Source of the DNA: Minisyncoccia bacterium | GTDB lineage: Bacteria > Patescibacteriota > Minisyncoccia > Phycocordibacterales > UBA918 | DNA: 64,000 bases | Direction: 5' to 3' | Assembly (NCBI GenBank): GCA_041742075.1 | Contig: JBGSJJ010000005.1 | Location: 17,648 to 81,647 of the forward strand | Shown: piece after piece, positions 1 to 64,000 of the stretch | How the letters are laid out: every line of letters starts with the position of its first letter | Position numbering within the stretch: the stretch's first letter is position 1 | Position numbers and translations under genes: made by a program | The notes under the pieces: model-generated | The model's database searches: none | What the model was told of the DNA's origin: nothing | The model's input: only the letters and a program-made list of their open reading frames with translations

Positions 1-222
1 AGTGGGTCTCTTCTTCAGACTCCGATTTACATGGGTTGTGATGTGCTTGACCCGCATGTACCCTTGTTTCGGTTTCAAAAAACAAAGGAAGTTCTCTCTC
101 TACTTGGGGCAGACATTACGTACGCTGAATACGAAGGCTTACGACACGCTATCCATCCTGATGGAATAACGTATCTCGGGCAACTACTTAGAATGACAAT
201 GGGTGAACGGTCAACGTTTTAA
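1..222 (+). CDS. C-terminal fragment of an alpha/beta-hydrolase (phospholipase/carboxylesterase-like); the 5' end lies outside the window
   Basis: Frame is open from the window edge. The tail ...TYAEYEGLRHAIHPDGITYLGQLL resembles the C-terminal catalytic-His region of the carboxylesterase/phospholipase family (G-x-H-x-I ... FL). Confidence 0.45.
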   Translation, partial: SGSLLQTPIYMGCDVLDPHVPLFRFQKTKEVLSLLGADITYAEYEGLRHAIHPDGITYLGQLLRMTMGERSTF

Positions 223-232
223 AACCTTGTGC

Positions 233-1495
233 TTAGATTAACAGGAGGGTTGCTAAACCAAGAAATACGAAGAAACCAAGTACGTCGGTGAACGTAGTCA
301 TAAAAATTGTCGCTGACGTAGCTGGATCTTTGCCAAATTTTTTCATAACGAGCGGAGTAAGTGTTCCGGCGGTAGCAGCTATTGCAAGATTCACTATCAT
401 TGCTACTGCGAGGACAAGCCCAAGTAGGGGATTTTGATTCCAGAAGATGGCCACTATACCGATGAGGATGCCGTTAATTACACCATTTATTATACCAGCG
501 GTAATCTCACGCTTGAGGGCCGGAAGGCAATTCTGAAATGAAATTTCTCCAATCGATATCCCTCGCACCATAACAGCCAAGGTCTGCGTGGCGGCATTAC
601 CGCCCATGCCGGCAATGATTGGTAGGTACATAGCTAAAATTACTAACTGTGAAAGTGTATTTTCAAACAAAGAAACAACCGCACCAGCCATAAAGGCAGT
701 CGCTAGGTTGATAATGAGCCATTTATAGCGATGTTCAACTTTTTTGCGCACGCTATCAAATGGGCGCTCACTTTCGGCTACACCGGCAAACTCATAGAGA
801 CTAGAAGCTGGTTGCTTTTTAAAAAGCTCCTTTGCGTCAGCTGTGTAGATGATACCAATGACACTTTCGTCACTATCTTTGATCACTACCTTGCCACTTT
901 TGGCAGAATCAAGTAAGTCAATCGCATCAGTTGTGTCTGCATGGTACACAATCGTTTCAACGGGACAGACTAGTTTTTCAAGCCGAGCTTTCTTGGTGGC
1001 GCGTATGAGCGTGGCGTAGGGTACTTCACCAATGAGAAATCCATTATGATGAACTAGTATTTCAGGAAACTTTTTTGTTTCTGAGTAAAAGGCATCCATC
1101 GCGGTTGCAGTTTCGTCGACAGTCGTGTCTGAAGCCAGGAGAAGATAGTTAAAGTTAATTAAATCGAGTGACGCTTTGGCATGAAAGCGTAAAAAAAGTT
1201 CAGCTTTTTCTTTGAGTTCAGTTTTAAGTCGCCAGACTATCTTTTCTTTTCGTTTGGAGTCTTTAAGTTGGGCGAGAGCAGTAGTCGCCTTATGCAAATC
1301 AAGCGAATCTAGTAGTTCCACCGTGTCATCTATAGATAGTTCATTTAGTATCTTTTGTTGTACATACGGGGAAAGTACCTCGAAAATAGCCGCTTTAAGG
1401 GGTGTTTCTTGAGCTAGAAATGTTTTTACACGGTCGCTTTGATTATACGTAATACCGCGGGCTATGGTTCTCGTGACTGTTTCTTCTTTTGCCAT
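233..1495 (-). CDS. mgtE: Magnesium transporter MgtE, full-length with N-domain, CBS pair and TM domain
   Basis: 420 aa. Has the CBS-pair region and the characteristic TM block MYLPIIAGMGGNAATQT...GGILIG. Overall N-domain/CBS/5-TM MgtE architecture. Confidence 0.9.
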   Translation of the reverse strand: MAKEETVTRTIARGITYNQSDRVKTFLAQETPLKAAIFEVLSPYVQQKILNELSIDDTVELLDSLDLHKATTALAQLKDSKRKEKIVWRLKTELKEKAELFLRFHAKASLDLINFNYLLLASDTTVDETATAMDAFYSETKKFPEILVHHNGFLIGEVPYATLIRATKKARLEKLVCPVETIVYHADTTDAIDLLDSAKSGKVVIKDSDESVIGIIYTADAKELFKKQPASSLYEFAGVAESERPFDSVRKKVEHRYKWLIINLATAFMAGAVVSLFENTLSQLVILAMYLPIIAGMGGNAATQTLAVMVRGISIGEISFQNCLPALKREITAGIINGVINGILIGIVAIFWNQNPLLGLVLAVAMIVNLAIAATAGTLTPLVMKKFGKDPATSATIFMTTFTDVLGFFVFLGLATLLLI

Positions 1496-1606
1496 ACATT
1501 TCTAATACCTTTATACTGTAGTATAGCAGAGGGTTACCTGAAGAAGGTTTAAAAGCGTGTACACTGAAAATTCTGTAACCCATACTTTACTTATTAAACA
1601 ATTATC

Positions 1607-2437
1607 ATGATTTTTACAAAAACAAATAAAATTATTTTTATACTCCTAACGATAGCTTTGGTGGTTGTGGTTATTGCTCGCTTTATGGTTACAGATGATG
1701 TGGCATCTCCTGAGGTTGAAGAGGTAGTGACTGAGTATAAAGACATGATTCGCATTGATTCACCACTTCCTAAATCAACCGTAAATTCACCACTAATTAT
1801 TACAGGAGAAGCTCGTGGAGGCTGGTTTTTTGAAGCCTCTTTTCCTGTTCTGTTGGTTAATTGGGACGGACTCATTATTGGTGAAGGTTTTGCAACTGCC
1901 GAAGGTGACTGGATGACTGAAGAGTATGTTCCATTTAAGGCAACAATTACCTACACCGTAGATACGAGTGTCTCAAGTGCCGGGTCGATTATTCTGCAGA
2001 AGCAAAACGCATCGGGCTTGCCAGAAAATGATGATGCTTTTGAGTACCCGATAGTATTTGCCAATTCAAATACTAATGAACCAGCGAGCGAAACTGACGA
2101 TAGTGCTCTTATAGGCACATCATGGCAATGGACCCATACCATCCTTTTAAATGGAGATCGTGTTACACCACCGGGGTCAGACTTTGTTTTGAGTTTTGAT
2201 GGTGCTGGGAAAGTGAGTAGTGCAACTGACTGTAATACACTTACCGGGACAGCGGTGACTCAAGGTGAAGTAATTAGTTTTGGTTCTTTCGTGAGTACAA
2301 AAATGTTTTGCGAAGGTTCTTTAGAAACGGTGTATGCTTCGCAACTTGGACTGGCTAACTCATACGCTATAGATAGGGAGGTGCTTAAGATGCAACTCAA
2401 TCGAGACTACGGCACGATGTATTTTACAAAGAATTAG
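1607..2437 (+). CDS. Secreted or membrane-anchored protein with a Gmad2 Ig-like domain plus a META/HslJ-like (DUF306) domain
   Basis: N-terminal TM segment. GEARGGWFFEASFPVLL...EYVPF matches the Gmad2 Ig-like pattern. C-terminal LIGTSWQW...DCNTLTGTA...FCEGSLETVYASQL...MQL is HslJ/META-like. Confidence 0.5.
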   Translation: MIFTKTNKIIFILLTIALVVVVIARFMVTDDVASPEVEEVVTEYKDMIRIDSPLPKSTVNSPLIITGEARGGWFFEASFPVLLVNWDGLIIGEGFATAEGDWMTEEYVPFKATITYTVDTSVSSAGSIILQKQNASGLPENDDAFEYPIVFANSNTNEPASETDDSALIGTSWQWTHTILLNGDRVTPPGSDFVLSFDGAGKVSSATDCNTLTGTAVTQGEVISFGSFVSTKMFCEGSLETVYASQLGLANSYAIDREVLKMQLNRDYGTMYFTKN

Positions 2438-2439
2438 CG

Positions 2440-3573
2440 CTAGTGGTGACTATGTCCAGCATGGCTATGAGAGACGTCACCTAAAGGAGTGTGGGTACCA
2501 TAGTACCAAGCACCGAGTAGGGTAGTGAAAGGTACTGCCATAATAATACCAATGCTACCAATAATGATGCGTGTGAGTTCTGCTGCAAACAGTTCTTGGT
2601 TAAGAGTGAGGGTGAGGCTCGTGTCAGCGCGGGCAAAAAGTAAAATAAGAGGTAGTGAAACACCGACATACGCAAGTGCGAGCGTGTTTACGAGTGAGCC
2701 AACATGATCTTTTCCAACTCGCAGAGCCCTTGTATATAGTTCCTTGCCTTTGAGTAAAGGGTTAGCAGCTTTCAGTTCTCGAACTACAGAAGCTTGGGTG
2801 ATTGAAACGTCGTCGAGGACACCGAGCATACCAATGATAATACTGCCGAGTAAAAGACTGCTAAAGTCGAGGGTGCCTCCGGTAGAAAAGTTTAAAAACA
2901 CCGCAGCGTCAGAACTAAAACCGGTAAAGCGCATCGCATTCACAAACACATATGCAATAGCCCCAGTGAGTAAAACTGCAGAAAACGTTCCGAGAAAGGC
3001 GATTGAAGAGACAGGATTCAGGCCGTGCGTACCAAATAAAACGGCAGCTAAAATAAATCCGGCAATCGCGAAGCTAGCTAGAACTGGGTCATAGCCAGCG
3101 AGGAGAGTTGGTATTAGTATAAAAACGATAGCACCAATACTGACGGCAAGTGAACCAAGCGCACGTAATCCTTGTTTACCGGCAAACCAAACAATAAGAA
3201 ATACTAGAAGTCCGAGCATGACTACCAGTTCTGATCGACGGTCAACGTCTTTAAGAAGATAGTACTCGTAACCTTGCATGTTTTTAAGACGATTTACAAA
3301 TATGTTGTCACCGACTTCAAGGGTTCCAATCTCATTATCAAAAATTACCGTTTCTCCAGCTCGTGTACCACCTTTAATTCGTATCTCGACAGACTGAATA
3401 GTGACGGTGGTATCGAGCCCCTCGAGTTCCTTCGTGGTGGTGTTAAGGATTTGGGTTACTTCGGCCGGGACCGTTTCTTGCAGGTCCTCATGAACAGTCA
3501 CCTCCGCGAGTGATACAGAAAAAGGTACACTGAAAGTAAAAAGTAGTAAAAAGAAAAAAATACGCATAGACAT
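2440..3573 (-). CDS. YibE/F family polytopic membrane protein with a His-rich C-terminal tail
   Basis: Signal/TM N-terminus, a soluble loop, then multiple TM helices typical of YibE_F. C-terminus ends HSHAGHSHH. Sits beside the Fur-family regulator and ZIP transporter. Confidence 0.65.
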   Translation of the reverse strand: MSMRIFFFLLLFTFSVPFSVSLAEVTVHEDLQETVPAEVTQILNTTTKELEGLDTTVTIQSVEIRIKGGTRAGETVIFDNEIGTLEVGDNIFVNRLKNMQGYEYYLLKDVDRRSELVVMLGLLVFLIVWFAGKQGLRALGSLAVSIGAIVFILIPTLLAGYDPVLASFAIAGFILAAVLFGTHGLNPVSSIAFLGTFSAVLLTGAIAYVFVNAMRFTGFSSDAAVFLNFSTGGTLDFSSLLLGSIIIGMLGVLDDVSITQASVVRELKAANPLLKGKELYTRALRVGKDHVGSLVNTLALAYVGVSLPLILLFARADTSLTLTLNQELFAAELTRIIIGSIGIIMAVPFTTLLGAWYYGTHTPLGDVSHSHAGHSHH

Positions 3574-3577
3574 AACG

Positions 3578-3994
3578 TTAGCTACATTTTTTACAGATAC
3601 CGTAAAACGTTACTTCGTGACGAGCTATTGAGGCGAATGAAGCAAACTCCAATGGGTGAAGTCTTTGCCCCTCGCAGGGTATATGCTCAATCAGGTAACA
3701 GTTTTCACACACCAGATGGTGATGGTGGCCATGAGTCAGGGCATATCTGGTGTCATTGTCTGGTAGGGCAATTTCTTCAACGAGGTGCTCAGCTTTAAGC
3801 GTAGCAAGGGTGCGGTACACTGTCGCCTCATCACTGTTTACGTTCGCAACAATTTCCTGAATAGTGACTGGATTATTTTGATCCGCAATCCATTCAATTA
3901 CCTTTGTTCTCGGTCCGGTAATGCGGTACCCGCGAGACTTAAGCGTATCAAGAAGTTCATGTGTAGCTTGATTCATAGAAAATATATGATACAT
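3578..3994 (-). CDS. Fur-family metalloregulator, likely Zur
   Basis: Winged-helix N-domain followed by HGHHHHLVCENC...C-x-x-C metal-site motifs typical of Fur/Zur. Divergent from a ZIP zinc transporter. Confidence 0.8.
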   Translation of the reverse strand: MYHIFSMNQATHELLDTLKSRGYRITGPRTKVIEWIADQNNPVTIQEIVANVNSDEATVYRTLATLKAEHLVEEIALPDNDTRYALTHGHHHHLVCENCYLIEHIPCEGQRLHPLEFASFASIARHEVTFYGICKKCS

Positions 3995-3996
3995 TA

Positions 3997-4018
3997 TTGC
4001 AATAGATTTGCAATAAGA
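3997..4018. promoter_or_regulatory. Candidate Zur/Fur operator in the zur-ZIP divergent intergenic region: ATTGCAAT-N5-TTGCAAT
   Basis: Directly visible: attATTGCAATagatTTGCAATaag. ATTGCAAT is self-complementary, and the element lies between divergent Fur-family and ZIP genes. Confidence 0.35.
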
Positions 4019-4048
4019 AATTTTGATACTTACTAATAATTAGCTTTC

Positions 4049-4894
4049 ATGACAATTTTACTCGCTTCATGTCTCGTCGCAAGTGTATCGGTTATCGGGA
4101 TTCTGTTCTTTGGCTCTAGCACTAAAACGGGTTTTATTGAGCGTCTCATTGTCCCATTTGCAATTGGTACTTTTTTAGGGGTAACTTTTTTTGAACTTAT
4201 TCCTGAAACATTCGAAGCTCATTCGTCTTTGGGACCAGTAGCGATTGTCAGCGGTTTCCTCGCTTTTTATCTCTTGGCTCACTTACTTAGAACCTATCAC
4301 CACCACCATCACGGTGATAGACCTCATGATGCTTGTGAGACAACAAAATCTACCGCTTCGCTCTTGCTGTTTGGTGATGCTGTACACAACTTTGTTGACG
4401 GTATTGTTATTGCTTCGGCTTTCCTGATTAATCCAGTGGTTGGATGGGTGACGACGTTTGGTATTGCGCTTCATGAAGTGCCGCAGGAAATCGCTGAATT
4501 TGGTGTCCTAAAGCGCTCAGGATACACTTCAAAGCAGGCGATTTTGTATAATTTTGCTTCAGCCAGTTCGGTAATTGTGGGAGCGGGAAGCACATTACTT
4601 GTTTCGTCCGTTATGACTGATTTTGTGTGGGTATTAACGGGAGTTGCGGCTGGTAATTTACTCTATGTAGCTTTGTCAGACTTGTTACCAGGTGTTGAGA
4701 AAACAACTCAGAAAGACGGTACCTTTTACCAGTCCTTCACGGTGACCATTCTAGGTTTAATCTTTATTGTGTCTCTTATTTCTTGGTCACATGCAAACTT
4801 TGGCCATGCGCATGACGAAGGAGATCATGAACAAGTATTCAAAGAAGGAGATATGCATGACCATGAACACGAAATAGGTACTGTTATTCAGTAA
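4049..4894 (+). CDS. ZIP-family (ZupT-like) divalent metal/zinc transporter with His-rich loop and tail
   Basis: HHHHHGDRPHD loop, the conserved ZIP signature ALHEVPQEIAEFGVL, 8 predicted TM segments, C-terminal HAHDEGDHE...HDHEHE. Confidence 0.8.
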   Translation: MTILLASCLVASVSVIGILFFGSSTKTGFIERLIVPFAIGTFLGVTFFELIPETFEAHSSLGPVAIVSGFLAFYLLAHLLRTYHHHHHGDRPHDACETTKSTASLLLFGDAVHNFVDGIVIASAFLINPVVGWVTTFGIALHEVPQEIAEFGVLKRSGYTSKQAILYNFASASSVIVGAGSTLLVSSVMTDFVWVLTGVAAGNLLYVALSDLLPGVEKTTQKDGTFYQSFTVTILGLIFIVSLISWSHANFGHAHDEGDHEQVFKEGDMHDHEHEIGTVIQ

Positions 4895-4926
4895 AACGTA
4901 CCAAGCTACCTAGAGCCTGTACTTTC

Positions 4927-5646
4927 GTGTATACTTATTGGCATTATTACCCACATAGGTTTACTTTATATATGATTAAGAATCATTTCTGGAAGATTTT
5001 TGGTTTAATCGCTGTACTTTTGATTGGTGGAGCTATCGCCTACAGCAATCACGCGAGCAGTAAGGCAAACGAGGGCATTGTCCTTAGTCCGCACGTAAAA
5101 GGAAACGCTGACGCTACCGTAAACTTAGTTGAGTACAGTGACTTCCAGTGCCCAGCTTGTCAGGCCGCGAGTACGGTAGTGGCAGAAGTGCTGGCTGAAC
5201 ACGAAGGCAAAGTCCGGTTTGAGTATAAGCATTTTCCACTGGTGACAATCCACCCTCACGCTGTGTTGGCAGCCAGGGCAGCCGAAGCGGCTGGCATCCA
5301 AGGAAAGTTTTTTGAGATGCATGACAAACTTTTTGAAAATCAAGCCACCTGGTCTCCAAGTCCAAGTCCACAAGCTTTTTTCACAAAGTATGCCGAAGAA
5401 ATCGGTCTTGATATGGACAAATTTAAAACTCACATGCGAGCATCACTGCTCCGTGATGAGGTAATGAAGCGATATGATGAAGCGCGTGAACTTGGTCTTA
5501 GTGGTACACCGACGTTTTACTTAAACGGGCAAAAAATGACCTTTACTACCTACGAAGACTTTGCGACACAAGTTCGTCAGGCTGTGACAGGAGAACTGCC
5601 AGTAGAAGCAACTCCGGTATCACCAGAAATTCAGTTTGGTATCTAA
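4927..5646 (+). CDS. DsbA-family thiol:disulfide oxidoreductase (thioredoxin fold), membrane-anchored
   Basis: N-terminal TM segment, then VEYSDFQCPACQ (CxxC active site) and a DsbA-like C-terminal region (GTPTFYLNG). The true start may be the internal Met near 4972. Confidence 0.7.
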   Translation: MYTYWHYYPHRFTLYMIKNHFWKIFGLIAVLLIGGAIAYSNHASSKANEGIVLSPHVKGNADATVNLVEYSDFQCPACQAASTVVAEVLAEHEGKVRFEYKHFPLVTIHPHAVLAARAAEAAGIQGKFFEMHDKLFENQATWSPSPSPQAFFTKYAEEIGLDMDKFKTHMRASLLRDEVMKRYDEARELGLSGTPTFYLNGQKMTFTTYEDFATQVRQAVTGELPVEATPVSPEIQFGI

Positions 5647-5680
5647 CCTAGACGGTCTACATAACCTATAAAGCTTTTCT

Positions 5681-6529
5681 ATGTCAAAGAAGGTTTTGTT
5701 TATAGGCACTACCAAAGCTAAAGCCACTCGTCGCTTGCAAGAAGAAGCATTGCTACAGCATGTTGTATTTGACGTGATTTCGACTAAAAGCTTTGAAAAC
5801 ACTTTTAGCGGTACTGGTCTAGTCGTTGAAAATGAAAGCACTCATAAACTCAGTAGCTACGACGTGTACTTTTTTCGAGGTCTCGGTCATCGGATGAGTG
5901 AGATGCAGAAACGGGCAGTGGTACTAGCTGAGGCGGGTAAACGAGTAGTAGAAAGATGTTTTCCACTGCAGGGGTTTCCAGAAGACAAAATAGTTTCGCC
6001 TTCTGGTAAGAGTCAGTATGCTATTTTACCGTCGCAAGTGATCTCACCAGACGCAGCTCGCAAAGAGGCAGAGGGATATGACTATCCACTGGTGCTTAAA
6101 GGACTTACAAGCTCGAAAGGAAAGTCAGTTAAGAAAATTTTAAGCAGCGGTGAACTAATTGCTCAGCTCGCTTCGACACAGGAGACAGTTCTTCTTCAGA
6201 AATACTATGATATTGAGTTCGACACACGAGTGTTGGTGGTCGGTGGAAAAGTGCTTGGAGGGTTACATCGATACAGAAAAAGTCCTGATGATTTTTTAAC
6301 CACCGCGCGAGGAGGTGTGCGAATAAAGGCAGAACTGACTCATGAGCAAATTGAAGCAGCTATAGAAGCGGTCGCTCTTCAGGGTTTGGAGATAGCGGGA
6401 GTCGACATGTTTACCGCAGGCGGAAAGGTACATATTATCGAAGTCAATAGCTCACCCCAGTTTCATTCGTTTGAAAAGCATACCGGTGTCAATGTTGCGC
6501 GTGAAATAATTTCCTATATTGCCGGCTAA
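5681..6529 (+). CDS. RimK-like ATP-grasp ligase (alpha-L-glutamate ligase family)
   Basis: ATP-grasp motifs: LVLKGLTSSKGKSV, QKYYD..FDTRVLVVGGKVLGG, AGVDMF...IEVNSSP. Confidence 0.7.
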   Translation: MSKKVLFIGTTKAKATRRLQEEALLQHVVFDVISTKSFENTFSGTGLVVENESTHKLSSYDVYFFRGLGHRMSEMQKRAVVLAEAGKRVVERCFPLQGFPEDKIVSPSGKSQYAILPSQVISPDAARKEAEGYDYPLVLKGLTSSKGKSVKKILSSGELIAQLASTQETVLLQKYYDIEFDTRVLVVGGKVLGGLHRYRKSPDDFLTTARGGVRIKAELTHEQIEAAIEAVALQGLEIAGVDMFTAGGKVHIIEVNSSPQFHSFEKHTGVNVAREIISYIAG

Positions 6530-6557
6530 TATGAATGCACAGGGGACCAGCGTGCAG

Positions 6558-6585
6558 TTGAATTTTTATAAATATGTGCTATAAT
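6558..6585 (+). promoter_or_regulatory. Candidate sigma70 promoter for the second ATP-grasp gene (TTGAAT-N16-TATAAT)
   Basis: TTGAATttttataaatatgtgcTATAAT about 60 bp upstream of the ATG at 6646. Confidence 0.35.
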
Positions 6586-6645
6586 ACTAGCACGACACAG
6601 TTATTGCCTCACACGTTAACACTCTAACTTAATCCCAAGCTTTAT

Positions 6646-7923
6646 ATGGCGCGCAAACCAAAGAAGAATATTATTGCGTTTGTTGGCGGTATTAAACCGA
6701 ATTCGCTCAGTGCAATCCGGGCCTATGGTAAAAAAACCGGTAATCCGTTTCGGATAATGCTTATTCAAGACATAAAGCACCCAGGAAATTCTAAAACACC
6801 ACAGCACGATATTTTACTCTTAGTAGATTTCAAAAAGCCAGAAAAAATTACTGAAGTACTTCTGCCTTATGAAAATGAACTATTGGCCATTAGCTGTCGA
6901 AGTGAAGTGCATATTGCGCGCTTTGCTAAGATTATCCCGTATGTGCCGTATCTGAGGACTCCGACCAGTGAGTCTCTTACCTGGTCAACGGATAAATATG
7001 AAATGAGGAAGCGATTTAAGTTATATAATCCTAAGATTACTCCGAACTTTACGAGAGTAAAAGATGTTTCTTTGGCTGAGCAAAAGCGGCTGATTGAAAA
7101 AATTGGTTTTCCGATGATTGTTAAACCAGCTAACCTCTCGGGCAGTTTATTTGTGAGTATTTGTTACCACGAAGAAGAACTGAAACAAGCAATTACTACC
7201 GGCTTTCGAAAAATTAAGCGCGCGTATGAAAACGATAACCGCCTCGAAGAACCCAAGCTGATTGCTGAGCAGTATATGGAGGGCGACATCTACTCTATTG
7301 ATAGCTATGTAAACTCTCGCGGTTCGGTGTATCATTTGCCACTTGTGCGGGTAAAAACTGGAAAGGACATCGGTCACCAGGACTTCTATGGTTATTTACA
7401 GATGACACCGACCATTTTAAAGGGCGAGACAGTGAAACGGGCGGAGTATGTAGCTGAAACTGCAATCCACGCTTTAGGACTTCGTAGTACGACGGCGCAC
7501 ACTGAACTTATGAAGATTGATAATGACTGGAAAGTTATTGAAGTCGGACCACGGACCGGTGGCGCACGCGATGTGCTTTACAAAATGAGCTGTGGTATTG
7601 AGCATTATCTCAATGATGTACTCATCCGGATGCCAAAAAAGCCAATCATCCCAAAGAAGTGCCATGGCAGTGCCGTGTACATGAAGTGGTTTTTACCAAA
7701 AGAAGGTACGATAACCGAAATGAAGGGTATTAAGAAGATTGAGCAACTGGAGTCGTTTCATAAGATTGAGGTAAATAAAAAGATAGGTGATAGGGCGGTT
7801 TTTGCAAAAAATGGCGGCCGGTCAGTCTTTAACCTCTACCTCTACAACGCCGATCGTGGGAAACTTTTAGCAGACATACGGCGGGTTGAACAGTTGGTGA
7901 AGATTAAGATAGCCTCAAAGTAG
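6646..7923 (+). CDS. ATP-grasp domain carboxylate-amine ligase (larger paralog, unknown substrate)
   Basis: FPMIVKPANLSGS...EQYMEGDIYSIDSYV...HTELMKIDNDWKVIEVGPRTGG fits the ATP-grasp fold. The N-terminal pre-ATP-grasp region is unassigned. Confidence 0.6.
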   Translation: MARKPKKNIIAFVGGIKPNSLSAIRAYGKKTGNPFRIMLIQDIKHPGNSKTPQHDILLLVDFKKPEKITEVLLPYENELLAISCRSEVHIARFAKIIPYVPYLRTPTSESLTWSTDKYEMRKRFKLYNPKITPNFTRVKDVSLAEQKRLIEKIGFPMIVKPANLSGSLFVSICYHEEELKQAITTGFRKIKRAYENDNRLEEPKLIAEQYMEGDIYSIDSYVNSRGSVYHLPLVRVKTGKDIGHQDFYGYLQMTPTILKGETVKRAEYVAETAIHALGLRSTTAHTELMKIDNDWKVIEVGPRTGGARDVLYKMSCGIEHYLNDVLIRMPKKPIIPKKCHGSAVYMKWFLPKEGTITEMKGIKKIEQLESFHKIEVNKKIGDRAVFAKNGGRSVFNLYLYNADRGKLLADIRRVEQLVKIKIASK

Positions 7924-7980
7924 TAGAGGTAACGTGGGGAAGCAGACCGAGCTAGAGAAGCCGGTGTTTGCTATGATAGG

Positions 7981-8751
7981 TTGATGATACGAACCCGGGA
8001 TTTTATTTTATTTGTCATCACCTTCTGTTTTTTGGTGCTCGCTATTATTTTTACTGTCACAAGTCACCGAGGTGGGTTTTTAAGTGTCGCGTTTAATGAG
8101 ACAACAAGCCAAGACGCGGGCGGAGTGATTGAAATAGAAGAAGTTTCAGAAGAGGAAACTCGCCAGAGTACAATAGCTCGTTTGCGTGAAAAAATTAAGA
8201 ACGCGCCGATCCTCAGTAGTAGCGCGCCGAGCGTGGTGACACCTGATGTTGTTATAGCCAGTAGTTCAGAAAGTGAAAGTGGGTCTCTAGAAGAAACGGT
8301 TGACGGTACTGTGGTAGCCCTACAAATGTGTCCTGGTGCCACCGATGGTCTAACGGTAGCGCAAGCCTGGCCGCGCACAGGAGTGACAGTCAGTGAAGTA
8401 GAAGGAGTACGGGTGGCGACGTACACAGATGCTATGGGAGTCAAGCAATTACTTTTGTTGCCACTCTATCCAAACCCGTCTGGTCAAAATTGTCTTACTT
8501 CAGAGATTATTGGTCTGACCAAAACCGGCTCGCTCATCTTTAACTCAGACGCAATTGCCTACCAAGCGAGTGGAGCTGAGACACTGATTGGGTATGCGCT
8601 CGATGGGGTGGCTATTTATGGGTTGTATACAGGCGTGACTGACGCTTGTGGCGGATATGACCACCCAAGTGGTTACCGGTATTCACTGTCGCCGGAACGA
8701 CCGTTTATGATTGGTTGCTATATGGCCAGTCCAGCCATGTTTAGTTTGTAA
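7981..8751 (+). CDS. Membrane-anchored hypothetical protein, possibly YHYH-domain-like
   Basis: N-terminal TM segment. C-terminal GYALDGVAIYG...DACGGYDHPSGYRYSL...GCY resembles the YHYH-family Cys/His motif region; the match is weak. Confidence 0.35.
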   Translation: MMIRTRDFILFVITFCFLVLAIIFTVTSHRGGFLSVAFNETTSQDAGGVIEIEEVSEEETRQSTIARLREKIKNAPILSSSAPSVVTPDVVIASSSESESGSLEETVDGTVVALQMCPGATDGLTVAQAWPRTGVTVSEVEGVRVATYTDAMGVKQLLLLPLYPNPSGQNCLTSEIIGLTKTGSLIFNSDAIAYQASGAETLIGYALDGVAIYGLYTGVTDACGGYDHPSGYRYSLSPERPFMIGCYMASPAMFSL

Positions 8752-8754
8752 AAT

Positions 8755-9486
8755 ATGTCTACCCTTATCTTCGACATTGAGACAGTTGGAGAAAGGTGGG
8801 AACATTTTGATACGGTAACTCAGGAAAGTTTAACTCGCTTTGGCGAACGAACTGCCAAAACAGACGCCGAGAAAACAGCCTACCTTAAACAGGTGCAGGC
8901 CAACTTGGGTTTCTCGCCCCTAACCGGGCACATTGTCGCAATTGCTGTGTACGATTTGGAACGTGAGAAAGGGGCGGTGTACTATACGGGTAAGGGAGAC
9001 GAAGTCGACGCCGAAGTTGACGGCTATATCTTAAAACAGAGAAGTGAGCGGGAGATGTTAGAAGATTTTTTCGAAGGAGCGAGAAGCTATGACACCTTTG
9101 TCAGTTTCAGTGGCAGAACTTTTTCGGTGCCTTTTTTGCTTCATCGGGCGGTCGTTCATGGCGTACAGCCCTTACCTGAGCTACTGGACGCAAGGTACTT
9201 AAGCCAACAAAAGAATATTGTACATATTGATTTACTTGATCAGCTTACCTTTTATGGCGTCATGTATCCAAAGCCGTCACTTCATCTGTTTTGTCGCTCC
9301 TATGGGATAGTAAGTCCGAAGCAGTCTGGTGAAACAGGGGATGGGGTCACGGAACTTTTTTCTCAACAAAAGTTCCGTGACCTAGCGTGCTATAGCGCAA
9401 GCACAGCTACTGCTGTAACCGAGTTGTATAAAAAATGGCTCGAATACCTAGCGCCAACCACGTTTTTAAATACTATTGATTTTTAG
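8755..9486 (+). CDS. RNase H-like 3'-5' exonuclease (PolB-exonuclease-like, YprB family)
   Basis: Exo I FDIET, Exo II-like VSFSGRTFSVPFL, Exo III-like HIDLLDQL...Y. Confidence 0.6.
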   Translation: MSTLIFDIETVGERWEHFDTVTQESLTRFGERTAKTDAEKTAYLKQVQANLGFSPLTGHIVAIAVYDLEREKGAVYYTGKGDEVDAEVDGYILKQRSEREMLEDFFEGARSYDTFVSFSGRTFSVPFLLHRAVVHGVQPLPELLDARYLSQQKNIVHIDLLDQLTFYGVMYPKPSLHLFCRSYGIVSPKQSGETGDGVTELFSQQKFRDLACYSASTATAVTELYKKWLEYLAPTTFLNTIDF

Positions 9487-9512
9487 TCAAAGGTTTTTGC
9501 TATACTTATGTC

Positions 9513-10745
9513 ATGCAAAAAGATATGAAATTTCCGGATGGATTTTACTGGGGGGCTGCGACTGCTTCATACCAAGTAGAAGGAGGGATAGAAAACACTG
9601 ACTGGGCAAAAGCTGCCAAAGAAGGTCGAGTGCCAGTGTGTGGCCGGGCGTGCGATCACTATAAACGCTATGAAGCAGACTTCGATATAGCGAAGAGTTT
9701 AGGACAGAATGCCCACCGCTTCTCACTAGAATGGGCTCGGATTGAACCTGAAGAAGGTAAATGGAATGAAGCTGAAGTGGAGCACTATCGTAAGGTCATT
9801 TTGGCACTGAAAGCACGTGGAATTAAGCCGTATGTAACCTTATGGCAATTTACCCAACCACTGTGGTTTTCGGAGTCGGGGGGATTTGAGCGAGCTGATT
9901 CGCCACAGGTATTTGCTCGCTACGCAAAATACGTTGCGGAAAAACTCGGCGCTGACCTGGTGGGGATTGCCACCATGAATGAACCAAATGTTTTTGGTAG
10001 TAATGGGTGGCTTCGTGGTTCTTGGCCGCCGTTTAAACGGTTTGCTTTGACTGACCTTATTTCAATTACGAACTCCGGTCGGACGTATGAGTCAAAAGCT
10101 AACAAAGGTCTCAAGCCGGTGTTTCTCTATTTTCGAGTAATGAAAAACTTAGCCCTTGCTCACAACGCCGCATCTAAAGCCATCAAAGCAGTGAATACAA
10201 CGATTGACGTCAGTGTAGTGCATCACGTGATTCGGTTTGATGCCAATTGGAATCCTTTCAATAAGCTAAAGGCGTGGGTCGCTAATTATTTTTGGACGTA
10301 TGTGTTTATGAATCGTGTCTATAAGCACTGTGACTCGATTGGTCTTAACTATTATCTCTACACTCAGTTTGGTGATACCCGTACGTGGCGCAAAACAGAC
10401 ATGGATTGGAACTTCGCGCCGGAGCATATTTATGACTGCCTGATGATGCTGAACCGCTATAAAAAGCCACTGTTTGTATCCGAAAGTGGTGTGGCTGACG
10501 CCAAAGATGTAATGCGCGCTGAATACATACTCGGTCAAGTAAAAGGTACCTGGCGGGCGATACAAGCTGGCGCTGATGTACGTGGACATATGTACTGGTC
10601 ACTCCTTGATAACTATGAGTGGGCACTTGGCTTTGAAAAACGTTTTGGACTAGTAGAAATTGACTACGAAACTCTCGAACGAAAAATTCGTCCTTCTGCA
10701 CAGGTCTACAAAAAAATCTGCGAGGACAATGGCATACTAGGTTAA
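9513..10745 (+). CDS. Glycoside hydrolase family 1 (beta-glucosidase/6-phospho-beta-glucosidase-like)
   Basis: FPDGFYWGAATASYQVEGG, acid/base NEPNV, nucleophile SESG, and C-terminal YWSLLDNYEWALGFEKRFGLVEIDY. Confidence 0.9.
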   Translation: MQKDMKFPDGFYWGAATASYQVEGGIENTDWAKAAKEGRVPVCGRACDHYKRYEADFDIAKSLGQNAHRFSLEWARIEPEEGKWNEAEVEHYRKVILALKARGIKPYVTLWQFTQPLWFSESGGFERADSPQVFARYAKYVAEKLGADLVGIATMNEPNVFGSNGWLRGSWPPFKRFALTDLISITNSGRTYESKANKGLKPVFLYFRVMKNLALAHNAASKAIKAVNTTIDVSVVHHVIRFDANWNPFNKLKAWVANYFWTYVFMNRVYKHCDSIGLNYYLYTQFGDTRTWRKTDMDWNFAPEHIYDCLMMLNRYKKPLFVSESGVADAKDVMRAEYILGQVKGTWRAIQAGADVRGHMYWSLLDNYEWALGFEKRFGLVEIDYETLERKIRPSAQVYKKICEDNGILG

Positions 10746-10754
10746 TAAGAAAGT

Positions 10755-11693
10755 ATGGCTTGGCTTATTCTTGCAACCATCGGACAGTTTTTAAACGCGG
10801 TGGTTGCCATTTTAGATAAGTACATTGTTTCAGATAAAAACAATGAGGCACTTCTGCGTCCGTTTGTGTATGCTTTTTACTCCTGTCTTTTGACGGGAGC
10901 GTGGGTCGCTGTGTATTTGCTTGGTTTTATCCCATTTCCAGACACCTTCAATGTTCCGACCTATGAGAATGTAGAGCACCCCACATTAAACGTCCTGGCA
11001 CTGTCTATCTTGGCGGCTTATACGTTTTTTATGGCGCTTGTCTCGATGTATGACGCACTGAGGCAAGCTGATGCCTCTGATGTGATGCCAGTAATTGGCG
11101 CGGTGGCTGGATTAGCTTCATTTGGAATGAACTATTACTTTCTTGATGGCAGGTTGTCGCAAAACTTTATTATCGGAGTGGTGTTGCTTTCGTTTGGTAC
11201 GCTCTTGGTTTCGAGAACGCGTTTTGATTATCGGATAGCGCTCATTACGTTGCATAGTGGTATGTTTTTTGCGCTTCACTACATCACCATGAAAGGTCTT
11301 TTTACCGAAACAACCTTTGATAATGGTTTTTTCTGGTCACGCATGGCCTTTGTTGGTTTTGCTCTCTCACTTCTTATGGTTCCTGCGTATCTTGATAAAA
11401 TTAAAGATCAAACCAAATCGACTACCAAACGGTCAGGTGTACTGATTCTGTTTAACAAAATTTTGGCTGGTATAGCCGCGTTTCTCTTACTCAAAGCTAC
11501 CGATTGGGGTGACGTAACGGTGGTGCAGGCTCTTGATGGTCTTAAGTACGTATTTATTATTGTGCTCGGGCTTATTTTTATGCGGTGGTTGCCAAAAGGT
11601 GCCACAGATGAAATTTTTGATATAGGAATTATCATGCGCAAGGTAATGTATATTGTGCTTATTACGGGAGGCTTCGTGGTACTATTTATATAA
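10755..11693 (+). CDS. Polytopic membrane protein, possibly DMT/EamA-like transporter
   Basis: About 10 predicted TM helices. Lies between two glycosidase genes. No diagnostic motif recognised. Confidence 0.35.
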   Translation: MAWLILATIGQFLNAVVAILDKYIVSDKNNEALLRPFVYAFYSCLLTGAWVAVYLLGFIPFPDTFNVPTYENVEHPTLNVLALSILAAYTFFMALVSMYDALRQADASDVMPVIGAVAGLASFGMNYYFLDGRLSQNFIIGVVLLSFGTLLVSRTRFDYRIALITLHSGMFFALHYITMKGLFTETTFDNGFFWSRMAFVGFALSLLMVPAYLDKIKDQTKSTTKRSGVLILFNKILAGIAAFLLLKATDWGDVTVVQALDGLKYVFIIVLGLIFMRWLPKGATDEIFDIGIIMRKVMYIVLITGGFVVLFI

Positions 11694-11707
11694 AGTATCG
11701 TAAACCA

Positions 11708-12709
11708 ATGAATAGAAAACGTCTTAAAGTCAGCCTACTCGCCCTGTGCGCTACAGTAGTTTTTTTAGGAGCAGTCGTGCTCTTTTTAAGTAGCAAACCG
11801 GTTCCAGAGAAGATTACGTACGGCATGTCGTTTAACACTATGTATGCCCGTGAACTGGGTCTTGATTGGAAAGAAGTGTATGACGCTATTCTAAATGATC
11901 TTGGGGTGCGTCACCTAAGACTCGCGGCACACTGGCCAATGGTAGAACCTCAGAAAGACGTTTATAACTTTGAAGAACTTGATTATCAGCTTAAGCGAGC
12001 GGAAGAGGTAGGGGCGGAAGTAGTCTTTGCGGTAGGGAAGCGCCTACCGCGCTGGCCAGAGTGCCACGTGCCAGAGTGGGCTAAAGAGCTTAGTGTTGAA
12101 GAAGAGCAAAAAGAAGTTTTGAGCTTGATAGAGATGCTGATGACACGGTACAAGGACAGCCCGGCTATTACCTACTGGCAGATTGAAAACGAGCCCTACT
12201 TAGAAGTTTTTGCTCGTGAGCACTGTGATCCGCTTGATGAAAAATTCCTCGAAGCAGAAATCGCCTTGGTCCGCAGTCTGGATAGTAGTCGACCACTTCT
12301 TGTGACTGATAGTGGAAATCTTGGTACTTGGTCAGGCGCGTACCGTCACGGTGATGCCTTTGGAACGAGTGTGTATGTACATTTTTGGAATCCAGAGTTT
12401 GGGCAGTTCCGGACTATTCTCCCGCCTTGGTTTTATCGGTTTAAGGAGAGTCTCGTCACTCTCCGTTATGGTGAGAAAGAAACTATGCTTATAGAACTGT
12501 CGGCGGAACCCTGGTTAGTTGAGCCGGTCGTTGATGTGCCGATAGATGTTCAGTTTACCCGAATGGATATCGAAAAGTTTAACGACATTTTGGAGTATGC
12601 CGAAGATACACGGTATGAAAAGCAATATCTCTGGGGCGCAGAATGGTGGTATTGGCTTTTAAAGCGTGATCATTCTGAATTATGGAATCGAGGTAAAGAA
12701 CTTTTTTAA
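11708..12709 (+). CDS. Glycoside hydrolase, GH5-like (cellulase superfamily), membrane-anchored
   Basis: N-terminal TM segment, RLAAHWPMVEP, and the catalytic acid motif WQIENEP. Confidence 0.6.
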   Translation: MNRKRLKVSLLALCATVVFLGAVVLFLSSKPVPEKITYGMSFNTMYARELGLDWKEVYDAILNDLGVRHLRLAAHWPMVEPQKDVYNFEELDYQLKRAEEVGAEVVFAVGKRLPRWPECHVPEWAKELSVEEEQKEVLSLIEMLMTRYKDSPAITYWQIENEPYLEVFAREHCDPLDEKFLEAEIALVRSLDSSRPLLVTDSGNLGTWSGAYRHGDAFGTSVYVHFWNPEFGQFRTILPPWFYRFKESLVTLRYGEKETMLIELSAEPWLVEPVVDVPIDVQFTRMDIEKFNDILEYAEDTRYEKQYLWGAEWWYWLLKRDHSELWNRGKELF

Positions 12710-13154
12710 GTTTACACAGTCTATATGAATCAAACGACCGTTTTTAGAACAAATTACGGTACACTAGTGGAGATACGTGTGTAGTATGAAATTTATTCAA
12801 TTCATCTTTGGTTTTTTGTTTGAACGGAATTGGCATACCGGCGACCTTGAGTTATCGAGGCCCAGAGTGGCACTTTTTTCAGCCATGCTCTTTTTGATAC
12901 TACTGGGGATTTTTATTGTTAGCATTTTACAAGCACCAGTTGAGTACGTAGCGTAGTAATCACTATGCGAGACGTTTTGATATATCTCGTTTTAGTCACA
13001 CTCCTTCTTTTGGGCTCACTGATTGCCGTTTACTATGTGTGGAACACACTCCAGTCACAAAAAGAGACTGAAACAACACTCCTCTCTGTCTAAAAGACAA
13101 CCATGAGCAAAAAGCTGAAGAAAGTAGACAAAGTCAAAAAAATAGAGTATAATA

Positions 13155-14273
13155 GTGGCTATGCGAGGTAGATTACTTATAGCAACCATGCTATTTTTCA
13201 GCGCTTTTCCAGGCACTGTGTTTGCTGATACAGTACTTCGAACCGGTACCGACATTAGCGTGGCTCAAGATCAGGTTATAGACGGCAATTACTATGTATC
13301 GGTTTTCTTTGGAGAAACCGCTATGTCAGGAGCGGTCGGAGGCGACATGCTCGCCCTTGGTGGTACAGTCACTATGAACGGTGAAGTGAAGAAGGATTTA
13401 CTTGTGACAGGCGGGTCTGTACAAGTGCATGGTCCGGTAGGTGAAGATATTCGTATTTTAGGTGGAGAGGTCACCATTGCTGATAAAGTCGCGGGTGACT
13501 TATTTGTGTTTGGCGGGGCACTCAGGGTTTTGCCGAGTGCTGAAATTGGCGGAGACGTATTCTTTTTTGGTGGCACAGCTGAGATAGAAGGTACGGTAAC
13601 TGGTTCAGTCTATGGAAATGCCGAACAGTTCAATATAAATGCTCCAGTTGGAAAAAATATTGATGTTAGTTCAGTACTTGGCGTTACGCTAGGTGCACGG
13701 GCTTTGGTAGGAGGAGATGTTCGTTACACAAGCGCCAGTGAACTGGTGCGAGACACAAATGCAATGGTAACGGGTACTGTGGTAAAAAATACCCAGGAAG
13801 AAGTAACAGCAAAAGAAAAACTAAAGTCCACTCTCATACCATTTTTGATACTTCTTTTCACAACCTTGTCACTTTATCTCATTTTTAAACGAGAAGTTGA
13901 ATCATTGGTTGTACAAGTTACTAACTCATATTTGGTGAGTGGTTTTGTTGGCTTGGGGGTTATTGTGTTCGGACCGCTGATTTCAGTATTACTTATGGTG
14001 ACCGTACTTGGTTTTATGGTTGGATTACTCGGGATGTTTGTCGTGTTGGCAGTTATAGTGGCTGGAGTGGCGTTTGCTTCACTGGTTATGGGAGGAATAC
14101 TCTCACTTCTGTTTGTAAAGCGAGTTGAGGTGTCACTCATCTGGATTGTCCTTGGTAGTGCGGTTTTGTATACGTGTCTCTTCATCCCAGTGTTTGGTGC
14201 AGTTTTGTATCTTTCAGTTTGTGTTATCACTATCGGTGGCTTGGTTACACTACTCTATAAGTCGATAGCCTAA
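13155..14273 (+). CDS. Membrane protein with bactofilin/CcmA-like beta-helical Gly-rich repeats and a C-terminal multi-TM region
   Basis: Signal peptide. Repeated GGDx/GGxV motifs (GGDMLALGGTVTMNGEV...GGSVQVHGPVGEDIRILGGEV...GGDVFFFGGTAEIEG) typical of polymer-forming cytoskeletal (bactofilin) repeats. Then about 4 TM helices. Confidence 0.4.
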   Translation: MAMRGRLLIATMLFFSAFPGTVFADTVLRTGTDISVAQDQVIDGNYYVSVFFGETAMSGAVGGDMLALGGTVTMNGEVKKDLLVTGGSVQVHGPVGEDIRILGGEVTIADKVAGDLFVFGGALRVLPSAEIGGDVFFFGGTAEIEGTVTGSVYGNAEQFNINAPVGKNIDVSSVLGVTLGARALVGGDVRYTSASELVRDTNAMVTGTVVKNTQEEVTAKEKLKSTLIPFLILLFTTLSLYLIFKREVESLVVQVTNSYLVSGFVGLGVIVFGPLISVLLMVTVLGFMVGLLGMFVVLAVIVAGVAFASLVMGGILSLLFVKRVEVSLIWIVLGSAVLYTCLFIPVFGAVLYLSVCVITIGGLVTLLYKSIA

Positions 14274-14368
14274 AGGTTGTACTGTGCTCTCTAGTTTTTT
14301 AGTGCGCCACTTTGTGGTGCGTTTTGTCAATGTAACCACTAAAGGCAAAATGATATACTACAGAATAC

Positions 14369-15220
14369 ATGGATGTTATAAAAGCAGTTTTGTTTGATTT
14401 ACTCCACTTTGCCTTCGCCGGTTTGCTTAATCGAAATGTAACACCAGCACCGGTTGCAAAACCATTGGCGCTTCCACTACAAGCTAGCCATCTCTCACTC
14501 CTGGCCCCGGCCCATGTGCCTACAAAGAGCGTACCAAAAAAACACGTAGCAGTAGAACCAACCCAACCAACCCAACTTTTTTCAGTCAGAGAATTCGTCA
14601 GTGTAGACGAAGCAAAAATGTATATTCACCCGACGGTGACGTTTGATGGACTCGTAGCTATTTTAAATTACGGAACAGCAGTTACCGTTCTTCACCATGA
14701 AGGCCGGTGGACATCGATTACTACCGAAAGTTTATCTGGGTGGGTACTCAAAGATTCGCTCACGAGTGATTATCCATCACTCGTACCGTTGTTTTCGTTT
14801 GGTGCCTGCTACCCGAGTGATGCTCCTGAGACAAAAAAATTACGACTATTTATTAAAGACGAGTTCGGCGCTGGAAAACTCTCGCTTCCACTTATGTCGC
14901 CAGAATACGTCACCTATCGACTGGCTCTTAAAAATATACGTTTTGCCTGGAATAACGTCCGGCCGAGAGTGGCTGGAGAATGGCAGAGATTACTGAAAGG
15001 CACACCCGGTATACATAGTGGCATTTTGCCTAAGACCGGTTCGGTTATGGAATATCTAACAGAAATGGGTGGCCAGCTCGCTTACGTAGAGGCGGTTTTT
15101 CCTGATGAAACCATCCGGGTGTCACTGATTCGTGAAGATGATGAATCACGCTATATCGAGCAAGTGTATACTAAGGAAGAATGGAAGGAGCTTGGACCGG
15201 TTTTTATTGAAGTTGCGTAA
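14369..15220 (+). CDS. Hypothetical secreted protein with a possible SH3b-like domain
   Basis: Pro/Ala-rich N-terminal region. YIHPTVTFDGLVAILNYGTAVTVLHHEGRWTSI...GWVLKDSL is SH3b-like. No catalytic motif recognised. Confidence 0.35.
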   Translation: MDVIKAVLFDLLHFAFAGLLNRNVTPAPVAKPLALPLQASHLSLLAPAHVPTKSVPKKHVAVEPTQPTQLFSVREFVSVDEAKMYIHPTVTFDGLVAILNYGTAVTVLHHEGRWTSITTESLSGWVLKDSLTSDYPSLVPLFSFGACYPSDAPETKKLRLFIKDEFGAGKLSLPLMSPEYVTYRLALKNIRFAWNNVRPRVAGEWQRLLKGTPGIHSGILPKTGSVMEYLTEMGGQLAYVEAVFPDETIRVSLIREDDESRYIEQVYTKEEWKELGPVFIEVA

Positions 15221-15340
15221 GGCACTTCGTTTTGCTATATTCAGGGTAGAAGTATGGAGCATTCGGTATGCTCTGTGGTGGCGGCAGTACTTAAGCTCCT
15301 GCTTCACAACAGAGGTGTGTGAAGGTGTTTTAGCCTCAAT

Positions 15341-15446
15341 GCTTCTGCGGCGGCGGGCCCGGCCCGTGCAGTCGACTGGGGGGCGGTCTTAGACGATCGC
15401 TCCCCAGGTTTCCGGTCCGACACAGCTTGTGTTCGGACCTTTTTTC
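15341..15446 (+). ncRNA. GC-rich structured leader or candidate cis-regulatory RNA ending in an intrinsic terminator immediately upstream of the HAD gene
   Basis: Local GC spike (gcggcggcgggcccggcccgtgcag). Hairpin CTGGGGGGCG...CGCTCCCCAG at 15376-15408. Terminator hairpin GGTCCGAcaca..tgtgTTCGGACC plus TTTTTT at 15414-15446. ATG of the HAD gene at 15461. Confidence 0.3.
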
Positions 15447-15460
15447 TATATGATGTTTGT

Positions 15461-16147
15461 ATGAAACCAGTGGCTTTTTTCGATATTGATGGAACGGTTT
15501 TTCGCTCAAGCCTCTTGATTGAGCTTGTTGAGCAACTCGTGAAAGAAGAGGTGTTTCCACCAGAAGCGCGAGATGAGTACGCGACTGCGTATACGGCGTG
15601 GCGCGATCGTGAGGGTACGTATGATGAGTACATAGAGGCGGTTATAAAGACCTACTTAAAACACATCAAAGGCGTGCACTATGGCGTCTTCGCTGATATC
15701 GGAAAGCGTGTGGTGGCGGTTCAGAGTAAACATGTGTATCGGTATACGCGCGATCTTATCAAGGAGCTCAAAGACGAAGGGTATTATTTAATCGCTATCT
15801 CTCAATCGCCAAAAACGGTACTTGATGAATTTTGTCGGCAGTATGGTTTTGATAAGGTCTATGGACGTATCTATGAACTAGGTCCACAAGACCGCTTTAC
15901 GGGAATCGTCAGTGAAGAGCACTTGATTCAAAACAAGGCAAATATTGTGAAAAGGGTATTTGAACGAAATCAAAATCTAACCCCACTCGGTTCGCTTGCC
16001 GTTGGTGATACCGAAGGGGACATTCCGCTTTTGGAAGCTGTAGAGCGACCAATTTGTTTTAATCCAAACCAAGCTCTTTATACTCACGCGACGTGGCGGA
16101 ATTGGAAAGTTGTGGTTGAACGCAAGGATGTCATTTATACGCTATAA
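15461..16147 (+). CDS. HAD-superfamily hydrolase (subfamily IB-like phosphatase)
   Basis: Motif I FFDIDGTV, then the conserved S/T and K/D motifs (LIAISQSP; GDTEGDIPLL). Confidence 0.75.
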   Translation: MKPVAFFDIDGTVFRSSLLIELVEQLVKEEVFPPEARDEYATAYTAWRDREGTYDEYIEAVIKTYLKHIKGVHYGVFADIGKRVVAVQSKHVYRYTRDLIKELKDEGYYLIAISQSPKTVLDEFCRQYGFDKVYGRIYELGPQDRFTGIVSEEHLIQNKANIVKRVFERNQNLTPLGSLAVGDTEGDIPLLEAVERPICFNPNQALYTHATWRNWKVVVERKDVIYTL

Positions 16148-16155
16148 TACCTTTT

Positions 16156-16380
16156 ATGAATAAGAAATTTTACCGGAGTAAAAAGGAAAGAATAGTTGCT
16201 GGAGTAATCGGAGGTCTCGCAACTTATTTTAATCAGAATGTACTACTGTGGCGTCTCGGGTCTCTTTTTGTCGCTCTCGCAACGGGAGTTTTTCCGGCTG
16301 TTATTGTGTATCTTGTGGCTTGGTATTATGTACCGGAGGAGAGTCTTGCGTCAGCTGACACCGTGATACATGACGTGTAG
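16156..16380 (+). CDS. PspC-domain membrane protein
   Basis: RSKKERIVAGVIGGLATYFN...TM helix...VAWYYVPEE is a typical PspC domain. Confidence 0.7.
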   Translation: MNKKFYRSKKERIVAGVIGGLATYFNQNVLLWRLGSLFVALATGVFPAVIVYLVAWYYVPEESLASADTVIHDV

Positions 16381-16388
16381 CGTACGGT

Positions 16389-17756
16389 ATGGTGGATGTA
16401 CGGAGAATACGCACGAGGAATGAACTGTCAGCTCAAAATGGGCCGGTTGCTTACTGGATGCAACGTGACCAGCGCGTAGAAGACAACTGGGCATTACTGT
16501 ATGCGCAAGAGTGCGCCTTAGCCCAAAAACAACCACTCATAGTGGTGTTTAACCTAGTGCCGGTGTTTGGAAAAACAACCGTTCGTCACTATGACTTTAT
16601 GTTTAAGGGCTTGGCTGAGGTGCAAGAAAAATTGAGTACGCTCGGTATACCGTTTGTACTTTTAGAAGGTGTACCGACGGAAACAATTCCTTTGTTTATT
16701 AAGAAGTATGGTGTCGGTCACGTTGTAACTGACTTTAACCCACTCACGTTTACCGACCTGTGGCGGACTAAGGTAGGAGACCTGCTTGAAGTAGCTCTCA
16801 CTGAAGTAGACGCTCATAACATCGTGCCAGCCTGGCACGTCAGCCAAAAGACCGAGTTTGGAGCCTATACGTTACGTCCGAAGATTCATCGTCTGCTACC
16901 TGAATTTTTAGTAGCTATTCCGCCTGTCAAAAAACATCCATATCCGTTTTTGAAGTCGCAAAAAAGAGTAGATTTTGAAAAGTTACTTACTACGGTAAAA
17001 ACAGATCGAACTGTTCTACGAGTTACCTGGCTAACTCCTGGCAGTAAGGCTGGTTTACGTGTACTTAAGGAATTTGGTGAAGGTAAAGGCGAAGACTATG
17101 CTAGTCGTCGTAACGACCCTAACAATGAGGCGCTCTCTAATCTGTCCCCGTATGTACACTTTGGACAAGTTGGCGCTCAAAGAATAGCCTTTACTATAAA
17201 GAATAGTAGCTTACCAAAGGCCGATCGTGATGCCTTTCTTGAGGAGTTGATTGTACGTCGAGAACTGGCAGATAATTATTGCCTATACACCAAAAACTAC
17301 GATAAGGTGGAAGGTGCTCCGGCGTGGGTTCAAAAAACCATTGCTGAGCACGTACACGATGCTCGAGACCATATCTATACCAAGCGAGAGTTTGAACGGG
17401 CTGAAACCAATGATGAACTTTGGAACGCTGCCCAATTAGAGATGGTAAAAACCGGAAAAATGCACGGCTTTATGCGGATGTATTGGGCGAAGAAAATTCT
17501 TGAGTGGACGCCAGACGTACAAACTGCCATTGATATTGGACTGTACTTAAATGACAAATATGAACTTGATGGTACTGATCCAAATGGTGTGGTGGGTGTG
17601 ATGTGGTCAATGTGCGGGGTCCATGATCGTGCCTGGTTTGAAAGACCAGTGTTTGGCAAGATTCGCTATATGAACTATAACGGGTGTAAACGAAAATTCG
17701 ACATAAAAAAATATATCTTAACGCACGCCAGCTCAGCGTCATTATTTAATGAATAA
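16389..17756 (+). CDS. phr: Deoxyribodipyrimidine photolyase, class II CPD type
   Basis: 455 aa. YWMQRDQRVEDNWALLYAQ and the FAD-binding C-terminus GFMRMYWAKKILEWT...WSMCG follow the class II photolyase pattern. Confidence 0.85.
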   Translation: MVDVRRIRTRNELSAQNGPVAYWMQRDQRVEDNWALLYAQECALAQKQPLIVVFNLVPVFGKTTVRHYDFMFKGLAEVQEKLSTLGIPFVLLEGVPTETIPLFIKKYGVGHVVTDFNPLTFTDLWRTKVGDLLEVALTEVDAHNIVPAWHVSQKTEFGAYTLRPKIHRLLPEFLVAIPPVKKHPYPFLKSQKRVDFEKLLTTVKTDRTVLRVTWLTPGSKAGLRVLKEFGEGKGEDYASRRNDPNNEALSNLSPYVHFGQVGAQRIAFTIKNSSLPKADRDAFLEELIVRRELADNYCLYTKNYDKVEGAPAWVQKTIAEHVHDARDHIYTKREFERAETNDELWNAAQLEMVKTGKMHGFMRMYWAKKILEWTPDVQTAIDIGLYLNDKYELDGTDPNGVVGVMWSMCGVHDRAWFERPVFGKIRYMNYNGCKRKFDIKKYILTHASSASLFNE

Positions 17757-18567
17757 ATCAGAACAAAAGTTTATTGCTATAGTCTGGGAGTACTACAAGA
17801 AACACAAACGACATACGTTACCCTGGCGAAAGACAAATGATCCATACCTCATTATGGTATCGGAAATCATGCTTCAGCAAACACAGGTTGATCGCGTCAT
17901 ACCAAAGTACGAGGTTTTTATTAAAACATTTCCGACTATAAAAAGCCTAGCCAAGGCACCTTTGGCCTCGGTCTTAAGCCTCTGGCAAGGCTTAGGGTAT
18001 AACCGACGCGCCAAGATGCTTCACGAGTGCGCTAAAGCGGTCACGAAGGCAGGAGGTAGCTTTCCGAGAACTAAAGAAGCCCTCCTTGCCTTACCAGGTA
18101 TCGGTGCGTACACGGCCGGGGCGATTCTAGCCTTTGCCTATAATGAACCCACACCAATTATTGAAACAAATATTCGGACAGTGTATTTGCACCATTTTTT
18201 CAAGGATAGAACTGATGTTTCTGATAAAGAACTATTTACAGTAATTCAAACAACACTTGATACAAATCGTCCAAGAGAATGGTACTACGCACTGATGGAC
18301 TATGGGGCGTACCTTAAGAAAACTGTTGGTGTAAAAAATAATCAAAGCAAACACTACACGAAGCAGTCTACGTTTAAAGATAGCGATCGGCAGATTAGGG
18401 GAGCGATTATTCGTGCTCTCGTAGAAAAAAGGAATCACCTTACACGAGCCGAACTTCATGCTCTACTAGGACAATTTATTGACATTCGCATTGACAGCCA
18501 GCTTCAAAGTCTAACAAATGAAGGATTGATAAGCTTAGTTAAGGGGAGGTACACACTACCTACTTAG
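17749..18567 (+). CDS. HhH-GPD DNA glycosylase, MutY/adenine glycosylase-like
   Basis: LPWRKTNDPYLIMVSEIMLQQTQV...WQGLGYNRRAKML...LPGIGAYTAGAILAFAYNEP (HhH-GPD). Overlaps the photolyase stop by 8 bp. No obvious 4Fe-4S Cys cluster seen. Confidence 0.65.
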   Translation: MNKSEQKFIAIVWEYYKKHKRHTLPWRKTNDPYLIMVSEIMLQQTQVDRVIPKYEVFIKTFPTIKSLAKAPLASVLSLWQGLGYNRRAKMLHECAKAVTKAGGSFPRTKEALLALPGIGAYTAGAILAFAYNEPTPIIETNIRTVYLHHFFKDRTDVSDKELFTVIQTTLDTNRPREWYYALMDYGAYLKKTVGVKNNQSKHYTKQSTFKDSDRQIRGAIIRALVEKRNHLTRAELHALLGQFIDIRIDSQLQSLTNEGLISLVKGRYTLPT

Positions 18568-19834
18568 TATCGGTAATACTCATGGTGAAAAAGAGTCCGG
18601 GAATCATCAAAAATCCAAGAATAATAAACATAAACGAAAACTCAAAGTAGTATACGCACGCGCCACCAAGGAGTGCGCCAGCGACGTTAGCGAGCGGTCT
18701 TAAAATTCTAAAAAAATTAATCACATCAGCGTCATTACCTTTCGTGTGTTTAAAGAAGTAGCTTTCGGTAGTGGTTTCGACTAAGGCTGCCCCGACGCGG
18801 GTAGTGAACATGAGTAACATCCAAGCAACGATAGTAGCTGAAGCAGTCATAAACGTGATCCAAGAAGAGCTCACTGCTAAAATAAGAAATCCAACTGCCA
18901 TTAGTTCTTTTTCACCGAAATATTTATCAGCTATATAGCCAACCGGATACTCAAAAATAACATAGGCTGAGAGTGCCACTGCCAGAATTAACCCAATCTG
19001 ATCCCAGCCATAACCAAGGGCAGTATTTAAATACAGTGGCGTGTAAATTATCATCCAGGCAAAAAAGAACTGAAGAAGAAAGTGACTACTGCAGACGGAC
19101 CAGATATCCCGGTTCTGTTGAATCTTTTGTAGGGTACGGCGGAATGTGATTTTCTCATACACTGGATCAACAAAGTTTCGGTACTTGAGTAAGATAAAGG
19201 CGATAAATAAAGTGAATACTCCAGCTGATGCAAAATAAACGCGCATCAAATTGCCTTCCGGGCCGGCTATTAAACCCATCGCCAGTGGAGCGAGCATTGA
19301 AGCAGAGCTCATGAGAGTAAGAGTGAGACCACGCCTACTACCAGTTGCGCTTTCGTCACTGCCGATAATTGTTTCAGAATAGATGTCGATACTTAGAAAA
19401 AGCAGGGGATTGATAGCGAGGAAAAGCAGAAATGCTCCAATCGTAATAAAGGGATTCAAAGCTGCTCCCATCGCCAAGAGGGCAATGATATCAAGCGAAG
19501 CAAGAATAATAGTCAGTTTGTTGTTACCAAACTTTTGTAACAGTGGAGTAAAAAAAATAAAGGTCCCAATCGACATGGCTGAACCGACTGTGTAAAGTAT
19601 CCCTACACCGGTAGGCGACAGGTACTGCTCCATGTAGGTGGAGTTTATAAAAGCCACGAGAAGGCTATGGAAGATGTAGATTATTGAGAGGGGATAGATA
19701 GTCCAAAAACCAATCCGCATAGAGGGCGCAGAAGGTAAAGAACTAACAACACTTGAGCTGGTCATATTTTGTAAGTATACCAGGAGACTTAGCGGGAAAC
19801 TCTGACAGGGCTTGAACAAATAGCCGGCGAGCAA
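18560..19834 (-). CDS. MFS transporter
   Basis: 424 aa with about 12 TM helices and MFS-like loop motifs. Substrate unknown. Confidence 0.75.
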   Translation of the reverse strand: MLAGYLFKPCQSFPLSLLVYLQNMTSSSVVSSLPSAPSMRIGFWTIYPLSIIYIFHSLLVAFINSTYMEQYLSPTGVGILYTVGSAMSIGTFIFFTPLLQKFGNNKLTIILASLDIIALLAMGAALNPFITIGAFLLFLAINPLLFLSIDIYSETIIGSDESATGSRRGLTLTLMSSASMLAPLAMGLIAGPEGNLMRVYFASAGVFTLFIAFILLKYRNFVDPVYEKITFRRTLQKIQQNRDIWSVCSSHFLLQFFFAWMIIYTPLYLNTALGYGWDQIGLILAVALSAYVIFEYPVGYIADKYFGEKELMAVGFLILAVSSSWITFMTASATIVAWMLLMFTTRVGAALVETTTESYFFKHTKGNDADVINFFRILRPLANVAGALLGGACVYYFEFSFMFIILGFLMIPGLFFTMSITDTK

Positions 19835-20043
19835 AGCTCGCCGGCTATTTGTTTGGTTTAGTATCTCCGCAATTCCAAATCGTGTTTTTAATTCAGTAAT
19901 TTTGATCTGTCATTGTACGAAAGTCAGAAACAAGTTCGTATACTAGGCACCGAGTTGCGCGCACGCGAGACGTACTAGAGTGTACGATGAACGTGTGAGC
20001 GACGAAGGTAACAACGTAGACGGATTTGTTTATGACTTTTGCG

Positions 20044-22071
20044 TTATATTCCTATAAGTACGGGAATAACCATTGGTGACTTATTAGTCTTCTGCATCAG
20101 GAAGCCACTCACGACGTCAGTCAGGTCGTCTTTCACTAAATCGAGGTTGATTGGGTTCATTCGTTCAGTTTGTCGTTCAACTGTTTTCTTGATTAAGACC
20201 CGAGCTTCAGATAGAAGTTGCTGGTTTTCACGCAAGTAGACAAAGCCTCGAGAGATAATGTCTGGTGATTTACGTAGTTTACCGGTCTTGCTGTTTACAG
20301 TGGCAATAATCACAAACATACCGTCTTCAGCAAGCGATTGACGGTCACGGAGGACCACTTCTTGGCGCGCACCGACCGTAAAGCCGTCGACGTAGATAAG
20401 CTCGTTCGGGGCTTTGTTTTTGTGCACGATTAGTTCAGTACCATTTTTAATATCGACTACCGTACCGTTGTCAGGGACCACAATATTTTCTTTTGGAAAA
20501 CCATTGGCAACCGCGGCATACATATGACTCTTAAGGTGATAGTGGTGACCATGCACAGGCAGTAAGAATTTTGGCTTCACTGCTTGGTGCACATAGACGA
20601 GCTCGGCTGCATTTCCGTGTCCTGAAGAGTGAACGTGAGCAGAACGATAGTTAATTACTCGTACGTTTCTTCGGTAGAGGTTGTCTTTAAGAATCTGCAC
20701 CGCGATTTCGTTTCCGGGAATAACCGATGAAGAAAGTACAATCGTATCTCGTTCATTTAGTACGACCTGCTTGTGCTTATCTGTAGCCATACGCATAAGC
20801 GCGGCGTACTCTTCACCTTGAGCACCGGTAGAGAGGATAACAATCCGGTCAGCTGGATAGTCGCCAATGTCGCCGGCGTTGATAAACGTTTGAGGCTTCA
20901 CTTCAAGTAGCTTGGCGGTAATGGCAATGTCGATGTTAGTTTTGATACTACGACCTTCCATCACTACTTTTTTACCCATGGCCTCGCACACTTTAATAAT
21001 GGCAATCAATCGGTCAAACTGTGAGGCAAATGTACCAATGATAAGTCGTCCAGTCGCTTCACGTACAATCTCTTCGAGGCTATGAAACACTTGTCCTTCG
21101 GGCTGTGACCAGCCTTCGCGGTCGGCGTTGGTAGAGTCGCAGACAAGTAACAGGTTGTTATTTCTACCAACTTTTGCCCAGTCCTCAGCTTCTTCAGGAA
21201 TAACTTTTCCGTCTTCGTGCGTAAGTTTAATGTCACCAGTTATGACAACATCACCATGCTTAGTTTCAACTGAAACACCCATCGCGTCTGGAATTGAGTG
21301 AGTGACCGGGAAGGTCTTCAGTTTCATTTTCCCAACGGTAAAACTATCACCTTCTTTTATGACGTGCATGGTAACAGGGTCTAGGTGAGGAAATTCTTCC
21401 TGACGCTTCAAAACTAAAAGCGAAGTGAGGTATTGGGTGTAGATAGGTGGGTTGCCAATTCGTTCCATAACAAACGGAATACCGCCGATGTGGTCGAGGT
21501 GAGCGTGTGTAATAACGAGTGCGCGAATCTTGTGCTTACGTTCCTCGATGTATTGCGTGTTAGGGAGGATATAGTTTACGCCGGGAGCGTTACTTTCTGG
21601 AGACACAAACTGAAAACCAATATCAAAAATGATAAGGTCATCTTTTGTTTCAACGATAGTCATGTTGCGTCCGATTTGTTCAACACCTGACATCGGAATA
21701 ATTCGTACAGTGTCGTCGTCTAAGATGTCTGGAATAATGTGCATCTTGTCTTCGAGAGTATTCATTCGGTGACTCAAGGCCGGACTCGTCATACTACGAC
21801 GCTTGTTGTCGCGCCGTGGTCCACGATTGCCTCGCTTGCCACCACCACCAGAGCGACTAGACCCAGGTTGAGTACTACCGCCTGGTCTTGGACTGGTTGT
21901 TGGGCCTTGTCCTGGTCTTGGTGCCCGGTAAGGGGGACGTTGTCCGCCACCGCTTGTGCCGGTACCGGTTCGTGGGCCTCGGCTACGGTAATTGTTACTT
22001 CTTTTAAAAGCTGGTCGTGCTGGCGTGTCTCCCGTAGGTTGTGCTGGTCGATTCTGTGATTCTGGGTTCAT
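20044..22071 (-). CDS. rnj: Ribonuclease J (metallo-beta-lactamase/beta-CASP) with an N-terminal Gly/Pro/Arg-rich disordered extension of about 110 aa
   Basis: HAHLDHIG zinc motif, beta-CASP region, and the RNase J C-terminal domain. N-terminus is RGG/PRG-rich (..SRGPRTGTGTSGGGQRPPYRAPRPGQGP..GGGGKRGNRGPRR..). Confidence 0.85.
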   Translation of the reverse strand: MNPESQNRPAQPTGDTPARPAFKRSNNYRSRGPRTGTGTSGGGQRPPYRAPRPGQGPTTSPRPGGSTQPGSSRSGGGGKRGNRGPRRDNKRRSMTSPALSHRMNTLEDKMHIIPDILDDDTVRIIPMSGVEQIGRNMTIVETKDDLIIFDIGFQFVSPESNAPGVNYILPNTQYIEERKHKIRALVITHAHLDHIGGIPFVMERIGNPPIYTQYLTSLLVLKRQEEFPHLDPVTMHVIKEGDSFTVGKMKLKTFPVTHSIPDAMGVSVETKHGDVVITGDIKLTHEDGKVIPEEAEDWAKVGRNNNLLLVCDSTNADREGWSQPEGQVFHSLEEIVREATGRLIIGTFASQFDRLIAIIKVCEAMGKKVVMEGRSIKTNIDIAITAKLLEVKPQTFINAGDIGDYPADRIVILSTGAQGEEYAALMRMATDKHKQVVLNERDTIVLSSSVIPGNEIAVQILKDNLYRRNVRVINYRSAHVHSSGHGNAAELVYVHQAVKPKFLLPVHGHHYHLKSHMYAAVANGFPKENIVVPDNGTVVDIKNGTELIVHKNKAPNELIYVDGFTVGARQEVVLRDRQSLAEDGMFVIIATVNSKTGKLRKSPDIISRGFVYLRENQQLLSEARVLIKKTVERQTERMNPINLDLVKDDLTDVVSGFLMQKTNKSPMVIPVLIGI

Positions 22072-22097
22072 AAATTTTTTATTACTAATTTTTAATG

Positions 22098-23903
22098 TTA
22101 ATTATTTAAACTATTTTGACTACTGAAGACAGGCCATACATTGTTCGATCGTACGTGCCAGGTATGGACATTGGCGAATCGTTCACTTGGTCGACTAATC
22201 TTAAGCAGTTGACTGATATTAACGTCGGTATCAACGACATACCCGAAGGTTGGTGTATACAGAAAAATGGCTGGATACTCTGACTTCATGATTCGCTCAA
22301 ATGAGCGGATTGCTTCGTTACGGAGAGTGGTATCAGTTTCATTACGAATTTTTTCAAGCAGTGCATCGGCGTCAATGTTGGTATATTGGGCGATGTTCAA
22401 ACCAGGATCGTTCTTTTGTGATGAATGCCAAAATGGAAACAAGTCAATGCTACGACCAATGTCAGCGCCATACAGTACTGCTTCAAAGTCGCGTGGTCGA
22501 ATAATGTTTTGAACTAAGTCTGTTTGTTCAAATTGTATCAACGTCACTTCAACACCAAGTTTTTTCCAGGCTTCCACAACGAACTCTGCTGTAGTGGTAA
22601 ATACGTCTGCGTTGGCTGTGGTAAGTGTTACTGCAAGAGTCACGTTTTCATCACCAACTTTTTTTGTCCAGTTTCCATTCTCGTTTTGCACCCAGCCACC
22701 AGCCAGCAAAATAGTACGGGCTTGTTCTGTTCCGTCAACGGGAGGAGTAGTGGACGCATCTGTATTCTCTAATTCTACTTCAATAAAGCCTGGCGGTACA
22801 GGTGAGGTGATGGGGATTCCGAAACCATCAAGCGCAGACTCCACTAAAGCCGTTCTGTCTATAGCCACTGAAAGGGCATGTCTAGCTGACTGGTCCCGTA
22901 GGGCTACAATCCGATTTTGGTTAATGTAGATGCCAAACGTGCGCGGGAGTGGTTCTTCAATAATCCGATAATCATCCTCAGCAAGAGCAGCTAAGTTTTT
23001 AGTACTTAAACTTGGTGTACCGCTGATTTGTCGCGCTTTAAGGGCGGTGAGGAGCTGGTCTTCGTTTTGGTAGAAGTTAAAAACGAGAGTAGTAATGTTT
23101 GGTTTAGCCCTAGCTGAGCTGTCAAAAGACGAAAGCTGATAGGCACTGATAAGTCCCGAAGGAGTACGTAGTACGTCTGAGACTTGGTACGGACCTGAAC
23201 CAATCGGTTCAGTGTTGTTTTGACTAAAGGGAATCTGCTCAATTGGGAGTTCGCTCCATAAATCTCTTGGTAATATACCGACGAGTAAGTTTTCTATAAA
23301 TGGGGTATACGCTTCTTCTAGTTTGATAGTGAGGTTATAGTTGTCCACTTCTTCAATCACGACACCGTCCCAATTTCCGCGAAGAGGACTTTTGAGGTCT
23401 GGGTTTTGGATTAAGCCAATGGTATAAGCTATGTCTTTGCTCGTAACCTCTGTCCCGTTGTGAAAGCGAATGCCTTGCTGAAGTTTTACGGCGTAGGTGC
23501 GCCCGTCCTCTGAACGAGTGATCGATTCGGCTATGTCAGGTACCAGGTTGCCTGACTCATCGAGCTTCATGAGGCCACTGAAAACTAGTTCAACCATGTC
23601 TTGGTCGGCCCGAGTGAGGGCGAGGACGGGGTTCACAAACCGTGGGGTACCAACGATACCTTCAACAATAGTTCCGCCAGAGCTTGGGACACTCGTAATG
23701 TACTGCGCATTTATAACGATGAGCAGATACAGACCAGAGCCAATCACACATACCAGAGCAATATTAAAAAGAAAGACATCAAAAGGAGAGCGTCGACTAA
23801 TAAAAGAAAAATAACGATCCAGAAATGATGAAGATGAAGGAGATAGTTTCATGCCAAAATAATAATGAGTGAAGTCCAAGTCTAGAGATAGAGTATACAG
23901 CAA
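22098..23903 (-). CDS. ABC transporter substrate-binding protein, family 5 (OppA/DppA-like), TM-anchored
   Basis: SBP_bac_5 architecture over about 500 aa after an N-terminal TM helix. No permease or ATPase genes are adjacent. Confidence 0.75.
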   Translation of the reverse strand: MLYTLSLDLDFTHYYFGMKLSPSSSSFLDRYFSFISRRSPFDVFLFNIALVCVIGSGLYLLIVINAQYITSVPSSGGTIVEGIVGTPRFVNPVLALTRADQDMVELVFSGLMKLDESGNLVPDIAESITRSEDGRTYAVKLQQGIRFHNGTEVTSKDIAYTIGLIQNPDLKSPLRGNWDGVVIEEVDNYNLTIKLEEAYTPFIENLLVGILPRDLWSELPIEQIPFSQNNTEPIGSGPYQVSDVLRTPSGLISAYQLSSFDSSARAKPNITTLVFNFYQNEDQLLTALKARQISGTPSLSTKNLAALAEDDYRIIEEPLPRTFGIYINQNRIVALRDQSARHALSVAIDRTALVESALDGFGIPITSPVPPGFIEVELENTDASTTPPVDGTEQARTILLAGGWVQNENGNWTKKVGDENVTLAVTLTTANADVFTTTAEFVVEAWKKLGVEVTLIQFEQTDLVQNIIRPRDFEAVLYGADIGRSIDLFPFWHSSQKNDPGLNIAQYTNIDADALLEKIRNETDTTLRNEAIRSFERIMKSEYPAIFLYTPTFGYVVDTDVNISQLLKISRPSERFANVHTWHVRSNNVWPVFSSQNSLNN

Positions 23904-23956
23904 CCAAAAAACTGCCTAAGGGAAGCGTCTATAAAGAATAGTCGGCTACGTTTTGA

Positions 23957-24199
23957 CTAGAAAACTACAGAAATGAGTGTCGAGAGAACAAAGAGGGTTC
24001 CAACTATCACTGAGAAGCGAAATAGGAAAAGCTCACCACCGCGTCGTTTGTGGAAGGCACCACTAAAATTGTCGCCGCCAAATGCGCCACCAAGACTCGA
24101 TCCGCGCTGTTGAAGCATAATTGCCGCAACGAGAAGTACGGAGAGGGCTACTTGTGCGTATGGTAGTACCGGTAGCACTACACTCTGTATGAATTCCAT
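23957..24199 (-). CDS. secG: Preprotein translocase subunit SecG
   Basis: 80 aa with two TM helices flanking the Gly-rich loop MLQQRGSSLGGAFGGDNFSGAFHKRRG. Confidence 0.6.
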   Translation of the reverse strand: MEFIQSVVLPVLPYAQVALSVLLVAAIMLQQRGSSLGGAFGGDNFSGAFHKRRGGELFLFRFSVIVGTLFVLSTLISVVF

Positions 24200-24278
24200 T
24201 ACCGAGAATAGTAGCAGACTAATCAGCCTTTGGCAAATTATAAAAAAAGGAACCCGAAGACGGATTCCAGTAGTTACA

Positions 24279-24776
24279 CTAGATATAATTGACGCTTTTA
24301 AGAAGCATGAACACTAGAAATAATAGTGCTAAAACAGTAATAAGCTTGATATCGCGCCGAAATTTTTTATTTAGGAACATATCCCGACGATTCTCAGGAG
24401 TCCAAGCTTCTACCCACACTTTTCGCGAATAAAGCCAGAAACGTTTTAACTCTGTCCAGGTTAGAGCGCTTCTTAAATACATCCCTAAGAACATGAGAGC
24501 GTAGCCACCGAGAAACTGGTACCCAAACGGCAGGCTGACCATTCGGGTGAAGAAGTTATAGCTACCGTCTTCGATCATCATTTCGAGTAGTTTTGGCTCG
24601 GTATAGAATCCAAGCAAAATTGCAATTACACCAAAATATATAGCTACCGTGATGCAAATCAATAATGCTCCAACAACGATGCAGACGATGCCAGAAATGT
24701 TTCTCAGGGTCATGTGAGGACAACCTTTTCTGTGACGTTCTTTTGACACACTACCACACGCGGGTATAATATGCAC
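24279..24776 (-). CDS. Hypothetical membrane protein
   Basis: About 4 TM helices. No recognised motifs. The true start is probably an internal Met (MTLRNISG). Confidence 0.35.
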   Translation of the reverse strand: MHIIPACGSVSKERHRKGCPHMTLRNISGIVCIVVGALLICITVAIYFGVIAILLGFYTEPKLLEMMIEDGSYNFFTRMVSLPFGYQFLGGYALMFLGMYLRSALTWTELKRFWLYSRKVWVEAWTPENRRDMFLNKKFRRDIKLITVLALLFLVFMLLKSVNYI

Positions 24777-24845
24777 ACCAAACGCACCGATACCCTCGAT
24801 GCGATTTTGGAGGTATTAGTAGCTCATTAATTTTTTGTAAAACGC

Positions 24846-26836
<1,991 letters not shown>

Positions 26837-26896
26837 GTGAGCAAACGAGCGTAGCGACTATTGCGAACTTATGTCCCGATTTTTTCTCCCCAGAGA

Positions 26897-27166
26897 AAAT
26901 CGCTGGACAAAGGGAAATAATCAAATGGGAAAAACCGCGTTTGCGTCCGACGGGAGCCCTGAATTATCCGTGCAAGGTGACTGTTGTTTTCTCCCCAGAG
27001 AAGCATAGAAAATCCATTAGGAATAGAATTTTCTATGTATGAAAATCATTGTCGCTACGCTCTGTGATTTACACAATCGCTGGACAAAGGGAAATAATCA
27101 AATGGGAGGAACCGCGTTTGCGTCCGACGGGAGCTCCGCACTATCCGTGCAAGGTGATTGTTTGTT
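26897..27166 (+). repeat. Two copies of a 90-nt element about 179 bp apart, 3' of groEL. Candidate structured sRNA or tandem micro-ORFs, each with an RBS
   Basis: Copy 1 at 26897-26986 and copy 2 at 27076-27166 are about 85% identical (ATCGCTGGACAAAGGGAAATAATCAAATGGGA..ACCGCGTTTGCGTCCGACGGGAGC...ATCCGTGCAAGGTGA). Copy 1 is flanked by a 16-bp direct repeat TTTTCTCCCCAGAGAA. An intrinsic terminator follows copy 2. Confidence 0.45.
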
Positions 27167-27188
27167 CTCTTTCGCGAGATATGAAAAA

Positions 27189-27213
27189 GCCAGCCACACG
27201 AGCTGGCTTTTTC
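27189..27213. terminator. Bidirectional intrinsic terminator (GCCAGC-cacacga-GCTGGC plus T-tract)
   Basis: aaaaaGCCAGCcacacgaGCTGGCttttt is visible directly. It closes the groESL / repeat-element transcript. Confidence 0.6.
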
Positions 27214-27295
27214 ATTTGTTCTACACTATCTGCGTAGAGTGATGCCTTACCTCGAACTATAAAACACAGACGACCCTACAGGATCGTCTGTGTTT

Positions 27296-27336
27296 GTATA
27301 AAAGCAAACTGGCGCACGTTCTTAAACGTGCGCCAG
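27296..27336 (-). terminator. Intrinsic terminator for the minus-strand wHTH gene
   Basis: CTGGCGCACGTTcttAAACGTGCGCCAG hairpin followed (on the minus strand) by a U-rich tract, 7 bp past the stop at 27343. An additional hairpin lies at 27264-27293. Confidence 0.5.
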
Positions 27337-27342
27337 ACAGAT

Positions 27343-27924
27343 TTATACTTTTGTACCAATAGTAATTTTTCTTCGGGAAGTTTCAGGTATCCAGGCCTGC
27401 AACTCTTCTACTGATGTCTGGTAAGCCAGAATGGCTTCACTCATCGTGATGAGTTTAAAACAAACTGCCAGCAATAGTGTTTTTCGGTGCGTCGTTTGCC
27501 ATCCTCTGGTACGAGGGCTAGGCAATTCGGCTCTCCATAGAGTGCTCCCGTCCGGCAGTTTTATGGACTGAGGCGAGCCATTTTTAAGTACCTGGTAGAT
27601 ATCTTCAGGTGGACGATGTTCACGTATGATGTAACCTCTACCCTTAACTACTTCGACACAACCATGAGGGATTTTTTTGAAAATCTTGAAAAAAAGTATG
27701 TCAAATTGTTTATCTCGTACTATAGTTTCGTTGGGAAAGAATCTCTCGCTAAGCATTTTTTTCGTGGTAACAATGTCTTTGCGTACGGCAATCCATTCCA
27801 GAATGTCGTATTCAAGGCCTGATAGGTTAACTTTCTTCCCAGCAACGTGTAGTTCACGGCTAGTTAAGCGAAACTCCAAGCTGTTTACAACGTACGTTTG
27901 TGTGGGCAAGACAGCGCTTGTCAT
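27343..27924 (-). CDS. Standalone OmpR/PhoB-type winged-helix (Trans_reg_C-like) DNA-binding protein with a C-terminal HTH_17-like motif
   Basis: No receiver domain. The segment LEFRLTSRELHVAGKKVNLSGLEYDILEWIAV...VEVVKGRGYII fits the OmpR C-terminal wHTH pattern. The C-terminal SEAILAYQTSVEELQAWI is excisionase/MerR-like. Confidence 0.45.
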   Translation of the reverse strand: MTSAVLPTQTYVVNSLEFRLTSRELHVAGKKVNLSGLEYDILEWIAVRKDIVTTKKMLSERFFPNETIVRDKQFDILFFKIFKKIPHGCVEVVKGRGYIIREHRPPEDIYQVLKNGSPQSIKLPDGSTLWRAELPSPRTRGWQTTHRKTLLLAVCFKLITMSEAILAYQTSVEELQAWIPETSRRKITIGTKV

Positions 27925-28022
27925 CGTTCTTACTCCAGTTCTATCTACTAGAAAGCTAACACACTAATTAAAATTGTAAATAAATACAAAACTGGCTGTC
28001 TCAAGGTGAGACAGCCAGCAAC

Positions 28023-28706
28023 TTAAATAGTTTCGAGCCAAGAACAGGGCAACTCTTCACGATAGCTTTGGTCCGTAAAGTAGGAAATATACCAATCCCA
28101 AATTTCCTCATTCGTTATGCCGTAGGCATCGCGGGCTTCTTTAAGTGAAATAAGTCTATACGCTAATGCTTGGATAATACGTACTTTGTGAATAGCGCAC
28201 CAAATTTTGAGAGTATGCTTTGGCAAATCTTTTCGATCAAGAATCTGGTAATTACTCATTACTATCGCCGTGGGGGCTGTGGTAAGTGAGATAGGTAGTA
28301 GCGGTTTACGCGTATTGGCTATGCCGTAACCGCGATTCTTAATGTACTGAATCGTATTGCGAGCGTGAACGTAGCCTAACAGTCGAGCGTTAATTCTTCG
28401 AACCGTCAAACCAAGCGAATTGCTATTTACTAACGTATTGCCGATTGGGCTTTCGGCAATACGTTTGGTGCTTGTAAAAGTACCGATTCTGACAGCGAGG
28501 TATTCAAGGAGGGCATACTCATGAGGATAGAGAACAAGGCAATTCCCGGCTACAACCAGCCGGCTAGTATCCAAATTGAACTGAAGGTCGTTGCATACGT
28601 AGTATTGCGAACCGTCATGGCTCGGGTATCCAGGGATATCCGACATCATATTCATGTTCTGTCTCCACTTTGTGTCAAAACCTTTCCTTTCATGATTAAA
28701 GCACAA
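28023..28706 (-). CDS. Paralogous standalone OmpR-type winged-helix protein with a C-terminal HTH_17-like motif
   Basis: LQFNLDTSRLVVAGNCLVLYPHEYALLEYLAV...IKNRGYGI (wHTH), and the C-terminal LISLKEARDAYGITNEEIWDWY. Same architecture as the neighbouring gene. Confidence 0.45.
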   Translation of the reverse strand: MCFNHERKGFDTKWRQNMNMMSDIPGYPSHDGSQYYVCNDLQFNLDTSRLVVAGNCLVLYPHEYALLEYLAVRIGTFTSTKRIAESPIGNTLVNSNSLGLTVRRINARLLGYVHARNTIQYIKNRGYGIANTRKPLLPISLTTAPTAIVMSNYQILDRKDLPKHTLKIWCAIHKVRIIQALAYRLISLKEARDAYGITNEEIWDWYISYFTDQSYREELPCSWLETI

Positions 28707-28792
28707 ACAAAGTAAACTACAAAAAAGCTATCTTGACGAAAGTAAAAATATGGTACACTACTGACATTACTATAAAGTAACAGACATTTGTT

Positions 28793-29374
28793 ATGATGAC
28801 TTGGATTATTCTCGGAGTGATAGGAGTGCTCGTGTTTTGGGCAATTATTGCGTACAACAACTTTGTAAAACTAACGCAACGGACAAAAGAAGCGTGGGCA
28901 GACATTGATGTTCAGCTTAAGCGCCGTTATGACCTTATTCCAAACCTGATTGAGACAGTTAAAGGCTACGCTGCTCATGAACGAGGGGTTTTTGAAGAAG
29001 TGACCGAAGCGAGAGCAAAAGCGACGCAGGTTCACGTCGACCCAACTGGTATTACGGCGGAACAAATAACTGCGATGGCAGGAGCGGAAGGCGCACTTAG
29101 TGCGTCTCTTGGAAAGTTGCTCGCTGTGGCTGAAGCGTATCCAGACCTTAAGGCTAACCAAAACTTTGCCCAACTCCAGACTGAGCTTTCAGATACTGAA
29201 AACAAGATTCAAGCCGCTCGTCGCTTCTATAACGGCAATGTCCGTGACCTCAAGATTGCACTCCAGTCTTTTCCTTCAAACATTGTGGGTAGCGCCTTTG
29301 GCTTTAAAGAAGAAGAGTTCTTCGAGCTTGGGGAAGGTAGTGTGGAGCGAGAGAACGTTAAAGTAAGCTTCTAA
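28793..29374 (+). CDS. lemA: LemA family protein
   Basis: N-terminal TM segment, then NNFVKLTQRTKEAWADIDVQLKRRYDLIPNL...ARRFYNGNVRDLKIALQSFPSNIVG, a canonical LemA. Confidence 0.85.
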   Translation: MMTWIILGVIGVLVFWAIIAYNNFVKLTQRTKEAWADIDVQLKRRYDLIPNLIETVKGYAAHERGVFEEVTEARAKATQVHVDPTGITAEQITAMAGAEGALSASLGKLLAVAEAYPDLKANQNFAQLQTELSDTENKIQAARRFYNGNVRDLKIALQSFPSNIVGSAFGFKEEEFFELGEGSVERENVKVSF

Positions 29375-29382
29375 ACAAGTCT

Positions 29383-30315
29383 ATGGCTCGAGAAGCGATA
29401 ATAATCCACGGAAAGCGAGTCGGGCGTTTGCGGGCTAGCTGGCTTCTGTTTAAAGAATCATGGCGATTCCTGTCTACTGACCCAGAACTCCTCTGGGTTC
29501 CAGTAATTACATTCTTTATCAACTTGTTCCTACTTGGTTTTTTAATTGGTGCATTTCTGATTGGCACATTGGGGAACCTTGAAGCGTGGCTAGAGGAAGG
29601 AATGAATAGCGTAAAGTATTTATTGGTATTTGGCATATACGTAATTTGTACTTTTAGTGTAGCAATTGCTCAGGCTGCTATTTCGTATATTGTTTTTACC
29701 CGCGCTGAGGGAGGAGACGCTACCCTAAAGCAGGGAATGAAAGTTGCCTTTGCGCATAGTCAAGCGCTTCTTATTTGGGCAGTGATTGCTGGTACTGTTA
29801 GTCTACTTATCCGCTACTTCATTGAAAAATCGCCACTGTTTGGGAAAATTCTCATTTCAATGCTTGGTTTTGCCTGGTCTGTTCTCACGTACTTTGTGGT
29901 GCCGGCGATTGTGCTTGGAAAAAAAGAACCAGTCGTGGCAATCAAGCACTCAGGCAAGTTGTTTACTGAAACCTGGGGTGAGACTGTGGTGAGCAATGTT
30001 ACCCTTGGCCTAGTATTTGTCGTAGCTCATGTTATTGCGTTCACGACCTTTTTTGGACTGGTAGTACTCGGTATGGCATTTAATTCAGCCTTGTTTATTA
30101 TTGGTGCCATTTGTCTAATTTTTATCTGGGTAGTCGCAAGCACAATTGTTTCACAAGTATTAGAGGCAGTCTTAAAAACTCTCCTCTATGTCTACGCGAC
30201 AAAAGAGCCGGTTAAAAACTTTGATGTCGAGTTGCTTGAAAAAATGTTAGTAGTTAAGAACTCTACTATGCCAGTTGCTTCTGTGGCCCCAAGTACAGTG
30301 TCGAGTGTAATCTAA
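29383..30315 (+). CDS. Polytopic membrane protein (unknown family) co-located with lemA
   Basis: About 6-7 TM helices. Starts 9 bp after the lemA stop. No diagnostic motif. Confidence 0.4.
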   Translation: MAREAIIIHGKRVGRLRASWLLFKESWRFLSTDPELLWVPVITFFINLFLLGFLIGAFLIGTLGNLEAWLEEGMNSVKYLLVFGIYVICTFSVAIAQAAISYIVFTRAEGGDATLKQGMKVAFAHSQALLIWAVIAGTVSLLIRYFIEKSPLFGKILISMLGFAWSVLTYFVVPAIVLGKKEPVVAIKHSGKLFTETWGETVVSNVTLGLVFVVAHVIAFTTFFGLVVLGMAFNSALFIIGAICLIFIWVVASTIVSQVLEAVLKTLLYVYATKEPVKNFDVELLEKMLVVKNSTMPVASVAPSTVSSVI

Positions 30316-30321
30316 TTATGT

Positions 30322-30693
30322 ATGTCAAAAATATACTACAACAAACTAGTACGTGACCAGATTAAAGACAAAATAGAACAGAAGGGTGAGACCTGTGAAG
30401 TGCGAGTCATTACTGATGATGCTGAGCTCGAACAAGAACTGCTTAAAAAAGTAGTTGAAGAGGCCAGTGCACTCGCTCACGCGAAGACTCGCGAAGATTT
30501 CTTATCGGAATATGCTGACCTCATGGTAGTGCTTGATGCCCTTACCAAGCATTTAGAGTTTTCCGAAGCCGATATTAAGTCAGCCATGACAGAGAACGTA
30601 GAACGTAAAGGCTTTTATAAAAATCGACACTTCCTCCACTGGTCAGCTGACGATGGGTACCAAAGTAATGAAACTCCGCAAGGCTTAAAATGA
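30322..30693 (+). CDS. MazG-like all-alpha NTP pyrophosphohydrolase (phosphoribosyl-ATP pyrophosphohydrolase-like, COG4997-type)
   Basis: YNKLVRDQIKDKIEQKGE...EYADLMVVLDAL...ERKGFYKNRHFL matches the small house-cleaning NTP-PPase family. Confidence 0.65.
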   Translation: MSKIYYNKLVRDQIKDKIEQKGETCEVRVITDDAELEQELLKKVVEEASALAHAKTREDFLSEYADLMVVLDALTKHLEFSEADIKSAMTENVERKGFYKNRHFLHWSADDGYQSNETPQGLK

Positions 30694-32396
30694 AGTACCT
30701 CAGCTCCTTAGCTGTTTGTTTTCTCTTCTTGTTTCTTTTCGCTCCACTCGCGCTTGCTGAAACGATTCAAAAGTTTGATGCTGTGTACGACATTCAAGAA
30801 GACGGAACCGTGCTAGTGAGAGAGTCGATTTGGTATGACTTCGGTACAGAATCAAGGCGCGGTATTTTCCGTACGCTTGAGACAGACCACCCACAGCCAG
30901 CATCTCGCACTTTCTATAAGCGAAAGGTGGACATAGACGTGCGTGACGTGACACAAAATGGCGAACCCGCTACCTACGACACTACCTATAGCGGAGTGTC
31001 TGTTGAGGTAAAGATAGGTGACCCGGATGTATACCTCACTGGAATTGTTAATTACGAAATTACGTATGTACTCAGGGGAGCGCTCTCCTATGGTACAGAC
31101 GGCGCTGAGTTGTATTGGAACGTTACCGGTAACAACTGGCCTGTAGCTATACAGGAAGTAACAGCACTCGTCTCGGGGGATACTGAAAGTGTTCTGGCTT
31201 CTCAAAGTGCTTGTTATCAAGGCACGTATGGGAGCGATCTTTTCTGCACTGAATTAAGTACTTCAAGCGAAGGAACACTGTTTGTGAGTCGTAACCTCGG
31301 CGCTTATGAGGGTTTGACGATAGCACAAGAAGTAAACCCGGTAGTCGTCAAAGAACTAATTATAGAAAAACCGGTGATAAGTTGGATGCTTTGGGTACTT
31401 GGATTATTGTGGGCGGTTGGACTCTCAATGTGGGCGTGGCGATTTAATCAGGCTAACCGGTCAACCCGTCCGGTAATTGCTCAATACGAACCATATGAAG
31501 GTTTTCTACCGATGTACACGGGAGTCTTGTTTGACAATCGACTTGACCCACAAGACATTACCGCTGGTATTATCTACTTAGCTGAGCAGGGTTTTATCAC
31601 TATTAAAAAGACCGAACAAAAAGTACTGTGGGTTTTTAATACGACTGATTATGAACTTACGCTTAAGCGTGAACTGGCAGAAGTACCGACGGATTTTCTT
31701 AAGGTAATTATGGAGTTATTGTTTGAAGCCAGCGCGCCAGTTTCTACAACAGTACTACTCTCTGGGCTGGCTAAAAATCGCGAAGCCAACAGCAAGCTAG
31801 TCCTGAAACTTCAGGCGAGCCTGAGAACAGACTTGCTAGCGCAAGGCTTTCTCGAATCAAAGTATGGTGCTACAGCTCGGAGTATAGCTAAAGCCTTTGT
31901 TTTAGTTTGGCTCCCGGCGTTGACACTGTTTTGGTACCTCGGAGGCTTGGACGGCTCGATAATTGCACTGATTGTCATTGTGTCGGTGGTTACGCTCATT
32001 ATCTATGTCCTCGCGAGTTATAACCGTCGGTCCCTGAAGGGGCATGAAGCGTTGAATCACCTAGAAGGTTTTAAATTGTTTTTATCAGTCACTGAAAAAG
32101 ACCGGCTTGAGTTCCATAATGCGCCAGAAAAAAGCCCGGAACTCTTCATGAAGTTTCTACCGTATGCGATTGCACTTAAGATGGAAGAAAAATGGTCAAA
32201 GGTTTTTGAAGGTATCACTATTCCGACTCCTGATTGGTACCAGGGAGGAAACATTGGCACGTTTTCTGCAGTAGCCTTCACAAGTGACGTGAGCGCCTTC
32301 TCGACGTCGTTTTCAAGCTCCTCCGGCACGAGTGGCTCAAGTGGCGGAGGTTCAAGTGGCGGTGGAGGTGGTGGCGGTGGAGGTGGCTCTTGGTAA
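30690..32396 (+). CDS. DUF2207-family membrane protein with a Gly/Ser-rich C-terminal tail
   Basis: Signal peptide, extracellular beta-rich domain, TM helices, then the tail SSSSGTSGSSGGGSSGGGGGGGGGGSW typical of DUF2207. ATGA overlap with the upstream gene. Confidence 0.65.
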   Translation: MKYLSSLAVCFLFLFLFAPLALAETIQKFDAVYDIQEDGTVLVRESIWYDFGTESRRGIFRTLETDHPQPASRTFYKRKVDIDVRDVTQNGEPATYDTTYSGVSVEVKIGDPDVYLTGIVNYEITYVLRGALSYGTDGAELYWNVTGNNWPVAIQEVTALVSGDTESVLASQSACYQGTYGSDLFCTELSTSSEGTLFVSRNLGAYEGLTIAQEVNPVVVKELIIEKPVISWMLWVLGLLWAVGLSMWAWRFNQANRSTRPVIAQYEPYEGFLPMYTGVLFDNRLDPQDITAGIIYLAEQGFITIKKTEQKVLWVFNTTDYELTLKRELAEVPTDFLKVIMELLFEASAPVSTTVLLSGLAKNREANSKLVLKLQASLRTDLLAQGFLESKYGATARSIAKAFVLVWLPALTLFWYLGGLDGSIIALIVIVSVVTLIIYVLASYNRRSLKGHEALNHLEGFKLFLSVTEKDRLEFHNAPEKSPELFMKFLPYAIALKMEEKWSKVFEGITIPTPDWYQGGNIGTFSAVAFTSDVSAFSTSFSSSSGTSGSSGGGSSGGGGGGGGGGSW

Positions 32397-32591
32397 GAGT
32401 TTTGTAAAAATAGCGATCTGCTTTGTCGCACTTCGTTCGCAAATGCTCATCGTATGTTCAATACGCCTCGCATCCGCTTGCTCGTACTTCGCGCATCTCA
32501 TCAATTTTTACAAAGCTCTTTCGTCAGCGTTAAAACTATGCACAAATCGTAAAGGTTGAGATATTGACACGTGCGGTATAATTGAATCTAT

Positions 32592-33488
32592 ATGGCAACA
32601 CTATACACACAACAGGGAAGTAATATACGCAAAACCTGGTTACTCATGGGGGCGTTCTTAGTAATGGTTATCGCGATTGGTTATGCTGCGTCATGGTACT
32701 TAGGTAACCCATTTGTGATGTATATTGCTATCGCTTTTGCGCTCATTATGAACGTCACCAGCTACTGGTTTTCTGACAAGATAGTACTGAGTATGACAAA
32801 CGCCAAGCAGATACAAAAGGCTGATCACCCTGAGTATTGGAATATTGTCGAAAACCTCTCTATCACTACCGGTCTACCAATGCCGAAGGTGTATATCGTC
32901 GAAGACCCATCTCCAAACGCGTTTGCAACCGGACGAAACCCAGAGCACGCAGTTGTCGCTGCGACGACCGGTCTACTTACCATGCTCAATAAAAACGAAA
33001 TTGAGGGAGTAATGGCGCACGAAATGGCGCACATCGGTAACCGAGACATGCTCGTGATGACGGTGGCGGTGGTGCTAGCTGGCTTTGCTGCTCTTCTGGC
33101 CGACTTCTTTATGCGGGCGACGATGATGGGCGGGGACAACCGTGACCGCAGTCCGATTTTTCTGATCCTTGCTATTGTCGGTATTATTCTGGCACCAATT
33201 GCTGCTCAGCTTATCCAGCTGGCGGTCTCGCGTCGTCGTGAGTACTTAGCTGACGCCACGGCCGCTCTCACTACTCGCTACCCGGAGGGCTTAGCTTCGG
33301 CGCTTGAGAAGATAAGCGGGAGTAACATCCAGATGAAGCATGCATCACACGCCACGGCCCACTTGTTTATTGCTGACCCGTATGAAGATACGCATAAGCG
33401 CTCGATTGGGTCTCGGATTGGTGGTTTGTTTCAAACCCACCCACCAGCTGAACTCCGTATTGCGAAACTACGTGAGATGAGTCTCTAA
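32592..33488 (+). CDS. htpX: Zinc metalloprotease HtpX (M48)
   Basis: HEMAHIGNRD (HEXXH), 4 TM helices, and the downstream metal-ligand region EYLAD. Confidence 0.85.
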   Translation: MATLYTQQGSNIRKTWLLMGAFLVMVIAIGYAASWYLGNPFVMYIAIAFALIMNVTSYWFSDKIVLSMTNAKQIQKADHPEYWNIVENLSITTGLPMPKVYIVEDPSPNAFATGRNPEHAVVAATTGLLTMLNKNEIEGVMAHEMAHIGNRDMLVMTVAVVLAGFAALLADFFMRATMMGGDNRDRSPIFLILAIVGIILAPIAAQLIQLAVSRRREYLADATAALTTRYPEGLASALEKISGSNIQMKHASHATAHLFIADPYEDTHKRSIGSRIGGLFQTHPPAELRIAKLREMSL

Positions 33489-33538
33489 AAGCAGTCCTAC
33501 CTAGTGAATATAGGTAAAATATTTGCGATAATAAAGAC

Positions 33539-34321
33539 ATGAATAAAAACCTTGTCATTGCGATAGTGATTACCTTCGTGCTAATCGGTATTGCAGTTGT
33601 GGTTGGTAATACAAACAAAAAAGACGCTGAAATTGCTCAAGTAGCAACGGAAGAGGTGATTGGTGAAAGTACGGTGTTTTATGCCGAGTATGATCCATCA
33701 GTTACCTTTGAAATTATTTTTGCAGAGGAACTGGCTAAGTTCGTTGGCAGTGACTTAGACGGAATAATTCTTACTCAAGTAGAAAGTGCTTCTGGTGCAA
33801 AGTATGAAAATAAGGAGGCTAATGTGGCAGTTTGGAATAAGGGCTCTCAAGTTACTATTTATAAAAACGATATAGAAATCTTCACGGGTATAGAAGGGGA
33901 AGCGCCTCCGGTAGTTGAGCCAGAAACTTCAACCACTACTGCTGAAGTCGATGAACGGTTGACTGCTTCAAACTGGGTTTGGAGTAAAACCGAGATTAAT
34001 GATGGGAGGGTCCTTGAGCCGTCTACACCAGGCGCGTTTATACTCTCGTTTGCTAAAGACGGTACCGTACGTCTAAAAACTGACTGCAATAGCTTTTCCG
34101 GTATGTATACAGCCACTCTAACAAGTGTAAAAATATCCTCACTTGGCGGTACCGAGATGGCCTGTGCGGAAACGAACGAAACTGACCTGACGAGGTCACT
34201 CATTGACCCAATGGAATTTTTCTTTACCGAAGCCGGCGACTTGGTCCTTCAGATACCCTACGATTCTGGCTCAATTATTTTCACGAAGGAGGGTGGAGTA
34301 GTGGATGCCGAGTCAGTTTAA
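33539..34321 (+). CDS. Membrane-anchored protein with an MliC-like lipocalin domain plus a META/HslJ-like domain
   Basis: N-terminal TM segment. AEYDPSVTFEIIF...GAKYENKEANVAVWNKGSQVTIY is MliC-like. SNWVWS...DCNSFSGMYTA...MACAE...LQI is META/DUF306-like. Confidence 0.45.
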   Translation: MNKNLVIAIVITFVLIGIAVVVGNTNKKDAEIAQVATEEVIGESTVFYAEYDPSVTFEIIFAEELAKFVGSDLDGIILTQVESASGAKYENKEANVAVWNKGSQVTIYKNDIEIFTGIEGEAPPVVEPETSTTTAEVDERLTASNWVWSKTEINDGRVLEPSTPGAFILSFAKDGTVRLKTDCNSFSGMYTATLTSVKISSLGGTEMACAETNETDLTRSLIDPMEFFFTEAGDLVLQIPYDSGSIIFTKEGGVVDAESV

Positions 34322-34866
34322 GTCTTTGGTAAAAACTTGCTGTGAATTTCGGAGCTTTTAATTTTGGTGAATGTCTCAAGAAACAAAAGGTCACGTGCAA
34401 CAATAAATGTACCTATGTAGTCAGTTGGTTTACTTTCTCTAAGTAATGAAATTGCGTTGTCGAGCGATACCCATAGCGGTATAAGACCAATTTCTTTTTC
34501 TCCCTCTTCAAGCTGTGTCTCGTGTATGTCACCAACAACCTTAGCTTCAAAGCAGTATGAGACTTGAAGGAGATTAATTTGATTTCTATACTCAATTGTT
34601 ACACCTATTTCATTCACTACATTACAATCACAACCAGCCTCCTCCAGAACTTCACGTCTGAGCGTAGTTTCGATATTTTCACCGTGCTCAATTCCACCGC
34701 CAGGGAGTTTGTAGTGGTTAAGCTTTGAGATATGTTGGAAAGAAATCTGATTTTGATCATTGAACAAAATTGCTCGAGCAGCTTTTCTAAGTTTGTATGG
34801 TTTGTCAAAATACTCATTAGTACCAATGCCAAGTGATGCATCAGTAATTTCTTTAATTAATTCCAT
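34318..34866 (-). CDS. NUDIX hydrolase
   Basis: Nudix box GGGIEHGENIETTLRREVLEEAGCD. Confidence 0.8.
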   Translation of the reverse strand: MELIKEITDASLGIGTNEYFDKPYKLRKAARAILFNDQNQISFQHISKLNHYKLPGGGIEHGENIETTLRREVLEEAGCDCNVVNEIGVTIEYRNQINLLQVSYCFEAKVVGDIHETQLEEGEKEIGLIPLWVSLDNAISLLRESKPTDYIGTFIVARDLLFLETFTKIKSSEIHSKFLPKT

Positions 34867-35069
34867 ATAATTTAGTATAACTCTTAAATAGTCGAGTATA
34901 TTTAGTGGAGGTGCAAAGGGGGGGATTCGATTCTTACAGAATCTGTGCAGCGTTTGGATATTTTAATTCACTTTGTTCTTAAAATATCTCAAACCGCTTT
35001 TCAAATCCTGGCAACGGATTTTTTCAAAATCCTGCCACCCACCCTCCACTCGTTCGTTGCACTTACTCG

Positions 35070-35156
35070 CGGAGGGTGGGGGATTTGAACCCCCGATCAG
35101 GTTACCCCAATACCGCCTTTCCAAGGCGGCGCACTAGACCACTATGCGAACCCTCC
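35070..35156 (-). tRNA. tRNA-Ser (anticodon GGA), class II with long variable arm
   Basis: Minus-strand sequence GGAGGGTTCGCATAGTGGTCTAGTGCGCCGCCTTGGAAAGGCGGTATTGGGGTAACCTGATCGGGGGTTCAAATCCCCCACCCTCCG. Acceptor stem GGAGGGU/ACCCUCC, anticodon loop UUGGAAA, T-loop GGTTCAAATCC. The 3' trailer forms a terminator hairpin with CCACCCACCCTCCAC at 35038-35052. Confidence 0.8.
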
Positions 35157-35250
35157 AATTTATTAAACCTAACTGTAGGATTCGATAGTGGTCTAGTTGA
35201 CTAGTCCTCCTCGCTTCACTCGGATGAATATGTACCCCATACATATTCAT

Positions 35251-35271
35251 CCACTATGCGAACCCTCCAAT
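35251..35271 (-). repeat. 21-bp exact duplicate of the tRNA-Ser 5' end about 112 bp upstream of the tRNA, adjacent to a perfect 12-bp-stem hairpin (tRNA fragment or att-like remnant)
   Basis: CCACTATGCGAACCCTCCAAT occurs at 35139-35159 and at 35251-35271. Hairpin GGATGAATATGTaccccatACATATTCATCC at 35221-35251. A D-arm-like GATAGTGGTCTAGTTGAC at 35184-35201. Confidence 0.5.
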
Positions 35272-35331
35272 GTTTAGCACTGCATCATACCGTATTTTTA
35301 TGGGCTATGAAAATACTGGTATACTTATAGT

Positions 35332-35850
35332 ATGGAATTAGCGACCAAACCTCAAAAACAACTGATTGTAGCCACGTTTCTTTTCGGCTTTTTTACTGGC
35401 GCGTACCTGTACGTAACAGTGTTTGCACCAGCGTATAGTGACGGTATAGTGCCAGACCTTAGGTCAAGTTCAAAAGATAACGACTTCAATATCCAGGCCA
35501 CGCAGTACGGTGCCTGTCTTCAGTCTGGTCTTACCTGTCCAACCTATGAACTAGATGCTAGAGGTATGTTGCGCGCTTTGCCAGGAGTACCACTGGATGA
35601 AGAAGATATTCTGGTAGAGATAGAACTCACCTCTGCTGATATGCGTCTTGTAAAGAACGCAGTAAGAGAGGCAACACTTGAAGCGTATGCCGCCACGAGT
35701 GATCGTGAGGATTGTGCACAGGTGGAGAGTAATGAGTATCGGTACATGATTACCAATGGGGCTGACACCTATACGCTTGATACTTGTCGGACTGACTTTG
35801 ATAAGACAAGTGAACTGCAGGAGGTGCTTGAAGCCCTTTTTGAAGAATAA
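35332..35850 (+). CDS. Hypothetical membrane-anchored protein
   Basis: N-terminal TM segment, acidic C-terminus, no recognised domain. Confidence 0.3.
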   Translation: MELATKPQKQLIVATFLFGFFTGAYLYVTVFAPAYSDGIVPDLRSSSKDNDFNIQATQYGACLQSGLTCPTYELDARGMLRALPGVPLDEEDILVEIELTSADMRLVKNAVREATLEAYAATSDREDCAQVESNEYRYMITNGADTYTLDTCRTDFDKTSELQEVLEALFEE

Positions 35851-35868
35851 AGTGATAGAATAGAAGAT

Positions 35869-36501
35869 ATGAAATGGTACGCTTGCACGTTCCTTCCTTT
35901 ACTCATCCTTATGTGGGCATTCCCAGTCTGGGGAGCAGAGTTTGTGTCGCCTCAGTCGAGTACCGACTTAGTGGTGATAGACCATGAGAAGCCTGGCATG
36001 TGGTATTTTGGTACCTTGGACGACGCGCCCCACACCTTCATGCTGTACTTGGATGAGACCAAAGAAGTGAAACTGCAAGTACTGGTACCAGCTCGCGGGG
36101 GAGCTGAAGCACAGACAAAAGGAGCGATTATTGTGAAGCAAGCAACACGTGGGGTAGATGAAGTCGCGCGGCTAAAAGCCGAAACGGCCTCGTGGGATCC
36201 TTTTACGGACTGGATCACCGCTGACCGGTATGTGCGCGGGGCAGAATTTAACGGGAGTCTTGATAGTGGGGTCTATATTATAGAAGTGCATAGCCCGGAC
36301 AATCTCGGTCCCTATGTGCTCACCTATGGTACTGGTGGTAGTCTTTCTGGCTATAATTACTTTAAGAACCTCGCTCAGGTCTATCATATAAAACAAAGTA
36401 ACGGCTCGCCGATAGTCTGGATGATTTTGTCGCCCCTGGTGTATATACCACTTGTCCTACTTGCAATCGGGCTTTGGTGGTATCGAAAAAAATATGCTTA
36501 A
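35869..36501 (+). CDS. Hypothetical secreted protein with a C-terminal TM anchor
   Basis: Signal peptide (..PVWGAEF), C-terminal TM segment plus KK tail. No recognised domain. Confidence 0.3.
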   Translation: MKWYACTFLPLLILMWAFPVWGAEFVSPQSSTDLVVIDHEKPGMWYFGTLDDAPHTFMLYLDETKEVKLQVLVPARGGAEAQTKGAIIVKQATRGVDEVARLKAETASWDPFTDWITADRYVRGAEFNGSLDSGVYIIEVHSPDNLGPYVLTYGTGGSLSGYNYFKNLAQVYHIKQSNGSPIVWMILSPLVYIPLVLLAIGLWWYRKKYA

Positions 36502-36573
36502 ACTATTAGTTATTGTCATTGCCGGAGTTATCTTTTACTACTTTGCGTTTAGTGCTTTGGTAGGTTACGCACC

Positions 36574-36843
36574 GTGGTAAAAAAAACTCCCGTAAAGCCT
36601 TGGTTTGTGTACGTGCTTCGCTGTGCGGATGATTCGCTGTATACCGGTATAACGACTGACCTTGTCCGTCGCGAGAAGGAGCACAATACGGCTAAAGTCG
36701 GCGCCAAGTACACCAGAATGCGTCGCCCGGTTACGGTGGTCTATAGTGAACGGTTTAAAAGTCGGAGTGAAGCGGGAGTACGTGAGGCGGCTTTAAAGAA
36801 GTTATCACGGCTAGAAAAGATAGAACTGCTCGACAAAAAGTGA
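36574..36843 (+). CDS. Small GIY-YIG nuclease family protein (UPF0213/YhbQ-like)
   Basis: FVYVLRCADDSLYTGITTDLVRREKEHN...(R)...E follows the GIY-YIG core pattern. 89 aa. Confidence 0.65.
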   Translation: MVKKTPVKPWFVYVLRCADDSLYTGITTDLVRREKEHNTAKVGAKYTRMRRPVTVVYSERFKSRSEAGVREAALKKLSRLEKIELLDKK

Positions 36844-36912
36844 TTTTGTAGTATGATGTCGGGGCATTTGAGTGCTCACTCCAGCACTCCTTTTTAATTT
36901 ATAAAACCCTGT

Positions 36913-38697
36913 ATGTCACAAGAAATTCGTAATATTGCAATTATCGCCCACGTAGACCATGGCAAGACCACCCTCACTGATGCTCTGATGGAGCAGACAG
37001 GAGCGCGTGAGAAGAATGCGTCTATGGACAGTAACGCGCTTGAGCAAGAGCGTGGTATTACAATTTACGCAAAAAACACCTCAATTGAGTACAAGGGTAC
37101 CAAAATCAACATTGTGGATACACCAGGTCACGCCGACTTCGGTTCTGAGGTAGAACGTGTTCTTCGCTCTATCGACTGTGTACTTTTGGTGGTAGACGCG
37201 CAGGAAGGACCAATGCCACAAACTCGCTTTGTGCTTAAGAAGTCTATCGAACTTGGCCTCAAGCCAATTGTAGTCATAAATAAAATCGACAAGCCAGCCG
37301 CTGATCCAGAAAAGTGTGAAGAGCAAGTACTTGAACTCTTTTTGGAACTTGGTGCGACTGATGAACAGTGCGACTTTACGCCAGTGTATGCGATTGGTCG
37401 CGAGGGTGTTGCTAAGCGAAAGATGGAAGATGAACTGAAGGATCTTTCGCCACTCATGGACGTGATTCTTGAAAAGGTTCCACCGGCTCGAGCGTATGTA
37501 GAGGGTGAAGCTCTCCGCGCGCAGGTGTTTAACCTTGGGTATGATAGTTTCCTTGGACGTCTCGCCGTCGCGCGTATTTACGAAGGAAAAATTCTCGCTG
37601 GCGCCCAACTTCTCATGAAGCATGAGGAAGAGCCAACGCGAAAGGGAAAGGTGGTGAAGCTTTCAACCTTCAAAGGTATTTCTAAAGTCGAGGCACCAGA
37701 AGCATTTGCCGGCGATATTGTGATGATTGCCGGTTTTGCTGACATCAACATCGGTGACACGCTTACCGACAGTGAGACAGCCGAGCCACTCCCAGCTATT
37801 AAGGTAGACGAACCAACGATTGCACTGCAGTTTATGCCAAACAGTTCTCCGTTTGCCGGACGAGAAGGGAAGTTTGTGACGTCGAGGCAGATTCGTGAAC
37901 GACTCGAGAAGGAGCTTGAAATTAACGTTGGTCTGCAAGTAGACTTTGTGTCCGGCGATAGTTTTGAAGTGCGCGGACGCGGTGAAATGCATATTTCTAT
38001 TCTCCTTGAAAACATGCGACGAGAAGGCTACGAGCTCGCGGTTTCTCAACCACGCGTAATTATTAAAGAAGAAGACGGACACAAGATGGAGCCGTTTGAA
38101 GAAGTGACTATCGACGTACCGTCACAGTACCAAGGAGCAGTGATTGAACGACTTGGTACCCGAGGTTTCATTATGACCAACATGGTAACGCATGAAAACC
38201 AGGTGCGACTCACTTTTGAAGGTCCAACCCGCGGTATCTTAGGCTACAAGAACCAGTTTATTGTGGACACGAAGGGTGAAGGAATCTTGGCTTCACGTGT
38301 GCTCGGCTTCCGTCCATACGCCGGAGAGATTCAGAAGCGTGTAGTGGGCTCAATGATTTCGATGGTGCAGGGCAAGGCGCTTGCTTTCGGACTGTTTGGT
38401 CTTCAGGACCGTGGACAGCTCTACATCGGTGCTGGTGCTGAAGTGTATGAAGGTATGGTGATTGGTAACACGAGTAAGGGTGAAGAAATGACCGTAAACC
38501 CAACTAAGGGTAAACAGCTTACCAACATGCGAGCTTCAGGGAGCGATGACGCGATTACACTCGTACCACCAAAGCTTCTTACGATTGAAGTGGGGCTCGA
38601 AATTATGGCAGACGATGAGTTTCTCGAAGTGACGCCACAGAACGTCCGACTTCGAAAGTCAAAGCTCAAAGAAGGTGAACGAAAGCGGGGGACCTAA
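36913..38697 (+). CDS. typA: Translational GTPase TypA/BipA
   Basis: NIAIIAHVDHGKTTL, DTPGHADF, NKID G-motifs, and the EF-G-like domain order with the BipA-specific C-terminal domain. Confidence 0.95.
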   Translation: MSQEIRNIAIIAHVDHGKTTLTDALMEQTGAREKNASMDSNALEQERGITIYAKNTSIEYKGTKINIVDTPGHADFGSEVERVLRSIDCVLLVVDAQEGPMPQTRFVLKKSIELGLKPIVVINKIDKPAADPEKCEEQVLELFLELGATDEQCDFTPVYAIGREGVAKRKMEDELKDLSPLMDVILEKVPPARAYVEGEALRAQVFNLGYDSFLGRLAVARIYEGKILAGAQLLMKHEEEPTRKGKVVKLSTFKGISKVEAPEAFAGDIVMIAGFADINIGDTLTDSETAEPLPAIKVDEPTIALQFMPNSSPFAGREGKFVTSRQIRERLEKELEINVGLQVDFVSGDSFEVRGRGEMHISILLENMRREGYELAVSQPRVIIKEEDGHKMEPFEEVTIDVPSQYQGAVIERLGTRGFIMTNMVTHENQVRLTFEGPTRGILGYKNQFIVDTKGEGILASRVLGFRPYAGEIQKRVVGSMISMVQGKALAFGLFGLQDRGQLYIGAGAEVYEGMVIGNTSKGEEMTVNPTKGKQLTNMRASGSDDAITLVPPKLLTIEVGLEIMADDEFLEVTPQNVRLRKSKLKEGERKRGT

Positions 38698-38718
38698 GAC
38701 GAACACCTCTTGCTACAA

Positions 38719-38753
38719 GAAACCGGCAGTACCCATGGGTACTGCCGGTTTTC
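38719..38753 (+). terminator. Intrinsic terminator after typA
   Basis: AAACCGGCAGTACCCatgGGTACTGCCGGTTTT is a perfect hairpin plus T-tract. Confidence 0.6.
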
Positions 38754-38841
38754 AGTTTGGAACACTTTCTTTAAGTTGTATGCTATTGCCAATTGACAAA
38801 TTTGTTATATAGTGTGAATCGGATGTCTTGGAGGATGAACA

Positions 38842-39333
38842 GTGACAAATACTGCTCGTACAGTCGATGATGCTATTTTTGATACTCCACGGATTGGTTT
38901 ACAGAAGCTTGCCAGTTGTGTGGAGTATTACTCTAACCTCTCACCTAAGGTGTTTGGAAGAATTATGTTTATGCTTGGTGGAGCAATTTCAGTTACCTAC
39001 ACTCTGGGTCAGTATCAGATTTTGCATGAAGTAAAAGATCTAAGGCAACTGGTTTTGCACTGCCTCGTGATGATTGTGTTTTTTATCCGAGTTGAAAGAG
39101 TTAGTAATCGAGTTAAACTCAGGGCAACTCGAAACGCTTTGCGAGCGTCTCCGGCTGAAATGTACTTGAGATTATATTTTATAACTGGAACAGTTGTATT
39201 TTCTCTACTGATTCCACCAGCAAACTCTGCAATTAGTATCGGTTTAATCCTACTTCATTACTTCATAGCATGTGATTCACTTCCGCCGCATATGCGATTT
39301 CAATGGCGCAAAATAAACACACAACGCGCCTAA
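38842..39333 (+). CDS. Hypothetical membrane protein
   Basis: 3-4 TM helices. No recognised domain. Confidence 0.25.
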   Translation: MTNTARTVDDAIFDTPRIGLQKLASCVEYYSNLSPKVFGRIMFMLGGAISVTYTLGQYQILHEVKDLRQLVLHCLVMIVFFIRVERVSNRVKLRATRNALRASPAEMYLRLYFITGTVVFSLLIPPANSAISIGLILLHYFIACDSLPPHMRFQWRKINTQRA

Positions 39334-39451
39334 CTCTTTGCGTCACCTGTCATGGGTGGCGCTTTCATATTTTAAAAACTTATGCACCTCCCATAGATGC
39401 ATAGTATAGTTTGTAGCAGTACGATTATAGATATTGGTCTAAGCACATGCT

Positions 39452-40303
39452 ATGTTCTTATTTCGTGACCGGGTTCATTCTTTAAAATTGTGGCTTTTAC
39501 TGCTACTTACGACACTTTTTCTTTGGCCAGCGAATACCTCAGCTTCTACCGGTACACTCGCGGTGGAGCTACTCCCTCGGCCGGCGACTGGTGTCCCGGA
39601 ATACGTTAGTTTGACGCTGATGGCGACCGGTACCGTAGATATCTCTGGTTGGCGGATAGAAGATACTTTGGCCTCGCCTTCAGTGGTGTATACCTTTCCG
39701 ACGAGTACAATCCTGACTACCGGTACGCCACTTCGGGTTTGCCAGCTGGCTCTCGCAACCGTACCGACAGCTCCCTGCAACGCTCACTTTGGCGGTACGG
39801 CCAAGTGGAATAATGATGGCGATACGCTTCGTTTGTTTTCAAATACTAATGTCGAAGTACTTACGCTTCCATACGTTGGGGCAGTTATTGTGGGAGAACT
39901 GCTTGAAACTACCACCACAGTTACACTCGACCTAGTTGAAGAACCTCCACCTCCACCTCCACCTCCACCCCCGCCAGACCCAGAAGAAGAGGAAGAGGAA
40001 GATGAACCACCTCCTCCACCTCCGCCACCAGTTCCGGTTGACACACCAAAGTTTGTCACCTTCTGTAAGGCTATAAATAGCCACCTGGTGCCGTTTATAA
40101 AGATAAAACTACCGTACTCGGTAGTTATGAAAGGCAAGGTGATAAAGGATGCTGACATAGTACCCTCTGTTGGTACGAGTACCGGACAAAACCTTACCCA
40201 AAACTACCTGCTTCGCGGTGGGACGCTTACCGGCCAGCAAATTCTAGATAAAAAATGCCTCGTACTTCGCCCCAAGCCCCGCCATTTTTGGTGGTTTAGA
40301 TAA
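39452..40303 (+). CDS. Secreted lamin-tail-domain (LTD)-like protein with a poly-Pro/poly-Glu linker
   Basis: Signal peptide, then EYVSLTLMATGTVDISGWRIEDTLA...AKWNNDGDTLRLFS (LTD-like beta-sandwich). Then PPPPPPPPPPPDPEEEEEEDEPPPPPPPP. Confidence 0.45.
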   Translation: MFLFRDRVHSLKLWLLLLLTTLFLWPANTSASTGTLAVELLPRPATGVPEYVSLTLMATGTVDISGWRIEDTLASPSVVYTFPTSTILTTGTPLRVCQLALATVPTAPCNAHFGGTAKWNNDGDTLRLFSNTNVEVLTLPYVGAVIVGELLETTTTVTLDLVEEPPPPPPPPPPPDPEEEEEEDEPPPPPPPPVPVDTPKFVTFCKAINSHLVPFIKIKLPYSVVMKGKVIKDADIVPSVGTSTGQNLTQNYLLRGGTLTGQQILDKKCLVLRPKPRHFWWFR

Positions 40304-40400
40304 AAAATAATTTCACTTCAGTAAGTAGTTATATTTGTCTATGCAAGAATTAAATTTCATGATTAAATTTACCTGGGACTTCTCATCGAGGAGAAAGTAA

Positions 40401-40652
40401 ATGTCTATCTTAGTTCGGGCGCTGGTCATTGCCTTGAGTTTAAATTTTTATGCGACCTCAAGTTACAGTAAAGAAGTCTGTGCCATTGTTCATCCCAAGT
40501 TGGATTCAGAGTTAAGGAGGGTGAGTTTTCTCTATATGTTTAATAAAGAAACTGCAGAAAGTCTTCTGAAGTTTTTTCTAAATAATCCAGAAAATTTTGG
40601 AAGTTTCATTCACTGTATTGATGTTCAAAGAAAGAAAACTGCTCTCATTTAA
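40401..40652 (+). CDS. Small hypothetical protein in an AT-rich patch
   Basis: 83-aa ORF with a signal-like N-terminus. Local AT enrichment from 40300 to 40680. A terminator-like hairpin AGAACCACgttaaGTGGTCTT follows. Confidence 0.2.
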   Translation: MSILVRALVIALSLNFYATSSYSKEVCAIVHPKLDSELRRVSFLYMFNKETAESLLKFFLNNPENFGSFIHCIDVQRKKTALI

Positions 40653-40675
40653 AAAGAACCACGTTAAGTGGTCTT

Positions 40676-41416
40676 TTATTTTATACCGAGGGCTTTGAAA
40701 AAGCCTTTTTGTTCGTCTGGGGTGAGTTTGCGGAACTGGTTGGGCTTCAGGGCACCTAGTTCGACATTCATAATCCGCACACGCTTGAGTGTCTGGACCT
40801 GATACCCAAGGGCAGCACACATACGTCTGATTTGATGTTTCTTTCCCTCGATGAGGGTGAGGTTAAAAACTAGTTTATTTTTGGGGTTTGCAATCGCTTT
40901 GGCCGGCTTCGTTTTATAGCGTTCAATCCGTACCCCTTTCTCGAGTTCTTTTAGAAAAGAGCCTCGAATCGGTTTATCAACTTCCACGCGGTATTCCTTC
41001 TCGTGACCAGCGTCTGGGTCAAGGAGCGGGGCAGTTACCCGGCCGTCGTTCGTGAGAATCATCAGTCCCTCTGAGTCTTTGTCGAGGCGTCCAACCGGAT
41101 AGACGTCTTCAATCCCGTAGTCTTTCTTAAGACGAGCTTTAATGTCTACTTCCTCAGCAGTTGGGGAGTGCGTAATAATCCCACGTCCTTTGTAATAGGC
41201 GAGATACTGCTTTTTTGCTTCACCAGCCAGGTCACCGACGGTTACTTTGTCTGTGGGGGTGACTTTTTGGCCCATCACCGCCTTTCGGCCATTAACAAAA
41301 ACCAAGCCTTTTTCAATCAGGCCGTCGACTTCTCGACGTGAAGCCACGCCTTTATCCGCCAGGTATTTGTTTATTCTGACCGCATCAGTAGGTGTAGAGG
41401 GAGTTTTTTTCTGCAT
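40676..41416 (-). CDS. Pseudouridine synthase, RsuA/RluB family (S4 domain plus catalytic domain)
   Basis: S4 RINKYLADKGVASRREVDGLIEKGLVFVNG, and the catalytic VGRLDKDSEGLMILTNDG. Confidence 0.85.
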   Translation of the reverse strand: MQKKTPSTPTDAVRINKYLADKGVASRREVDGLIEKGLVFVNGRKAVMGQKVTPTDKVTVGDLAGEAKKQYLAYYKGRGIITHSPTAEEVDIKARLKKDYGIEDVYPVGRLDKDSEGLMILTNDGRVTAPLLDPDAGHEKEYRVEVDKPIRGSFLKELEKGVRIERYKTKPAKAIANPKNKLVFNLTLIEGKKHQIRRMCAALGYQVQTLKRVRIMNVELGALKPNQFRKLTPDEQKGFFKALGIK

Positions 41417-41483
41417 AACGCCAGTATAATGCTAGAAAAAATACTTTCTGTCAAGAAAGTGTTTTCCATAGTCATATTTTTGT

Positions 41484-42089
41484 CTATTTCATCACGCTCG
41501 GTGTGGTTGGAGCGGTAAGCTTGACTGTCCCGAGGACGACACTGGCGGTGTTGAATAATCGAAGGTTATTTTCAGCCACCACCAAGCGATCTTTATCTTC
41601 AGAACGGAAGTACGGCAGGTTGGTTATCTGAAGGCCAACGGTGCGCACTGAAGAAAGTGAGAGTAGTTCAAGTGCTGTTACGAGAGTAAATGAGCCCTTA
41701 GTCATTGGCGGAAGCACATAGTAGCCGTCTTCAATGTCGTAGCTACTTAACACCATTCCCGTACTTTTGTAGCCAGTTGGAGACATTTTACCGTTCTGGA
41801 CCGCTGTGTACCCAACCTTATTTGAGTCTGCGTCATACGGTAAGCCATTTTCTGCTAGTATCGGTAAGTAATAGGGCTCTGCTCCCGTCTGAAACTCATA
41901 GGTAATGGTATAGAGGGCGGCATCAGCTGTTAGCTTGGTAGCGCTTTGTCTCGTGTCAGCAAACGCCTGTCCAGCCGGCATTAACATAACGGTCAGTACA
42001 ATTAACGTAAAAATATTTGTTTTCATACAGGCATAAGTATACACGAAAGCCGAGTTTTGAGAGCTATTTTGGCTAGGAATCTCTACCAC
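41484..42089 (-). CDS. Hypothetical secreted protein
   Basis: Signal peptide (..MPAGQAFA). No recognised domain. Confidence 0.35.
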   Translation of the reverse strand: MVEIPSQNSSQNSAFVYTYACMKTNIFTLIVLTVMLMPAGQAFADTRQSATKLTADAALYTITYEFQTGAEPYYLPILAENGLPYDADSNKVGYTAVQNGKMSPTGYKSTGMVLSSYDIEDGYYVLPPMTKGSFTLVTALELLSLSSVRTVGLQITNLPYFRSEDKDRLVVAENNLRLFNTASVVLGTVKLTAPTTPSVMK

Positions 42090-42213
42090 TTGCCAAAATC
42101 AAGAATCGTGGTCTATGCTTGCTATTTTTTCTGGGGGGTGTACTATTCCGTTCAATACGAAAAAACTCTCTGTGTGGGATATTTTCGGACAATTTAATAA
42201 TTAGGTATTACTT

Positions 42214-45200
42214 ATGAACATATTTACTTTTACCAACCTATTTACAGCGCGCTGCTTTGCCGTTGTAACATTATTAGCAGTAGTGATGAGTGCCTTTCCG
42301 GCGCCTTTTTTTGTGTCGGAAGCCGAGGCCTTCAACAACGCACCAAGACTTGAAAAAGTGAAGTTCTGTCACGCGACTCCAAATGGTGACAGTCCATTTC
42401 AACTACAAAAGAAGTATGCGTTTGAAATAGCGCTTGGGCACCATAATCATGGTGGTGATATTTTCCCTACCTACGATGGTCCAGTGATAAATAATTACGG
42501 TGGCCAGAACCTAGATACTGAATATCCAGAGTATGGAGGTATGACTGGGGCAGACATCCTTAAGGCTGACTGTGAAGTACCAGAAACAGCCAAGCTTACC
42601 CTCGTAAAGAACGTTGTTGGTGGAGAAGCTGAAGCTAAAGACTGGAATTTGTCGGCAACCGCTCTCGGAGAAAACGATAACTTTGACTTTGAAGTTGAAG
42701 GAGACGAAGAAGGGGCTGAATACCTCATAGAGGCTGGTGTAGCATATGAAATTTCTGAAGAAGGTTCTGAAGAAAACTATACGCTTACGTCACTCACTTG
42801 TGACAAAGAAGGTGCTCTTTCAAACATTTACGAAGTTACCCTTGAAGAAGGAGACGATGTAACTTGTACCTTCACGAACACGTATGTACCTCCACACGTA
42901 CCAAAGGTGACGATTGAAGCGACAAAGATCATCTGTGAAGACGAAGCACTGCTTCCAAATGATGGGTACACAAACATTGACGCCAATACTGCAACTAACT
43001 TTTTGGCTGAAAACCCATCATGTTACCTCGCGCAAGATTGGGATTTCCAATATGCGGTTGGTGGCCTCAGTAACGGTAACTCACCAGATAATGATGGTGT
43101 ACTTGATGAGAATGGTTGGGACGAAGAAAATACTGTGTCTACAGTCGGAGGAGTAGCGACAATGGTTATCGAAATGAGTGAACTTGGTCAAAACCGAACT
43201 GTTTCAGTTCGAGAAGTGATGCAAGAAGGCTACATTCCATTTACTGGTCAACAAGGGGGTCCAGTTTCAGCAGAACTCTACTGCGCAAACGATGCGGCTA
43301 ACTTTGACAACCTTGAATGGGTACCAGTTTCAGCTGACAACACCTACCACTGTGTAGCTTGGAACGTGCCTGAACTCGAAACAGTAGAAGCGTGTAAGCT
43401 CGACGAAGCAGGCAACAAGCTTGCTGGTTGGGAAATGACCATCTCAAATGGTGATGATGAAGACGATGTAACGAAGGTAACTGGAGAAAACGGCTGTACG
43501 ACCTTTGAAGTAAATCCAAATAATGGTCCTTGGACAGTCTCAGAAACAGTCAAGACTGGCTGGGATCAAGTAGAAGTAGATGCTAATTGGGGCTATATAG
43601 TAGGAGAGGAGGGATCACAGTCATGTGAATTCTTTGGAAAACGTGCAGAAGCACGTACTAATATAGTTGTTGTAGATACTGAAGAGGGCTACAACTGTAC
43701 CTTCACCAACGAAGCAGCACCAATCTGTGTAGATAAGCCAAATGGTGACTTCGCCAATGATTACCAAGACGTAGACCAGAAAAAGCGAAAGGATGGCTCA
43801 GCTATTACTAATCCTGATCGAATTGACCCAAGCAAGGTGCTTGGCGCTAATGACTGGGTAGCGAACGGCAGTACTGGTTTCTTTGCACTTGGCTTTGGTG
43901 GTTCAATCGTGGTTGAGTTTGACTCATACGTACCAAACGTAGCAGGCAACGACATCACTGTCTTTGAAGCAACTAATGGCACCTACCCAGCTGAAACAGC
44001 CTTGGTAGAAGTAAGTCAAGACGGAAGTGACTGGGAAACAGTTGGTACTGCCAACAACACAAACGCTGGCAAAATTACAAACTTTGACTTCGATTCAACT
44101 GGCCTCGCATGGATTAAGTTTGTCCGAGTTACCGATACTAGTAATTCAGCGCTTCACACGAGCGATGCAGATGGCTTTGACTTAGACGCAGTGAAGGCGA
44201 CCCAAACAGTGTGTGTTCCTCCTGAGGAAGCACCAGTTTGTTCAGTAACGATTGTGAGTGATGAAACAAACATCGTTGGCGCTATGTTCGCGAAACTTGT
44301 TACCTTTATTCACAATGACTGGGATGCGATTGTCGCAGCACCAAGTGCGTGGATTTGGGGAGATGACCCGGTAGCTGACCCAGTAAACGAGACTATCCAG
44401 ACCTTTGAAAAGACCTTTGGTTGGAATGGTCCAGTTACTTCAGCTGTCCTCACGATTGCCGCTGATAACAGCTACGCTGTAGCGGTTAACGGTGACGCAG
44501 CGGGAAGTGACGCAACTGAAAAGAACTTTATTGTGGCTGACGTGCACGACCTGTCTGGCTTTATTGACCAAGGCAACAACACGCTCGCAGTTACCGTAAA
44601 GAACTGGGCACAAGCAAATGGAACTACTAAGAGTAATCCAGCTGGTCTTAAGTACGAACTCGTTATCACTGGTTCAGATGAGAACTGTGATGTACCGTAC
44701 GAAGAAGAAGTAGAGCCAGTAGACGTTACTATCTGTAAATACGACGCTAAGGAAAACGAACTAGCTGGATGGACACTCTCACTCCTTGGCAACAAGGTAG
44801 AAGATGTGGTTGTTCCAGCTACGAATGGTACTGGTGTAGACACGACAGCTGTCTTAAGTGGCGGTAAGTCATACGTAGCCAAGGCTATGGGTACTTGGGA
44901 CAATAACCGAGGCCCGCTCAACATTGTTGACGCTGAGTACTCAACTGAAGATACTTGGGCAACTTACATGAACGGCTTTGATGGCTACGGAGAAGATATT
45001 CTCGAGCTATCAGTAAACGGTCTTCTCGGAGACTGGGGAGCATACAACAGTGCTCATACTTACCTGCAAGCGTTTACGCAAGCAACTGGTACTGCAAACG
45101 TAGCGGTACAAGATACGTTCTATGGTGATAATACCGGTTCACTCAATGTCAGTATCTTTGAAGGATACGCTGGTATTACTGACAAAAACGGTTGCGTTAC

Positions 45201-46761
45201 CTTCAGTGACGTGACTCCAGGTTCATACACTATCGGTGAAGTGATGCAAGACGGTTGGACTAATCAGTCAGGTCTTGGTGAAGTAACTGTCAGTGAAGAA
45301 AACAACGAGTTTACCGTGGTAAACAAGGAAATTGATGAGGTAGCAACAGTTATCGCACACAAAATCGTGTGTACAGACGAAACTGACCTACCAAACTGGG
45401 CGGAACTAGAAAACACAGTTGGCGCAACCACAGCACTTGACTGGGTAAATGACCCAGAGAACCCAAGTTGTGAGCTTGTACCAGACTGGAAATTCCAGTG
45501 GACACTGCCACAAGGCGATCAGTCTAACCCAGACAATGACATTTCTGATGGAAATGAACTCTATGGTGAAGCAGAAGGTTGGACAACTTTTGGACCAACC
45601 GATGCAAATGGTATGACTACACTTACCCTCACTGAAGAAGACTTAGGTGATGCTGGGTATATCTGGATTCGTGAAGTGCTTCAAGACGGACACCTACCAT
45701 TTACCTATGGTCCAGACCAGCAAAACAACAATGACGACGTGAGTGCTGAAATCTATTGTCATAAAGACGTAAAGAACTATGACAACTATGACCGAGTAGA
45801 CGGTATTGAAGTTGGTGAGACATATAACTGTGTAGCTTGGAATCATATCGAGCCATCAGAACCAGTTTGTCTCGAACCAGAGACAAACCTCATTGCAAAC
45901 GGTGGTTTTGAAGCCAACGATGTAACTGATGGCGCTGGCTGGCAAATATTTGCTTCAGGCACGCCACTTCTAGAGTGGTTGGTAAGTTGGATTAATCCAA
46001 CTGGTGCTCCAGAAGTAGCCTCACTTGAACTCCATGGTGGAGTAAATGGTTGGCTACCAGCTGAAGGTCTGCAGTACGCAGAGCTTGATTCAGATTGGCA
46101 AGGTCCAGGTGGAGGCAACGGTGAAGCGGCATCAGTTTCTATCTCACAGACTGTGCCAACACTCGCCGGTGTAGACTACAACCTCGCATGGGACTTCTCA
46201 CCACGACCTGACCAAAACGGTACTGAAAACGTACTTGAGGTATTGGTTAACAACGTACTAGTAGACACTAATACAGCAGCTGGTAACGGTACTCAGACTG
46301 TATGGACAGGGGATTCAGTTACTTTTGAAGGAACTGGTGCTCCAATGACCATTACCTTCCGTGATGCTGGTACAAATAACTCAGTCGGAACCTTTGTTGA
46401 CGATATCTCAGTAAACTGCGTTCGCGGTGAAGGAGATGGCGACGGGGAAGGTGACGGAGATGGCGATAATGACGATACACCAACTATCCCTCCAACTATA
46501 CCAACTCCAGATGATGGTGATAACACCTCAACTCGACTAGAAGGACGTAACTCAGGTGGTTCGTCTGACTCATCAGATACTGAAACTGGCCTTGGTGGTA
46601 ATCCAGAAGGAGAAGTACTTGGTGACCAAGTGTCTGTTGTGCCATTTGGTGCAGCGAACGCTGGTTTCGGAGGAACAGCATCAGACGCCAAAGCAATGGC
46701 ACTGGTGCTTGCCCTTATCCTCGTACTCGCTCTCTTCTCAGTTCGACAGAAGGTTGCGTAA
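42214..46761 (+). CDS. Giant (1515 aa) multidomain cell-surface protein/adhesin with a C-terminal tripartite sorting signal
   Basis: Signal peptide. Repeated beta-sandwich modules ending in TCTFTN / YxCVAWN motifs. A jelly-roll region. A DUF642-like domain (LIANGGFE...AELDSD...ISQTVPTLAGVDYNLAWDFSPRPD). A GDGDGEGDGDGD spacer. Then EVLGDQVSVVPFGAANAGFGGT, a hydrophobic helix and the basic tail SVRQKVA. Confidence 0.7.
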   Translation: MNIFTFTNLFTARCFAVVTLLAVVMSAFPAPFFVSEAEAFNNAPRLEKVKFCHATPNGDSPFQLQKKYAFEIALGHHNHGGDIFPTYDGPVINNYGGQNLDTEYPEYGGMTGADILKADCEVPETAKLTLVKNVVGGEAEAKDWNLSATALGENDNFDFEVEGDEEGAEYLIEAGVAYEISEEGSEENYTLTSLTCDKEGALSNIYEVTLEEGDDVTCTFTNTYVPPHVPKVTIEATKIICEDEALLPNDGYTNIDANTATNFLAENPSCYLAQDWDFQYAVGGLSNGNSPDNDGVLDENGWDEENTVSTVGGVATMVIEMSELGQNRTVSVREVMQEGYIPFTGQQGGPVSAELYCANDAANFDNLEWVPVSADNTYHCVAWNVPELETVEACKLDEAGNKLAGWEMTISNGDDEDDVTKVTGENGCTTFEVNPNNGPWTVSETVKTGWDQVEVDANWGYIVGEEGSQSCEFFGKRAEARTNIVVVDTEEGYNCTFTNEAAPICVDKPNGDFANDYQDVDQKKRKDGSAITNPDRIDPSKVLGANDWVANGSTGFFALGFGGSIVVEFDSYVPNVAGNDITVFEATNGTYPAETALVEVSQDGSDWETVGTANNTNAGKITNFDFDSTGLAWIKFVRVTDTSNSALHTSDADGFDLDAVKATQTVCVPPEEAPVCSVTIVSDETNIVGAMFAKLVTFIHNDWDAIVAAPSAWIWGDDPVADPVNETIQTFEKTFGWNGPVTSAVLTIAADNSYAVAVNGDAAGSDATEKNFIVADVHDLSGFIDQGNNTLAVTVKNWAQANGTTKSNPAGLKYELVITGSDENCDVPYEEEVEPVDVTICKYDAKENELAGWTLSLLGNKVEDVVVPATNGTGVDTTAVLSGGKSYVAKAMGTWDNNRGPLNIVDAEYSTEDTWATYMNGFDGYGEDILELSVNGLLGDWGAYNSAHTYLQAFTQATGTANVAVQDTFYGDNTGSLNVSIFEGYAGITDKNGCVTFSDVTPGSYTIGEVMQDGWTNQSGLGEVTVSEENNEFTVVNKEIDEVATVIAHKIVCTDETDLPNWAELENTVGATTALDWVNDPENPSCELVPDWKFQWTLPQGDQSNPDNDISDGNELYGEAEGWTTFGPTDANGMTTLTLTEEDLGDAGYIWIREVLQDGHLPFTYGPDQQNNNDDVSAEIYCHKDVKNYDNYDRVDGIEVGETYNCVAWNHIEPSEPVCLEPETNLIANGGFEANDVTDGAGWQIFASGTPLLEWLVSWINPTGAPEVASLELHGGVNGWLPAEGLQYAELDSDWQGPGGGNGEAASVSISQTVPTLAGVDYNLAWDFSPRPDQNGTENVLEVLVNNVLVDTNTAAGNGTQTVWTGDSVTFEGTGAPMTITFRDAGTNNSVGTFVDDISVNCVRGEGDGDGEGDGDGDNDDTPTIPPTIPTPDDGDNTSTRLEGRNSGGSSDSSDTETGLGGNPEGEVLGDQVSVVPFGAANAGFGGTASDAKAMALVLALILVLALFSVRQKVA

Positions 46762-46784
46762 GTAGAATGACGCTTTAAACAAAA

Positions 46785-46816
46785 GGCCCGCCAGCTCTAT
46801 GCTGGCGGGCCTTTTG
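46785..46816 (+). terminator. Intrinsic terminator after the giant surface-protein gene
   Basis: AAGGCCCGCCAGCtctatGCTGGCGGGCCTTTT. Confidence 0.65.
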
Positions 46817-47054
46817 CCTTGAAAGTGGCCTAATCAATCACTATGTATTATATACGAGGACAGAAGACGGTTCTGTCAACCTTGTGCAACTGTGTGAGCA
46901 ACGTATGATTGTACTATTCCATGATGACTACTTGCGGCCACTATTGCTAGGGGACAAAAATGCGCACATTTTATGTGCGCTTTTTTGTACCCTCGCGAAG
47001 AGTTTTGGGTAGTCATTTGGGCATTATTAATTACTACTAAGTAAATACATTACT

Positions 47055-48458
47055 ATGAATACAAAACGATTAATCATGAGCCTCGGTATGCTCGCCTTTG
47101 TAGGTGCCGTGGTGGTAGGAGGAACCGGCGCGTTCTTTAGTGACCAAGAAGCGTCTGTCGGCAACGTGTTTGCCGCCGGTGACGTGGATGTTGAGATTCT
47201 AAACATTACTCATTCACCAGCTGAGCCAAACCTAGTTGGTTTTGAAGTATCTGAAGAAAGCTTCACGTTTTCTTTTGCTGACCTTAAGCCACTTGATACT
47301 GGAACTGTTACCTATACAATCCAAAATGATTCAAACCCAGCTTATGTCTGTGCCATGGTGGAAGAGACTGGAAACAATGACAACGCGACTAATGACCCGG
47401 AAGAAGACGCTGGTGATGACTCACCCGGAGTTGGTGAGGGTGAACTGGGACAATTTCTTAGTTTCAAGTTTGGTGATGAAACAGGCACCCTTGAAGCTAT
47501 CAGTGGTCTCTGGCAGACTGTTGGTGAGGTTGTTAACAATAACTCTATTCCTGCAGAAATTGACTACTGTTTCGGAGAATTTGACGGGCTAAACTGTGTG
47601 CTTGACGAAGATGCTGTGTATAACATGGCTCAGACAGATCAGCTTACAGCTGACGTGAAGTTCTACGCTGTGCAGACCCGAAACAATGAAGATTTCGACT
47701 GTTCTAGCTTGAATGAAGAGGTTGAACCAGATGTTTTAGCTAGTTATGCGACAGGTTTTGAACCAAATACATTCGCAGTTGGAAACATTAACACACAAGA
47801 TAATTGGGAAAAAACAGGTCCATTCGATGCTGCGGTTGTAAACAATCCTGCGATTGAAGGGTTGCAGTCACTTCGTATTTCAAATGCAGTTACGAGTGGC
47901 AGTTTTGGAGATCAGACCTTCTCACCTGAGCTTGCTATAGGAGCTGGGGAGACAGGAGTAGCTCCGGCAAAACGATTTGAGGCGGAATTCGAAATTTCTT
48001 CAATGCAAGTTGCTGAACAACCAGGCTTAGCGGTAACAGTTTCGCCAGACGATGGTAGTGGGTCACGAATGAGTTTCCTTCGTTTTTCAGATACACCAGC
48101 GGGAATTGATGTAACATTCTTCGATGCTACAAACCCTGGACCACTACCAACTGCGACAGCATTTAACCCGACTGTGATAGCGTCACTTGATCGAAGTATC
48201 TCTCACACTGTAAAGATGACTCTAGATTTTGTAGATGGACCTGGAAACGATATTGTTAAGGTCTACATTGATGGTGTACTTGAGCACACAGGAACTACTT
48301 GGGAAGACTATTATCGATTTGATTCAGAGCAATCAGGAAATGGAAATACTCTGTTTGCTGTTGATTCACTTCTATTCCGAACTTCAGGTACAGCAGCTCC
48401 AGCCACCTCTGGTGCAGGTTACTTGTTTGACACTTTAGTACTTACAACTAGTAACTAA
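47055..48458 (+). CDS. TasA/CalY/camelysin-family (peptidase M73-like) secreted protein with a SipW-cognate signal peptide and a C-terminal jelly-roll extension
   Basis: N-terminus ..VVVGGTGAFFSDQEASVGNVFAAGDVDVEI (SipW-cognate class). F.FADLKPLDTG..IQN and FYAVQTRNNEDF match camelysin core motifs. About 250 aa of extra C-terminal domain. Confidence 0.65.
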   Translation: MNTKRLIMSLGMLAFVGAVVVGGTGAFFSDQEASVGNVFAAGDVDVEILNITHSPAEPNLVGFEVSEESFTFSFADLKPLDTGTVTYTIQNDSNPAYVCAMVEETGNNDNATNDPEEDAGDDSPGVGEGELGQFLSFKFGDETGTLEAISGLWQTVGEVVNNNSIPAEIDYCFGEFDGLNCVLDEDAVYNMAQTDQLTADVKFYAVQTRNNEDFDCSSLNEEVEPDVLASYATGFEPNTFAVGNINTQDNWEKTGPFDAAVVNNPAIEGLQSLRISNAVTSGSFGDQTFSPELAIGAGETGVAPAKRFEAEFEISSMQVAEQPGLAVTVSPDDGSGSRMSFLRFSDTPAGIDVTFFDATNPGPLPTATAFNPTVIASLDRSISHTVKMTLDFVDGPGNDIVKVYIDGVLEHTGTTWEDYYRFDSEQSGNGNTLFAVDSLLFRTSGTAAPATSGAGYLFDTLVLTTSN

Positions 48459-48578
48459 CGAAATGTAGGGGTTGCATAATTTAGTCTTGACGAAAGTTAC
48501 TTCACACTTGAGAGGAGTAACTGGGTCAAGGCTTAAGTAATGCCTGATGAAAATTAGTTACTAATTATAACGAACGAT

Positions 48579-49883
48579 ATGAAACGAATTATTGGAAGTA
48601 GTGTGATGCTCTTGGCTGTTTTGGCCATTATAGTGGGTGGTACTGGTGCGTTTTTCAGTGATGAAGAGGTTTCAACTGGAAACGTGTTTACCGCTGGTGC
48701 TATCGACCTCACGGTAGACCAAGCGGAAGCCAGCTATAACGGCGAAAGTTGTGTAAACAACTGTGTCGCGAGTGGAAATGAACTCATTATTAATGGTGGT
48801 TTTGAAGACCCTGTGTTGAATAATCCAAACTACCAGATGTTTCCAACCGGTATCCTTGGTTGGAGTGTTGAGTCTGGGGCTGGTATTGAAGTTCAGCGAA
48901 ACGCAGCTGGTGCACCACATAGTGGAGCACAGCATGTTGAACTCGATAGTGATAACTCAACCACGATGTTCCAGACTCTTACCACAGTGGCCGGACAAAA
49001 GTACCGACTGTCATTTTGGCACTCACCACGACCGAATCGTCCCAACAACGACAACGTGATTGGTTATGAGGTGCAGGTGGTAAGTGGTGCAACCACTATT
49101 ATTGATGGTGTTGTTGGTGTTAATAACGCCGGTGGCAATACTACGGGCAATACTGTGTGGACACAGTACACGTACGACTTTATTGCAACTGATACTTCTA
49201 CCAAAATCATCTTTAGTGACCAAGGGACTGTTTTGAGTAACACGTACGGCGGATACCTCGACGATGTATCAGTTAAAACAATTACCTGTTCAGTTAGCAC
49301 CTACGCTGATACTCAGGGTGGATTCTGTGAACTTTGGGAGGCGACTGACCTCACGACCCAGAAGTTCTTTAATTTCTCTGATGTGAAGCCACAAGACTCT
49401 GGAACCAACCTTATTTCTCTCCACGTTGAAAACAACGAAGCCTACATGTGTCTCACTGTGGCTAACCAGGAAGATAATGAAAACCTAACTAATGATCCTG
49501 AACTTGAAGCAGGTGATGTACTCCCAGCTGGCGAGCTGTCTGAACACCTGATGGTAGCTGGTTGGTATAGTGACGAAAATGGTGCCAATCTCTCACCAAT
49601 GTTTGGTCCAACGTACATGAATGACCTTGAAGACATTACGTTTGCTGACAGTGACTCGACCGAAGACCCGATTGAGCCCGGCGCGACAAAGTATGTAAAC
49701 CTGGCGTGGTGTCTTGGTACGCTTACGGTTACCGGTAACACCTTTACCTGTGACGGTGATGTACCAAACATCAATCGAACTCAGACCGACTCTCTTTTAG
49801 CTGACCTTCAGTTCTACGCGGTCCAAACCCGAAACAACGAGGAATTCTCTTGCGAAGCGGTTGAAGAAACCCCAGATCTCTAA
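48579..49883 (+). CDS. TasA/camelysin-family protein with a SipW-cognate signal peptide and an inserted DUF642-like domain
   Basis: N-terminus ..IIVGGTGAFFSDEEVSTGNVFTAGAIDLTVD. Inserted LIINGGFEDP...VELDSD...FQTLTTVAGQKYRLSFWHSPRPN. Then F.FSDVKPQDSG and FYAVQTRNNEEF. Confidence 0.65.
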   Translation: MKRIIGSSVMLLAVLAIIVGGTGAFFSDEEVSTGNVFTAGAIDLTVDQAEASYNGESCVNNCVASGNELIINGGFEDPVLNNPNYQMFPTGILGWSVESGAGIEVQRNAAGAPHSGAQHVELDSDNSTTMFQTLTTVAGQKYRLSFWHSPRPNRPNNDNVIGYEVQVVSGATTIIDGVVGVNNAGGNTTGNTVWTQYTYDFIATDTSTKIIFSDQGTVLSNTYGGYLDDVSVKTITCSVSTYADTQGGFCELWEATDLTTQKFFNFSDVKPQDSGTNLISLHVENNEAYMCLTVANQEDNENLTNDPELEAGDVLPAGELSEHLMVAGWYSDENGANLSPMFGPTYMNDLEDITFADSDSTEDPIEPGATKYVNLAWCLGTLTVTGNTFTCDGDVPNINRTQTDSLLADLQFYAVQTRNNEEFSCEAVEETPDL

Positions 49884-49961
49884 GGAACTGGTAGTCTAAC
49901 TCTGTGCGGGCAAACACCATTTGCTCGCACTCCTTAGGCTAGCAGGGTCTATTCGTACATT

Positions 49962-50486
49962 ATGCAAACACTTTTAAAACTCGGCTACTATCTACTGGCA
50001 CTGTCTGTGCTGGTCTTCGGTATGCTTTTAGTTTTGATTCAGACACAGGTTCTGTCGGGATATGAAGTGCGGATTGTGCAGTCAGGCTCAATGGAGCCGG
50101 CGCTTACTACTGGGAGTGTGGTACTGATACGGGAGCAAGCGAGCTATCTTGTGGGCGATATCATCACCTACGGTGATGAGCGTTCTGGCAGTCTACCAAC
50201 CACGCACCGTATCGTGGCTGACCAACTACAGGAAGGAAAGATTGCCTTTACTACCAAAGGTGATGCAAACGATAGTGAAGACCAGTCAGTTACGAGCCTT
50301 GAGTCTGTGCGCGGTAAAGTGATTTTAGACATACCATATCTCGGATATTTGCTCGATTTTGCCAGACAACCACTCGGGTTTGCGCTCCTTATCGGTGTGC
50401 CAGCCGGGCTGATTGTGTTTGAAGAAGTTGGGTCAATTTGGTCAGCGGTACGAAATCGTAAAGAAGACGAAATAGAAAAAGTATGA
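49962..50486 (+). CDS. sipW: Signal peptidase I, SipW type (S26B, eukaryotic/archaeal-like)
   Basis: TM helix, then VQSGSMEPAL (catalytic Ser) and GDIITY..., the length and motif order of SipW. ATGA overlap with the next gene. Confidence 0.8.
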   Translation: MQTLLKLGYYLLALSVLVFGMLLVLIQTQVLSGYEVRIVQSGSMEPALTTGSVVLIREQASYLVGDIITYGDERSGSLPTTHRIVADQLQEGKIAFTTKGDANDSEDQSVTSLESVRGKVILDIPYLGYLLDFARQPLGFALLIGVPAGLIVFEEVGSIWSAVRNRKEDEIEKV

Positions 50487-51328
50487 GGTATCAACCACTA
50501 CAACAAGTATGGCAAAAATCCATCACACTGATGGCGATTCTGGCTGTACTTGGTGTACCAGTGACGACGGAGAGCTTTTTCACGAACCTTGAGACGTCAA
50601 CTGCTCAGGGTTTTGTCGCGACTGAACTGATTCTTGAAACACCTGCACCTATCGCTCCAGTCACCGTTGGTCCGGGGGTGTCGCTTAGTGAAGTAAGGAT
50701 AGTTCCAATTCTCACCACTGAAGCCAGTACTGAGTCATTTTTTGAACTGACTAGTCAAGCAGTCAGTAGTGACGGTCTCTTTTGTGATGCGCTTAAGCTC
50801 AGCGCTTCATGGGAAGCTTTTTCAGTCAGTAGCCACCCAGACACTCTTGATTCGGCCAGTTTGACTGACTATGGTGACTGGCAACTGACGCTAGACTACG
50901 ACGTAACCCAACATGACTTCGAAACGGGGGCTACCTGCACTATTACGCTTTCGGTTGAAGCCTGGCAAGCCAGTATGTCGCAAGAAACCGCTGGGTATCG
51001 CGACACGACCGAGGTAGAACTTGTCGTGACCGCTGACATGTCGCTCGTGGATTCTTTGCATACTCTCGGTGCTCGCGCTTCGGTCGCTGGACTTCCACTG
51101 ACTCAGCTGAGTATCTTGCTTGATGAACCAGAAATAGTTGAAGTTGAGCCAGTTGAGGCGGGTATTCTAGAGCCAACAGTAGTTGAATCGCCAATTGTGG
51201 AGGAACCAGTCGAGCCTGCTCATGAAGACCTGCCGGAAGTAGAGGAAGTTGATGCACAGCCTGAGGAAGAAGTACCAGAAGCTGAAGCACCACCTGAACC
51301 AGAGCCTACACCTGAAGAAACATCATGA
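50483..51328 (+). CDS. TapA-like secreted acidic protein with a SipW-cognate-like N-terminus
   Basis: TM segment, then TTESFFTNLETSTAQGFVATELIL (FF[ST][DN].E.S...F.A..L.L pattern). C-terminal E/P-rich acidic tail. Translationally coupled to sipW and to the next gene. Confidence 0.4.
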   Translation: MRYQPLQQVWQKSITLMAILAVLGVPVTTESFFTNLETSTAQGFVATELILETPAPIAPVTVGPGVSLSEVRIVPILTTEASTESFFELTSQAVSSDGLFCDALKLSASWEAFSVSSHPDTLDSASLTDYGDWQLTLDYDVTQHDFETGATCTITLSVEAWQASMSQETAGYRDTTEVELVVTADMSLVDSLHTLGARASVAGLPLTQLSILLDEPEIVEVEPVEAGILEPTVVESPIVEEPVEPAHEDLPEVEEVDAQPEEEVPEAEAPPEPEPTPEETS

Positions 51329-52380
51329 TAACTACTCTTAAAACAACCTGGGGAGGACTTTTCTGTGGGTTATTGCTATGGCTTATGCTTCCTGTAAGTG
51401 CGCTCGCGGCCGACTTGGCAGTCGTGTTTGAAGCGACGCCACTTTTTTCGAGCGCCAACATTGTACCCGGTGATAGTGTGAGTCGGACTATCGAAGTAAG
51501 TAATACCGGTACCGAAACGGAAGCTCTACTTCTGTCAGTGGCAAACACTTTCAGTAGTGGGTTGAGTGAGGTGATGTTACTTACGGTAACAAGTGGAAGT
51601 GATAGCTTTTTTGAGGGTACCTTTGTGGAGTTTTTTACCGCTACCCCGGTACCCCTGGGCGATATAGCTGATAGTTCTAGTCGTACCTACACCCTCACGG
51701 CTTCATTGCCAAGTGGGATAGGTAACGAATACCAGCTCGAAACGCTCGGCTTTGACCTCGTGATTGGTTTTGAAGGAGGTGAAACGGTGACGGATGGAGA
51801 GCCAGAAAGAAGTAGTGGTGGAGGCGGCGGAGGTGGTAGTTTTGACCTGTTTAATGAACGAGTAGTGGCGGTAGAACCAAGTACAGGAAGCGCGACAGTG
51901 ACGTGGAATACGAATCGGAACAGTTCCTCATATCTGATTTGTGGCAACCTTGAGGACGGACCGTTTTCCCTTAGTACCAACCCTCCGCTTTTTGGATACG
52001 TGTTTAGTGTGCCAGAAGAAGATACCGATACCGTCTCACACAGTATGACGCTGACTGATTTGGCGCTTGGTAGCTATGAGTGTCGGCCGGCTAGTCGAGA
52101 GGAATCAATTGATGATTTTACCGTAGGGCGAGTCGTAGAGTTTGACTTCACAAGCAATTTTGTCCCGGTTGGTTCAGTCTTAGGGGTCGGAACGACCTCG
52201 GGTGTGGATGTAGTACCTATGCCTGACGTTAAGGGAGCACAAGTATCCCTCTTACCTGATGGTGGACTTAACCTTGGTTTTGGCTACGTACCATATCGCA
52301 CACTGGTTCCGGTCGGTGTGGGCCTACTCTTAGTAGTGATTCTTTTAGTCTACTTACGTCGTTTCGTCAGAAGGAGCTAG
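51325..52380 (+). CDS. Membrane-anchored camelysin/TasA-like plus FN3-like protein with a C-terminal hydrophobic/basic anchor
   Basis: Sec signal (SALAADL). LFSSANIVPGDSVSRTIEVSNTG (camelysin NxKPGD-like). Gly-rich linker. FN3-like EPSTGSATVTWNTN. C-terminus ..LVPVGVGLLLVVILLVYLRRFVRRS. Confidence 0.4.
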   Translation: MITTLKTTWGGLFCGLLLWLMLPVSALAADLAVVFEATPLFSSANIVPGDSVSRTIEVSNTGTETEALLLSVANTFSSGLSEVMLLTVTSGSDSFFEGTFVEFFTATPVPLGDIADSSSRTYTLTASLPSGIGNEYQLETLGFDLVIGFEGGETVTDGEPERSSGGGGGGGSFDLFNERVVAVEPSTGSATVTWNTNRNSSSYLICGNLEDGPFSLSTNPPLFGYVFSVPEEDTDTVSHSMTLTDLALGSYECRPASREESIDDFTVGRVVEFDFTSNFVPVGSVLGVGTTSGVDVVPMPDVKGAQVSLLPDGGLNLGFGYVPYRTLVPVGVGLLLVVILLVYLRRFVRRS

Positions 52381-52533
52381 TAAGCAATTTGACAAGATTG
52401 TAAATATACGGTTATTCACAACTGTGGATAATTATTGACAAGACAATAAAACTCCATTGCGGTATATACTTACCGTATGTGAGACTTTTATAAGTCACAT
52501 TTTATATAAATAGTAGATAAATGAATTAGAGTT

Positions 52534-54108
52534 ATGAATTATAAAATAGTAGAACAAACTGCCAAGAACACCCTCGTGATTTTGGCAACCCTCGCACTCC
52601 TTACTAGTGCGTTCCCGGCGTCTTTAGCGTCAGCTCAAGTTGTTTTAGACGAACCAGAGTGTTTAATTGAAACACCAAACTTGATTGATAATGGTGGTTT
52701 TGAAGACCCTAATGTCACTGATGCAGCAGGTTGGGACATTTTTGACGAATCAGAAACAAACTGGAATGTAGAATGGATAAATGGTGGTGAAAGTGCTCCA
52801 GATCCAGAACTTGAAATCCATAAGGGCTCTGTATTTGGTTGGGGAGTAGAAGAAGGTGAGCAGTATGCTGAACTTGATAGTGACTTTGACGGTCCAGCTG
52901 GTTCAATCCAAGATGAACCAGCTTCACTTGAAATCTCTCAGAAAGTAGCAGTTGAAGAAGGAGCAACGTATAAGTTGTCATGGCTTTTCTCAGCTCGGCC
53001 AGATACTGGAGAAAGTGATAATGAACTAAATGTAGAAGTTGCACTTGGCGATGGAAATGTAAATACAACCAATAGTGCAAATGGAGGTTCTGATACAGAT
53101 TGGACGGCTGATTATCTTGTTTTTGAAGCAGATACAGAGAACATCGTCGTTTCATTCACTGATGAAGGAACACCAAACTCTCGCGGAACATTCCTCGATG
53201 GTGTGTCGCTTTGTAAGGTAGCAGAACCAGAAACTTCAACTGTAGACTTAACTGTCTGTAAGCTTGATACGCAAGAAGCAGGAGTAGAAGGTTGGGAATT
53301 TGAAGTTACCAACGATTCTGACTCAGAAGGTGGTTCATTTATTGTGACGACTGGTGAAGACGGGTGTGTTACGACACAAGTAGATCCAGAATTTGGTCCA
53401 TGGTATGTGTATGAAGTTGAACAGGAAGGATGGGTGTATGTAAATCATAGTGCTGATTTTGGTGAGGCGATTGATGTGCAGGGGAACAATGCCTGTCGAT
53501 TCTTCAATCGAGAAATAATCGATGAACAACTAACTACTAGATTAGTTAAGGTACTAGATACTGCTCCAGAGCTAAACTGCACGTTTGTAAATGAGCGCGA
53601 GCCAGAAGAAGGGAATGATGACCTTACCTGTTCACTTACAACAAGCGAAGACTCAGTCAGTAGTGGCGAAGAATTTACCCTTACTTGGGAGACTACAAAT
53701 GCTTCAAACGTATCAATCACTAACTTAGGCGATGTAGCGGTAGATGGTTCAGCTGAAACTACAATCGATACTGACACAACCTTTACACTTATCGCTAGCC
53801 GTTTTGTTGGAGAAGAAGAGACTGAAGAAACTGTACAATGTAGTGTAGAAGTCGACCGTCAATCAGGCGGCGGAGGTGGGGGAACACGAGTTAATCGTGA
53901 CGAACCAGAAGAAGATGAGGAGCCAGAGCCTGAAGTCTTGGGTGACAGTACTTCAATTCCACAAGGCGTAGTACTCGGTGACCAAATTTCAGCCGTACCA
54001 CTTGGTGCAGCTTCAACGGGAGCTGGTGGAACTTCACCAGTAGCACCAGTACAGCCGTATCTCGCTGCTTTGGCTATCAATGCAGTTCGAGTTGGAAAAG
54101 TGAAATAA
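52534..54108 (+). CDS. Secreted DUF642-like-domain surface protein with the same C-terminal sorting signal as the giant adhesin
   Basis: Signal peptide. LIDNGGFEDP...AELDSD...ISQKVAVEEGATYKLSWLFSARPD. Beta-sandwich repeats. Then VVLGDQISAVPLGAASTGAGGT, a hydrophobic stretch and RVGKVK. Confidence 0.6.
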   Translation: MNYKIVEQTAKNTLVILATLALLTSAFPASLASAQVVLDEPECLIETPNLIDNGGFEDPNVTDAAGWDIFDESETNWNVEWINGGESAPDPELEIHKGSVFGWGVEEGEQYAELDSDFDGPAGSIQDEPASLEISQKVAVEEGATYKLSWLFSARPDTGESDNELNVEVALGDGNVNTTNSANGGSDTDWTADYLVFEADTENIVVSFTDEGTPNSRGTFLDGVSLCKVAEPETSTVDLTVCKLDTQEAGVEGWEFEVTNDSDSEGGSFIVTTGEDGCVTTQVDPEFGPWYVYEVEQEGWVYVNHSADFGEAIDVQGNNACRFFNREIIDEQLTTRLVKVLDTAPELNCTFVNEREPEEGNDDLTCSLTTSEDSVSSGEEFTLTWETTNASNVSITNLGDVAVDGSAETTIDTDTTFTLIASRFVGEEETEETVQCSVEVDRQSGGGGGGTRVNRDEPEEDEEPEPEVLGDSTSIPQGVVLGDQISAVPLGAASTGAGGTSPVAPVQPYLAALAINAVRVGKVK

Positions 54109-54126
54109 TTACTTAGTTCAGGAAAC

Positions 54127-54158
54127 AAAACCGCGCGACTTTTAGTCGCGCGGTTTTC
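54127..54158 (+). terminator. Intrinsic terminator
   Basis: AAAACCGCGCGACttttaGTCGCGCGGTTTT. Confidence 0.65.
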
Positions 54159-54214
54159 GTCTATGCTCACCCCTTAGTACACTCCGAACTAAAAGAATGA
54201 TAATCTAAAGCGTA

Positions 54215-55213
54215 ATGAATACAGTTGCTACAAGTATTACTCCTGTTTTTTCTCACGAAACAGCCGGCAAGATTATGGCTACTCAGGTGCCGGTATTTTT
54301 AGTTTCGGAATCGCTCTCACACGTAGAAGAAGTTTTACGTAAGGATGCGCTTACGTTCAAAACAATCAACTATATTTACTTTGTTGATGAGGCCAGAAAG
54401 CTGGTTGGCGTGCTCTCAATTAAAGAGTTGCTATGCTGTAGTGACACGTATACGGTAGAGCAAATAACTACTAAAAAAATTTTTAGTGTTACCGCTGATA
54501 CCGACCAAGAACATATTGCGTTTCTCGCCCTGAAGCATAGTATCAAGGCGGTGCCTGTAGTTGATGATTCTGGTGTGTTTCTTGGAGTAGTGTCTTCAGA
54601 TACCATTCTTTCCATTCTTCATAGTGAGTCAATTGAAGACGCCCTGCATCATACGGGAACAGTGATTTTTGAAGACCCACTCGCGAGTCTCCGAACTGGT
54701 TCGGCTTGGCTTCACTTTAAGAAGCGAATCCCGTGGCTCATTATGGGCTTGGGTGGAGGAATTGGAGCCGCACTCGTCATTGAGGCCTTTGAGTCAACCC
54801 TAGAACAATTACTTATTTTGGCTACGTTTATTCCGCTTGTTGTCTATATGGCTGATGCGGTTGGCTCTCAGTCACAGACCATTTTTATTCGTTCACTCGC
54901 TCTCCCCGACACGCTGAGTATACGAGGCTATATCTTCCGAGAGCTAAAAGTAACTGCCATGATTGCCCTGTCACTCAGCGCTATTATGTTTATCGTGCTA
55001 TCGCTTTGGTTTGCATCATTTTTGGTAGGGACTATTGTCGCACTGACTATTTTATGTGGCGTGAGTGTGTCTGTGCTGATTGCGATGACCTTGCCGTATA
55101 CGTTTAAAAAGTTTAACTTTGACCCAGCACTTGCCAGTGGTCCTTTTGCAACGGTACTGTGTGACACTTCAAGCCTCCTCATCTATTTTTGTATTGCTAG
55201 TCTGATCTTATAG
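54215..55213 (+). CDS. MgtE-like divalent cation transporter, short form lacking the N-domain (CBS pair plus TM domain)
   Basis: CBS-pair region, then the MgtE TM signature FIPLVVYMADAVGSQSQTIFIRSL and 5 TM helices. Paralog of the gene at 233-1495. Confidence 0.75.
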   Translation: MNTVATSITPVFSHETAGKIMATQVPVFLVSESLSHVEEVLRKDALTFKTINYIYFVDEARKLVGVLSIKELLCCSDTYTVEQITTKKIFSVTADTDQEHIAFLALKHSIKAVPVVDDSGVFLGVVSSDTILSILHSESIEDALHHTGTVIFEDPLASLRTGSAWLHFKKRIPWLIMGLGGGIGAALVIEAFESTLEQLLILATFIPLVVYMADAVGSQSQTIFIRSLALPDTLSIRGYIFRELKVTAMIALSLSAIMFIVLSLWFASFLVGTIVALTILCGVSVSVLIAMTLPYTFKKFNFDPALASGPFATVLCDTSSLLIYFCIASLIL

Positions 55214-55267
55214 CTCAAAATTCGACTCATTTATAATTACCCGTGAATCTGCTATGGTAGTAGTATT

Positions 55268-55945
55268 ATGAAGAAAGCGGGTATACAGACCGAAGGGAAC
55301 CAGAGTACACGATGGCTGTTTGCTAAACTAGCAGTATTTTTGGTAGTTTTTCTCGCGCTAATGCTTTTTTTGAAAGTCTCTTCAACTGAGGCACCGGCAC
55401 CAGATACCATAGAAGAGTCGGTTACCGCAAGTACAACAATTCAAGGTACGATTCTTTCAGAATCGAGTCCTAACCGACTCCGTATTCCGAAGGTTAATAT
55501 TGATACTACTTTTGAAAAAGCACTCGGACTCAATGAAGACAAAACGGTTGAAGTACCCGTTGGGTATGAGCAGGTTGGGTGGTACAAGTTTGGGCCGACG
55601 CCAGGGGAGCTTGGGCCGGCAGTGATTCTTGGTCATGTTGATTCAGTTGATGGTCCGGCGGTTTTTTGGTCACTGGGGCAACTGACTGCTGGCGACGAGA
55701 TTTTTATTGACCGTGAGGACGGTAGTACAGCTCGTTTTGTGGTGACTGAACTTAAAAAAGTATCGCAAAATGATTTCCCGAGTCAAGTAGTGTATGGCGA
55801 CATTGATCACGCTGGACTCAGACTCATTACGTGTAGTGGAACGTTTAATCGGGGTGCCCAGCGCTATAGCCATAACCTAATTGTGTTTGCCAAGCTCGCT
55901 GAGGAACCAACCGGCGAAGAAGAAACCGAAGCAGAAACTCTCTAG
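55268..55945 (+). CDS. Sortase (class E/F-like transpeptidase)
   Basis: N-terminal TM anchor. VILGHVDS (catalytic His), LRLITCSG (TLxTC Cys), downstream Arg in TFNRG. 225 aa. Confidence 0.8.
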   Translation: MKKAGIQTEGNQSTRWLFAKLAVFLVVFLALMLFLKVSSTEAPAPDTIEESVTASTTIQGTILSESSPNRLRIPKVNIDTTFEKALGLNEDKTVEVPVGYEQVGWYKFGPTPGELGPAVILGHVDSVDGPAVFWSLGQLTAGDEIFIDREDGSTARFVVTELKKVSQNDFPSQVVYGDIDHAGLRLITCSGTFNRGAQRYSHNLIVFAKLAEEPTGEEETEAETL

Positions 55946-56056
55946 AGCGATACTTGTTCTGTAGAAAGAAGTAGTTTTACTACGGAGTGGTAGGGTATAC
56001 TGAGATAAACGTTGTAAAACATTGACTTTTTCACGTAAACATGCTATAATATACAT

Positions 56057-57391
56057 ATGATTAATTGGCTTAAAAACTTTTTTATACCAAACGAAGCTAA
56101 TAGCTTCGCTCCGCATAGTCTCCAAAAAAAAGCCGTCGTAGCCATGACTTTCTTGGTGTTTTTGTCTTTTCTGGGCACCAACTTGCAGTCACTTTTGTGG
56201 ACCAGTTCTAACTGGATGATAGGTACCGTTTTACCAGCAGTTATTGTAGAACTCACGAATGACGAGCGCTCTGACGCATCACTCACACCACTCCGTAGAA
56301 GTAGTGTGCTCGATGAAGCGGCCCGCCTCAAAGCACTTGATATGGCGAAGAATGAGTACTTCTCACACTATAGCCCAACCGGAGTCTCCCCATGGCACTG
56401 GTTCGCGCAAGCTGACTATAGCTTTGTGCATGCTGGAGAAAACCTCGCTATTCACTTTACTGACTCAGGTGAAGTTGTTGACGCGTGGATGAACTCACCG
56501 ACCCACCGAGAAAACATCATGAATGGTAACTATCGTGAGATAGGAGTTGGAACTGCTGAGGGTTCATATCAGGGGTACAAAACAGTGTATGTTGTACAAC
56601 TATTTGGTACGCCGTCAGCTGAACCGGCGGTAGCGGCGGCAACCGCCCCCGCACCAGCTCCAATTGTGCCGGTAGCACCTCCGGTAGTTGAAGAAGTACC
56701 CGCGTCTGATGACGTAGCATCTGAAGCCGTTAGTCTAACTGAAGAGGTGGTGCTTGTACCGGCTGAACCAGTTGAGGTAACGACCACAACGCTGGTACGG
56801 CAGTTTTCGCTTGAAGACATTGTCTCAATAGAGTCTGAATGGATTGATCCAAACCCTGACCTGGCTGATGAAGAGTATACGAGTTACAACGTAACGCTCA
56901 CGGACGGAGAAGTAGTGACCTTTGAACTCTATGGTATGGAAACGCAGGGTAGCCAAGAACAACGTTTCCAAGCAGCGGGCTATGTAGGCAACATCGAAGC
57001 GTTTTTTGCTCTCGCGAGTGGTTCTGAGACTGAAGTTGTAGTCGACACGACATTGGCAGGAGTAGAAACAACTGAAACTGGTATTGTGATGTATTCAGAT
57101 CACCTTTCAACCACCACCGGTGGCGTACCAGCTACAATTGGTTCAGACTTTAATACAGCTGGTGATACGGTGCCGTATGCGTACCAGCTCGCGACCCAAC
57201 CAAACACGGTGTTGCAGATTCTCTATACTATTATTGCGCTCTTTGTGATTGGTGCCCTGACCACCTCAGTACTCGTCGAAATGCGCAAGCAACAACCAGT
57301 TCAGATAGCCTATAGTCTCTCGTTGCTCGTGGTGATGGCCGGACTGTGGTCTCTCCATATCTTTGTCACTGCTGGGGTGTTGATAGCGTAA
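56057..57391 (+). CDS. CAP/SCP/PR-1-like domain protein with an Ala/Pro-rich linker and a C-terminal TM region
   Basis: CAP signatures LDEAARLKALDMAKNEYFSHYSPTG...HFTDSGEVVDAWMNSPTHRENIMNGNYREIGVG...YVVQLFG. PAPAPIVPVAPP linker. C-terminal TM helices. Confidence 0.7.
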   Translation: MINWLKNFFIPNEANSFAPHSLQKKAVVAMTFLVFLSFLGTNLQSLLWTSSNWMIGTVLPAVIVELTNDERSDASLTPLRRSSVLDEAARLKALDMAKNEYFSHYSPTGVSPWHWFAQADYSFVHAGENLAIHFTDSGEVVDAWMNSPTHRENIMNGNYREIGVGTAEGSYQGYKTVYVVQLFGTPSAEPAVAAATAPAPAPIVPVAPPVVEEVPASDDVASEAVSLTEEVVLVPAEPVEVTTTTLVRQFSLEDIVSIESEWIDPNPDLADEEYTSYNVTLTDGEVVTFELYGMETQGSQEQRFQAAGYVGNIEAFFALASGSETEVVVDTTLAGVETTETGIVMYSDHLSTTTGGVPATIGSDFNTAGDTVPYAYQLATQPNTVLQILYTIIALFVIGALTTSVLVEMRKQQPVQIAYSLSLLVVMAGLWSLHIFVTAGVLIA

Positions 57392-57407
57392 CACTTCACT
57401 CTACACA

Positions 57408-57435
57408 CAAAACGAGCGCTTCGGCGCTCGTTTTG
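57408..57435 (+). terminator. Intrinsic terminator after the CAP-domain gene
   Basis: AAAACGAGCGCttcgGCGCTCGTTTT. Confidence 0.65.
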
Positions 57436-57464
57436 CGTGTAGGTACTCATGCGGGGTATACTAC

Positions 57465-57923
57465 TTGCTAATGAAACAAACCCAGTCAGACTTAAAAGTG
57501 GTGGAGGTTCACCAGGCAGACGTTTCGACGACTGAACGGCAAAGAGTTGCGCTATTTTCGTCGCGTCCGCAAGCTGGCTTTCCATCACCGGGGGATGATC
57601 AAGTGGAGCGTGTGCTTGATATCAATGACTTAGTGGTAAAACACCCCGCCAGCACGTTCTTTGTCCGGGTGTCGGGTGATTCTATGGAGGGAGCAGGTAT
57701 ATTTCATAACGACGTACTGGTGGTTGATCGTGCTATAGAGCACAGTGATGGAAAAATAGTGGTGGCAGCCGTGAATGGAGAGCTGGTGGTCAAACGGCTT
57801 TCGAGCCAGCGTGGTATTCTGATGCTTCTGTCTGAAAACCCTTCATATGCTCCGATTAAGGTAAGTGAAGAAGAGGAATGTTTTGTGTGGGGTGTAGTAG
57901 TTGGGAGTGTCCGACAGTTTTAG
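57465..57923 (+). CDS. umuD: UmuD-like S24 LexA-family autopeptidase (translesion synthesis accessory subunit)
   Basis: GFPSPGDD..., the catalytic Ser region VSGDSMEGAGI, and Lys in GELVVKRL. 152 aa with no N-terminal HTH, so UmuD rather than LexA. Confidence 0.75.
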   Translation: MLMKQTQSDLKVVEVHQADVSTTERQRVALFSSRPQAGFPSPGDDQVERVLDINDLVVKHPASTFFVRVSGDSMEGAGIFHNDVLVVDRAIEHSDGKIVVAAVNGELVVKRLSSQRGILMLLSENPSYAPIKVSEEEECFVWGVVVGSVRQF

Positions 57924-58079
57924 TGGTAACTGACTTAGAATCAAATCTTTTTATAGTTGGTGTACACTCACCTGAATCTGTTGTTTAGTTACTACACCAT
58001 TCTATACAGAGCACTATATCTCGAAAAAATACTCCATGGTAAAGTGTAAGAAGTTATAAGTAACAACGTCTAAGGAAAC

Positions 58080-59417
58080 ATGAGTACGCAAACTAAGGCG
58101 CTGGCACGTTCGCGTGTTGCCACTGAGGGATTATTCGTTTTACTACTAATGAGTGTGTTATTTGCTTTGTTGCCACTTTCCGCTTCTGCTATTTCTATCA
58201 AAGACTATAACAAACAAAAAGAAAGTGCTTCAGAAACGGTAGACAAGAGTGATGAAGATGAGCAGGACGATGAAGAGGATAGCACCTCGTCAAGTCGCTC
58301 AAGTAGCGAACTTGAGGTAGCTGGCTGGCTTCCGTGGTGGACTGACACAGAAGGATTAAAGAGTGCTACCCGCCAGATAAAGACCCTTGATACCGTGTAT
58401 CCGTTTGTGTTTGAAGTGGAAGGGATGAACGCTGAGATAGCTGATAAAGCTAATCTCGATGAGCGACACTGGAAAAACTTCTTTAAGCTTGCTAAGAAAG
58501 AGGATGTAGAGATAATCCCTTCAATTGCCTGGTTTGATGGCGTGCAAATTGATTACATTTTGAGTGATAAGAAACGACGCACGGCCCATATTAAGGAAAT
58601 TGTAGAAATTGTTGAGGATGGCGACTTTGATGGTATCAACATCGACTACGAGCAGAAGCAACCAAAGACAATCAATCATTTCTCTACCTTTTTGAAGGAA
58701 TTACGGGCTGAACTAGACGGAAAGCTCCTTACCTGCGCGATTGAGGCCAGGACACCAGCCAAGGACCTCTATAAAGTGGTACCGAAGCCTCTTACCTACG
58801 CCAACGACTACAAAGCGATAGCGAAGTACTGTGACCGGATTGAGCTCATGACCTACGACCAGCAACGAGCTGACCTTACTCTAAATGCTAAGCGAACCGG
58901 CCTCCCGTATGCACCCAATGCTGACAAGGAGTGGGTAGAAAAAGTGGTCAAATTGGCCCTTGAAGATTTCCCTGAAGATAAGGTACTGCTTGGGGTACCA
59001 ACCTATGGTCGCGCTTGGGACGTTACGGTAGCTCCAGACTGGTTTAGAGACTATAAGTCGATAGCAGCGCTCAATCATCCGCGCATTCTTGAGCTTTCTA
59101 AGAGTGTGTACAAGGTACCAATTGGACGCAGTGTAGGTGGTGAGGCTGTCCTGAGCTATTTCCCTGAAGATTCAGCATTTAAGATACTCAATGCCCTCCC
59201 AACTCCAGCGGGTACTCCAAAAGGATATGAAGCAGCCGCTAAGGCACTTCTCTTCAGTAACATGACCAAGATGGAGGTTTCAGTTCGCTTTATCACTCAC
59301 GGAGATGCAATTGCCGCGGAAGATAAACTTAAAATGGCTGAAAAGTATGACCTCCGTGGTGTCGCTTTCTTCAAGATTGACGGTGAGGAGGATCAAGACA
59401 TTTGGGATTTGTTCTAA
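58080..59417 (+). CDS. Secreted GH18-like (chitinase-fold) protein with an acidic Ser/Asp/Glu-rich N-terminal linker
   Basis: Signal/TM segment, [15 protein letters not shown] linker, and the GH18 catalytic motif [10 protein letters not shown] (DxxDxDxE). Confidence 0.55.
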
Positions 59418-59443
59418 CCTAAACTCCCACTTTAACTAAACAG

Positions 59444-59468
59444 AGGCCGTCCCTTAGGGGACGGCCTC
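59444..59468. terminator. Bidirectional hairpin between convergent genes
   Basis: GAGGCCGTCCCttagGGGACGGCCTC, perfect 11-bp stem. Confidence 0.5.
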
Positions 59469-60017
59469 GAGTCGTTTCAGTCCGACTAGTGTGTTTGTGT
59501 CCATGTCCCACTCAATGTCGCTCGTTTCATGCACCTCCTTTAGAGAAATTACTCCAGCACTTGCTTCCAAATGATACATGAGGAGTATTTTGGTAAAACT
59601 TAGATATACAGCAGTGTCTACAACTAAGCGTAGCTTTCTCACAGGGTATCTACCGAGCGCAGTTAAAAATATGTACTTCCATATTTCGTCTCGATACGTA
59701 CCACTAAACACATACATGAGCATAGCAAGTGGTACCAGTGGTGCCGGTACTGAACATCTGAAACTCAGGCTTGGTTCGAGCATCTTTGGGGTTTTTTTGA
59801 CGTTGTACCAACGACCACCCTCTATGAGAGTCAGAAAAAGGTTCTCTCTGCTATATAAATCTTCAAGTTCTAGTAACTTTATTGGGTTAAGCAATTTGGT
59901 TTTGAAAACGCTATCATCAAACCCAGCTTTCGTGACAAGTTCTTGGAACGTCGGAGGATTGCTTTCAAACATCACAGGGCTCCCTTTGGTACTGTTTTCA
60001 CAGCTAGTAAACTTCAT
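59454..60017 (-). CDS. Hypothetical protein (unknown family) divergent from the Y-family polymerase gene
   Basis: 187-aa ORF with no recognised motifs. Overlaps the alternative extended start of the polymerase ORF. Confidence 0.35.
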   Translation of the reverse strand: MKFTSCENSTKGSPVMFESNPPTFQELVTKAGFDDSVFKTKLLNPIKLLELEDLYSRENLFLTLIEGGRWYNVKKTPKMLEPSLSFRCSVPAPLVPLAMLMYVFSGTYRDEIWKYIFLTALGRYPVRKLRLVVDTAVYLSFTKILLMYHLEASAGVISLKEVHETSDIEWDMDTNTLVGLKRLEAVP

Positions 60018-60044
60018 GTCATACTACTTGTCAATGCAACCTGT

Positions 60045-61286
60045 ATGATTGGAATCCTCGACTGCAATAACTTTTTTGTGTCGTGCGAACGGCTTTTTCG
60101 GCCTGATTTACGGACGAAGCCAGTCGCGGTACTGTCTTCAAACGATGGTTGTGTCGTGGCGCGCAGTCAAGAAATCAAAGATTTGGGTATCCCGATGGGG
60201 GTGCCGTATTTTCAAATCAAGGATATTGCGAGTAAAGCTGGGGCAGTATTCTTTTCTTCTAACTTCACCTTATACCGTGATGTTTCAGCGAGGGTGATGC
60301 AGGCACTCAAGGATGAGGTGGGCGCAATCGAAAAATACTCGATTGATGAGTCATTCTTTACGATGTCAGACTCAATTACTGAGGCGGAGCTACTTGGTAT
60401 CAGAAATCGGATTATACACGTAACAGGTATTCCGGTCTCCATTGGTGTGGCGAGCACGAAAACTATTGCGAAGCAGGCCAGTAAACGAGCTAAGAAGGGA
60501 ACTGGGGTGTGTATTTTGAACAACCAGGACTGGGGTGTCGTGCAAAATACTGTTTTATGTGGCGAGGTGTGGGGGATTGGTCGCCAAACCACGACTAAGT
60601 TGCGTAGCTTAGAGATAAAAACTGTCGCTGAGCTACTTCAGGTACCCCGAAGCGAGATACGGAAGCTGTTTGGCGTGGTCGGGGAACGGATTGTCGCTGA
60701 ACTCAGTGGGGTATCGGTGCTACCGGTAGAAGCTGGTGTGCAAGAAGCGAGGCAAAGTATCACGAGCTCTCGTTCGTTTGCCAAAGTAATCCAAAACCAA
60801 TCAGAGCTTGCGAGTGCTATCTCTTTTCACGTGGCTGAATGTGCCCATAAGCTTCGGCAAGAAGACCTCGTGGCTCTTAAAATGATTGTGTATCTCCGAG
60901 CCAGTCGGTTCAGCGATTTTGGCCACCGGGGAGGCGTCAAAGAGATAGTTCTGCCTGTCCCGACGAATAAAACAAGTACCCTTACCAAGCAGGCTCTTAA
61001 CGCCGTTGAGGAGTTATATGATTCAGAAATTCCGTACAAAAAAGCCGGAGTAGTACTAAATAGTGTCATGCTCAAACGATTTGTACCGACTAGTTTATTT
61101 GGTGAAGAGTCAGCTGAGGCAGATAGCGTACTTGATGAACTCACTGATAGTCTCAACAGTAAGTTTGGAGCAGAGAGTCTGAGGCTCGCTTCGGTTCGAA
61201 CCAAAAATGGTTACGTGAGCGCTAAGCTACGTTCTCAAGCCTATACGACACGGTGGAGCGATATCCCCAGGGTACAGGCAAAATAA
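60045..61286 (+). CDS. umuC: Y-family DNA polymerase (UmuC/DinB-like translesion polymerase)
   Basis: MIGILDCNNFFVSCERL (DxD.FFAS.E), S-x-DE at SIDESFF, HhH region, 414 aa from the Met at 60045. The ORF track extends the start to 59943, which is unlikely. UmuC vs DinB is not resolvable from sequence alone. Confidence 0.8.
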   Translation: MIGILDCNNFFVSCERLFRPDLRTKPVAVLSSNDGCVVARSQEIKDLGIPMGVPYFQIKDIASKAGAVFFSSNFTLYRDVSARVMQALKDEVGAIEKYSIDESFFTMSDSITEAELLGIRNRIIHVTGIPVSIGVASTKTIAKQASKRAKKGTGVCILNNQDWGVVQNTVLCGEVWGIGRQTTTKLRSLEIKTVAELLQVPRSEIRKLFGVVGERIVAELSGVSVLPVEAGVQEARQSITSSRSFAKVIQNQSELASAISFHVAECAHKLRQEDLVALKMIVYLRASRFSDFGHRGGVKEIVLPVPTNKTSTLTKQALNAVEELYDSEIPYKKAGVVLNSVMLKRFVPTSLFGEESAEADSVLDELTDSLNSKFGAESLRLASVRTKNGYVSAKLRSQAYTTRWSDIPRVQAK

Positions 61287-61627
61287 GTGTCTATGAGTCA
61301 AAAAGACACAGAATTACGTGTCTGATATGTACCTTTAAAGACAGTAATTAGCGGTGACCATACATAAGCCTTCAAATGGTTTACTAATTGAACCGGAATT
61401 TGTGATAAGAAAAAGACACTTATCAACACAATACATAAGACAAAAACACAATGTCTTTATATACTATATGTAGATCGGGATAGACAGTATAGAAACGTTT
61501 TGATGTAAGGCTCAAGTTTTATATCACCAAAATATTTCTTCTCCACGCTGTCTATAAGCCGAGCAGATGACGCGCGTATTGTTTTCGCGAGACATCAAGT
61601 TATTTACAAATTAAATACAAAAAGAAC

Positions 61628-62701
61628 ATGTTCGTATTATCTAATCGAGCTAGCTCTGCAAGTCAAGTGATCGCGACACTTCTTGCAATTGCACTAGTGA
61701 TGTGGGCCATCGGCTTCAATCACTTTGCACAAGCAGCTAACCTCACCTTTGTCAGTAACACTCTTACTGACTCAGATCCAAGTGCATTTTCGGGTCACTT
61801 TATTGAATTTACAATTCCCGCAGCCTCATCGCTCGGAGCAGGAGATGACATTGTCATTACCTTTCCAACGGGATTCGCTAGTGTGACTGACCTAGTGAGC
61901 GGGGACCTAGTAGTACGTGTTGACGGAGGAGCTGCCGAAACTATTGGCAACTTTGACTCAACTGGTCAGGTAGTAACTTTTGACGGAGTTGTTGCAGTGG
62001 CAGGAGAAACAATCAGTGTTGAAGTTGCTGAAGGTATTGTCATCAACCCTGCTGTGATTGCTTCATATGAGTTCATAATCACTACTCCGGTTGACCGAGG
62101 AGAAACACAAGTTGCTATTGTTGACAACGTTCTTGTAACAGCCAACGTAGCGACACAGTTTACCTTCACTATCGGTGGAATGGCTACTGGTACTTCAGTT
62201 AACAGTGAAGCGTCAACCATTACTGGTTCTACCACAACTATTCCTTTCGGAACTCTCGTTGCTGGAGTACCACAAGCAATTGCTCAACGTCTAACGGTAA
62301 CTACCAATGCCGACCGAGGCTTCGTAGTAACTGTTGAACAAGATCAAAACTTACTCTCTTCTAACGGATCTGACATTGACGCTTTTGAGATGGGTTCATA
62401 TGAGAATACCCCGTCACCATGGTCTGCTCCAATTCCAAGCATTAGTGATGAAAATACTTGGGGGCACTGGGGTCTTACTACAAACGATGCCAACCTAACG
62501 GGAGGAGCGTTTGCAGCTAACGACTTCGTAGCTGCCAGTACAACACCACGTCTTATCTTTGACCACGATGGTCCATCTGATGGACTTACGCAAAATGCCG
62601 GTCTCGTTGATGTGCTGTATAAGATTCAGATCACTGCCCTCCAGGAAGCGGCTGATGACTACAACACAACACTTACCTACATCGCTACTCCTACGTTTTA
62701 A
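61628..62701 (+). CDS. Secreted beta-rich surface protein (possible WxL-like or fibre protein)
   Basis: N-terminal TM/signal segment. Thr/Val/Gly-rich beta-strand repeats. C-terminal WGHWGL...LTYIATPTF. No catalytic motifs. Confidence 0.35.
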   Translation: MFVLSNRASSASQVIATLLAIALVMWAIGFNHFAQAANLTFVSNTLTDSDPSAFSGHFIEFTIPAASSLGAGDDIVITFPTGFASVTDLVSGDLVVRVDGGAAETIGNFDSTGQVVTFDGVVAVAGETISVEVAEGIVINPAVIASYEFIITTPVDRGETQVAIVDNVLVTANVATQFTFTIGGMATGTSVNSEASTITGSTTTIPFGTLVAGVPQAIAQRLTVTTNADRGFVVTVEQDQNLLSSNGSDIDAFEMGSYENTPSPWSAPIPSISDENTWGHWGLTTNDANLTGGAFAANDFVAASTTPRLIFDHDGPSDGLTQNAGLVDVLYKIQITALQEAADDYNTTLTYIATPTF

Positions 62702-62716
62702 CCAAAACGTTTAAGT

Positions 62717-62750
62717 ACAACAAAAGCCCCACAAGGGGCTTTTGTTGTAT
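62717..62750 (+). terminator. Intrinsic terminator
   Basis: ACAACAAAAGCCCCacaaGGGGCTTTTGTTGT. Confidence 0.65.
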
Positions 62751-62816
62751 TTATGTACATCTACATACGCAATTAGTACCTGCTTAGTGCTAGAATGAAT
62801 AAATTATTCTAACCTA

Positions 62817-63896
62817 ATGTATATGTCGAAAGTTTCAACTCGCCTTGGTTTTATTGCTGTAGTTTCTACCTTACTTTTCTTCGCTCTGACCACGTTTTCG
62901 TTTGCGCAAGGTGAAACCGGAATCTCTATAAAACCGGCTTTGGTTGAAGAGACGGCTGACCCTGGTGAGCAGTTGATTTTTGATATCTCAGTTACTAACC
63001 TTAGTGAGTTTGAACAGACCTACTACTTATCTGTTCGTGACATAGTGGGAGCCGGCGACAACGGAGCACCTATCTTTGCTGATGAGTCTCTTGAGCTTAC
63101 CGGTTTTGAGATATCACAGTGGGTTACTCTAGGAGCTGAAGAAATTTTGGTTGCTCCAGGAGCTGACAAGATTGTGACCGTAACGATTAATGTCCCGACT
63201 GACGCTACACCGGGTAGTCACTTTGGTGGTGTGTTTACTTCTTTGGTTCCACCTAAAATGCGAGAGTCAGGAGCAGCGGTTGGGTACGACGTAGGTAACA
63301 TTATTAGTATCCGGATTGCAGGCGACGTGCTCGAACAGGGAACGATTCGTTCGTTTTCTACTGGAAACTACATATATGGCAATTTAAATGTTGATTTTAA
63401 TGCCCGCGTCGAAAACAGCGGAAACACGCTTATTCGTCCGTTTGGACCGCTTGAGGTTTATAACATGTTTGGTCAGAGAGTTGATACGCTCACGTTTAAT
63501 GAGTCACAAGCTGGTGTGTTCCCAAAACAGACGCGAGAATTTACGATAAATTGGACGGGAGAAGGACAAGGTTTTGGTCGGTATAAGGCCAACCTTAGTC
63601 TTATCTATGGTCCCCAAGGACAACAACAGACGATGTCCAACACGGTTACGTTCTGGGTGTTACCGATAAATATTATTTTGCCAGCGGGAGGCGTACTGGC
63701 TGTGCTACTTTTGATCGTATACATAAGTGTAAAAATGTATGTGCGGAGTCAACTACGGATGGTAGCTGGTGCCTCGCGAAGAATTGCTTCAGCTCGTAGG
63801 CAGGGTCCTGGTGCGTCAGCTTTTCTTTTGGTTTTTATTTCTATGCTCACGGTGACCGCGCTCTTCTTGATCCTTCTTCTGGTGCTGTTTGCCTAG
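62817..63896 (+). CDS. Cell-surface protein resembling the DUF916/DUF3324 type (WxL-locus partner class) with a C-terminal membrane anchor
   Basis: Signal peptide. ISIKPALVEETADPGEQLIFDISVTNLSEFEQTYYLSVRD...PGSHFGGVF is DUF916-like. ..ILPAGGVLAVLLLIVYISVKMYVRSQLR is an LPxGG-like motif plus TM plus basic tail. Confidence 0.4.
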   Translation: MYMSKVSTRLGFIAVVSTLLFFALTTFSFAQGETGISIKPALVEETADPGEQLIFDISVTNLSEFEQTYYLSVRDIVGAGDNGAPIFADESLELTGFEISQWVTLGAEEILVAPGADKIVTVTINVPTDATPGSHFGGVFTSLVPPKMRESGAAVGYDVGNIISIRIAGDVLEQGTIRSFSTGNYIYGNLNVDFNARVENSGNTLIRPFGPLEVYNMFGQRVDTLTFNESQAGVFPKQTREFTINWTGEGQGFGRYKANLSLIYGPQGQQQTMSNTVTFWVLPINIILPAGGVLAVLLLIVYISVKMYVRSQLRMVAGASRRIASARRQGPGASAFLLVFISMLTVTALFLILLLVLFA

Positions 63897-64000
63897 GTAC
63901 ACTGCAGATTGGTCTTGTAGCATCGACTTGGTATACTACATATATATGAAAGATTCACTCTATCACACCATATTACGGGTGAGTGCACTGACACTAACTC

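What the first reader, a model, noticed from the sequence alone, without database searches (positions are those of the whole stretch)
26897..27166. Duplicated ~90-nt element just 3' of groEL, ending at a strong terminator: candidate sRNA or a pair of RBS-equipped micro-ORFs
There are two copies, about 85% identical and 179 bp apart. Each contains GGACAAAGGGAAATAATCAAATGGGA, which is an AAGGGA Shine-Dalgarno-like box 9 nt before an ATG. Read as ORFs, they encode MGKTAFASDGSPELSVQGDCCFLPREA (27 aa) and MGGTAFASDGSSALSVQGDC... Copy 1 is bounded by a 16-bp direct repeat TTTTCTCCCCAGAGAA. The pair is followed by the terminator at 27189-27213. Each copy can also fold (GGAC...GUCC; CCGCG...CGACGG). 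This could be a 3'UTR-derived sRNA family, a mini mobile repeat, or tandem small-peptide genes.
Basis: seen in the sequence. Interest (0 to 1): 0.55.

Follow-up and report, generated by a model that had tools for sequence, protein, structure and literature searches.

The report
Duplicated conserved non-coding element after groEL
An uncultivated Paceibacteria (CPR) bacterium carries two copies of a short non-coding sequence between the groEL stop codon and its terminator; its closest known relative keeps one copy under selection, so it is most likely a small lineage-specific RNA element and not a pair of peptide genes.

Summary
The repeat is real. Copies at 26898-26985 and 27075-27162 match at 81 of 88 positions, with starts 177 nt apart. 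The 16-nt direct repeat and the terminator at 27181-27215 are also real.

The host is a Paceibacteria (CPR) bacterium. In relatives, groEL is followed within 20-40 nt by its terminator. Here about 345 nt, holding both copies, lie between the stop codon and that terminator.

The closest relative (GroEL 96% identical) has a single homologous copy at the same place. Neutral sites between the two genomes are near saturation: four-fold degenerate sites are 38.5% identical. Yet 45-59 nt of the core are 76-80% identical, including an invariant 17-mer, TTGCGTCCGACGGGAGC. The core is therefore under selection.

The selection does not look like selection on a protein:
- There is no codon periodicity.
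- The two window ORFs diverge by a frameshift, and one runs through the terminator.
- This genome barely uses Shine-Dalgarno sequences.

A shared 47-nt hairpin with two compensatory pairs can be drawn, but three sequences cannot establish it.

No Rfam family matches. No other copy was found in about 77 kb of the same genome or in about 430 kb from relatives.

Best reading: a lineage-restricted RNA element in the groESL 3'UTR (a cis-element or an sRNA precursor), recently duplicated. Interest is modest.

The parts
25196..26836 (+). groEL (546 aa), preceded by groES at 24846-25175. This is the upstream gene whose transcript most likely carries the element.
   Evidence: ORF list. Cpn60 and Cpn10 Pfam hits on identical products. 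GroEL homologues at 81-96% identity in Paceibacteria MAGs.
26837..27215 (+). Inferred groESL 3'UTR: 345 nt between the stop codon and the first strong intrinsic terminator. It holds both copies and is highly structured overall.
   Evidence: In relatives the terminator follows groEL within 20-40 nt. Fold of 26837-27225: -137 kcal/mol, z = -5.6. Co-transcription with groESL is inferred, not shown.
26847..26861 (+). Left arm of a long-range inverted repeat (GAGCGTAGCGACTAT). It pairs with 27048-27062 and encloses copy 1.
   Evidence: Inverted repeat I2, 15 nt, 93% complementary. It forms in the minimum-free-energy fold of the region.
26872..26909 (+). AU-rich hairpin just upstream of copy 1, overlapping its first 12 nt. 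It contains the first copy of the 16-nt direct repeat (26882-26897).
   Evidence: Inverted repeats I4 and I7 and direct repeat D3.
26898..26985 (+). Copy 1 of the 88-nt repeat.
   Evidence: CM R1 scores 92.6 bits on 26921-26990.
26925..26971 (+). Candidate conserved 47-nt hairpin of copy 1. The outer helix is AUGGG.AA / UU.UCCGU. The inner helix is GUUU.CGU[CCG]ACG.GAGC.
   Evidence: RNAalifold on the three copies: 14 pairs, 2 compensatory, 0 broken. It is not the minimum-free-energy fold of this copy.
26941..26957 (+). Invariant 17-mer TTGCGTCCGACGGGAGC (copy 1).
   Evidence: Identical in copy 1, copy 2 and L086:5744-5760.
26987..27002 (+). Second copy of the 16-nt direct repeat. It forms the small hairpin UUCUC-CCCA-GAGAA. 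The analogous hairpin after copy 2 is UUCUC-UUUCGC-GAGA (27166-27179).
   Evidence: stem kept, loop different.
27004..27037 (+). AU-rich 10-bp hairpin in the spacer between the copies.
   Evidence: Inverted repeat I8.
27048..27062 (+). Right arm of the long-range inverted repeat.
27075..27162 (+). Copy 2 of the 88-nt repeat.
   Evidence: CM R1 scores 94.7 bits on 27098-27167. The same sequence is present in an independent Logan contig, L003.
27102..27148 (+). Candidate conserved hairpin of copy 2. It includes the invariant 17-mer at 27118-27134.
27181..27215 (+). Strong bidirectional intrinsic terminator. It is the positional equivalent of the groEL terminator in relatives.
27262..27336 (-). 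Two further terminator-like hairpins (27262-27295 and 27309-27336) that close the convergent gene 27343-27924.
27343..28706 (-). Two convergent paralogous genes (193 and 227 aa, 29% identical), each with a winged-helix (OmpR C-terminal type) domain plus a DUF1153 domain. They are neighbours of the element and are not shown to be linked to it.
   Evidence: Pfam. Paralogy.

Best explanation
The repeat is a non-coding sequence element that lies in the 3' untranslated region of the groES-groEL transcript of an uncultivated Paceibacteria (CPR) bacterium. It most likely acts at the RNA level on the + strand.

The functional core is about 45-60 nt (26924-26982 in copy 1, 27101-27159 in copy 2). It is built around the invariant 17-mer UUGCGUCCGACGGGAGC and was inherited from the common ancestor shared with the closest known relative, which has one copy. 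In the window's lineage a roughly 90-105-nt piece containing the core was duplicated locally and recently.

Proposed mechanism (inferred): RNA polymerase reads from groEL through both copies and stops at the terminator 27181-27215. The conserved block, possibly presented on a 47-nt hairpin, is then recognised by a protein or a complementary RNA. It would act either in cis, on stability or processing of the groESL mRNA 3' end, or in trans after release of a terminator-ended fragment, as a 3'UTR-derived small RNA.

What is shown: the position, the duplication, the conservation despite near-saturated neutral divergence, and a substitution pattern unlike that of a coding sequence. What is inferred: transcription, the hairpin, and the mode of action.
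For: Position:
- In eight relatives groEL is followed within 20-40 nt by an AAAAAGC...GCTTTTT terminator.
- In the window the equivalent terminator is 345 nt downstream, and both copies lie between the stop codon and it.

Selection:
- Against the nearest relative, L086, groEL is 79.8% identical at the nucleotide level. 298 of 332 differences are at third codon positions, and four-fold degenerate sites are only 38.5% identical.
- In the whole groEL-lemA gap the only alignable piece is the core. Window 26924-26982 matches L086 5729-5785 at 76%, and a 45-nt piece matches at 80% (E about 1e-5).
- A 17-mer is identical in all three copies.

Structure:
- RNAalifold gives one hairpin common to all three copies. 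All 41 cells are paired.
- There are two compensatory pairs: G-C to A-U in L086, and A-U to G-C between copy 1 and copy 2.
- Three of the seven differences between copy 1 and copy 2 fall in two adjacent pairs, and both stay paired.
- Five G-U pairs favour the + strand.

Other:
- The distance from the conserved block to the next strong terminator is about 100-140 nt in both copy 2 and L086.
Against: - There are no expression data.
- Only three sequences exist, and two are near-duplicates. The covariation test reaches only 49/500 shuffles.
- The consensus hairpin is not the minimum-free-energy fold of either window copy. Its mean pair probability is 0.07-0.33, and the local folds are no more stable than shuffles.
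- In L086 a weak AU-rich terminator-like hairpin sits between groEL and the element, so co-transcription there would need read-through.
- No complementary target stood out among 53 gene starts: the best duplex was -17.2 kcal/mol, and 80 of 100 shuffled blocks did as well.
- A conserved block of this size could equally be a DNA site.
Confidence: 0.5

Rival explanations
1. DNA-level site. The conserved block is a binding or recombination site on double-stranded DNA. It could be an operator for one of the winged-helix regulators encoded next to it, and the second copy would add a second site.
For: - A 17-nt invariant block flanked by variable positions is about the size of an operator.
- In both genomes the next gene is a convergent winged-helix gene.
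- The RNA fold is thermodynamically unimpressive.
Against: - Conservation extends over 45-59 nt, longer than a usual operator.
- The site lies at the 3' ends of two convergent genes, behind up to three terminators, and not near a promoter.
- Lineages that carry similar wHTH-DUF1153 genes in the same slot (L087-92, L095) lack the element.
- The block has no internal direct or inverted repeat symmetry. This is read from the sequence.
Confidence: 0.15
2. Small selfish or duplicative repeat. The unit is a miniature mobile or slippage-prone element with no host function. Its similarity to L086 would reflect insertion preference or recent transfer rather than selection.
For: - Copy 1 is flanked by an exact 16-nt direct repeat and enclosed by a 15-bp inverted repeat.
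- The L086 copy is also flanked by a direct repeat of about 17 nt, GATAT(AT)TTTTCTTAT, whose sequence differs from the window's.
- A different hairpin element is clearly dispersed in this clade.
- Logan assemblies break in this region.
Against: - No further copy was found in the 64-kb window, in about 13 kb of extra same-genome DNA, or in about 430 kb from 60 or more relatives.
- Exact probes found nothing in the genome, metagenome, viral, phage or plasmid collections.
- The element sits at the same locus in both genomes.
- Conservation is block-wise, with a perfect 17-mer inside unalignable flanks. That is the signature of long-term constraint, not of recent transfer.
- The break at the end of L003 is fully explained by the 30-mer that the two copies share.
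Confidence: 0.15
3. Two small protein genes (27 aa, and a second of at least 27 aa) translated from the groESL mRNA.
For: - The frame with the ATG is open in both copies.
- An in-frame, gap-free codon alignment with L086 is possible and gives ASDGS(S/P)xLSV(Q/E)(G/S)D. 3 to 5 changed codons are synonymous and 7 to 8 are non-synonymous.
Against: - The synonymous/non-synonymous split is no better than in other frames, and variable columns fall 7/4/6 by codon position. In groEL the split is 28/6/298.
- L086 has no ATG, GTG or TTG in that frame, and no gene was called there.
- An indel shifts the frame after codon 20 between the two window copies, so the C-termini and stop codons differ. ORF2 runs through the terminator to 27242.
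- Host genes lack Shine-Dalgarno boxes: GGAG in 2 of 51, GGAGG in 0 of 51. Many have a -10 box 6-11 nt before the ATG, a pattern these ORFs do not show.
- There is no Pfam match.
- The 67-aa product is not on record as a called gene.
Confidence: 0.07

Closest known systems
3'UTR-derived small RNAs of Enterobacteriaceae (for example CpxQ, SroC, DapZ, NarS, GlnZ, UhpU). This comparison rests on general knowledge; titles seen: PMC7038943, PMC9731577, PMC12704781.
   Same: The element lies between a stop codon and the mRNA's own intrinsic terminator, on the same strand. It has a short, highly conserved block inside otherwise fast-evolving sequence. It is restricted to a narrow lineage.
   Different: There is no evidence here for processing, for a chaperone (Hfq or ProQ), or for a target. 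The host is a CPR bacterium, for which I know of no described case. The element is duplicated within one 3'UTR. No Rfam family matches.
Small repeated intergenic hairpin elements (REP/BIME, ERIC, RUP and other MITE-like repeats). General knowledge.
   Same: It is short, non-coding and rich in hairpins. It sits after a gene's stop codon, with flanking direct and inverted repeats around copy 1.
   Different: Those families are dispersed in tens to hundreds of copies per genome. Here only locus-specific copies were found. The core is also conserved at the orthologous site across near-saturated divergence.
The long-hairpin element found here after groEL in L005 and L094 (model R2).
   Same: It occupies the same genomic slot, immediately 3' of groEL in Paceibacteria. 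It is non-coding and has no Rfam match.
   Different: The sequence and architecture are unrelated. R2 is a single roughly 105-125-nt hairpin with 8 compensatory pairs, and it is dispersed: it occurs between groES and groEL in L005 and after an RNase J-like gene at window 19908-20040. Neither model detects the other element.

Membership tests
Any Rfam 15 family | Match to a covariance model at or near its gathering score | tested here: not met
   The whole window at gathering thresholds gives only a tRNA. 26780-27350 at E<=10 gives only terminator-driven chance hits far below the gathering scores. The L086 region gives nothing.
3'UTR-derived sRNA / 3'UTR cis-element | Lies between the stop codon and the intrinsic terminator of the parent mRNA, on the same strand | tested here: met
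   The terminator is positionally equivalent to the groEL terminator of relatives.
3'UTR-derived sRNA / 3'UTR cis-element | Sequence block conserved beyond neutral expectation | tested here: met
   76-80% identity over 45-59 nt, with a 17-mer invariant, against 38.5% identity at four-fold degenerate sites of groEL.
3'UTR-derived sRNA / 3'UTR cis-element | Transcribed, and (for an sRNA) accumulating as a discrete processed species | not testable with these tools
   No transcriptome data are available.
3'UTR-derived sRNA / 3'UTR cis-element | Complementary target site | tested here: inconclusive
   The best duplex with 53 gene starts in the window is no better than for shuffled blocks. Pairing to the groESL mRNA is not significant and not conserved. 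Only about 7% of a genome was available.
Structured RNA (conserved hairpin) | Base pairs supported by covariation and by thermodynamic stability | tested here: inconclusive
   14 pairs, 100% paired, 2 compensatory, but 49/500 shuffles do as well with only 3 sequences. The hairpin is not the minimum-free-energy fold, and z is about 0.
Small protein-coding gene | Start, frame and stop conserved in the orthologue | tested here: not met
   L086 has no start codon in that frame. The two window copies differ by a frameshift, and ORF2 has no stop before 27242.
Small protein-coding gene | Substitutions concentrated at synonymous or third positions | tested here: not met
   Variable columns fall 7/4/6 by codon position. 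Changed codons split 3-5 synonymous to 7-8 non-synonymous, similar to other frames.
Small protein-coding gene | Translation-initiation signal typical of the genome | tested here: not met
   GGAG lies upstream of 2 of 51 genes, and both exceptions are the neighbouring wHTH genes. Host genes often have a -10 box 6-11 nt before the ATG, and these ORFs do not.
MITE / dispersed repeat | Many dispersed copies in the genome | tested here: not met
   Two adjacent copies only, in about 77 kb of the same genome. The rest of the genome was not available.
MITE / dispersed repeat | Terminal inverted repeats and a target-site duplication | tested here: inconclusive
   A 15-bp inverted repeat encloses copy 1 and a 16-nt direct repeat flanks it. 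Copy 2 has neither, and no duplication flanks the inverted repeat itself (read from the sequence).
Diversity-generating retroelement template/variable repeat pair | Differences confined to adenines of one copy | tested here: not met
   Only 3 of the 7 differences involve an A in copy 1. The others are C/T exchanges. The presence of a reverse transcriptase nearby was not tested.

The most novel reading that the evidence does not exclude
The element is a genuine regulatory RNA of a CPR bacterium. It would consist of a 3'UTR-borne module with an invariant recognition stem-loop and, next to it, a 6-8-nt stretch that differs in all three copies (CCUGAAUU, UCCGCACU, UCGGUAUU), giving each copy a different specificity. 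It also carries a purine-rich Shine-Dalgarno-like tract (GGGAGG in copy 2, AAGGAG in L086) in a genome whose own genes do not use Shine-Dalgarno sequences. It could therefore couple chaperonin expression to another process through RNA-RNA or RNA-ribosome contacts.
Probability: 0.08. Interest if true: 0.6.

Novelty: new member of a known kind. Interest (0 to 1): 0.3.

Why it matters
Very little is known about non-coding RNA and post-transcriptional control in CPR/Patescibacteria, and none of it comes from experiments on this clade. A selected non-coding block in the 3'UTR of the main chaperonin operon would be a concrete candidate to test in metatranscriptomes. So would a second, unrelated hairpin element that occupies the same slot in sister lineages. 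The practical lesson is narrower. In a genome that hardly uses Shine-Dalgarno sequences, an 'SD + ATG' string is not evidence for a gene.

Tried and rejected
- Rfam on the window, the region, and the regions of L086 and L094: nothing.
- Exact-probe scans:
  - A 26-mer in genome contigs found 0.
  - A 20-mer in metagenome contigs gave one chance hit inside a high-GC coding region, L085. In hindsight this probe was badly chosen, because the one known homologue (L086) differs inside it (T to C).
  - Three probes in viral contigs found 0.
- blastn of the 506-nt region against phages and plasmids: no match.
- Pfam on six reading frames: only a sub-threshold chance hit.
- Diversity-generating retroelement template/variable pair: rejected, because the differences are not specific to adenines.
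- Type I toxin: rejected, because the peptide is not hydrophobic.
- CRISPR- or TIGR-like array: rejected. There are only two units, 88 nt long, and Tandem Repeats Finder finds no array.
- Long-range pairing of the block with the groESL mRNA or its leader: not significant and not conserved.
- Target search at gene starts: no signal.
- Relation to the L005/L094 hairpin family: none detected by either model.
- SRP-RNA-like look of GUCC-GACG-GGAGC. I considered this from memory and rejected it. The loop is not of the GNRA type, there is no Rfam SRP hit, and there are two copies inside a 3'UTR.
- Early idea that the whole 1.95 kb between groEL and lemA is one recent insertion: revised. Regulator genes occupy this slot in all lineages with 88-96% GroEL identity.
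- Homologue search with the neighbouring 193-aa protein returned only the protein itself.

Full report
**What is there.** The window holds groES (24846-25175) and groEL (25196-26836) on the + strand. Downstream lie two direct copies of an 88-nt sequence, at 26898-26985 and 27075-27162. They match at 81/88 positions, and their starts are 177 nt apart. With one gap the similarity runs to 96 nt. The 16-nt direct repeat TTTTCTCCCCAGAGAA flanks copy 1 exactly, and a 14-bp terminator with a T-run sits at 27181-27215. First, a 15-bp inverted repeat (26847-26861 / 27048-27062) encloses copy 1. Second, copy 2 is followed by a hairpin with the same stem as the direct repeat but a different loop. Each 93-nt copy folds no better than shuffled sequence (z about 0). 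The 389-nt stretch from the stop codon to the terminator is strongly structured (z = -5.6).

**Whose genome, and what is normal at this locus.** The GroEL protein is 81-82% identical to GroEL of Candidatus Paceibacteria/Paceibacterota MAGs and only about 53% identical to proteobacterial GroEL. The host is therefore an uncultivated CPR bacterium. Contigs carrying exactly this protein come from three Logan runs. In dozens of relatives groEL is followed by lemA. In eight close ones the intergenic DNA reads: stop codon, 20-40 nt, an AAAAAGC...GCTTTTT terminator, then the lemA promoter. In the window the equivalent terminator (27181-27215) is 345 nt from the stop, and the two copies fill the gap. 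They therefore most likely lie in the groESL 3'UTR. This is an inference from position; I have no expression data. Between that terminator and lemA (28793) sit two convergent paralogous genes, each with an OmpR-type winged helix plus DUF1153. I first read the whole 1.95 kb as one insertion. Closer relatives showed that assorted regulator genes occupy this slot in every lineage with 88-96% GroEL identity. Only the repeat region is special to the window.

**Is the element found elsewhere?** No Rfam family matches it. There is no other copy in the window. Exact probes found nothing in the genome, viral, phage or plasmid collections. The single metagenome hit is a chance match in a high-GC coding region. 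A protein search with GroEL revealed closer relatives than the species-representative genomes, and I fetched their loci. The closest is L086, a JGI metagenome contig with GroEL 96% identical. It has one homologous copy at L086:5725-5793, again between the groEL stop and a convergent winged-helix gene. Five other lineages at 88-93% lack it. A covariance model built from the three copies finds nothing else in the window plus 65 related loci (470 kb), nor in about 13 kb of extra DNA from the same genome. The element is therefore restricted to the window/L086 lineage. It is single-copy in L086 and was duplicated in the window after the split: copy 1 and copy 2 differ at 7 positions, while each differs from L086 at 14-15 of 56 aligned positions.

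**Is it under selection?** Between the window and L086, groEL is 79.8% identical at the nucleotide level. 298 of 332 differences fall at third codon positions, and four-fold degenerate sites are only 38.5% identical, which is close to saturation. A locus-wide comparison aligns only coding regions, about 100 nt of the groES leader, and one piece of the groEL-lemA gap. That piece is the core of the repeat: 59 nt at 76% or 45 nt at 80%, E about 1e-5. Within it the 17-mer TTGCGTCCGACGGGAGC is identical in all three copies. Their identity between copy 1 and copy 2 therefore reflects how recent the duplication is. The selected part is roughly 26924-26982 and 27101-27159.

**Coding or not?** Several independent points argue against the micro-ORFs.
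- Changed codons split 3-5 synonymous to 7-8 non-synonymous, which is no better than in other frames.
- The invariant block keeps all five of its third positions unchanged while neighbouring first and second positions vary. This points to constraint on nucleotides rather than on amino acids.
- L086 has no ATG, GTG or TTG in that frame. In frame +1 it has a stop codon inside the conserved stretch, and conservation continues beyond that stop.
- An indel shifts the frame after codon 20 between the two window copies, and the second ORF reads through the terminator to 27242.
- Of 51 long ORFs in the window, only two have GGAG upstream and none has GGAGG. Many have a TATAAT- or TATACT-like box 6-11 nt before the ATG, the layout expected for leaderless mRNAs. 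An 'SD-like box 9 nt before ATG' is not how this organism marks its genes.
- Pfam finds nothing.

**RNA structure.** RNAalifold on the three copies gives one 47-nt hairpin (26925-26971; 27102-27148; L086 5729-5774). The outer helix is AUGGG.AA / UU.UCCGU. An internal loop follows, whose 3' side differs in all three copies. The inner helix, formed by the invariant block, is GUUU.CGU[CCG]ACG.GAGC. All 41 cells pair. Two pairs carry compensatory double changes, and three of the seven differences between copy 1 and copy 2 lie in two adjacent pairs that stay paired. Five G-U pairs favour the + strand. The caveats are serious:
- With three sequences the shuffle control cannot do better than about 1 in 10 (49/500).
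- The hairpin is not the minimum-free-energy fold of either window copy (mean pair probability 0.07-0.33).
- L086 prefers a slightly different register for the outer helix.

I treat the hairpin as a hypothesis. The nucleotide-level constraint is the solid result.

**Mechanism.** My best account (confidence about 0.5) is an RNA-level element carried on the groESL 3'UTR. It would act either in cis, on 3'-end stability or processing, or as the conserved recognition block of a terminator-ended fragment released from the 3'UTR. In both copy 2 and L086 the block lies about 100-140 nt upstream of the next strong terminator. I could not find a target: pairing with groESL itself and with 53 gene starts is at chance level. 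The rivals are:
- a DNA site, for example for the adjacent regulators;
- a small selfish or slippage-prone repeat, suggested by the flanking direct repeats, which exist in both genomes with different sequences, and by the inverted repeat around copy 1;
- the peptide genes.

The evidence for and against each is given in the rival entries.

**Assembly check.** A Logan contig from the right (L003) stops exactly at the first k-mer specific to copy 2. That is what a k = 31 graph does when a 30-mer is shared by the two copies, so both variants are present in the reads. The 89-nt spacer between the copies is unique sequence, so the duplication is not two alleles stitched together. This last step is inference. 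A contig from the left (L001) ends at 26876, before any repeat I can identify. This is unexplained and could reflect a structural variant in the population.

**Verdict.** The feature is real and under selection, and it is almost certainly non-coding. It is a lineage-specific element in the groEL 3'UTR that was recently duplicated. It is a new member of a familiar kind (3'UTR RNA elements or sRNA candidates) in a clade where none have been studied. It rests on three sequences and no expression data. Interest is modest (0.3).

Noticed in passing
Whole window (51 ORFs of at least 150 aa), with exceptions at 27343-27924 and 28023-28655 (- strand): Genes in this genome essentially lack Shine-Dalgarno sequences: GGAG lies upstream of 2 of 51 and GGAGG upstream of none. 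Many genes have a TATAAT- or TATACT-like box only 6-11 nt before the ATG, as expected for leaderless mRNAs. The only two genes with TGGAG 7-8 nt before the ATG are the two wHTH-DUF1153 paralogues next to the element.
   Followed up: partly
L005:4145-4275, L094:2177-2309, L005:2354-2486, window 19908-20040 (- strand): A different non-coding element sits right after groEL in two other Paceibacteria lineages. It is a long hairpin of about 105 nt with 30 pairs, 8 of them compensatory between just two sequences. A model built from it also hits a copy between groES and groEL in L005 (E = 2e-4). It also hits, weakly, a site just 3' of the RNase J-like gene in the window (E = 0.015). That site folds into a 125-nt hairpin with z = -3.4. 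This looks like a dispersed hairpin-repeat family with no Rfam match.
   Followed up: partly
Window 27216-28792 and the equivalent gap in L086-L096, L005, L006: The gap between the groEL terminator and lemA is a variable slot. Different lineages carry different sets of minus-strand regulator genes there: an OmpR-type winged helix alone, wHTH+DUF1153, DUF1153 alone, or response regulators. More distant relatives have nothing there.
   Followed up: partly
Window 24740-24845 and L086:3550-3656: The groES leader is conserved between the two genomes. It has a TTGACAC-N17-TATAAT promoter, then a hairpin (CGCACCGA...UCGAUGCG) followed by UUUUGGAGGUAUUAG. I saw no CIRCE-type inverted repeat.
   Followed up: no
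Window 26862-26876 (ends of Logan contigs L002 and L001): The 43-kb Logan contig that carries groEL ends at 26876, 22 nt before the repeat begins and at no repeat I can identify. A possible cause is a structural variant in the population, for example a single-copy allele, or a drop in coverage.
   Followed up: no
Window 27224-27243: A 20-nt stretch after the terminator, CACTATCTGCGTAGAGTGAT, is 75% identical to the 3' part of copy 2 and also resembles the L086 version (TCTGTAGAAAGTGA). It could be a relic of a third copy or a chance match. The covariance model does not report it.
   Followed up: no
Window 35070-35156 (- strand): The only Rfam hit at gathering score in the window is an 87-nt tRNA with a long variable arm (57.8 bits).
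   Followed up: no

Follow-up and report, generated by a model that had tools for sequence, protein, structure and literature searches.

CtrA (NF045991) is the cell-cycle response regulator of Alphaproteobacteria, and the small CtrA inhibitory protein SciP (DUF1153/PF06627, NF051866), a separate polypeptide of about 90 aa, occurs in Caulobacter and other Alphaproteobacteria. The CtrA/SciP module has previously been regarded as an alphaproteobacterial hallmark. The OmpR family also has receiver-less members such as ToxR, CadC and TcpP, which are membrane-anchored and carry periplasmic sensors. In Caulobacter SciP inhibits CtrA-activated promoters; it binds CtrA directly, blocking the recruitment of RNA polymerase, or occupies an extended CtrA box together with CtrA (PMC4083442). 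SciP footprints motifs of the GCGAC type, and a CtrA motif is also present in 80% of the promoters that carry a SciP motif (PMC4287350). Whether SciP acts through binding of CtrA, of DNA or of both is disputed (PMC4083442 versus PMC4287350).

We analyzed a 64-kb stretch of DNA, in the following called the window, which contains two neighboring genes, geneA and geneB. Both encode a receiver-less winged helix of the CtrA type together with a SciP/DUF1153-like domain. As in the SciP-CtrA partnership (PMC4083442, PMC4287350), a SciP-like domain is thus associated with a CtrA-type DNA-binding domain, but unlike free-standing SciP it is covalently fused behind the winged helix. The setting differs as well, since the host is not an alphaproteobacterium and the window contains neither a ctrA gene nor any receiver domain. 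The combination of winged helix and DUF1153 is found in none of ToxR, CadC, TcpP or the CtrA-like winged-helix proteins of roseophage RDJL; unlike geneA and geneB, the phage proteins have no domain similar to SciP, and the membrane anchor of the former three is absent from geneA and geneB.

The gene pair and its surroundings

A preliminary description of this DNA had reported two minus-strand ORFs forming a tandem paralogous pair, divergent from lemA and convergent with groES-groEL. All of this was borne out: the ORFs are present, also in the public gene call, the orientation of the neighbors is as described, and the two proteins are paralogs sharing 29% identity over 176 aa (E 2e-21). They are mutual best matches among all family members, with geneB being the more diverged of the two.

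24846-26836, plus strand: groES-groEL, convergent with the gene pair
27309..27336, minus strand: intrinsic terminator of geneA, 12-bp stem with 8 G-C pairs and a T tract
27343..27924, minus strand: geneA, ORF of 193 aa with ATG start, GGAG 8 nt upstream
28002-27973, minus strand: weak sigma-70-like geneA promoter, overlapping the geneB terminator
27991..28019, minus strand: predicted intrinsic terminator of geneB
28023..28655, minus strand: geneB, ORF of 210 aa from the ATG at 28655, GGAG 7 nt upstream
28793-29374, plus strand: lemA, divergent from the gene pair

The maximal ORF of geneB spans 28023-28706 (TTG start, 227 aa) and the public gene call starts at 28649 (208 aa); the ATG at 28655 (210 aa) or the start at 28649 is more probable than the TTG at 28706. 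Since geneB ends in its own intrinsic terminator, the two genes are separate transcription units. An Rfam search of the spacer between groEL and geneA returned only terminator-like matches below threshold. GC content over both genes is 0.41–0.44, similar to the surroundings. A small dispersed repeat adjoins geneA. The geneA protein (P0001; geneB corresponds to P0002 in the search clusters) was found as identical copies in NCBI and Logan assemblies, and in two sequencing runs.

The neighborhood of the pair comprises groESL, secG, lemA, DUF6159, DUF2207, htpX and RNase J. The nearest named GroEL sequences come from Ca. Kaiserbacteria (87%) and from Paceibacterota/Parcubacteria; GroEL thereby assigns the uncultured, ultra-small host to the Parcubacteria/Kaiserbacteria group of the CPR.

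Domain make-up of the two proteins

27619..27897, minus strand: geneA winged-helix domain (aa ~10-102), four-stranded sheet, three helices and C-terminal hairpin
27367..27579, minus strand: geneA SciP/DUF1153-like domain (aa ~116-186), beta-hairpin and three helices
28314..28604, minus strand: geneB winged-helix domain (aa ~35-131 of the 227-aa ORF; Pfam Trans_reg_C 56-127, AF2 secondary structure)
28074..28277, minus strand: geneB SciP/DUF1153-like domain (aa ~144-211 of the 227-aa ORF; Pfam 144-206, NCBIfam, AF2)

The C-terminal segment common to both proteins proved to be a genuine second domain. Pfam DUF1153 (PF06627, gathering threshold 23.5 bits) matched geneA with 47.8 bits (aa 116-180) and geneB with 41.7 bits (aa 144-206), and the NCBIfam SciP model NF051866 gave 47.3 bits for geneA (E 1.8e-12, model positions 6-73) and 38.4 bits for geneB (E 1e-9, positions 8-70), both below the equivalog cutoff of 100 bits over the 90-position model. 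Like SciP, the C-terminal 65–70 residues of both proteins are built from a beta-hairpin and three helices and carry the signature DLP...RW..RK..VV.A...L[IL][ST]..EA...Y..[ST].EE...W; the DUF1153 structures 2oa4 and 2jrt were matched by sequence, and 2jrt also by fold. Unlike SciP, both lack the conserved C-terminal tail (G..GLR.TR.Q.YR). The preliminary description had taken this segment for an excisionase-like HTH_17 motif. That assignment was ruled out, as neither protein gave a Pfam match to HTH_17 (PF12728) even at E ≤ 10; the domain is DUF1153/SciP.

The winged helix was recognized by its fold. AF2 models (pLDDT 84.9 and pTM 0.74 for geneA, pLDDT 77.9 and pTM 0.50 for geneB) contain an N-terminal four-stranded sheet, a three-helix bundle with the recognition helix and a C-terminal hairpin wing, as in OmpR/PhoB and in CtrA. 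The pTM values suggest a defined packing of the two domains for the geneA model but do not do so for that of geneB. By sequence, the similarity to Trans_reg_C (PF00486) that had been proposed is present, at 19.2 bits for geneA and 24.1 bits for geneB, but stays below the Pfam threshold of 26.2 bits, which the syntenic relatives P0013, P0176, P0052 and P0084 pass. The earlier view of a standalone domain holds: neither protein has a Response_reg match in Pfam, a response-regulator HMM aligns through its positions 123-223 only, and counted from the probable start codon only about 10–15 residues precede the winged helix. Unlike CtrA, both proteins thus lack the receiver and with it control by phosphorylation.

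Among OmpR-family models in NCBIfam, CtrA was the best for the winged helix of geneA (40.6 bits, local match with E 2.2e-10). With geneB it reached 16.3 bits; both matches cover the DNA-binding part only and lie far below the full-length equivalog cutoff of 350 bits. The recognition helix has diverged from that of CtrA: of the signature KIIDVF.CKLRKKL, geneA retains only a part and geneB little. The family alignment shows that both proteins retain a T-K pair, which we take to correspond to T170-K171 of CtrA (numbering after PMC6847485 and the Caulobacter sequence). The residues invariant in the family, RG[YF], DLP, W142, Y168, E174 and W178 in geneA numbering, are all kept in both copies.

Taken alone, geneB shows no preference for CtrA among the OmpR-family models, as would be expected if the pair were ordinary orphan activators of the ToxR/CadC or PhoB-effector kind whose C-terminal domain is a dimerization or stability tail unrelated to SciP-type control. 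We consider this improbable, because that domain is a significant homolog of DUF1153/SciP by both sequence and fold, relatives join it specifically to CtrA-type domains in both orders, and there is neither a membrane span nor a periplasmic sensor. The ToxR-like orphan pair that the preliminary description had suggested was ruled out: the sole hydrophobic segment, aa 149-167 of geneA (Kyte-Doolittle 1.85), forms the buried helical core of the SciP-like domain, predicted with pLDDT above 90 and homologous to the soluble protein 2jrt.

A rare fusion family and its slot between groEL and lemA

An exhaustive HMMER search of 1.84 billion cluster representatives, with both window proteins as queries, found only these two themselves at E ≤ 1e-30 and thus no close relative of either gene. 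It identified about 10 clusters with the same domain order and about 5–6 with the reverse order, all of them metagenomic, in agreement with the earlier remark that the architecture is unusual. Both domains were matched in a single stretch in P0007, P0009, P0013, P0047, P0052, P0097, P0101, P0122, P0149 and P0084. Where members were compared with Pfam, both domains scored above threshold; P0047 has Trans_reg_C alone on record, and for P0097 the check was made against NCBIfam. In four forward relatives (P0013, P0176, P0052 and P0097) CtrA was by far the best NCBIfam model for the N-terminal domain at 75–102 bits, and the C-terminal domain scored 75–88 bits with the SciP model. The linker between the domains measures 15–45 residues across the family. 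Since fusions in reverse order exist (P0003, P0044, P0066, P0102 and P0086), the two domains must have been joined at least twice.

Other searches yielded little. A word-index search with geneA returned its own sequence only, the same search with the family alignment returned P0047, P0001 and ordinary response regulators, and a scan of genome contigs gave only two response-regulator loci of Lentisphaeria, matched in the winged helix.

The slot between groEL and lemA varies among related contigs: it may contain a single fusion gene, a true CtrA, the two together, a gene for a winged helix only, or no gene at all. Fusion genes adjoin lemA as in the window in three cases (P0013 in L005, P0176 in L007, P0084 in L017), and L014 and L015 carry a CtrA. 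Syntenic relatives have clear CtrA-type DNA-binding domains, and some a complete CtrA gene, at this position; the ORF at 7840-8565 of L007 passes the CtrA equivalog cutoff of 350 with 394 bits. At 96% GroEL identity, the nearest relative carries no fusion there but just a 121-aa winged-helix gene, and in two relatives the slot is empty; the fusion gene is therefore dispensable. Flanking proteins are mostly 76–96% identical to those of the relatives, DUF2207 being an exception with only 45–48% outside L011, whereas the window proteins, which have diverged further than any other member of the family, share only 18–28% with their syntenic counterparts. The slot is thus a clear case of regulator turnover, in which the regulator is swapped or lost between well conserved flanks.

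Such divergence raises the question of whether geneA and geneB are remnants of a CtrA/SciP module that decay or drift after loss of ctrA, with intact ORFs and little or no regulatory role. The departure from the flanks is extreme, both the SciP tail and the larger part of the CtrA recognition signature have disappeared, ctrA and receivers are missing from the window, close relatives have the slot empty or filled otherwise, and both genes are singletons among the 1.84 billion representatives. Decay is nevertheless unlikely in our view: both ORFs are unbroken and each has its own RBS and terminator, every family-invariant residue is present in both copies, each AF2 model predicts both domains with confidence, the identical protein was recovered in two sequencing runs, and retention of two copies after a duplication would be unexpected under decay.

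The preliminary description had also considered a control module derived from a mobile element, and that the pair might be restricted to this genome beside phage or IS remnants; the restriction was found for the two sequences, the remnants were not. If the pair had been brought in by a mobile element, a prophage remnant or a defense islet at an insertion hot spot, this would fit the variable slot content even at 96% GroEL identity, the repeat beside geneA and the occurrence of CtrA-like winged-helix genes in phages of Alphaproteobacteria. This explanation is very improbable, however. Integrase, transposase, phage structural and defense genes are all absent within 10 kb, and GC content does not depart from the surroundings. 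None of 36 cultured-phage records covered at least 80% of the query, all matching the winged helix only; PHROGs matches were confined to the winged helix too, BFVD gave no match at E ≤ 1e-3 and PADLOC nothing meaningful. The slot is syntenic and chromosomal in relatives, and whenever it is filled there, the occupant belongs to the CtrA family and is transcribed divergently from lemA, which looks like evolution in place rather than insertion. An origin from phage, IS or defense elements was therefore rejected.

We favor the explanation that the fusion family is rare and chromosomal, that geneA and geneB arose within it by a tandem duplication specific to this lineage, and that their products, combining a receiver-less CtrA-type winged helix with a SciP/DUF1153 domain, are two-module regulators independent of phosphorylation. 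We put the probability of this explanation as a whole, including the mechanism set out below, at roughly 0.6.

Proposed mode of action and wider setting

While domain identity, paralogy, family, synteny and taxonomy are shown by the sequences, we infer the following scheme for DNA binding, repression and targets. Since the receiver is missing, both proteins would bind DNA independently of phosphorylation, with the winged helix contacting one half-site. The tethered SciP-like domain could then either read a short neighboring motif, resulting in a two-part recognition, or mask the surface that a CtrA-type domain uses to bring in RNA polymerase. The outcome would be repression or anti-activation, and the proteins probably act as repressors. 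The pair can be seen as a natural covalent version of CtrA and SciP, with parts of a cell-cycle switch in an unexpected phylum. Being small and soluble (190–240 aa), the fusions are well suited for structure determination and DAP-seq, which could show how the modules are placed on DNA.

As far as the window alone is concerned, we claim no more than two diverged putative regulators. More tentatively, and possible rather than probable, a CtrA/SciP-derived module operates in Kaiserbacteria-like CPR, where independent fusion in both orders has produced self-contained, phosphorylation-free regulators, the window pair being a working and rapidly diversifying example. In that case the fusions would provide "Rosetta-stone" evidence that SciP acts on DNA directly beside the CtrA DNA-binding domain. 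The module would then probably have been gained through horizontal transfer, with alphaproteobacterial hosts as conceivable donors, given that the CtrA of CPR shares about 70% identity with that of Alphaproteobacteria. The literature searched contained no joint mention of CtrA and CPR taxa, and the term "DUF1153" was absent from the indexed papers searched. CtrA and SciP-like domains in CPR/Kaiserbacteria raise questions about gene flow with neighbors or hosts and about the regulation of division and envelope in minimal cells.

Because the divergent pairing with lemA is conserved, the first candidate targets would be the envelope cluster lemA-DUF6159-DUF2207-htpX, which is possibly under control of the pair, and the promoters of geneA and geneB themselves. 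Canonical CtrA boxes (TTAA-N7-TTAA) are not enriched: one occurs in 64 kb compared to 2.6 expected, none lies near the gene pair, and related loci showed no enrichment either. The spacer between lemA and geneB contains another short repeated motif.

28656..28792, no strand assigned: control region between the divergent lemA and geneB, carrying TTACTTT three times on the same strand, a candidate operator only
28709-28715, 28739-28745 and 28774-28780, one strand: the TTACTTT copies in this spacer

By a rough estimate that becomes borderline once all 7-mers are counted, this clustering is a weak lead as an operator; TTACTTT occurs 22 times in the 64 kb compared to 16.9 expected, with these three copies falling within 72 bp.

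A winged helix joined to a SciP-like domain

Two neighboring minus-strand ORFs, geneA and geneB, occupy the interval between groEL and lemA, in the divergent and convergent arrangement that the preliminary description had given:

24846-26836, plus strand: groES-groEL, convergent with geneA
27309-27336: strong intrinsic terminator of geneA
27343-27924, minus strand: geneA, ORF of 193 aa with ATG start
27991-28019: strong intrinsic terminator of geneB
28023-28706, minus strand: geneB, longest ORF with TTG start, 227 aa
28793-29374, plus strand: lemA, divergent from geneB

A GGAG ribosome binding site (27936-27933) is located 8 nt 5’ of the geneA start codon. The true geneB product is probably 208–210 aa long, because an alternative ATG at 28655 is preceded by GGAG at 7 nt and the public gene call (P0002, 208 aa) begins at 28649. 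Since each gene possesses its own terminator, geneA and geneB represent separate transcription units. The proteins share 29% identity over 176 aligned residues (E 2e-21). In a family-wide comparison each is the best match of the other, and the pair therefore derives from a lineage-specific tandem duplication.

ORF analysis, Pfam, PDB searches and AF2 models all agree with the earlier assignment of a tandem pair of receiver-less OmpR-type winged helices carrying a second domain. The N-terminal parts match OmpR/PhoB effector domains in the PDB, and CtrA is the top-ranked NCBIfam model for that of geneA (E 2.2e-10). The expected Trans_reg_C similarity was present, at scores (19.2 bits for geneA, 24.1 for geneB) below the Pfam threshold of 26.2. 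In the C-terminal parts DUF1153 (PF06627) is significant in both proteins (47.8 and 41.7 bits, threshold 23.5). The NCBIfam model for SciP, the alphaproteobacterial CtrA inhibitor of about 90 aa, matches the same region under its equivalog cutoff (E 1.8e-12 and 1e-9), as do both solved DUF1153 proteins, 2oa4 (E 2.9e-10) and 2jrt (E 3.7e-8). HTH_17 gave no Pfam match even at E <= 10, and the label “excisionase-like” should be replaced by “SciP/DUF1153-like”. A ToxR-like reading likewise lacks its defining feature: neither protein contains a membrane span, the sole hydrophobic stretch being the core of the SciP-like helices.

AF2 models computed from a 12-sequence family alignment (geneA: pLDDT 84.9, pTM 0.74; geneB: pLDDT 77.9, pTM 0.50) show both domains in both proteins: an N-domain of a four-stranded sheet, three helices and a hairpin, followed by a low-confidence linker and a C-domain consisting of a beta-hairpin and three helices.

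Fusions in both domain orders

Close relatives are lacking for both geneA and geneB. Among 5.8 billion proteins, a word-index search with geneA recovered geneA alone, and of the 1.84 billion cluster representatives covered by an exhaustive HMMER search none but the two window proteins reached E <= 1e-30. The HMMER search nevertheless returned about ten clusters whose match extends over both domains without a break (P0007, P0009, P0013, P0047, P0052, P0097, P0101, P0122, P0149 and P0084). Forward-order members checked with Pfam carry Trans_reg_C and DUF1153 above threshold; for P0047 Trans_reg_C is the sole domain on record, and P0097 was scored with NCBIfam only. Most forward relatives show the CtrA-type signature HLYGG..EPELKIIDVF.CKLRKKL...VWGRGY. 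In four of them (P0013, P0176, P0052, P0097) CtrA is by a wide margin the best NCBIfam model for the N-domain (75–102 bits), and SciP scores 75–88 bits in the C-domain.

The same search detected the reverse order, with the SciP-like domain N-terminal to the CtrA-type winged helix, in P0003, P0044, P0066, P0102 and P0086, all on short contigs and with both Pfam domains above threshold. Their N-termini look like stand-alone SciP-like matches from this search. In P0121 DUF1153 is accompanied by a putative winged helix. All relatives of either order are metagenomic; one, on a short contig, is labelled as coming from a “Neisseriaceae” MAG.

As fusions occur in both orders, the two domains were joined at least twice. 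Such joining is the classical “Rosetta-stone” sign that two partners interact functionally. In published work, SciP is described as a direct binder of CtrA that keeps RNA polymerase from being recruited, or as occupying an extended box jointly with CtrA (PMC4083442); it is also reported to footprint GCGAC-type motifs, with a CtrA motif present as well at 80% of promoters with a SciP motif (PMC4287350).

The groEL-lemA slot in related contigs

The nearest named relatives of the window GroEL are Candidatus Kaiserbacteria (87%) and Paceibacterota/Parcubacteria (80–82%), all of the Patescibacteria/CPR group, and the gene content of the window (RNase J, secG, SBP_bac_5, lemA-DUF2207-htpX) agrees with this placement. 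Syntenic contigs (L-numbers) were fetched via GroEL relatives.

Table. Content of the groEL-lemA slot, with GroEL identity to the window
L011, 96%: only a 121-aa wHTH-only gene (11750-12115, minus strand; Trans_reg_C 20.8 bits)
L007, 92%: fusion P0176, membrane protein, receiver-only gene and 241-aa CtrA (7840-8565, plus strand; NCBIfam CtrA equivalog 394 bits, cutoff 350)
L014, 90%: full CtrA, 237 aa (7814-8527, minus strand; receiver 163 bits against Brucella CtrA, 4qpj)
L016, 90%: empty
L005, 89%: single fusion gene P0013
L015 (Kaiserbacteria MAG GCA_020428795.1), 87%: partial CtrA, truncated by the contig end (7788-8095, minus strand)
L012, 87%: empty
L017, more distant relative: fusion P0084, divergent from lemA

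The interval is thus a variable slot in which a CtrA-family gene divergent from lemA is nearly always present. Three Kaiserbacteria-like CPR contigs (L007, L014, L015) encode a true CtrA response regulator there. The CtrA proteins of L014 and L007 are 71% identical, and identity to Caulobacter CtrA is about 70%. The gene caller overlooked ctrA in L007 and called an antisense ORF of 159 aa instead. Within the 64-kb window neither ctrA nor any receiver domain was found. For other fusion-family members the chromosomal context is an unrelated one.

Two further CtrA-derived genes were observed in L007: a receiver-only paralog of 192 aa directly after ctrA (8567-9145, plus strand) and a protein of 230 aa that combines a degenerate receiver with a CtrA-type DNA-binding domain (1695-2387, minus strand) and adjoins a ParB-like gene. 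The ParB-like gene and the gene of the 230-aa protein belong to a region downstream of htpX that is also variable (L007 317-3433); its counterpart in the window (33539-36501) contains MliC/META, NUDIX, tRNA-Ser(GGA) at 35069-35156 and two unknown ORFs.

Since each of the two domains is a member of a known family, the proteins do not represent a new kind. The searchable literature describes neither the fusion, nor its two orders, nor CtrA and SciP-like sequences from Kaiserbacteria-like CPR bacteria: no paper combining CtrA with CPR taxa was found there, and no indexed paper contains “DUF1153”.

Divergence of the pair and candidate targets

Flanking genes are well conserved between the window and the syntenic contigs (LemA 82–94%, L017 74%; HtpX 76–93%, L017 64%; GroES 73–93%; GroEL 87–96%), with DUF2207 as the exception (45–48% outside L011), whereas geneA and geneB reach only 18–28% identity to fusion genes in the same slot. 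No homolog is detectable in the closest contig, L011, whose wHTH-only protein has almost no sequence similarity to either; at 96% GroEL identity, this gene shows fast regulator turnover in the slot. Both window proteins lack the C-terminal SciP tail conserved in relatives, and much of the CtrA recognition-helix signature is eroded, more so in geneB than in geneA. These losses, together with the low identity beside conserved flanks, are the grounds for the main rival explanation, that the two are relic genes. All (near-)invariant residues of the family (RG[YF], DLP, W142, Y168, E174, W178) are retained in both. This pattern is compatible with two histories, one of rapid functional diversification and one in which constraint was relaxed once ctrA had been lost.

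An origin from a mobile element, as suggested in the preliminary description, or from phage or defence genes is disfavored: recombinase and phage genes are absent nearby, phage database matches cover the winged helix only, PADLOC gave no meaningful match, and GC content across the pair (0.41–0.44) is unremarkable compared to the surroundings.

Within the fusion family, geneA and geneB are the most degenerate members and the hardest to interpret, and their function is a prediction. As the receiver is missing, DNA binding by these proteins would be independent of phosphorylation. One half-site would be contacted by the winged helix, and the SciP-like domain tethered to it would either touch a short motif next to that site or mask the surface with which the winged helix activates; either arrangement would yield a repressor or anti-activator. 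Divergent pairing with lemA is conserved in the window, L005/L006 and L017, and in L014 with CtrA itself, which makes the lemA-DUF6159-DUF2207-htpX envelope cluster and the genes’ own promoters (autoregulation) the first candidate targets. Canonical CtrA boxes are not enriched in the window or related loci. Three TTACTTT copies inside 72 bp of the lemA-geneB spacer were borderline after multiple testing, and no defensible operator was found.

The groEL-geneA spacer contains three terminator-like hairpins in series (27181-27215, 27262-27295, 27309-27336), one of them bidirectional, and a 15-nt inverted pair with GCGAC (26847-26861 and 27048-27062). Between 26882 and 27165 an 88-nt direct repeat (26898-26985 and 27075-27162, 92% identical) is accompanied by exact flanking 16-mers (26882-26897, 26987-27002). 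Rfam holds no family for this sequence, possibly a small dispersed repeat or else an unknown RNA; fragments of it are located at two sites in L011, at about 4165-4345 and 11594-11612.

Follow-up and report, generated by a model that had tools for sequence, protein, structure and literature searches.

The longest gene of this locus raises the question of what kind of surface protein it encodes, how that protein would be held on the cell and what it would bind. Within the window (the whole stretch of 64,000 nucleotides analysed), no open reading frame is longer, as the first-pass annotation had stated, and the multidomain adhesin which that annotation saw in it was supported and refined when the parts were resolved into a signal peptide, a Cys/His domain, five CnaB-type domains, four lectin-type modules, an acidic linker and a sorting-type tail. 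The product is probably a large acidic surface protein of an ultrasmall CPR/Patescibacteria bacterium, with a rigid pilin-like stalk and four sugar-binding-type modules, that is probably fixed to the wall via a nearby sortase. The best explanation, and a reasonably likely one, is a Sec-exported, wall-attached and sortase-anchored modular adhesin with a CnaB stalk and lectin modules. Its bearer belongs to the Patescibacteria (CPR) and resembles Kaiserbacteria: BipA of the window is 85-86% identical to BipA of Parcubacteria and Kaiserbacteria MAGs with a common gene order, and homologues and loci are overwhelmingly from Patescibacteria.

Domain architecture and the proposed CnaB stalk

42214..46761 (+), adhesin gene, ATG start, 1515 aa; mature product ~158 kDa, pI ~4.05
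42214..42327 (+), likely Sec-type signal peptide, residues 1-38
42328..42582 (+), N-terminal Cys/His domain, 85 aa, residues 39-123
42583..42897 (+), CnaB/prealbumin-type domain 1, residues 124-228, end VTCTFTN; Pfam SpaA_2, SpaA_4
42898..43377 (+), module A copy 1, residues 229-388, end YHCVAWN; CnaB-type fold with insertions
43378..43722 (+), CnaB/prealbumin-type domain 2, residues 389-503, end YNCTFTN; Pfam SpaA
43723..44217 (+), F5/8 type C (discoidin, CBM32-like) module, residues 504-668, bracketed by C505/C667
44218..44709 (+), CBM67-like lectin module, residues 669-832, bracketed by C676/C825
44710..45333 (+), CnaB-type domain 3, residues 833-1040, K842/E1009/N1037; hosts a nested lectin domain
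44806..45168 (+), LecA/PA-IL-like lectin domain, approximately residues 865-985, inserted in CnaB domain 3
45334..45858 (+), module A copy 2, residues 1041-1215, end YNCVAWN; K1050, N1210, four Cys
45859..46425 (+), DUF642/choice-of-anchor C module, residues 1216-1404, bracketed by C1219/C1402
46426..46623 (+), acidic low-complexity linker, residues 1405-1470, including GEGDGDGEGDGDGDNDD
46624..46758 (+), C-terminal sorting-type signal, residues 1471-1515: EVLGDQVSVVPFGAANAGFGG, hydrophobic AMALVLALILVLALFSV, RQKVA

The motifs quoted earlier (VTCTFTN with C218, NTYHCVAWN with C380, ETYNCVAWN with C1206, AWIKFVRVTD, GFFALGFGGSIVVEFDS, LTIAADNSYAVAVNG and GDGDGEGDGDGDND) were all located in this frame, along with a fourth module-end motif, YNCTFTN (C495), that had gone unlisted. 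Read from its residues, the N-terminus is likely a Sec-type signal peptide cleaved between AEA and F. The 85-aa domain behind it, which would sit at the distal tip of the adhesin, has eight invariant residues across 14 sequences (C52, H53, G75, H76, D82, I83, P85 and C120; alignment A3), with no Pfam or NCBIfam match over residues 39-123 and no sequence relative in the PDB. Each domain of the mature protein holds two or four Cys, which accounts for all 24. Three parts had been overlooked in the first-pass annotation, namely this Cys/His domain, the LecA-like lectin inside CnaB domain 3 and the DUF642 module.

The repeated prealbumin-like modules that the end motifs had suggested are borne out both by Pfam, which places SpaA-type domains above its cut-offs, and by structure modelling. 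CnaB domain 1 matched SpaA_2 at 36.1 bits (cut-off 25) and SpaA_4 at 29.2 bits (cut-off 27.3), and conservation across 43 copies points to a candidate triad K132/E182/N222 and a Cys pair C196/C218; domain 2 matched SpaA at 32.1 bits (cut-off 23.1), with K395/E444/N499 and four Cys. The two modules ending in YxCVAWN (229-388 and 1041-1215) share 38% identity (BLASTP E = 1e-27) and, on sequence comparison, are true paralogous repeats with similarity far beyond chance. Module A (~160 aa) has no sequence match in Pfam or the PDB; its structure model (pLDDT 91.5) delineates a CnaB-type fold that matches CnaB domains of Gram-positive pilins, the best matches being the pilus shaft proteins RrgB, SpaA, SpaD and BcpA. 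The Lys/Glu/Asn triad and four Cys of the module are invariant (K238, E334, N384, C241, C270, C357 and C380 in copy 1), and about 1,000 protein clusters, almost all of them patescibacterial, are defined by it. Judged by this model, it appears to be a previously unclassified 160-aa four-Cys variant of CnaB. The stalk would thus comprise the classical SpaA-like domains 1 and 2, both copies of module A and the CnaB domain that hosts the nested lectin, each with a predicted intramolecular Lys-Asn isopeptide bond catalysed by the conserved Glu and each also locked by one or two predicted disulfides.

Among known systems, the closest are the Gram-positive sortase-anchored adhesins and pilins with CnaB stalks (Cna, SdrD, RrgB, SpaA, BcpA and the TIE proteins), which likewise combine a signal peptide, tandem CnaB/prealbumin folds with a Lys/Glu/Asn triad, ligand-binding modules, a three-part C-terminal signal and a sortase gene. 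Compared to these, the host here is a Patescibacterium, the motif is VPxGA[AP]x[TA]GxGG instead of LPXTG, the sortase is of class F, two stalk domains are the four-Cys variant and every domain has paired Cys. In addition, the binding modules here are of lectin/CBM types, whereas staphylococcal adhesins use Ig-like ligand-binding folds.

Lectin-type modules and their possible targets

Four predicted jelly-roll modules (F5/8C/CBM32-like, CBM67-like, LecA-like and DUF642) would hang on the stalk, each closed by a terminal Cys pair. The carbohydrate-binding-like module proposed earlier is strongly supported and can now be specified as CBM67-like, as its profile (A4) matched both residues 135-231 of SaRha78A from Streptomyces avermitilis (3w5m; E = 1.9e-17) and, at E = 6e-15, the Pleurotus ostreatus lectin. 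Its invariant D751 and N752, in the 'ADN' of 'AADN', align with D179 and N180 of SaRha78A. Those two residues are reportedly ligand residues, a finding attributed to Fujimoto et al. 2013. The module here differs in having no attached GH78 enzyme and in being bracketed by a conserved Cys pair. CBM67 is a Ca2+-dependent rhamnose-binding module (PMC4690510), and the ligands listed for the CBM67-like lectin are Gal, GalNAc, GlcNAc and L-Rha (reviewed in PMC11186620).

The LecA-like domain was undetected by Pfam and is only 18-19% identical to the galactophilic LecA (PA-IL)/PllA/EclA-N family; in place of a free 121-aa oligomeric lectin, it is an insertion within one CnaB domain of a wall protein of 1515 aa. 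In the alignment, its D967, D972 and N973 fall on Ca2+ ligands of EclA-N; however, EclA-N, a characterised relative of the LecA fold, binds no identified ligand (PMC11875179), and conserved Ca2+ ligands are therefore no guarantee of sugar binding. The assignments of the other two modules both rest on scores below curated cut-offs. The discoidin/jelly-roll region noted earlier is consistent with an F5/8 type C module in that 9 of 12 family members matched F5_F8_type_C_2, but every score is sub-threshold (25.8 bits against a Pfam cut-off of 27.8 in the adhesin) and the PDB matches, to CBM32 and neuropilin, are weak. The DUF642 module aligned to positions 1-157 of 157 of NCBIfam TIGR04362 (E = 2.4e-12) at 47 bits, below the cut-off of 120, and PF04862 is recorded for many homologues of the adhesin.

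The CBM67-like and LecA-like modules keep residues aligned with Ca2+/sugar-site residues of characterised relatives. We infer that the adhesin may bind rhamnose- or galactose-type glycans in a multivalent, Ca2+-dependent manner, on a host cell envelope or a polysaccharide substrate. Host attachment is proposed because cultivated Patescibacteria are episymbiotic, which is its only basis. It is somewhat unlikely that the target is instead an environmental polysaccharide or biofilm matrix, with the protein tethering the cell to exopolysaccharide from plants, algae or microbes or capturing glycans for nearby hydrolases. Modules of the CBM67, CBM32-like and DUF642 types are commonly appended to glycoside hydrolases, and a GH18-like gene lies in the conserved block downstream of the adhesin, but Pfam and NCBIfam profiles detected no catalytic domain in the adhesin itself. 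Patescibacteria combine the modules of this set in many shuffled arrangements, and the set also occurs in a few DPANN MAGs; cultivated members of both groups live attached to other cells (PMC11623550). Glycans of a host and of a matrix are both compatible with the data.

The C-terminal tail and the class F sortase

52534..54108 (+), second protein with the same tail, 524 aa: DUF642, SpaA-like domain and VVLGDQISAVPLGAASTGAGG
55268..55945 (+), class F sortase gene, 225 aa, H123, C189, R199; candidate enzyme for processing the adhesin

The acidic linker is matched by no homologue over residues 1405-1470; its GD/GE spacer is only about 17 residues long, and the DNA of the spacer holds no tandem repeat according to Tandem Repeats Finder. 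Behind it the tail runs from VLGDQVSVVPFGAANAGFGG through a hydrophobic stretch to the basic end RQKVA. Of the sorting signal claimed earlier, the existence is supported by genomic context with a class F sortase, while the motif is non-canonical: the protein contains no LPxTG, LAxTG or YPK motif and does not match TIGR01167, and the equivalent of the pentapeptide is AANAG, or APxTG or AADAG in relatives. The tail aligns to positions 1-33 of 44 of the NCBIfam 'GVDTG sorting domain' (NF058571), with GAANAG or GAPxTG in place of GVDTG, at 22.4 bits in the adhesin and 26.5 bits in a homologue, both below the cut-off of 29; we found no literature on this domain. Other family members end in a PG_binding_1 domain instead of the tail, an alternative device for wall attachment.

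The sortase of the window scored 175.6 bits with NCBIfam NF033748 (cut-off 166) and lies 8.5 kb downstream of the adhesin gene, two genes beyond the second protein with the same tail. Across 80 loci with module A, a sortase gene was immediately downstream of all five same-tail proteins, compared to 3 of 75 others with one within 8 kb (Fisher exact p = 2.3e-6). The closest homologue (P0001) also has a sortase gene directly 3'. The linker would lead to a signal, with VVPFGAANAGFGG as the putative substrate stretch of the class F sortase of the window, at which cleavage would attach the adhesin covalently to peptidoglycan.

It is unlikely that a C-terminal transmembrane helix alone holds the protein, with the conserved VLGEQ..VPxGAxxxGxGG serving as a juxtamembrane structural or recognition element or as the signal of another sorting enzyme. 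The missing canonical motifs and sub-threshold profile scores would fit such a tail, as would the distance to the sortase, and little is known of what class F sortases act on or of their physiological roles (PMC13251363). However, the association of tail and sortase across loci, the complete three-part layout and the second same-tail protein near the sortase all argue for sortase anchoring.

Neighbouring TasA-like genes and the place of the adhesin in Patescibacteria

46780..46816 (+), GC-rich hairpin 19 nt past the stop codon, followed by TTTTG; -39.3 kcal/mol, z = -7.7
46962..46980 (no strand, bidirectional), second terminator-like hairpin, before the first TasA-like gene

Downstream of the adhesin lie two genes whose products have signal peptides of the SipW type (TasA/camelysin-like), together with a gene for a SipW-like signal peptidase. 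The position directly upstream of TasA-like genes, as first described, stands; a functional link to them is not supported. The 294-bp spacer holds both terminator-like hairpins, the first of which is likely the terminator of the adhesin gene, and five syntenic relatives (L001, L003, L004, L035 and L078) lack TasA/SipW genes at this position, having the sortase gene directly after that of the adhesin; the sortase of L001 is matched by that of the window (tblastn). Coupling of the adhesin to the SipW-dependent genes, as tip adhesin or anchor of a TasA-like fibre, is thus very improbable, even though the genes are neighbours on one strand and DUF642 domains 32-45% identical to that of the adhesin occur in the second TasA-like protein and in ORF 52534; the signal peptide of the adhesin is ordinary, with no SipW-type (TIGR04088) match. 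Polymerisation by sortase into a covalent pilus is likewise very improbable: the pilus shaft proteins are indeed the top structural matches, but a pilin motif of the YPK(N) type is lacking, the sortase is of class F and not the pilus-specific class C, and 1515 aa with four lectin modules resemble stand-alone wall-anchored adhesins.

CPR genomes encode large Cys-rich extracellular proteins together with sortases (e.g., Peribacteria; PMC4736985). These are likewise large, secreted and Cys-containing, with a proposed role in attachment, but they were described without domain resolution, and the likeness to the adhesin is one of description and not of sequence comparison. The wall-anchored lectin adhesin favoured here is a concrete candidate for how Patescibacteria grip a host cell or substrate.

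Architecture of the adhesin

The first-pass annotation described the gene at positions 42214 to 46761 of the forward strand as the largest in the window, encoding a multidomain adhesin. This open reading frame is real: it has an ATG start, encodes 1515 amino acids and is the longest in the window, and all of the strings quoted from its product were found in the adhesin sequence. The mature protein is approximately 158 kDa and strongly acidic (pI ~4.05). Annotation against Pfam and NCBIfam agreed with a multidomain structure. SpaA-type domains were identified above the Pfam cut-offs at residues 124-224 and 390-446 (SpaA_2, 36.1 bits with a cut-off of 25; SpaA, 32.1 with 23.1; SpaA_4, 29.2 with 27.3), and sub-threshold Pfam matches were obtained for F5/8 type C (581-643), the GH2 sugar-binding domain (725-802) and CarboxypepD_reg (976-1018). 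NCBIfam placed a choice-of-anchor C (DUF642) domain at 1225-1400 and gave a weak match to the 'GVDTG' sorting domain at the C-terminus. Cys-containing motifs had been reported at the ends of repeated modules, and these were confirmed, although there are four of them rather than three.

Domain-end motifs of the adhesin (42214-46761, + strand)
VTCTFTN, with C218
YHCVAWN, with C380
YNCTFTN, with C495
YNCVAWN, with C1206

Sixty-three homologues were retrieved from a database search. The most similar was 59% identical over 80% of the query, and the few with named sources were from Campbellbacteria, Komeilibacteria and Spechtbacterales, together with one Woesearchaeota protein. When segments of the query were used as probes against these 63 proteins, the same module set recurred in all of them, with the order and number of modules varying. 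The mature adhesin contains 24 Cys residues, with exactly two or four in every domain, and the lectin-type modules are each bracketed by conserved Cys near both ends (C505/C667, C676/C825 and C1219/C1402), an arrangement that argues for intradomain disulfides.

Residues 39-123 (42328-42582, + strand) form a separate small domain of 85 amino acids that is present in 13 of the 63 homologues and is invariant at C52, H53, G75, H76, D82, I83, P85 and C120. No relative of this domain was found in Pfam, in NCBIfam or, by profile, in the PDB. The pattern C-H...G-H...D-I-x-P...C suggests metal binding combined with a disulfide, and the domain would form the distal tip if the adhesin is anchored at its C-terminus. 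Tandem Repeats Finder detected no DNA repeat underlying the acidic GD/GE spacer near the other end of the protein, so variation of its length by slippage is unlikely. The only match in an Rfam scan of the window was one tRNA.

Stalk domains and lectin-type modules

The two segments that end in YxCVAWN (residues 229-388 and 1041-1215; hereafter module A) are genuine paralogous repeats, being 38% identical with E = 1e-27. Direct pairwise comparison revealed this relationship; self-BLAST of the whole adhesin with default filtering listed no internal repeats. Module A is the most widespread piece of the protein, occurring 84 times across 57 of the 63 homologues. When 55 copies were aligned, the invariant positions were K10, C13, P20, C42, F50, R105, E106, C129, D137, C152 and N156 (module numbering). 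K10, E106 and N156, each conserved in 55/55 copies, fall within predicted strands (3-12, 101-108 and 149-156, respectively), so that the first predicted strand contains the Lys and the 'VREV' strand the Glu, and the final strand ends with the Asn (the N of 'CVAWN'). The CnaB isopeptide triad has this layout, with a first-strand Lys, a last-strand Asn and a catalytic Glu, and profile-profile alignment (hhalign) placed the module A Glu, weakly, on the Glu of 'Y.i.E' in a conventional CnaB domain (E = 0.0095). Because the triad layout matches that of CnaB domains, the Cys-containing motifs, which had been taken to close Ig-like or prealbumin-like domains with disulfide or isopeptide cross-links, can be assigned to the last beta-strand of CnaB-type domains, where they carry a putative disulfide-forming Cys as well as the Asn presumed to form the isopeptide bond. 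Member-by-member comparison of module A with Pfam gave no credible match, and its alignment profile found no relative among PDB sequences.

The CnaB-type beta-sandwich fold and the combination of Lys, Asn and catalytic Glu or Asp were both found for the CnaB domains of the adhesin. The candidate triad of the first SpaA-type domain is K132, E182 and N222. In CnaB domain 3 (residues 833-1040), the Lys is conserved in 20/20 sequences covering the position, E177 in 23/23 and N205 in 22/22 (domain numbering). Isopeptide bonds are thus predicted, from sequence, for the domains that may form the stalk.

When 1.84 billion representative proteins were searched exhaustively with HMMER, module A was identified in 1,082 clusters (about 1,000, counted as clusters at 50% identity), with one to four copies per protein; 929 of these clusters were found at E < 1e-30, and the family is sharply bounded. 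In data comprising one genome per species, module A is encoded in 227 stretches, and the best 80 of these are almost all from Patescibacteria, including Kaiser-, Moran-, Nomura-, Giovannoni-, Uhr-, Shapiro-, Komeili- and Campbellbacteria, Paceibacterota and metagenome-assembled genomes (MAGs) labelled Saccharibacteria. Module A was also observed in a few DPANN-type archaeal MAGs (loci L040 and L046 of a Micrarchaeota MAG and L050 of the uncultured archaeon LFW-281_7), which would be explained either by exchange between two episymbiotic lineages or by contigs that were binned wrongly.

Among the lectin-type modules, the carbohydrate-binding-like module suggested in the first-pass annotation was substantiated at residues 669-832. 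A profile of 27 sequences from this region significantly matched the CBM67 of SaRha78A, a Streptomyces avermitilis rhamnosidase (3w5m, residues 135-231; E = 1.9e-17 for the whole sequence and 1.4e-11 for the best stretch), as well as a Pleurotus ostreatus lectin (E = 6e-15), and Bac_rhamnosid_N was matched by 6/27 members of the family. The equivalents of D751 and N752 ('ADN') are invariant in 27/27 sequences and align with D179 and N180 of SaRha78A, which we take to be Ca2+/rhamnose ligands. The CBM67 of SaRha78A is a Ca2+-dependent, non-catalytic rhamnose-binding module (PMC4690510). The Pleurotus lectin, for which Gal, GalNAc, GlcNAc and L-Rha are given as ligands, is assigned to the CBM67-like group (PMC11186620).

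A second lectin-type module is nested within CnaB domain 3, whose model (pLDDT 94.7) is a CnaB domain carrying an insertion of approximately 120 residues (LecA-like domain, ~865-985). Independently of the model, the sequence profile of residues 833-1040 matched BcpA (E = 2.3e-7) and EclA-N (E = 0.0027). D135, D140 and N141 (D967, D972 and N973 of the adhesin) are nearly invariant and fall, in the HMMER alignment, on the EclA-N equivalents of D114, D121 and N122, the side chains of which coordinate the canonical Ca2+; the LecA-like domain combines the predicted PA-IL jelly-roll fold with conserved Ca2+ ligands.

The discoidin/jelly-roll region, located at 504-668, was consistently matched to F5/8 type C domains, but always below the Pfam cut-offs (25.8 bits with a gathering threshold of 27.8, and 24.0 with 28.2, for the isolated domain). 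F5_F8_type_C_2 was matched by 9/12 family members, and weak PDB matches were to CBM32 and neuropilin (E = 0.04-0.6); the region probably resembles F5/8 type C/CBM32 and may be a member of that group. Residues 1216-1404 covered the full profile of TIGR04362 (choice-of-anchor C/DUF642; E = 2.4e-12), with a score of 47.4 bits that is below the cut-off of 120. PF04862 was not listed by the Pfam scan of the adhesin and is recorded for many homologues. On this view the adhesin would bind sugars, with a predicted specificity for rhamnose- or galactose-type glycans.

The C-terminal tail, class F sortase and surrounding genes

Genes and elements surrounding the adhesin
39452-40303 (+): secreted protein with a lamin-tail domain
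46780-46816: hairpin 1, directly after the adhesin stop codon
46962-46980: hairpin 2, terminator pattern on both strands
47055-55213: block of ~8.2 kb with two SipW-signal TasA-like proteins, a SipW-like peptidase, two secreted ORFs, a DUF642 protein and MgtE
47055-48458 (+): first TasA-like protein
51325-52380 (+): 351-aa secreted protein
52534-54108 (+): second secreted protein with an adhesin-type tail, 524 aa
55268-55945 (+): class F sortase
57465-57923 (+) and 59943-61286 (+): UmuD-like and UmuC-like translesion polymerase V genes

A sorting signal had been proposed to follow the spacer. The adhesin ends in EVLGDQVSVVPFGAANAGFGG, then AMALVLALILVLALFSV, then RQKVA, and residues 1471-1515 have the order of motif, hydrophobic segment and basic tail, which is conserved in many homologues; many share VLGEQVSxVPxGA[PA]x[TA]GxGG, after which come a hydrophobic stretch and a basic end, and in others a PG_binding_1 domain replaces the tail at the C-terminus. 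An LPXTG-type motif is absent: LPxT[GAS], LAxTG and NPxTG do not occur anywhere in the adhesin, where the motif is VPFGAANAG, and TIGR01167 gave no match. Scores for the GVDTG sorting domain NF058571 were 16.1 bits for the whole adhesin, 22.4 for the tail alone and 26.5 for the best homologue, all below the cut-off of 29, and a literature search on 'GVDTG' returned unrelated peptide strings only.

The decisive evidence on anchoring is the genomic context. A sortase gene lies immediately downstream in the closest homologue (P0001), and within the best 80 of the 227 module A loci it is directly downstream in 5/5 of those encoding tail-bearing proteins, compared to 3/75 loci without the tail that have a sortase within 8 kb (Fisher exact p = 2.3e-6). 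A candidate cognate sortase is also found near the adhesin itself, the product of 55268-55945 being of class F (175.6 bits, with a cut-off of 166) with His123, Cys189 and Arg199. Only two tail-type C-termini occur in the 64 kb, that of the adhesin and that of the 524-aa protein, which is encoded two genes upstream of the sortase. The 524-aa protein has a weak hydrophobic segment, and its tail was found by BLAST and motif search. This context points to sortase-mediated wall anchoring of the adhesin, with predicted cleavage, through a non-canonical motif, and the 524-aa protein is likely a second substrate. The candidate substrate peptides in the tails are VSVVPFGAANAGFGGTAS and ISAVPLGAASTGAGGTSP.

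The 524-aa protein also contains a DUF642 domain 45% identical to that of the adhesin and a SpaA-like domain ending in LNCTFVN, and its tail reads VVLGDQISAVPLGAASTGAGG...VRVGKVK. The 351-aa protein matches DUF11 weakly and ends in a hydrophobic anchor with a basic tail (..LLPDGGLNLGFG..LLLVVILLVYLRRFVRRS), which bears only a loose resemblance to the adhesin tail. On the other side of the adhesin, the protein encoded at 39452-40303 has a lamin-tail domain scoring 33.1 bits (cut-off 34.3), after which come long stretches of poly-Pro and poly-Glu (PPPPPPPPPPPPDPEEEEEEDEPPPPPPPP).

The adhesin does lie directly upstream of TasA-like genes, as first noted: the two genes that follow it carry SipW-type signal peptides, and a SipW-like peptidase is next. 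Membership of the adhesin in a TasA/SipW operon was nonetheless rejected on the basis of terminator-like hairpins and synteny. The 294-bp spacer 3' of the adhesin contains both hairpins, the first with a 16-bp perfect stem (-39.3 kcal/mol, z = -7.7). The SipW-type signal peptide model TIGR04088 matches the two downstream proteins and not the adhesin. Furthermore, the gene order BipA, RluB-like, adhesin, sortase F, CAP-domain protein, UmuD-like and GH18 is shared by MAGs of Parcubacteria and Kaiserbacteria in which BipA has 85-86% identity to the window protein, and the adhesin is followed directly by the sortase, with no intervening TasA/SipW genes, in five loci (L001, L003, L004, L035 and L078). 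The ~8.2-kb block is therefore specific to the window genome at this position, as either an insertion there or a loss in the relatives, and the adjacency of the adhesin and the TasA-like genes is probably incidental.

Within the conserved group of genes that follows the sortase, the UmuD-like and UmuC-like genes flank a GH18-like gene. In the first TasA-like protein, the C-terminal half, which lies outside the TasA part, shares 50% identity over 241 aa with positions 7281-7985 of L033, a segment inside a module A adhesin ORF of a Kaiserbacteria MAG; by this identity, fibre proteins and adhesins appear to share modules.

Proposed function and implications for host recognition

Overall, the results supported and sharpened the interpretation of this protein as an attachment factor, confirming the original finding. 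The adhesin would be a multivalent lectin protein anchored in the wall on a stalk made rigid by isopeptide bonds and disulfides, and its binding partner may be a host or a matrix. It would work as Gram-positive sortase-anchored adhesins and pilins do; however, it differs from these in its lineage (Patescibacteria), its sorting motif and sortase class, its unclassified four-Cys CnaB variant, the LecA-like lectin nested in a stalk domain, and a cargo consisting entirely of lectins. A sortase-polymerised pilin was rejected, since the adhesin has no [YFW]PK motif and the sortase is of class F and not class C. Large Cys-rich secreted proteins and sortases were noted earlier in CPR genomes, with a proposed role in attachment (PMC4736985), and the general idea of attachment is therefore not new; what are new are the domain-level resolution and the pairing of tail and sortase.

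Module A is a well-delimited, unclassified family with a clean Lys/Glu/Asn signature, and is possibly a new self-ligating domain. The tail represents a non-canonical sorting motif in genetic pairing with a class F sortase, and CnaB domain 3 is an example of a lectin domain nested in a stalk domain. A broader reading joins these elements, although we consider it rather doubtful as a whole: host-recognition adhesins throughout the Patescibacteria, and occasionally in DPANN, would be marked by module A as a new CnaB variant that forms isopeptide bonds, shuffled CBM67-like, LecA-like, F5/8C-like and DUF642 lectins would set host range, and a dedicated class F sortase would recognise the tail [VLM]P-x-G-A-[AP]-x-[TA]-G-x-G-G as a sorting signal specific to the lineage. 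The physiological roles of class F sortases remain unknown (PMC13251363), and if this reading is true, these poorly understood enzymes would gain a defined substrate set.

Rhamnose and galactose, which are known sugar ligands of the characterised relatives of the adhesin's binding modules, occur commonly in the polysaccharides of bacterial cell envelopes. Little is known of the means by which ultrasmall episymbionts recognise and hold on to a host. Studies to date have concentrated on type IV pili (PMC11623550). The adhesin locus offers a concrete alternative to type IV pili, in the form of a putatively wall-anchored protein whose binding modules have characterised relatives.
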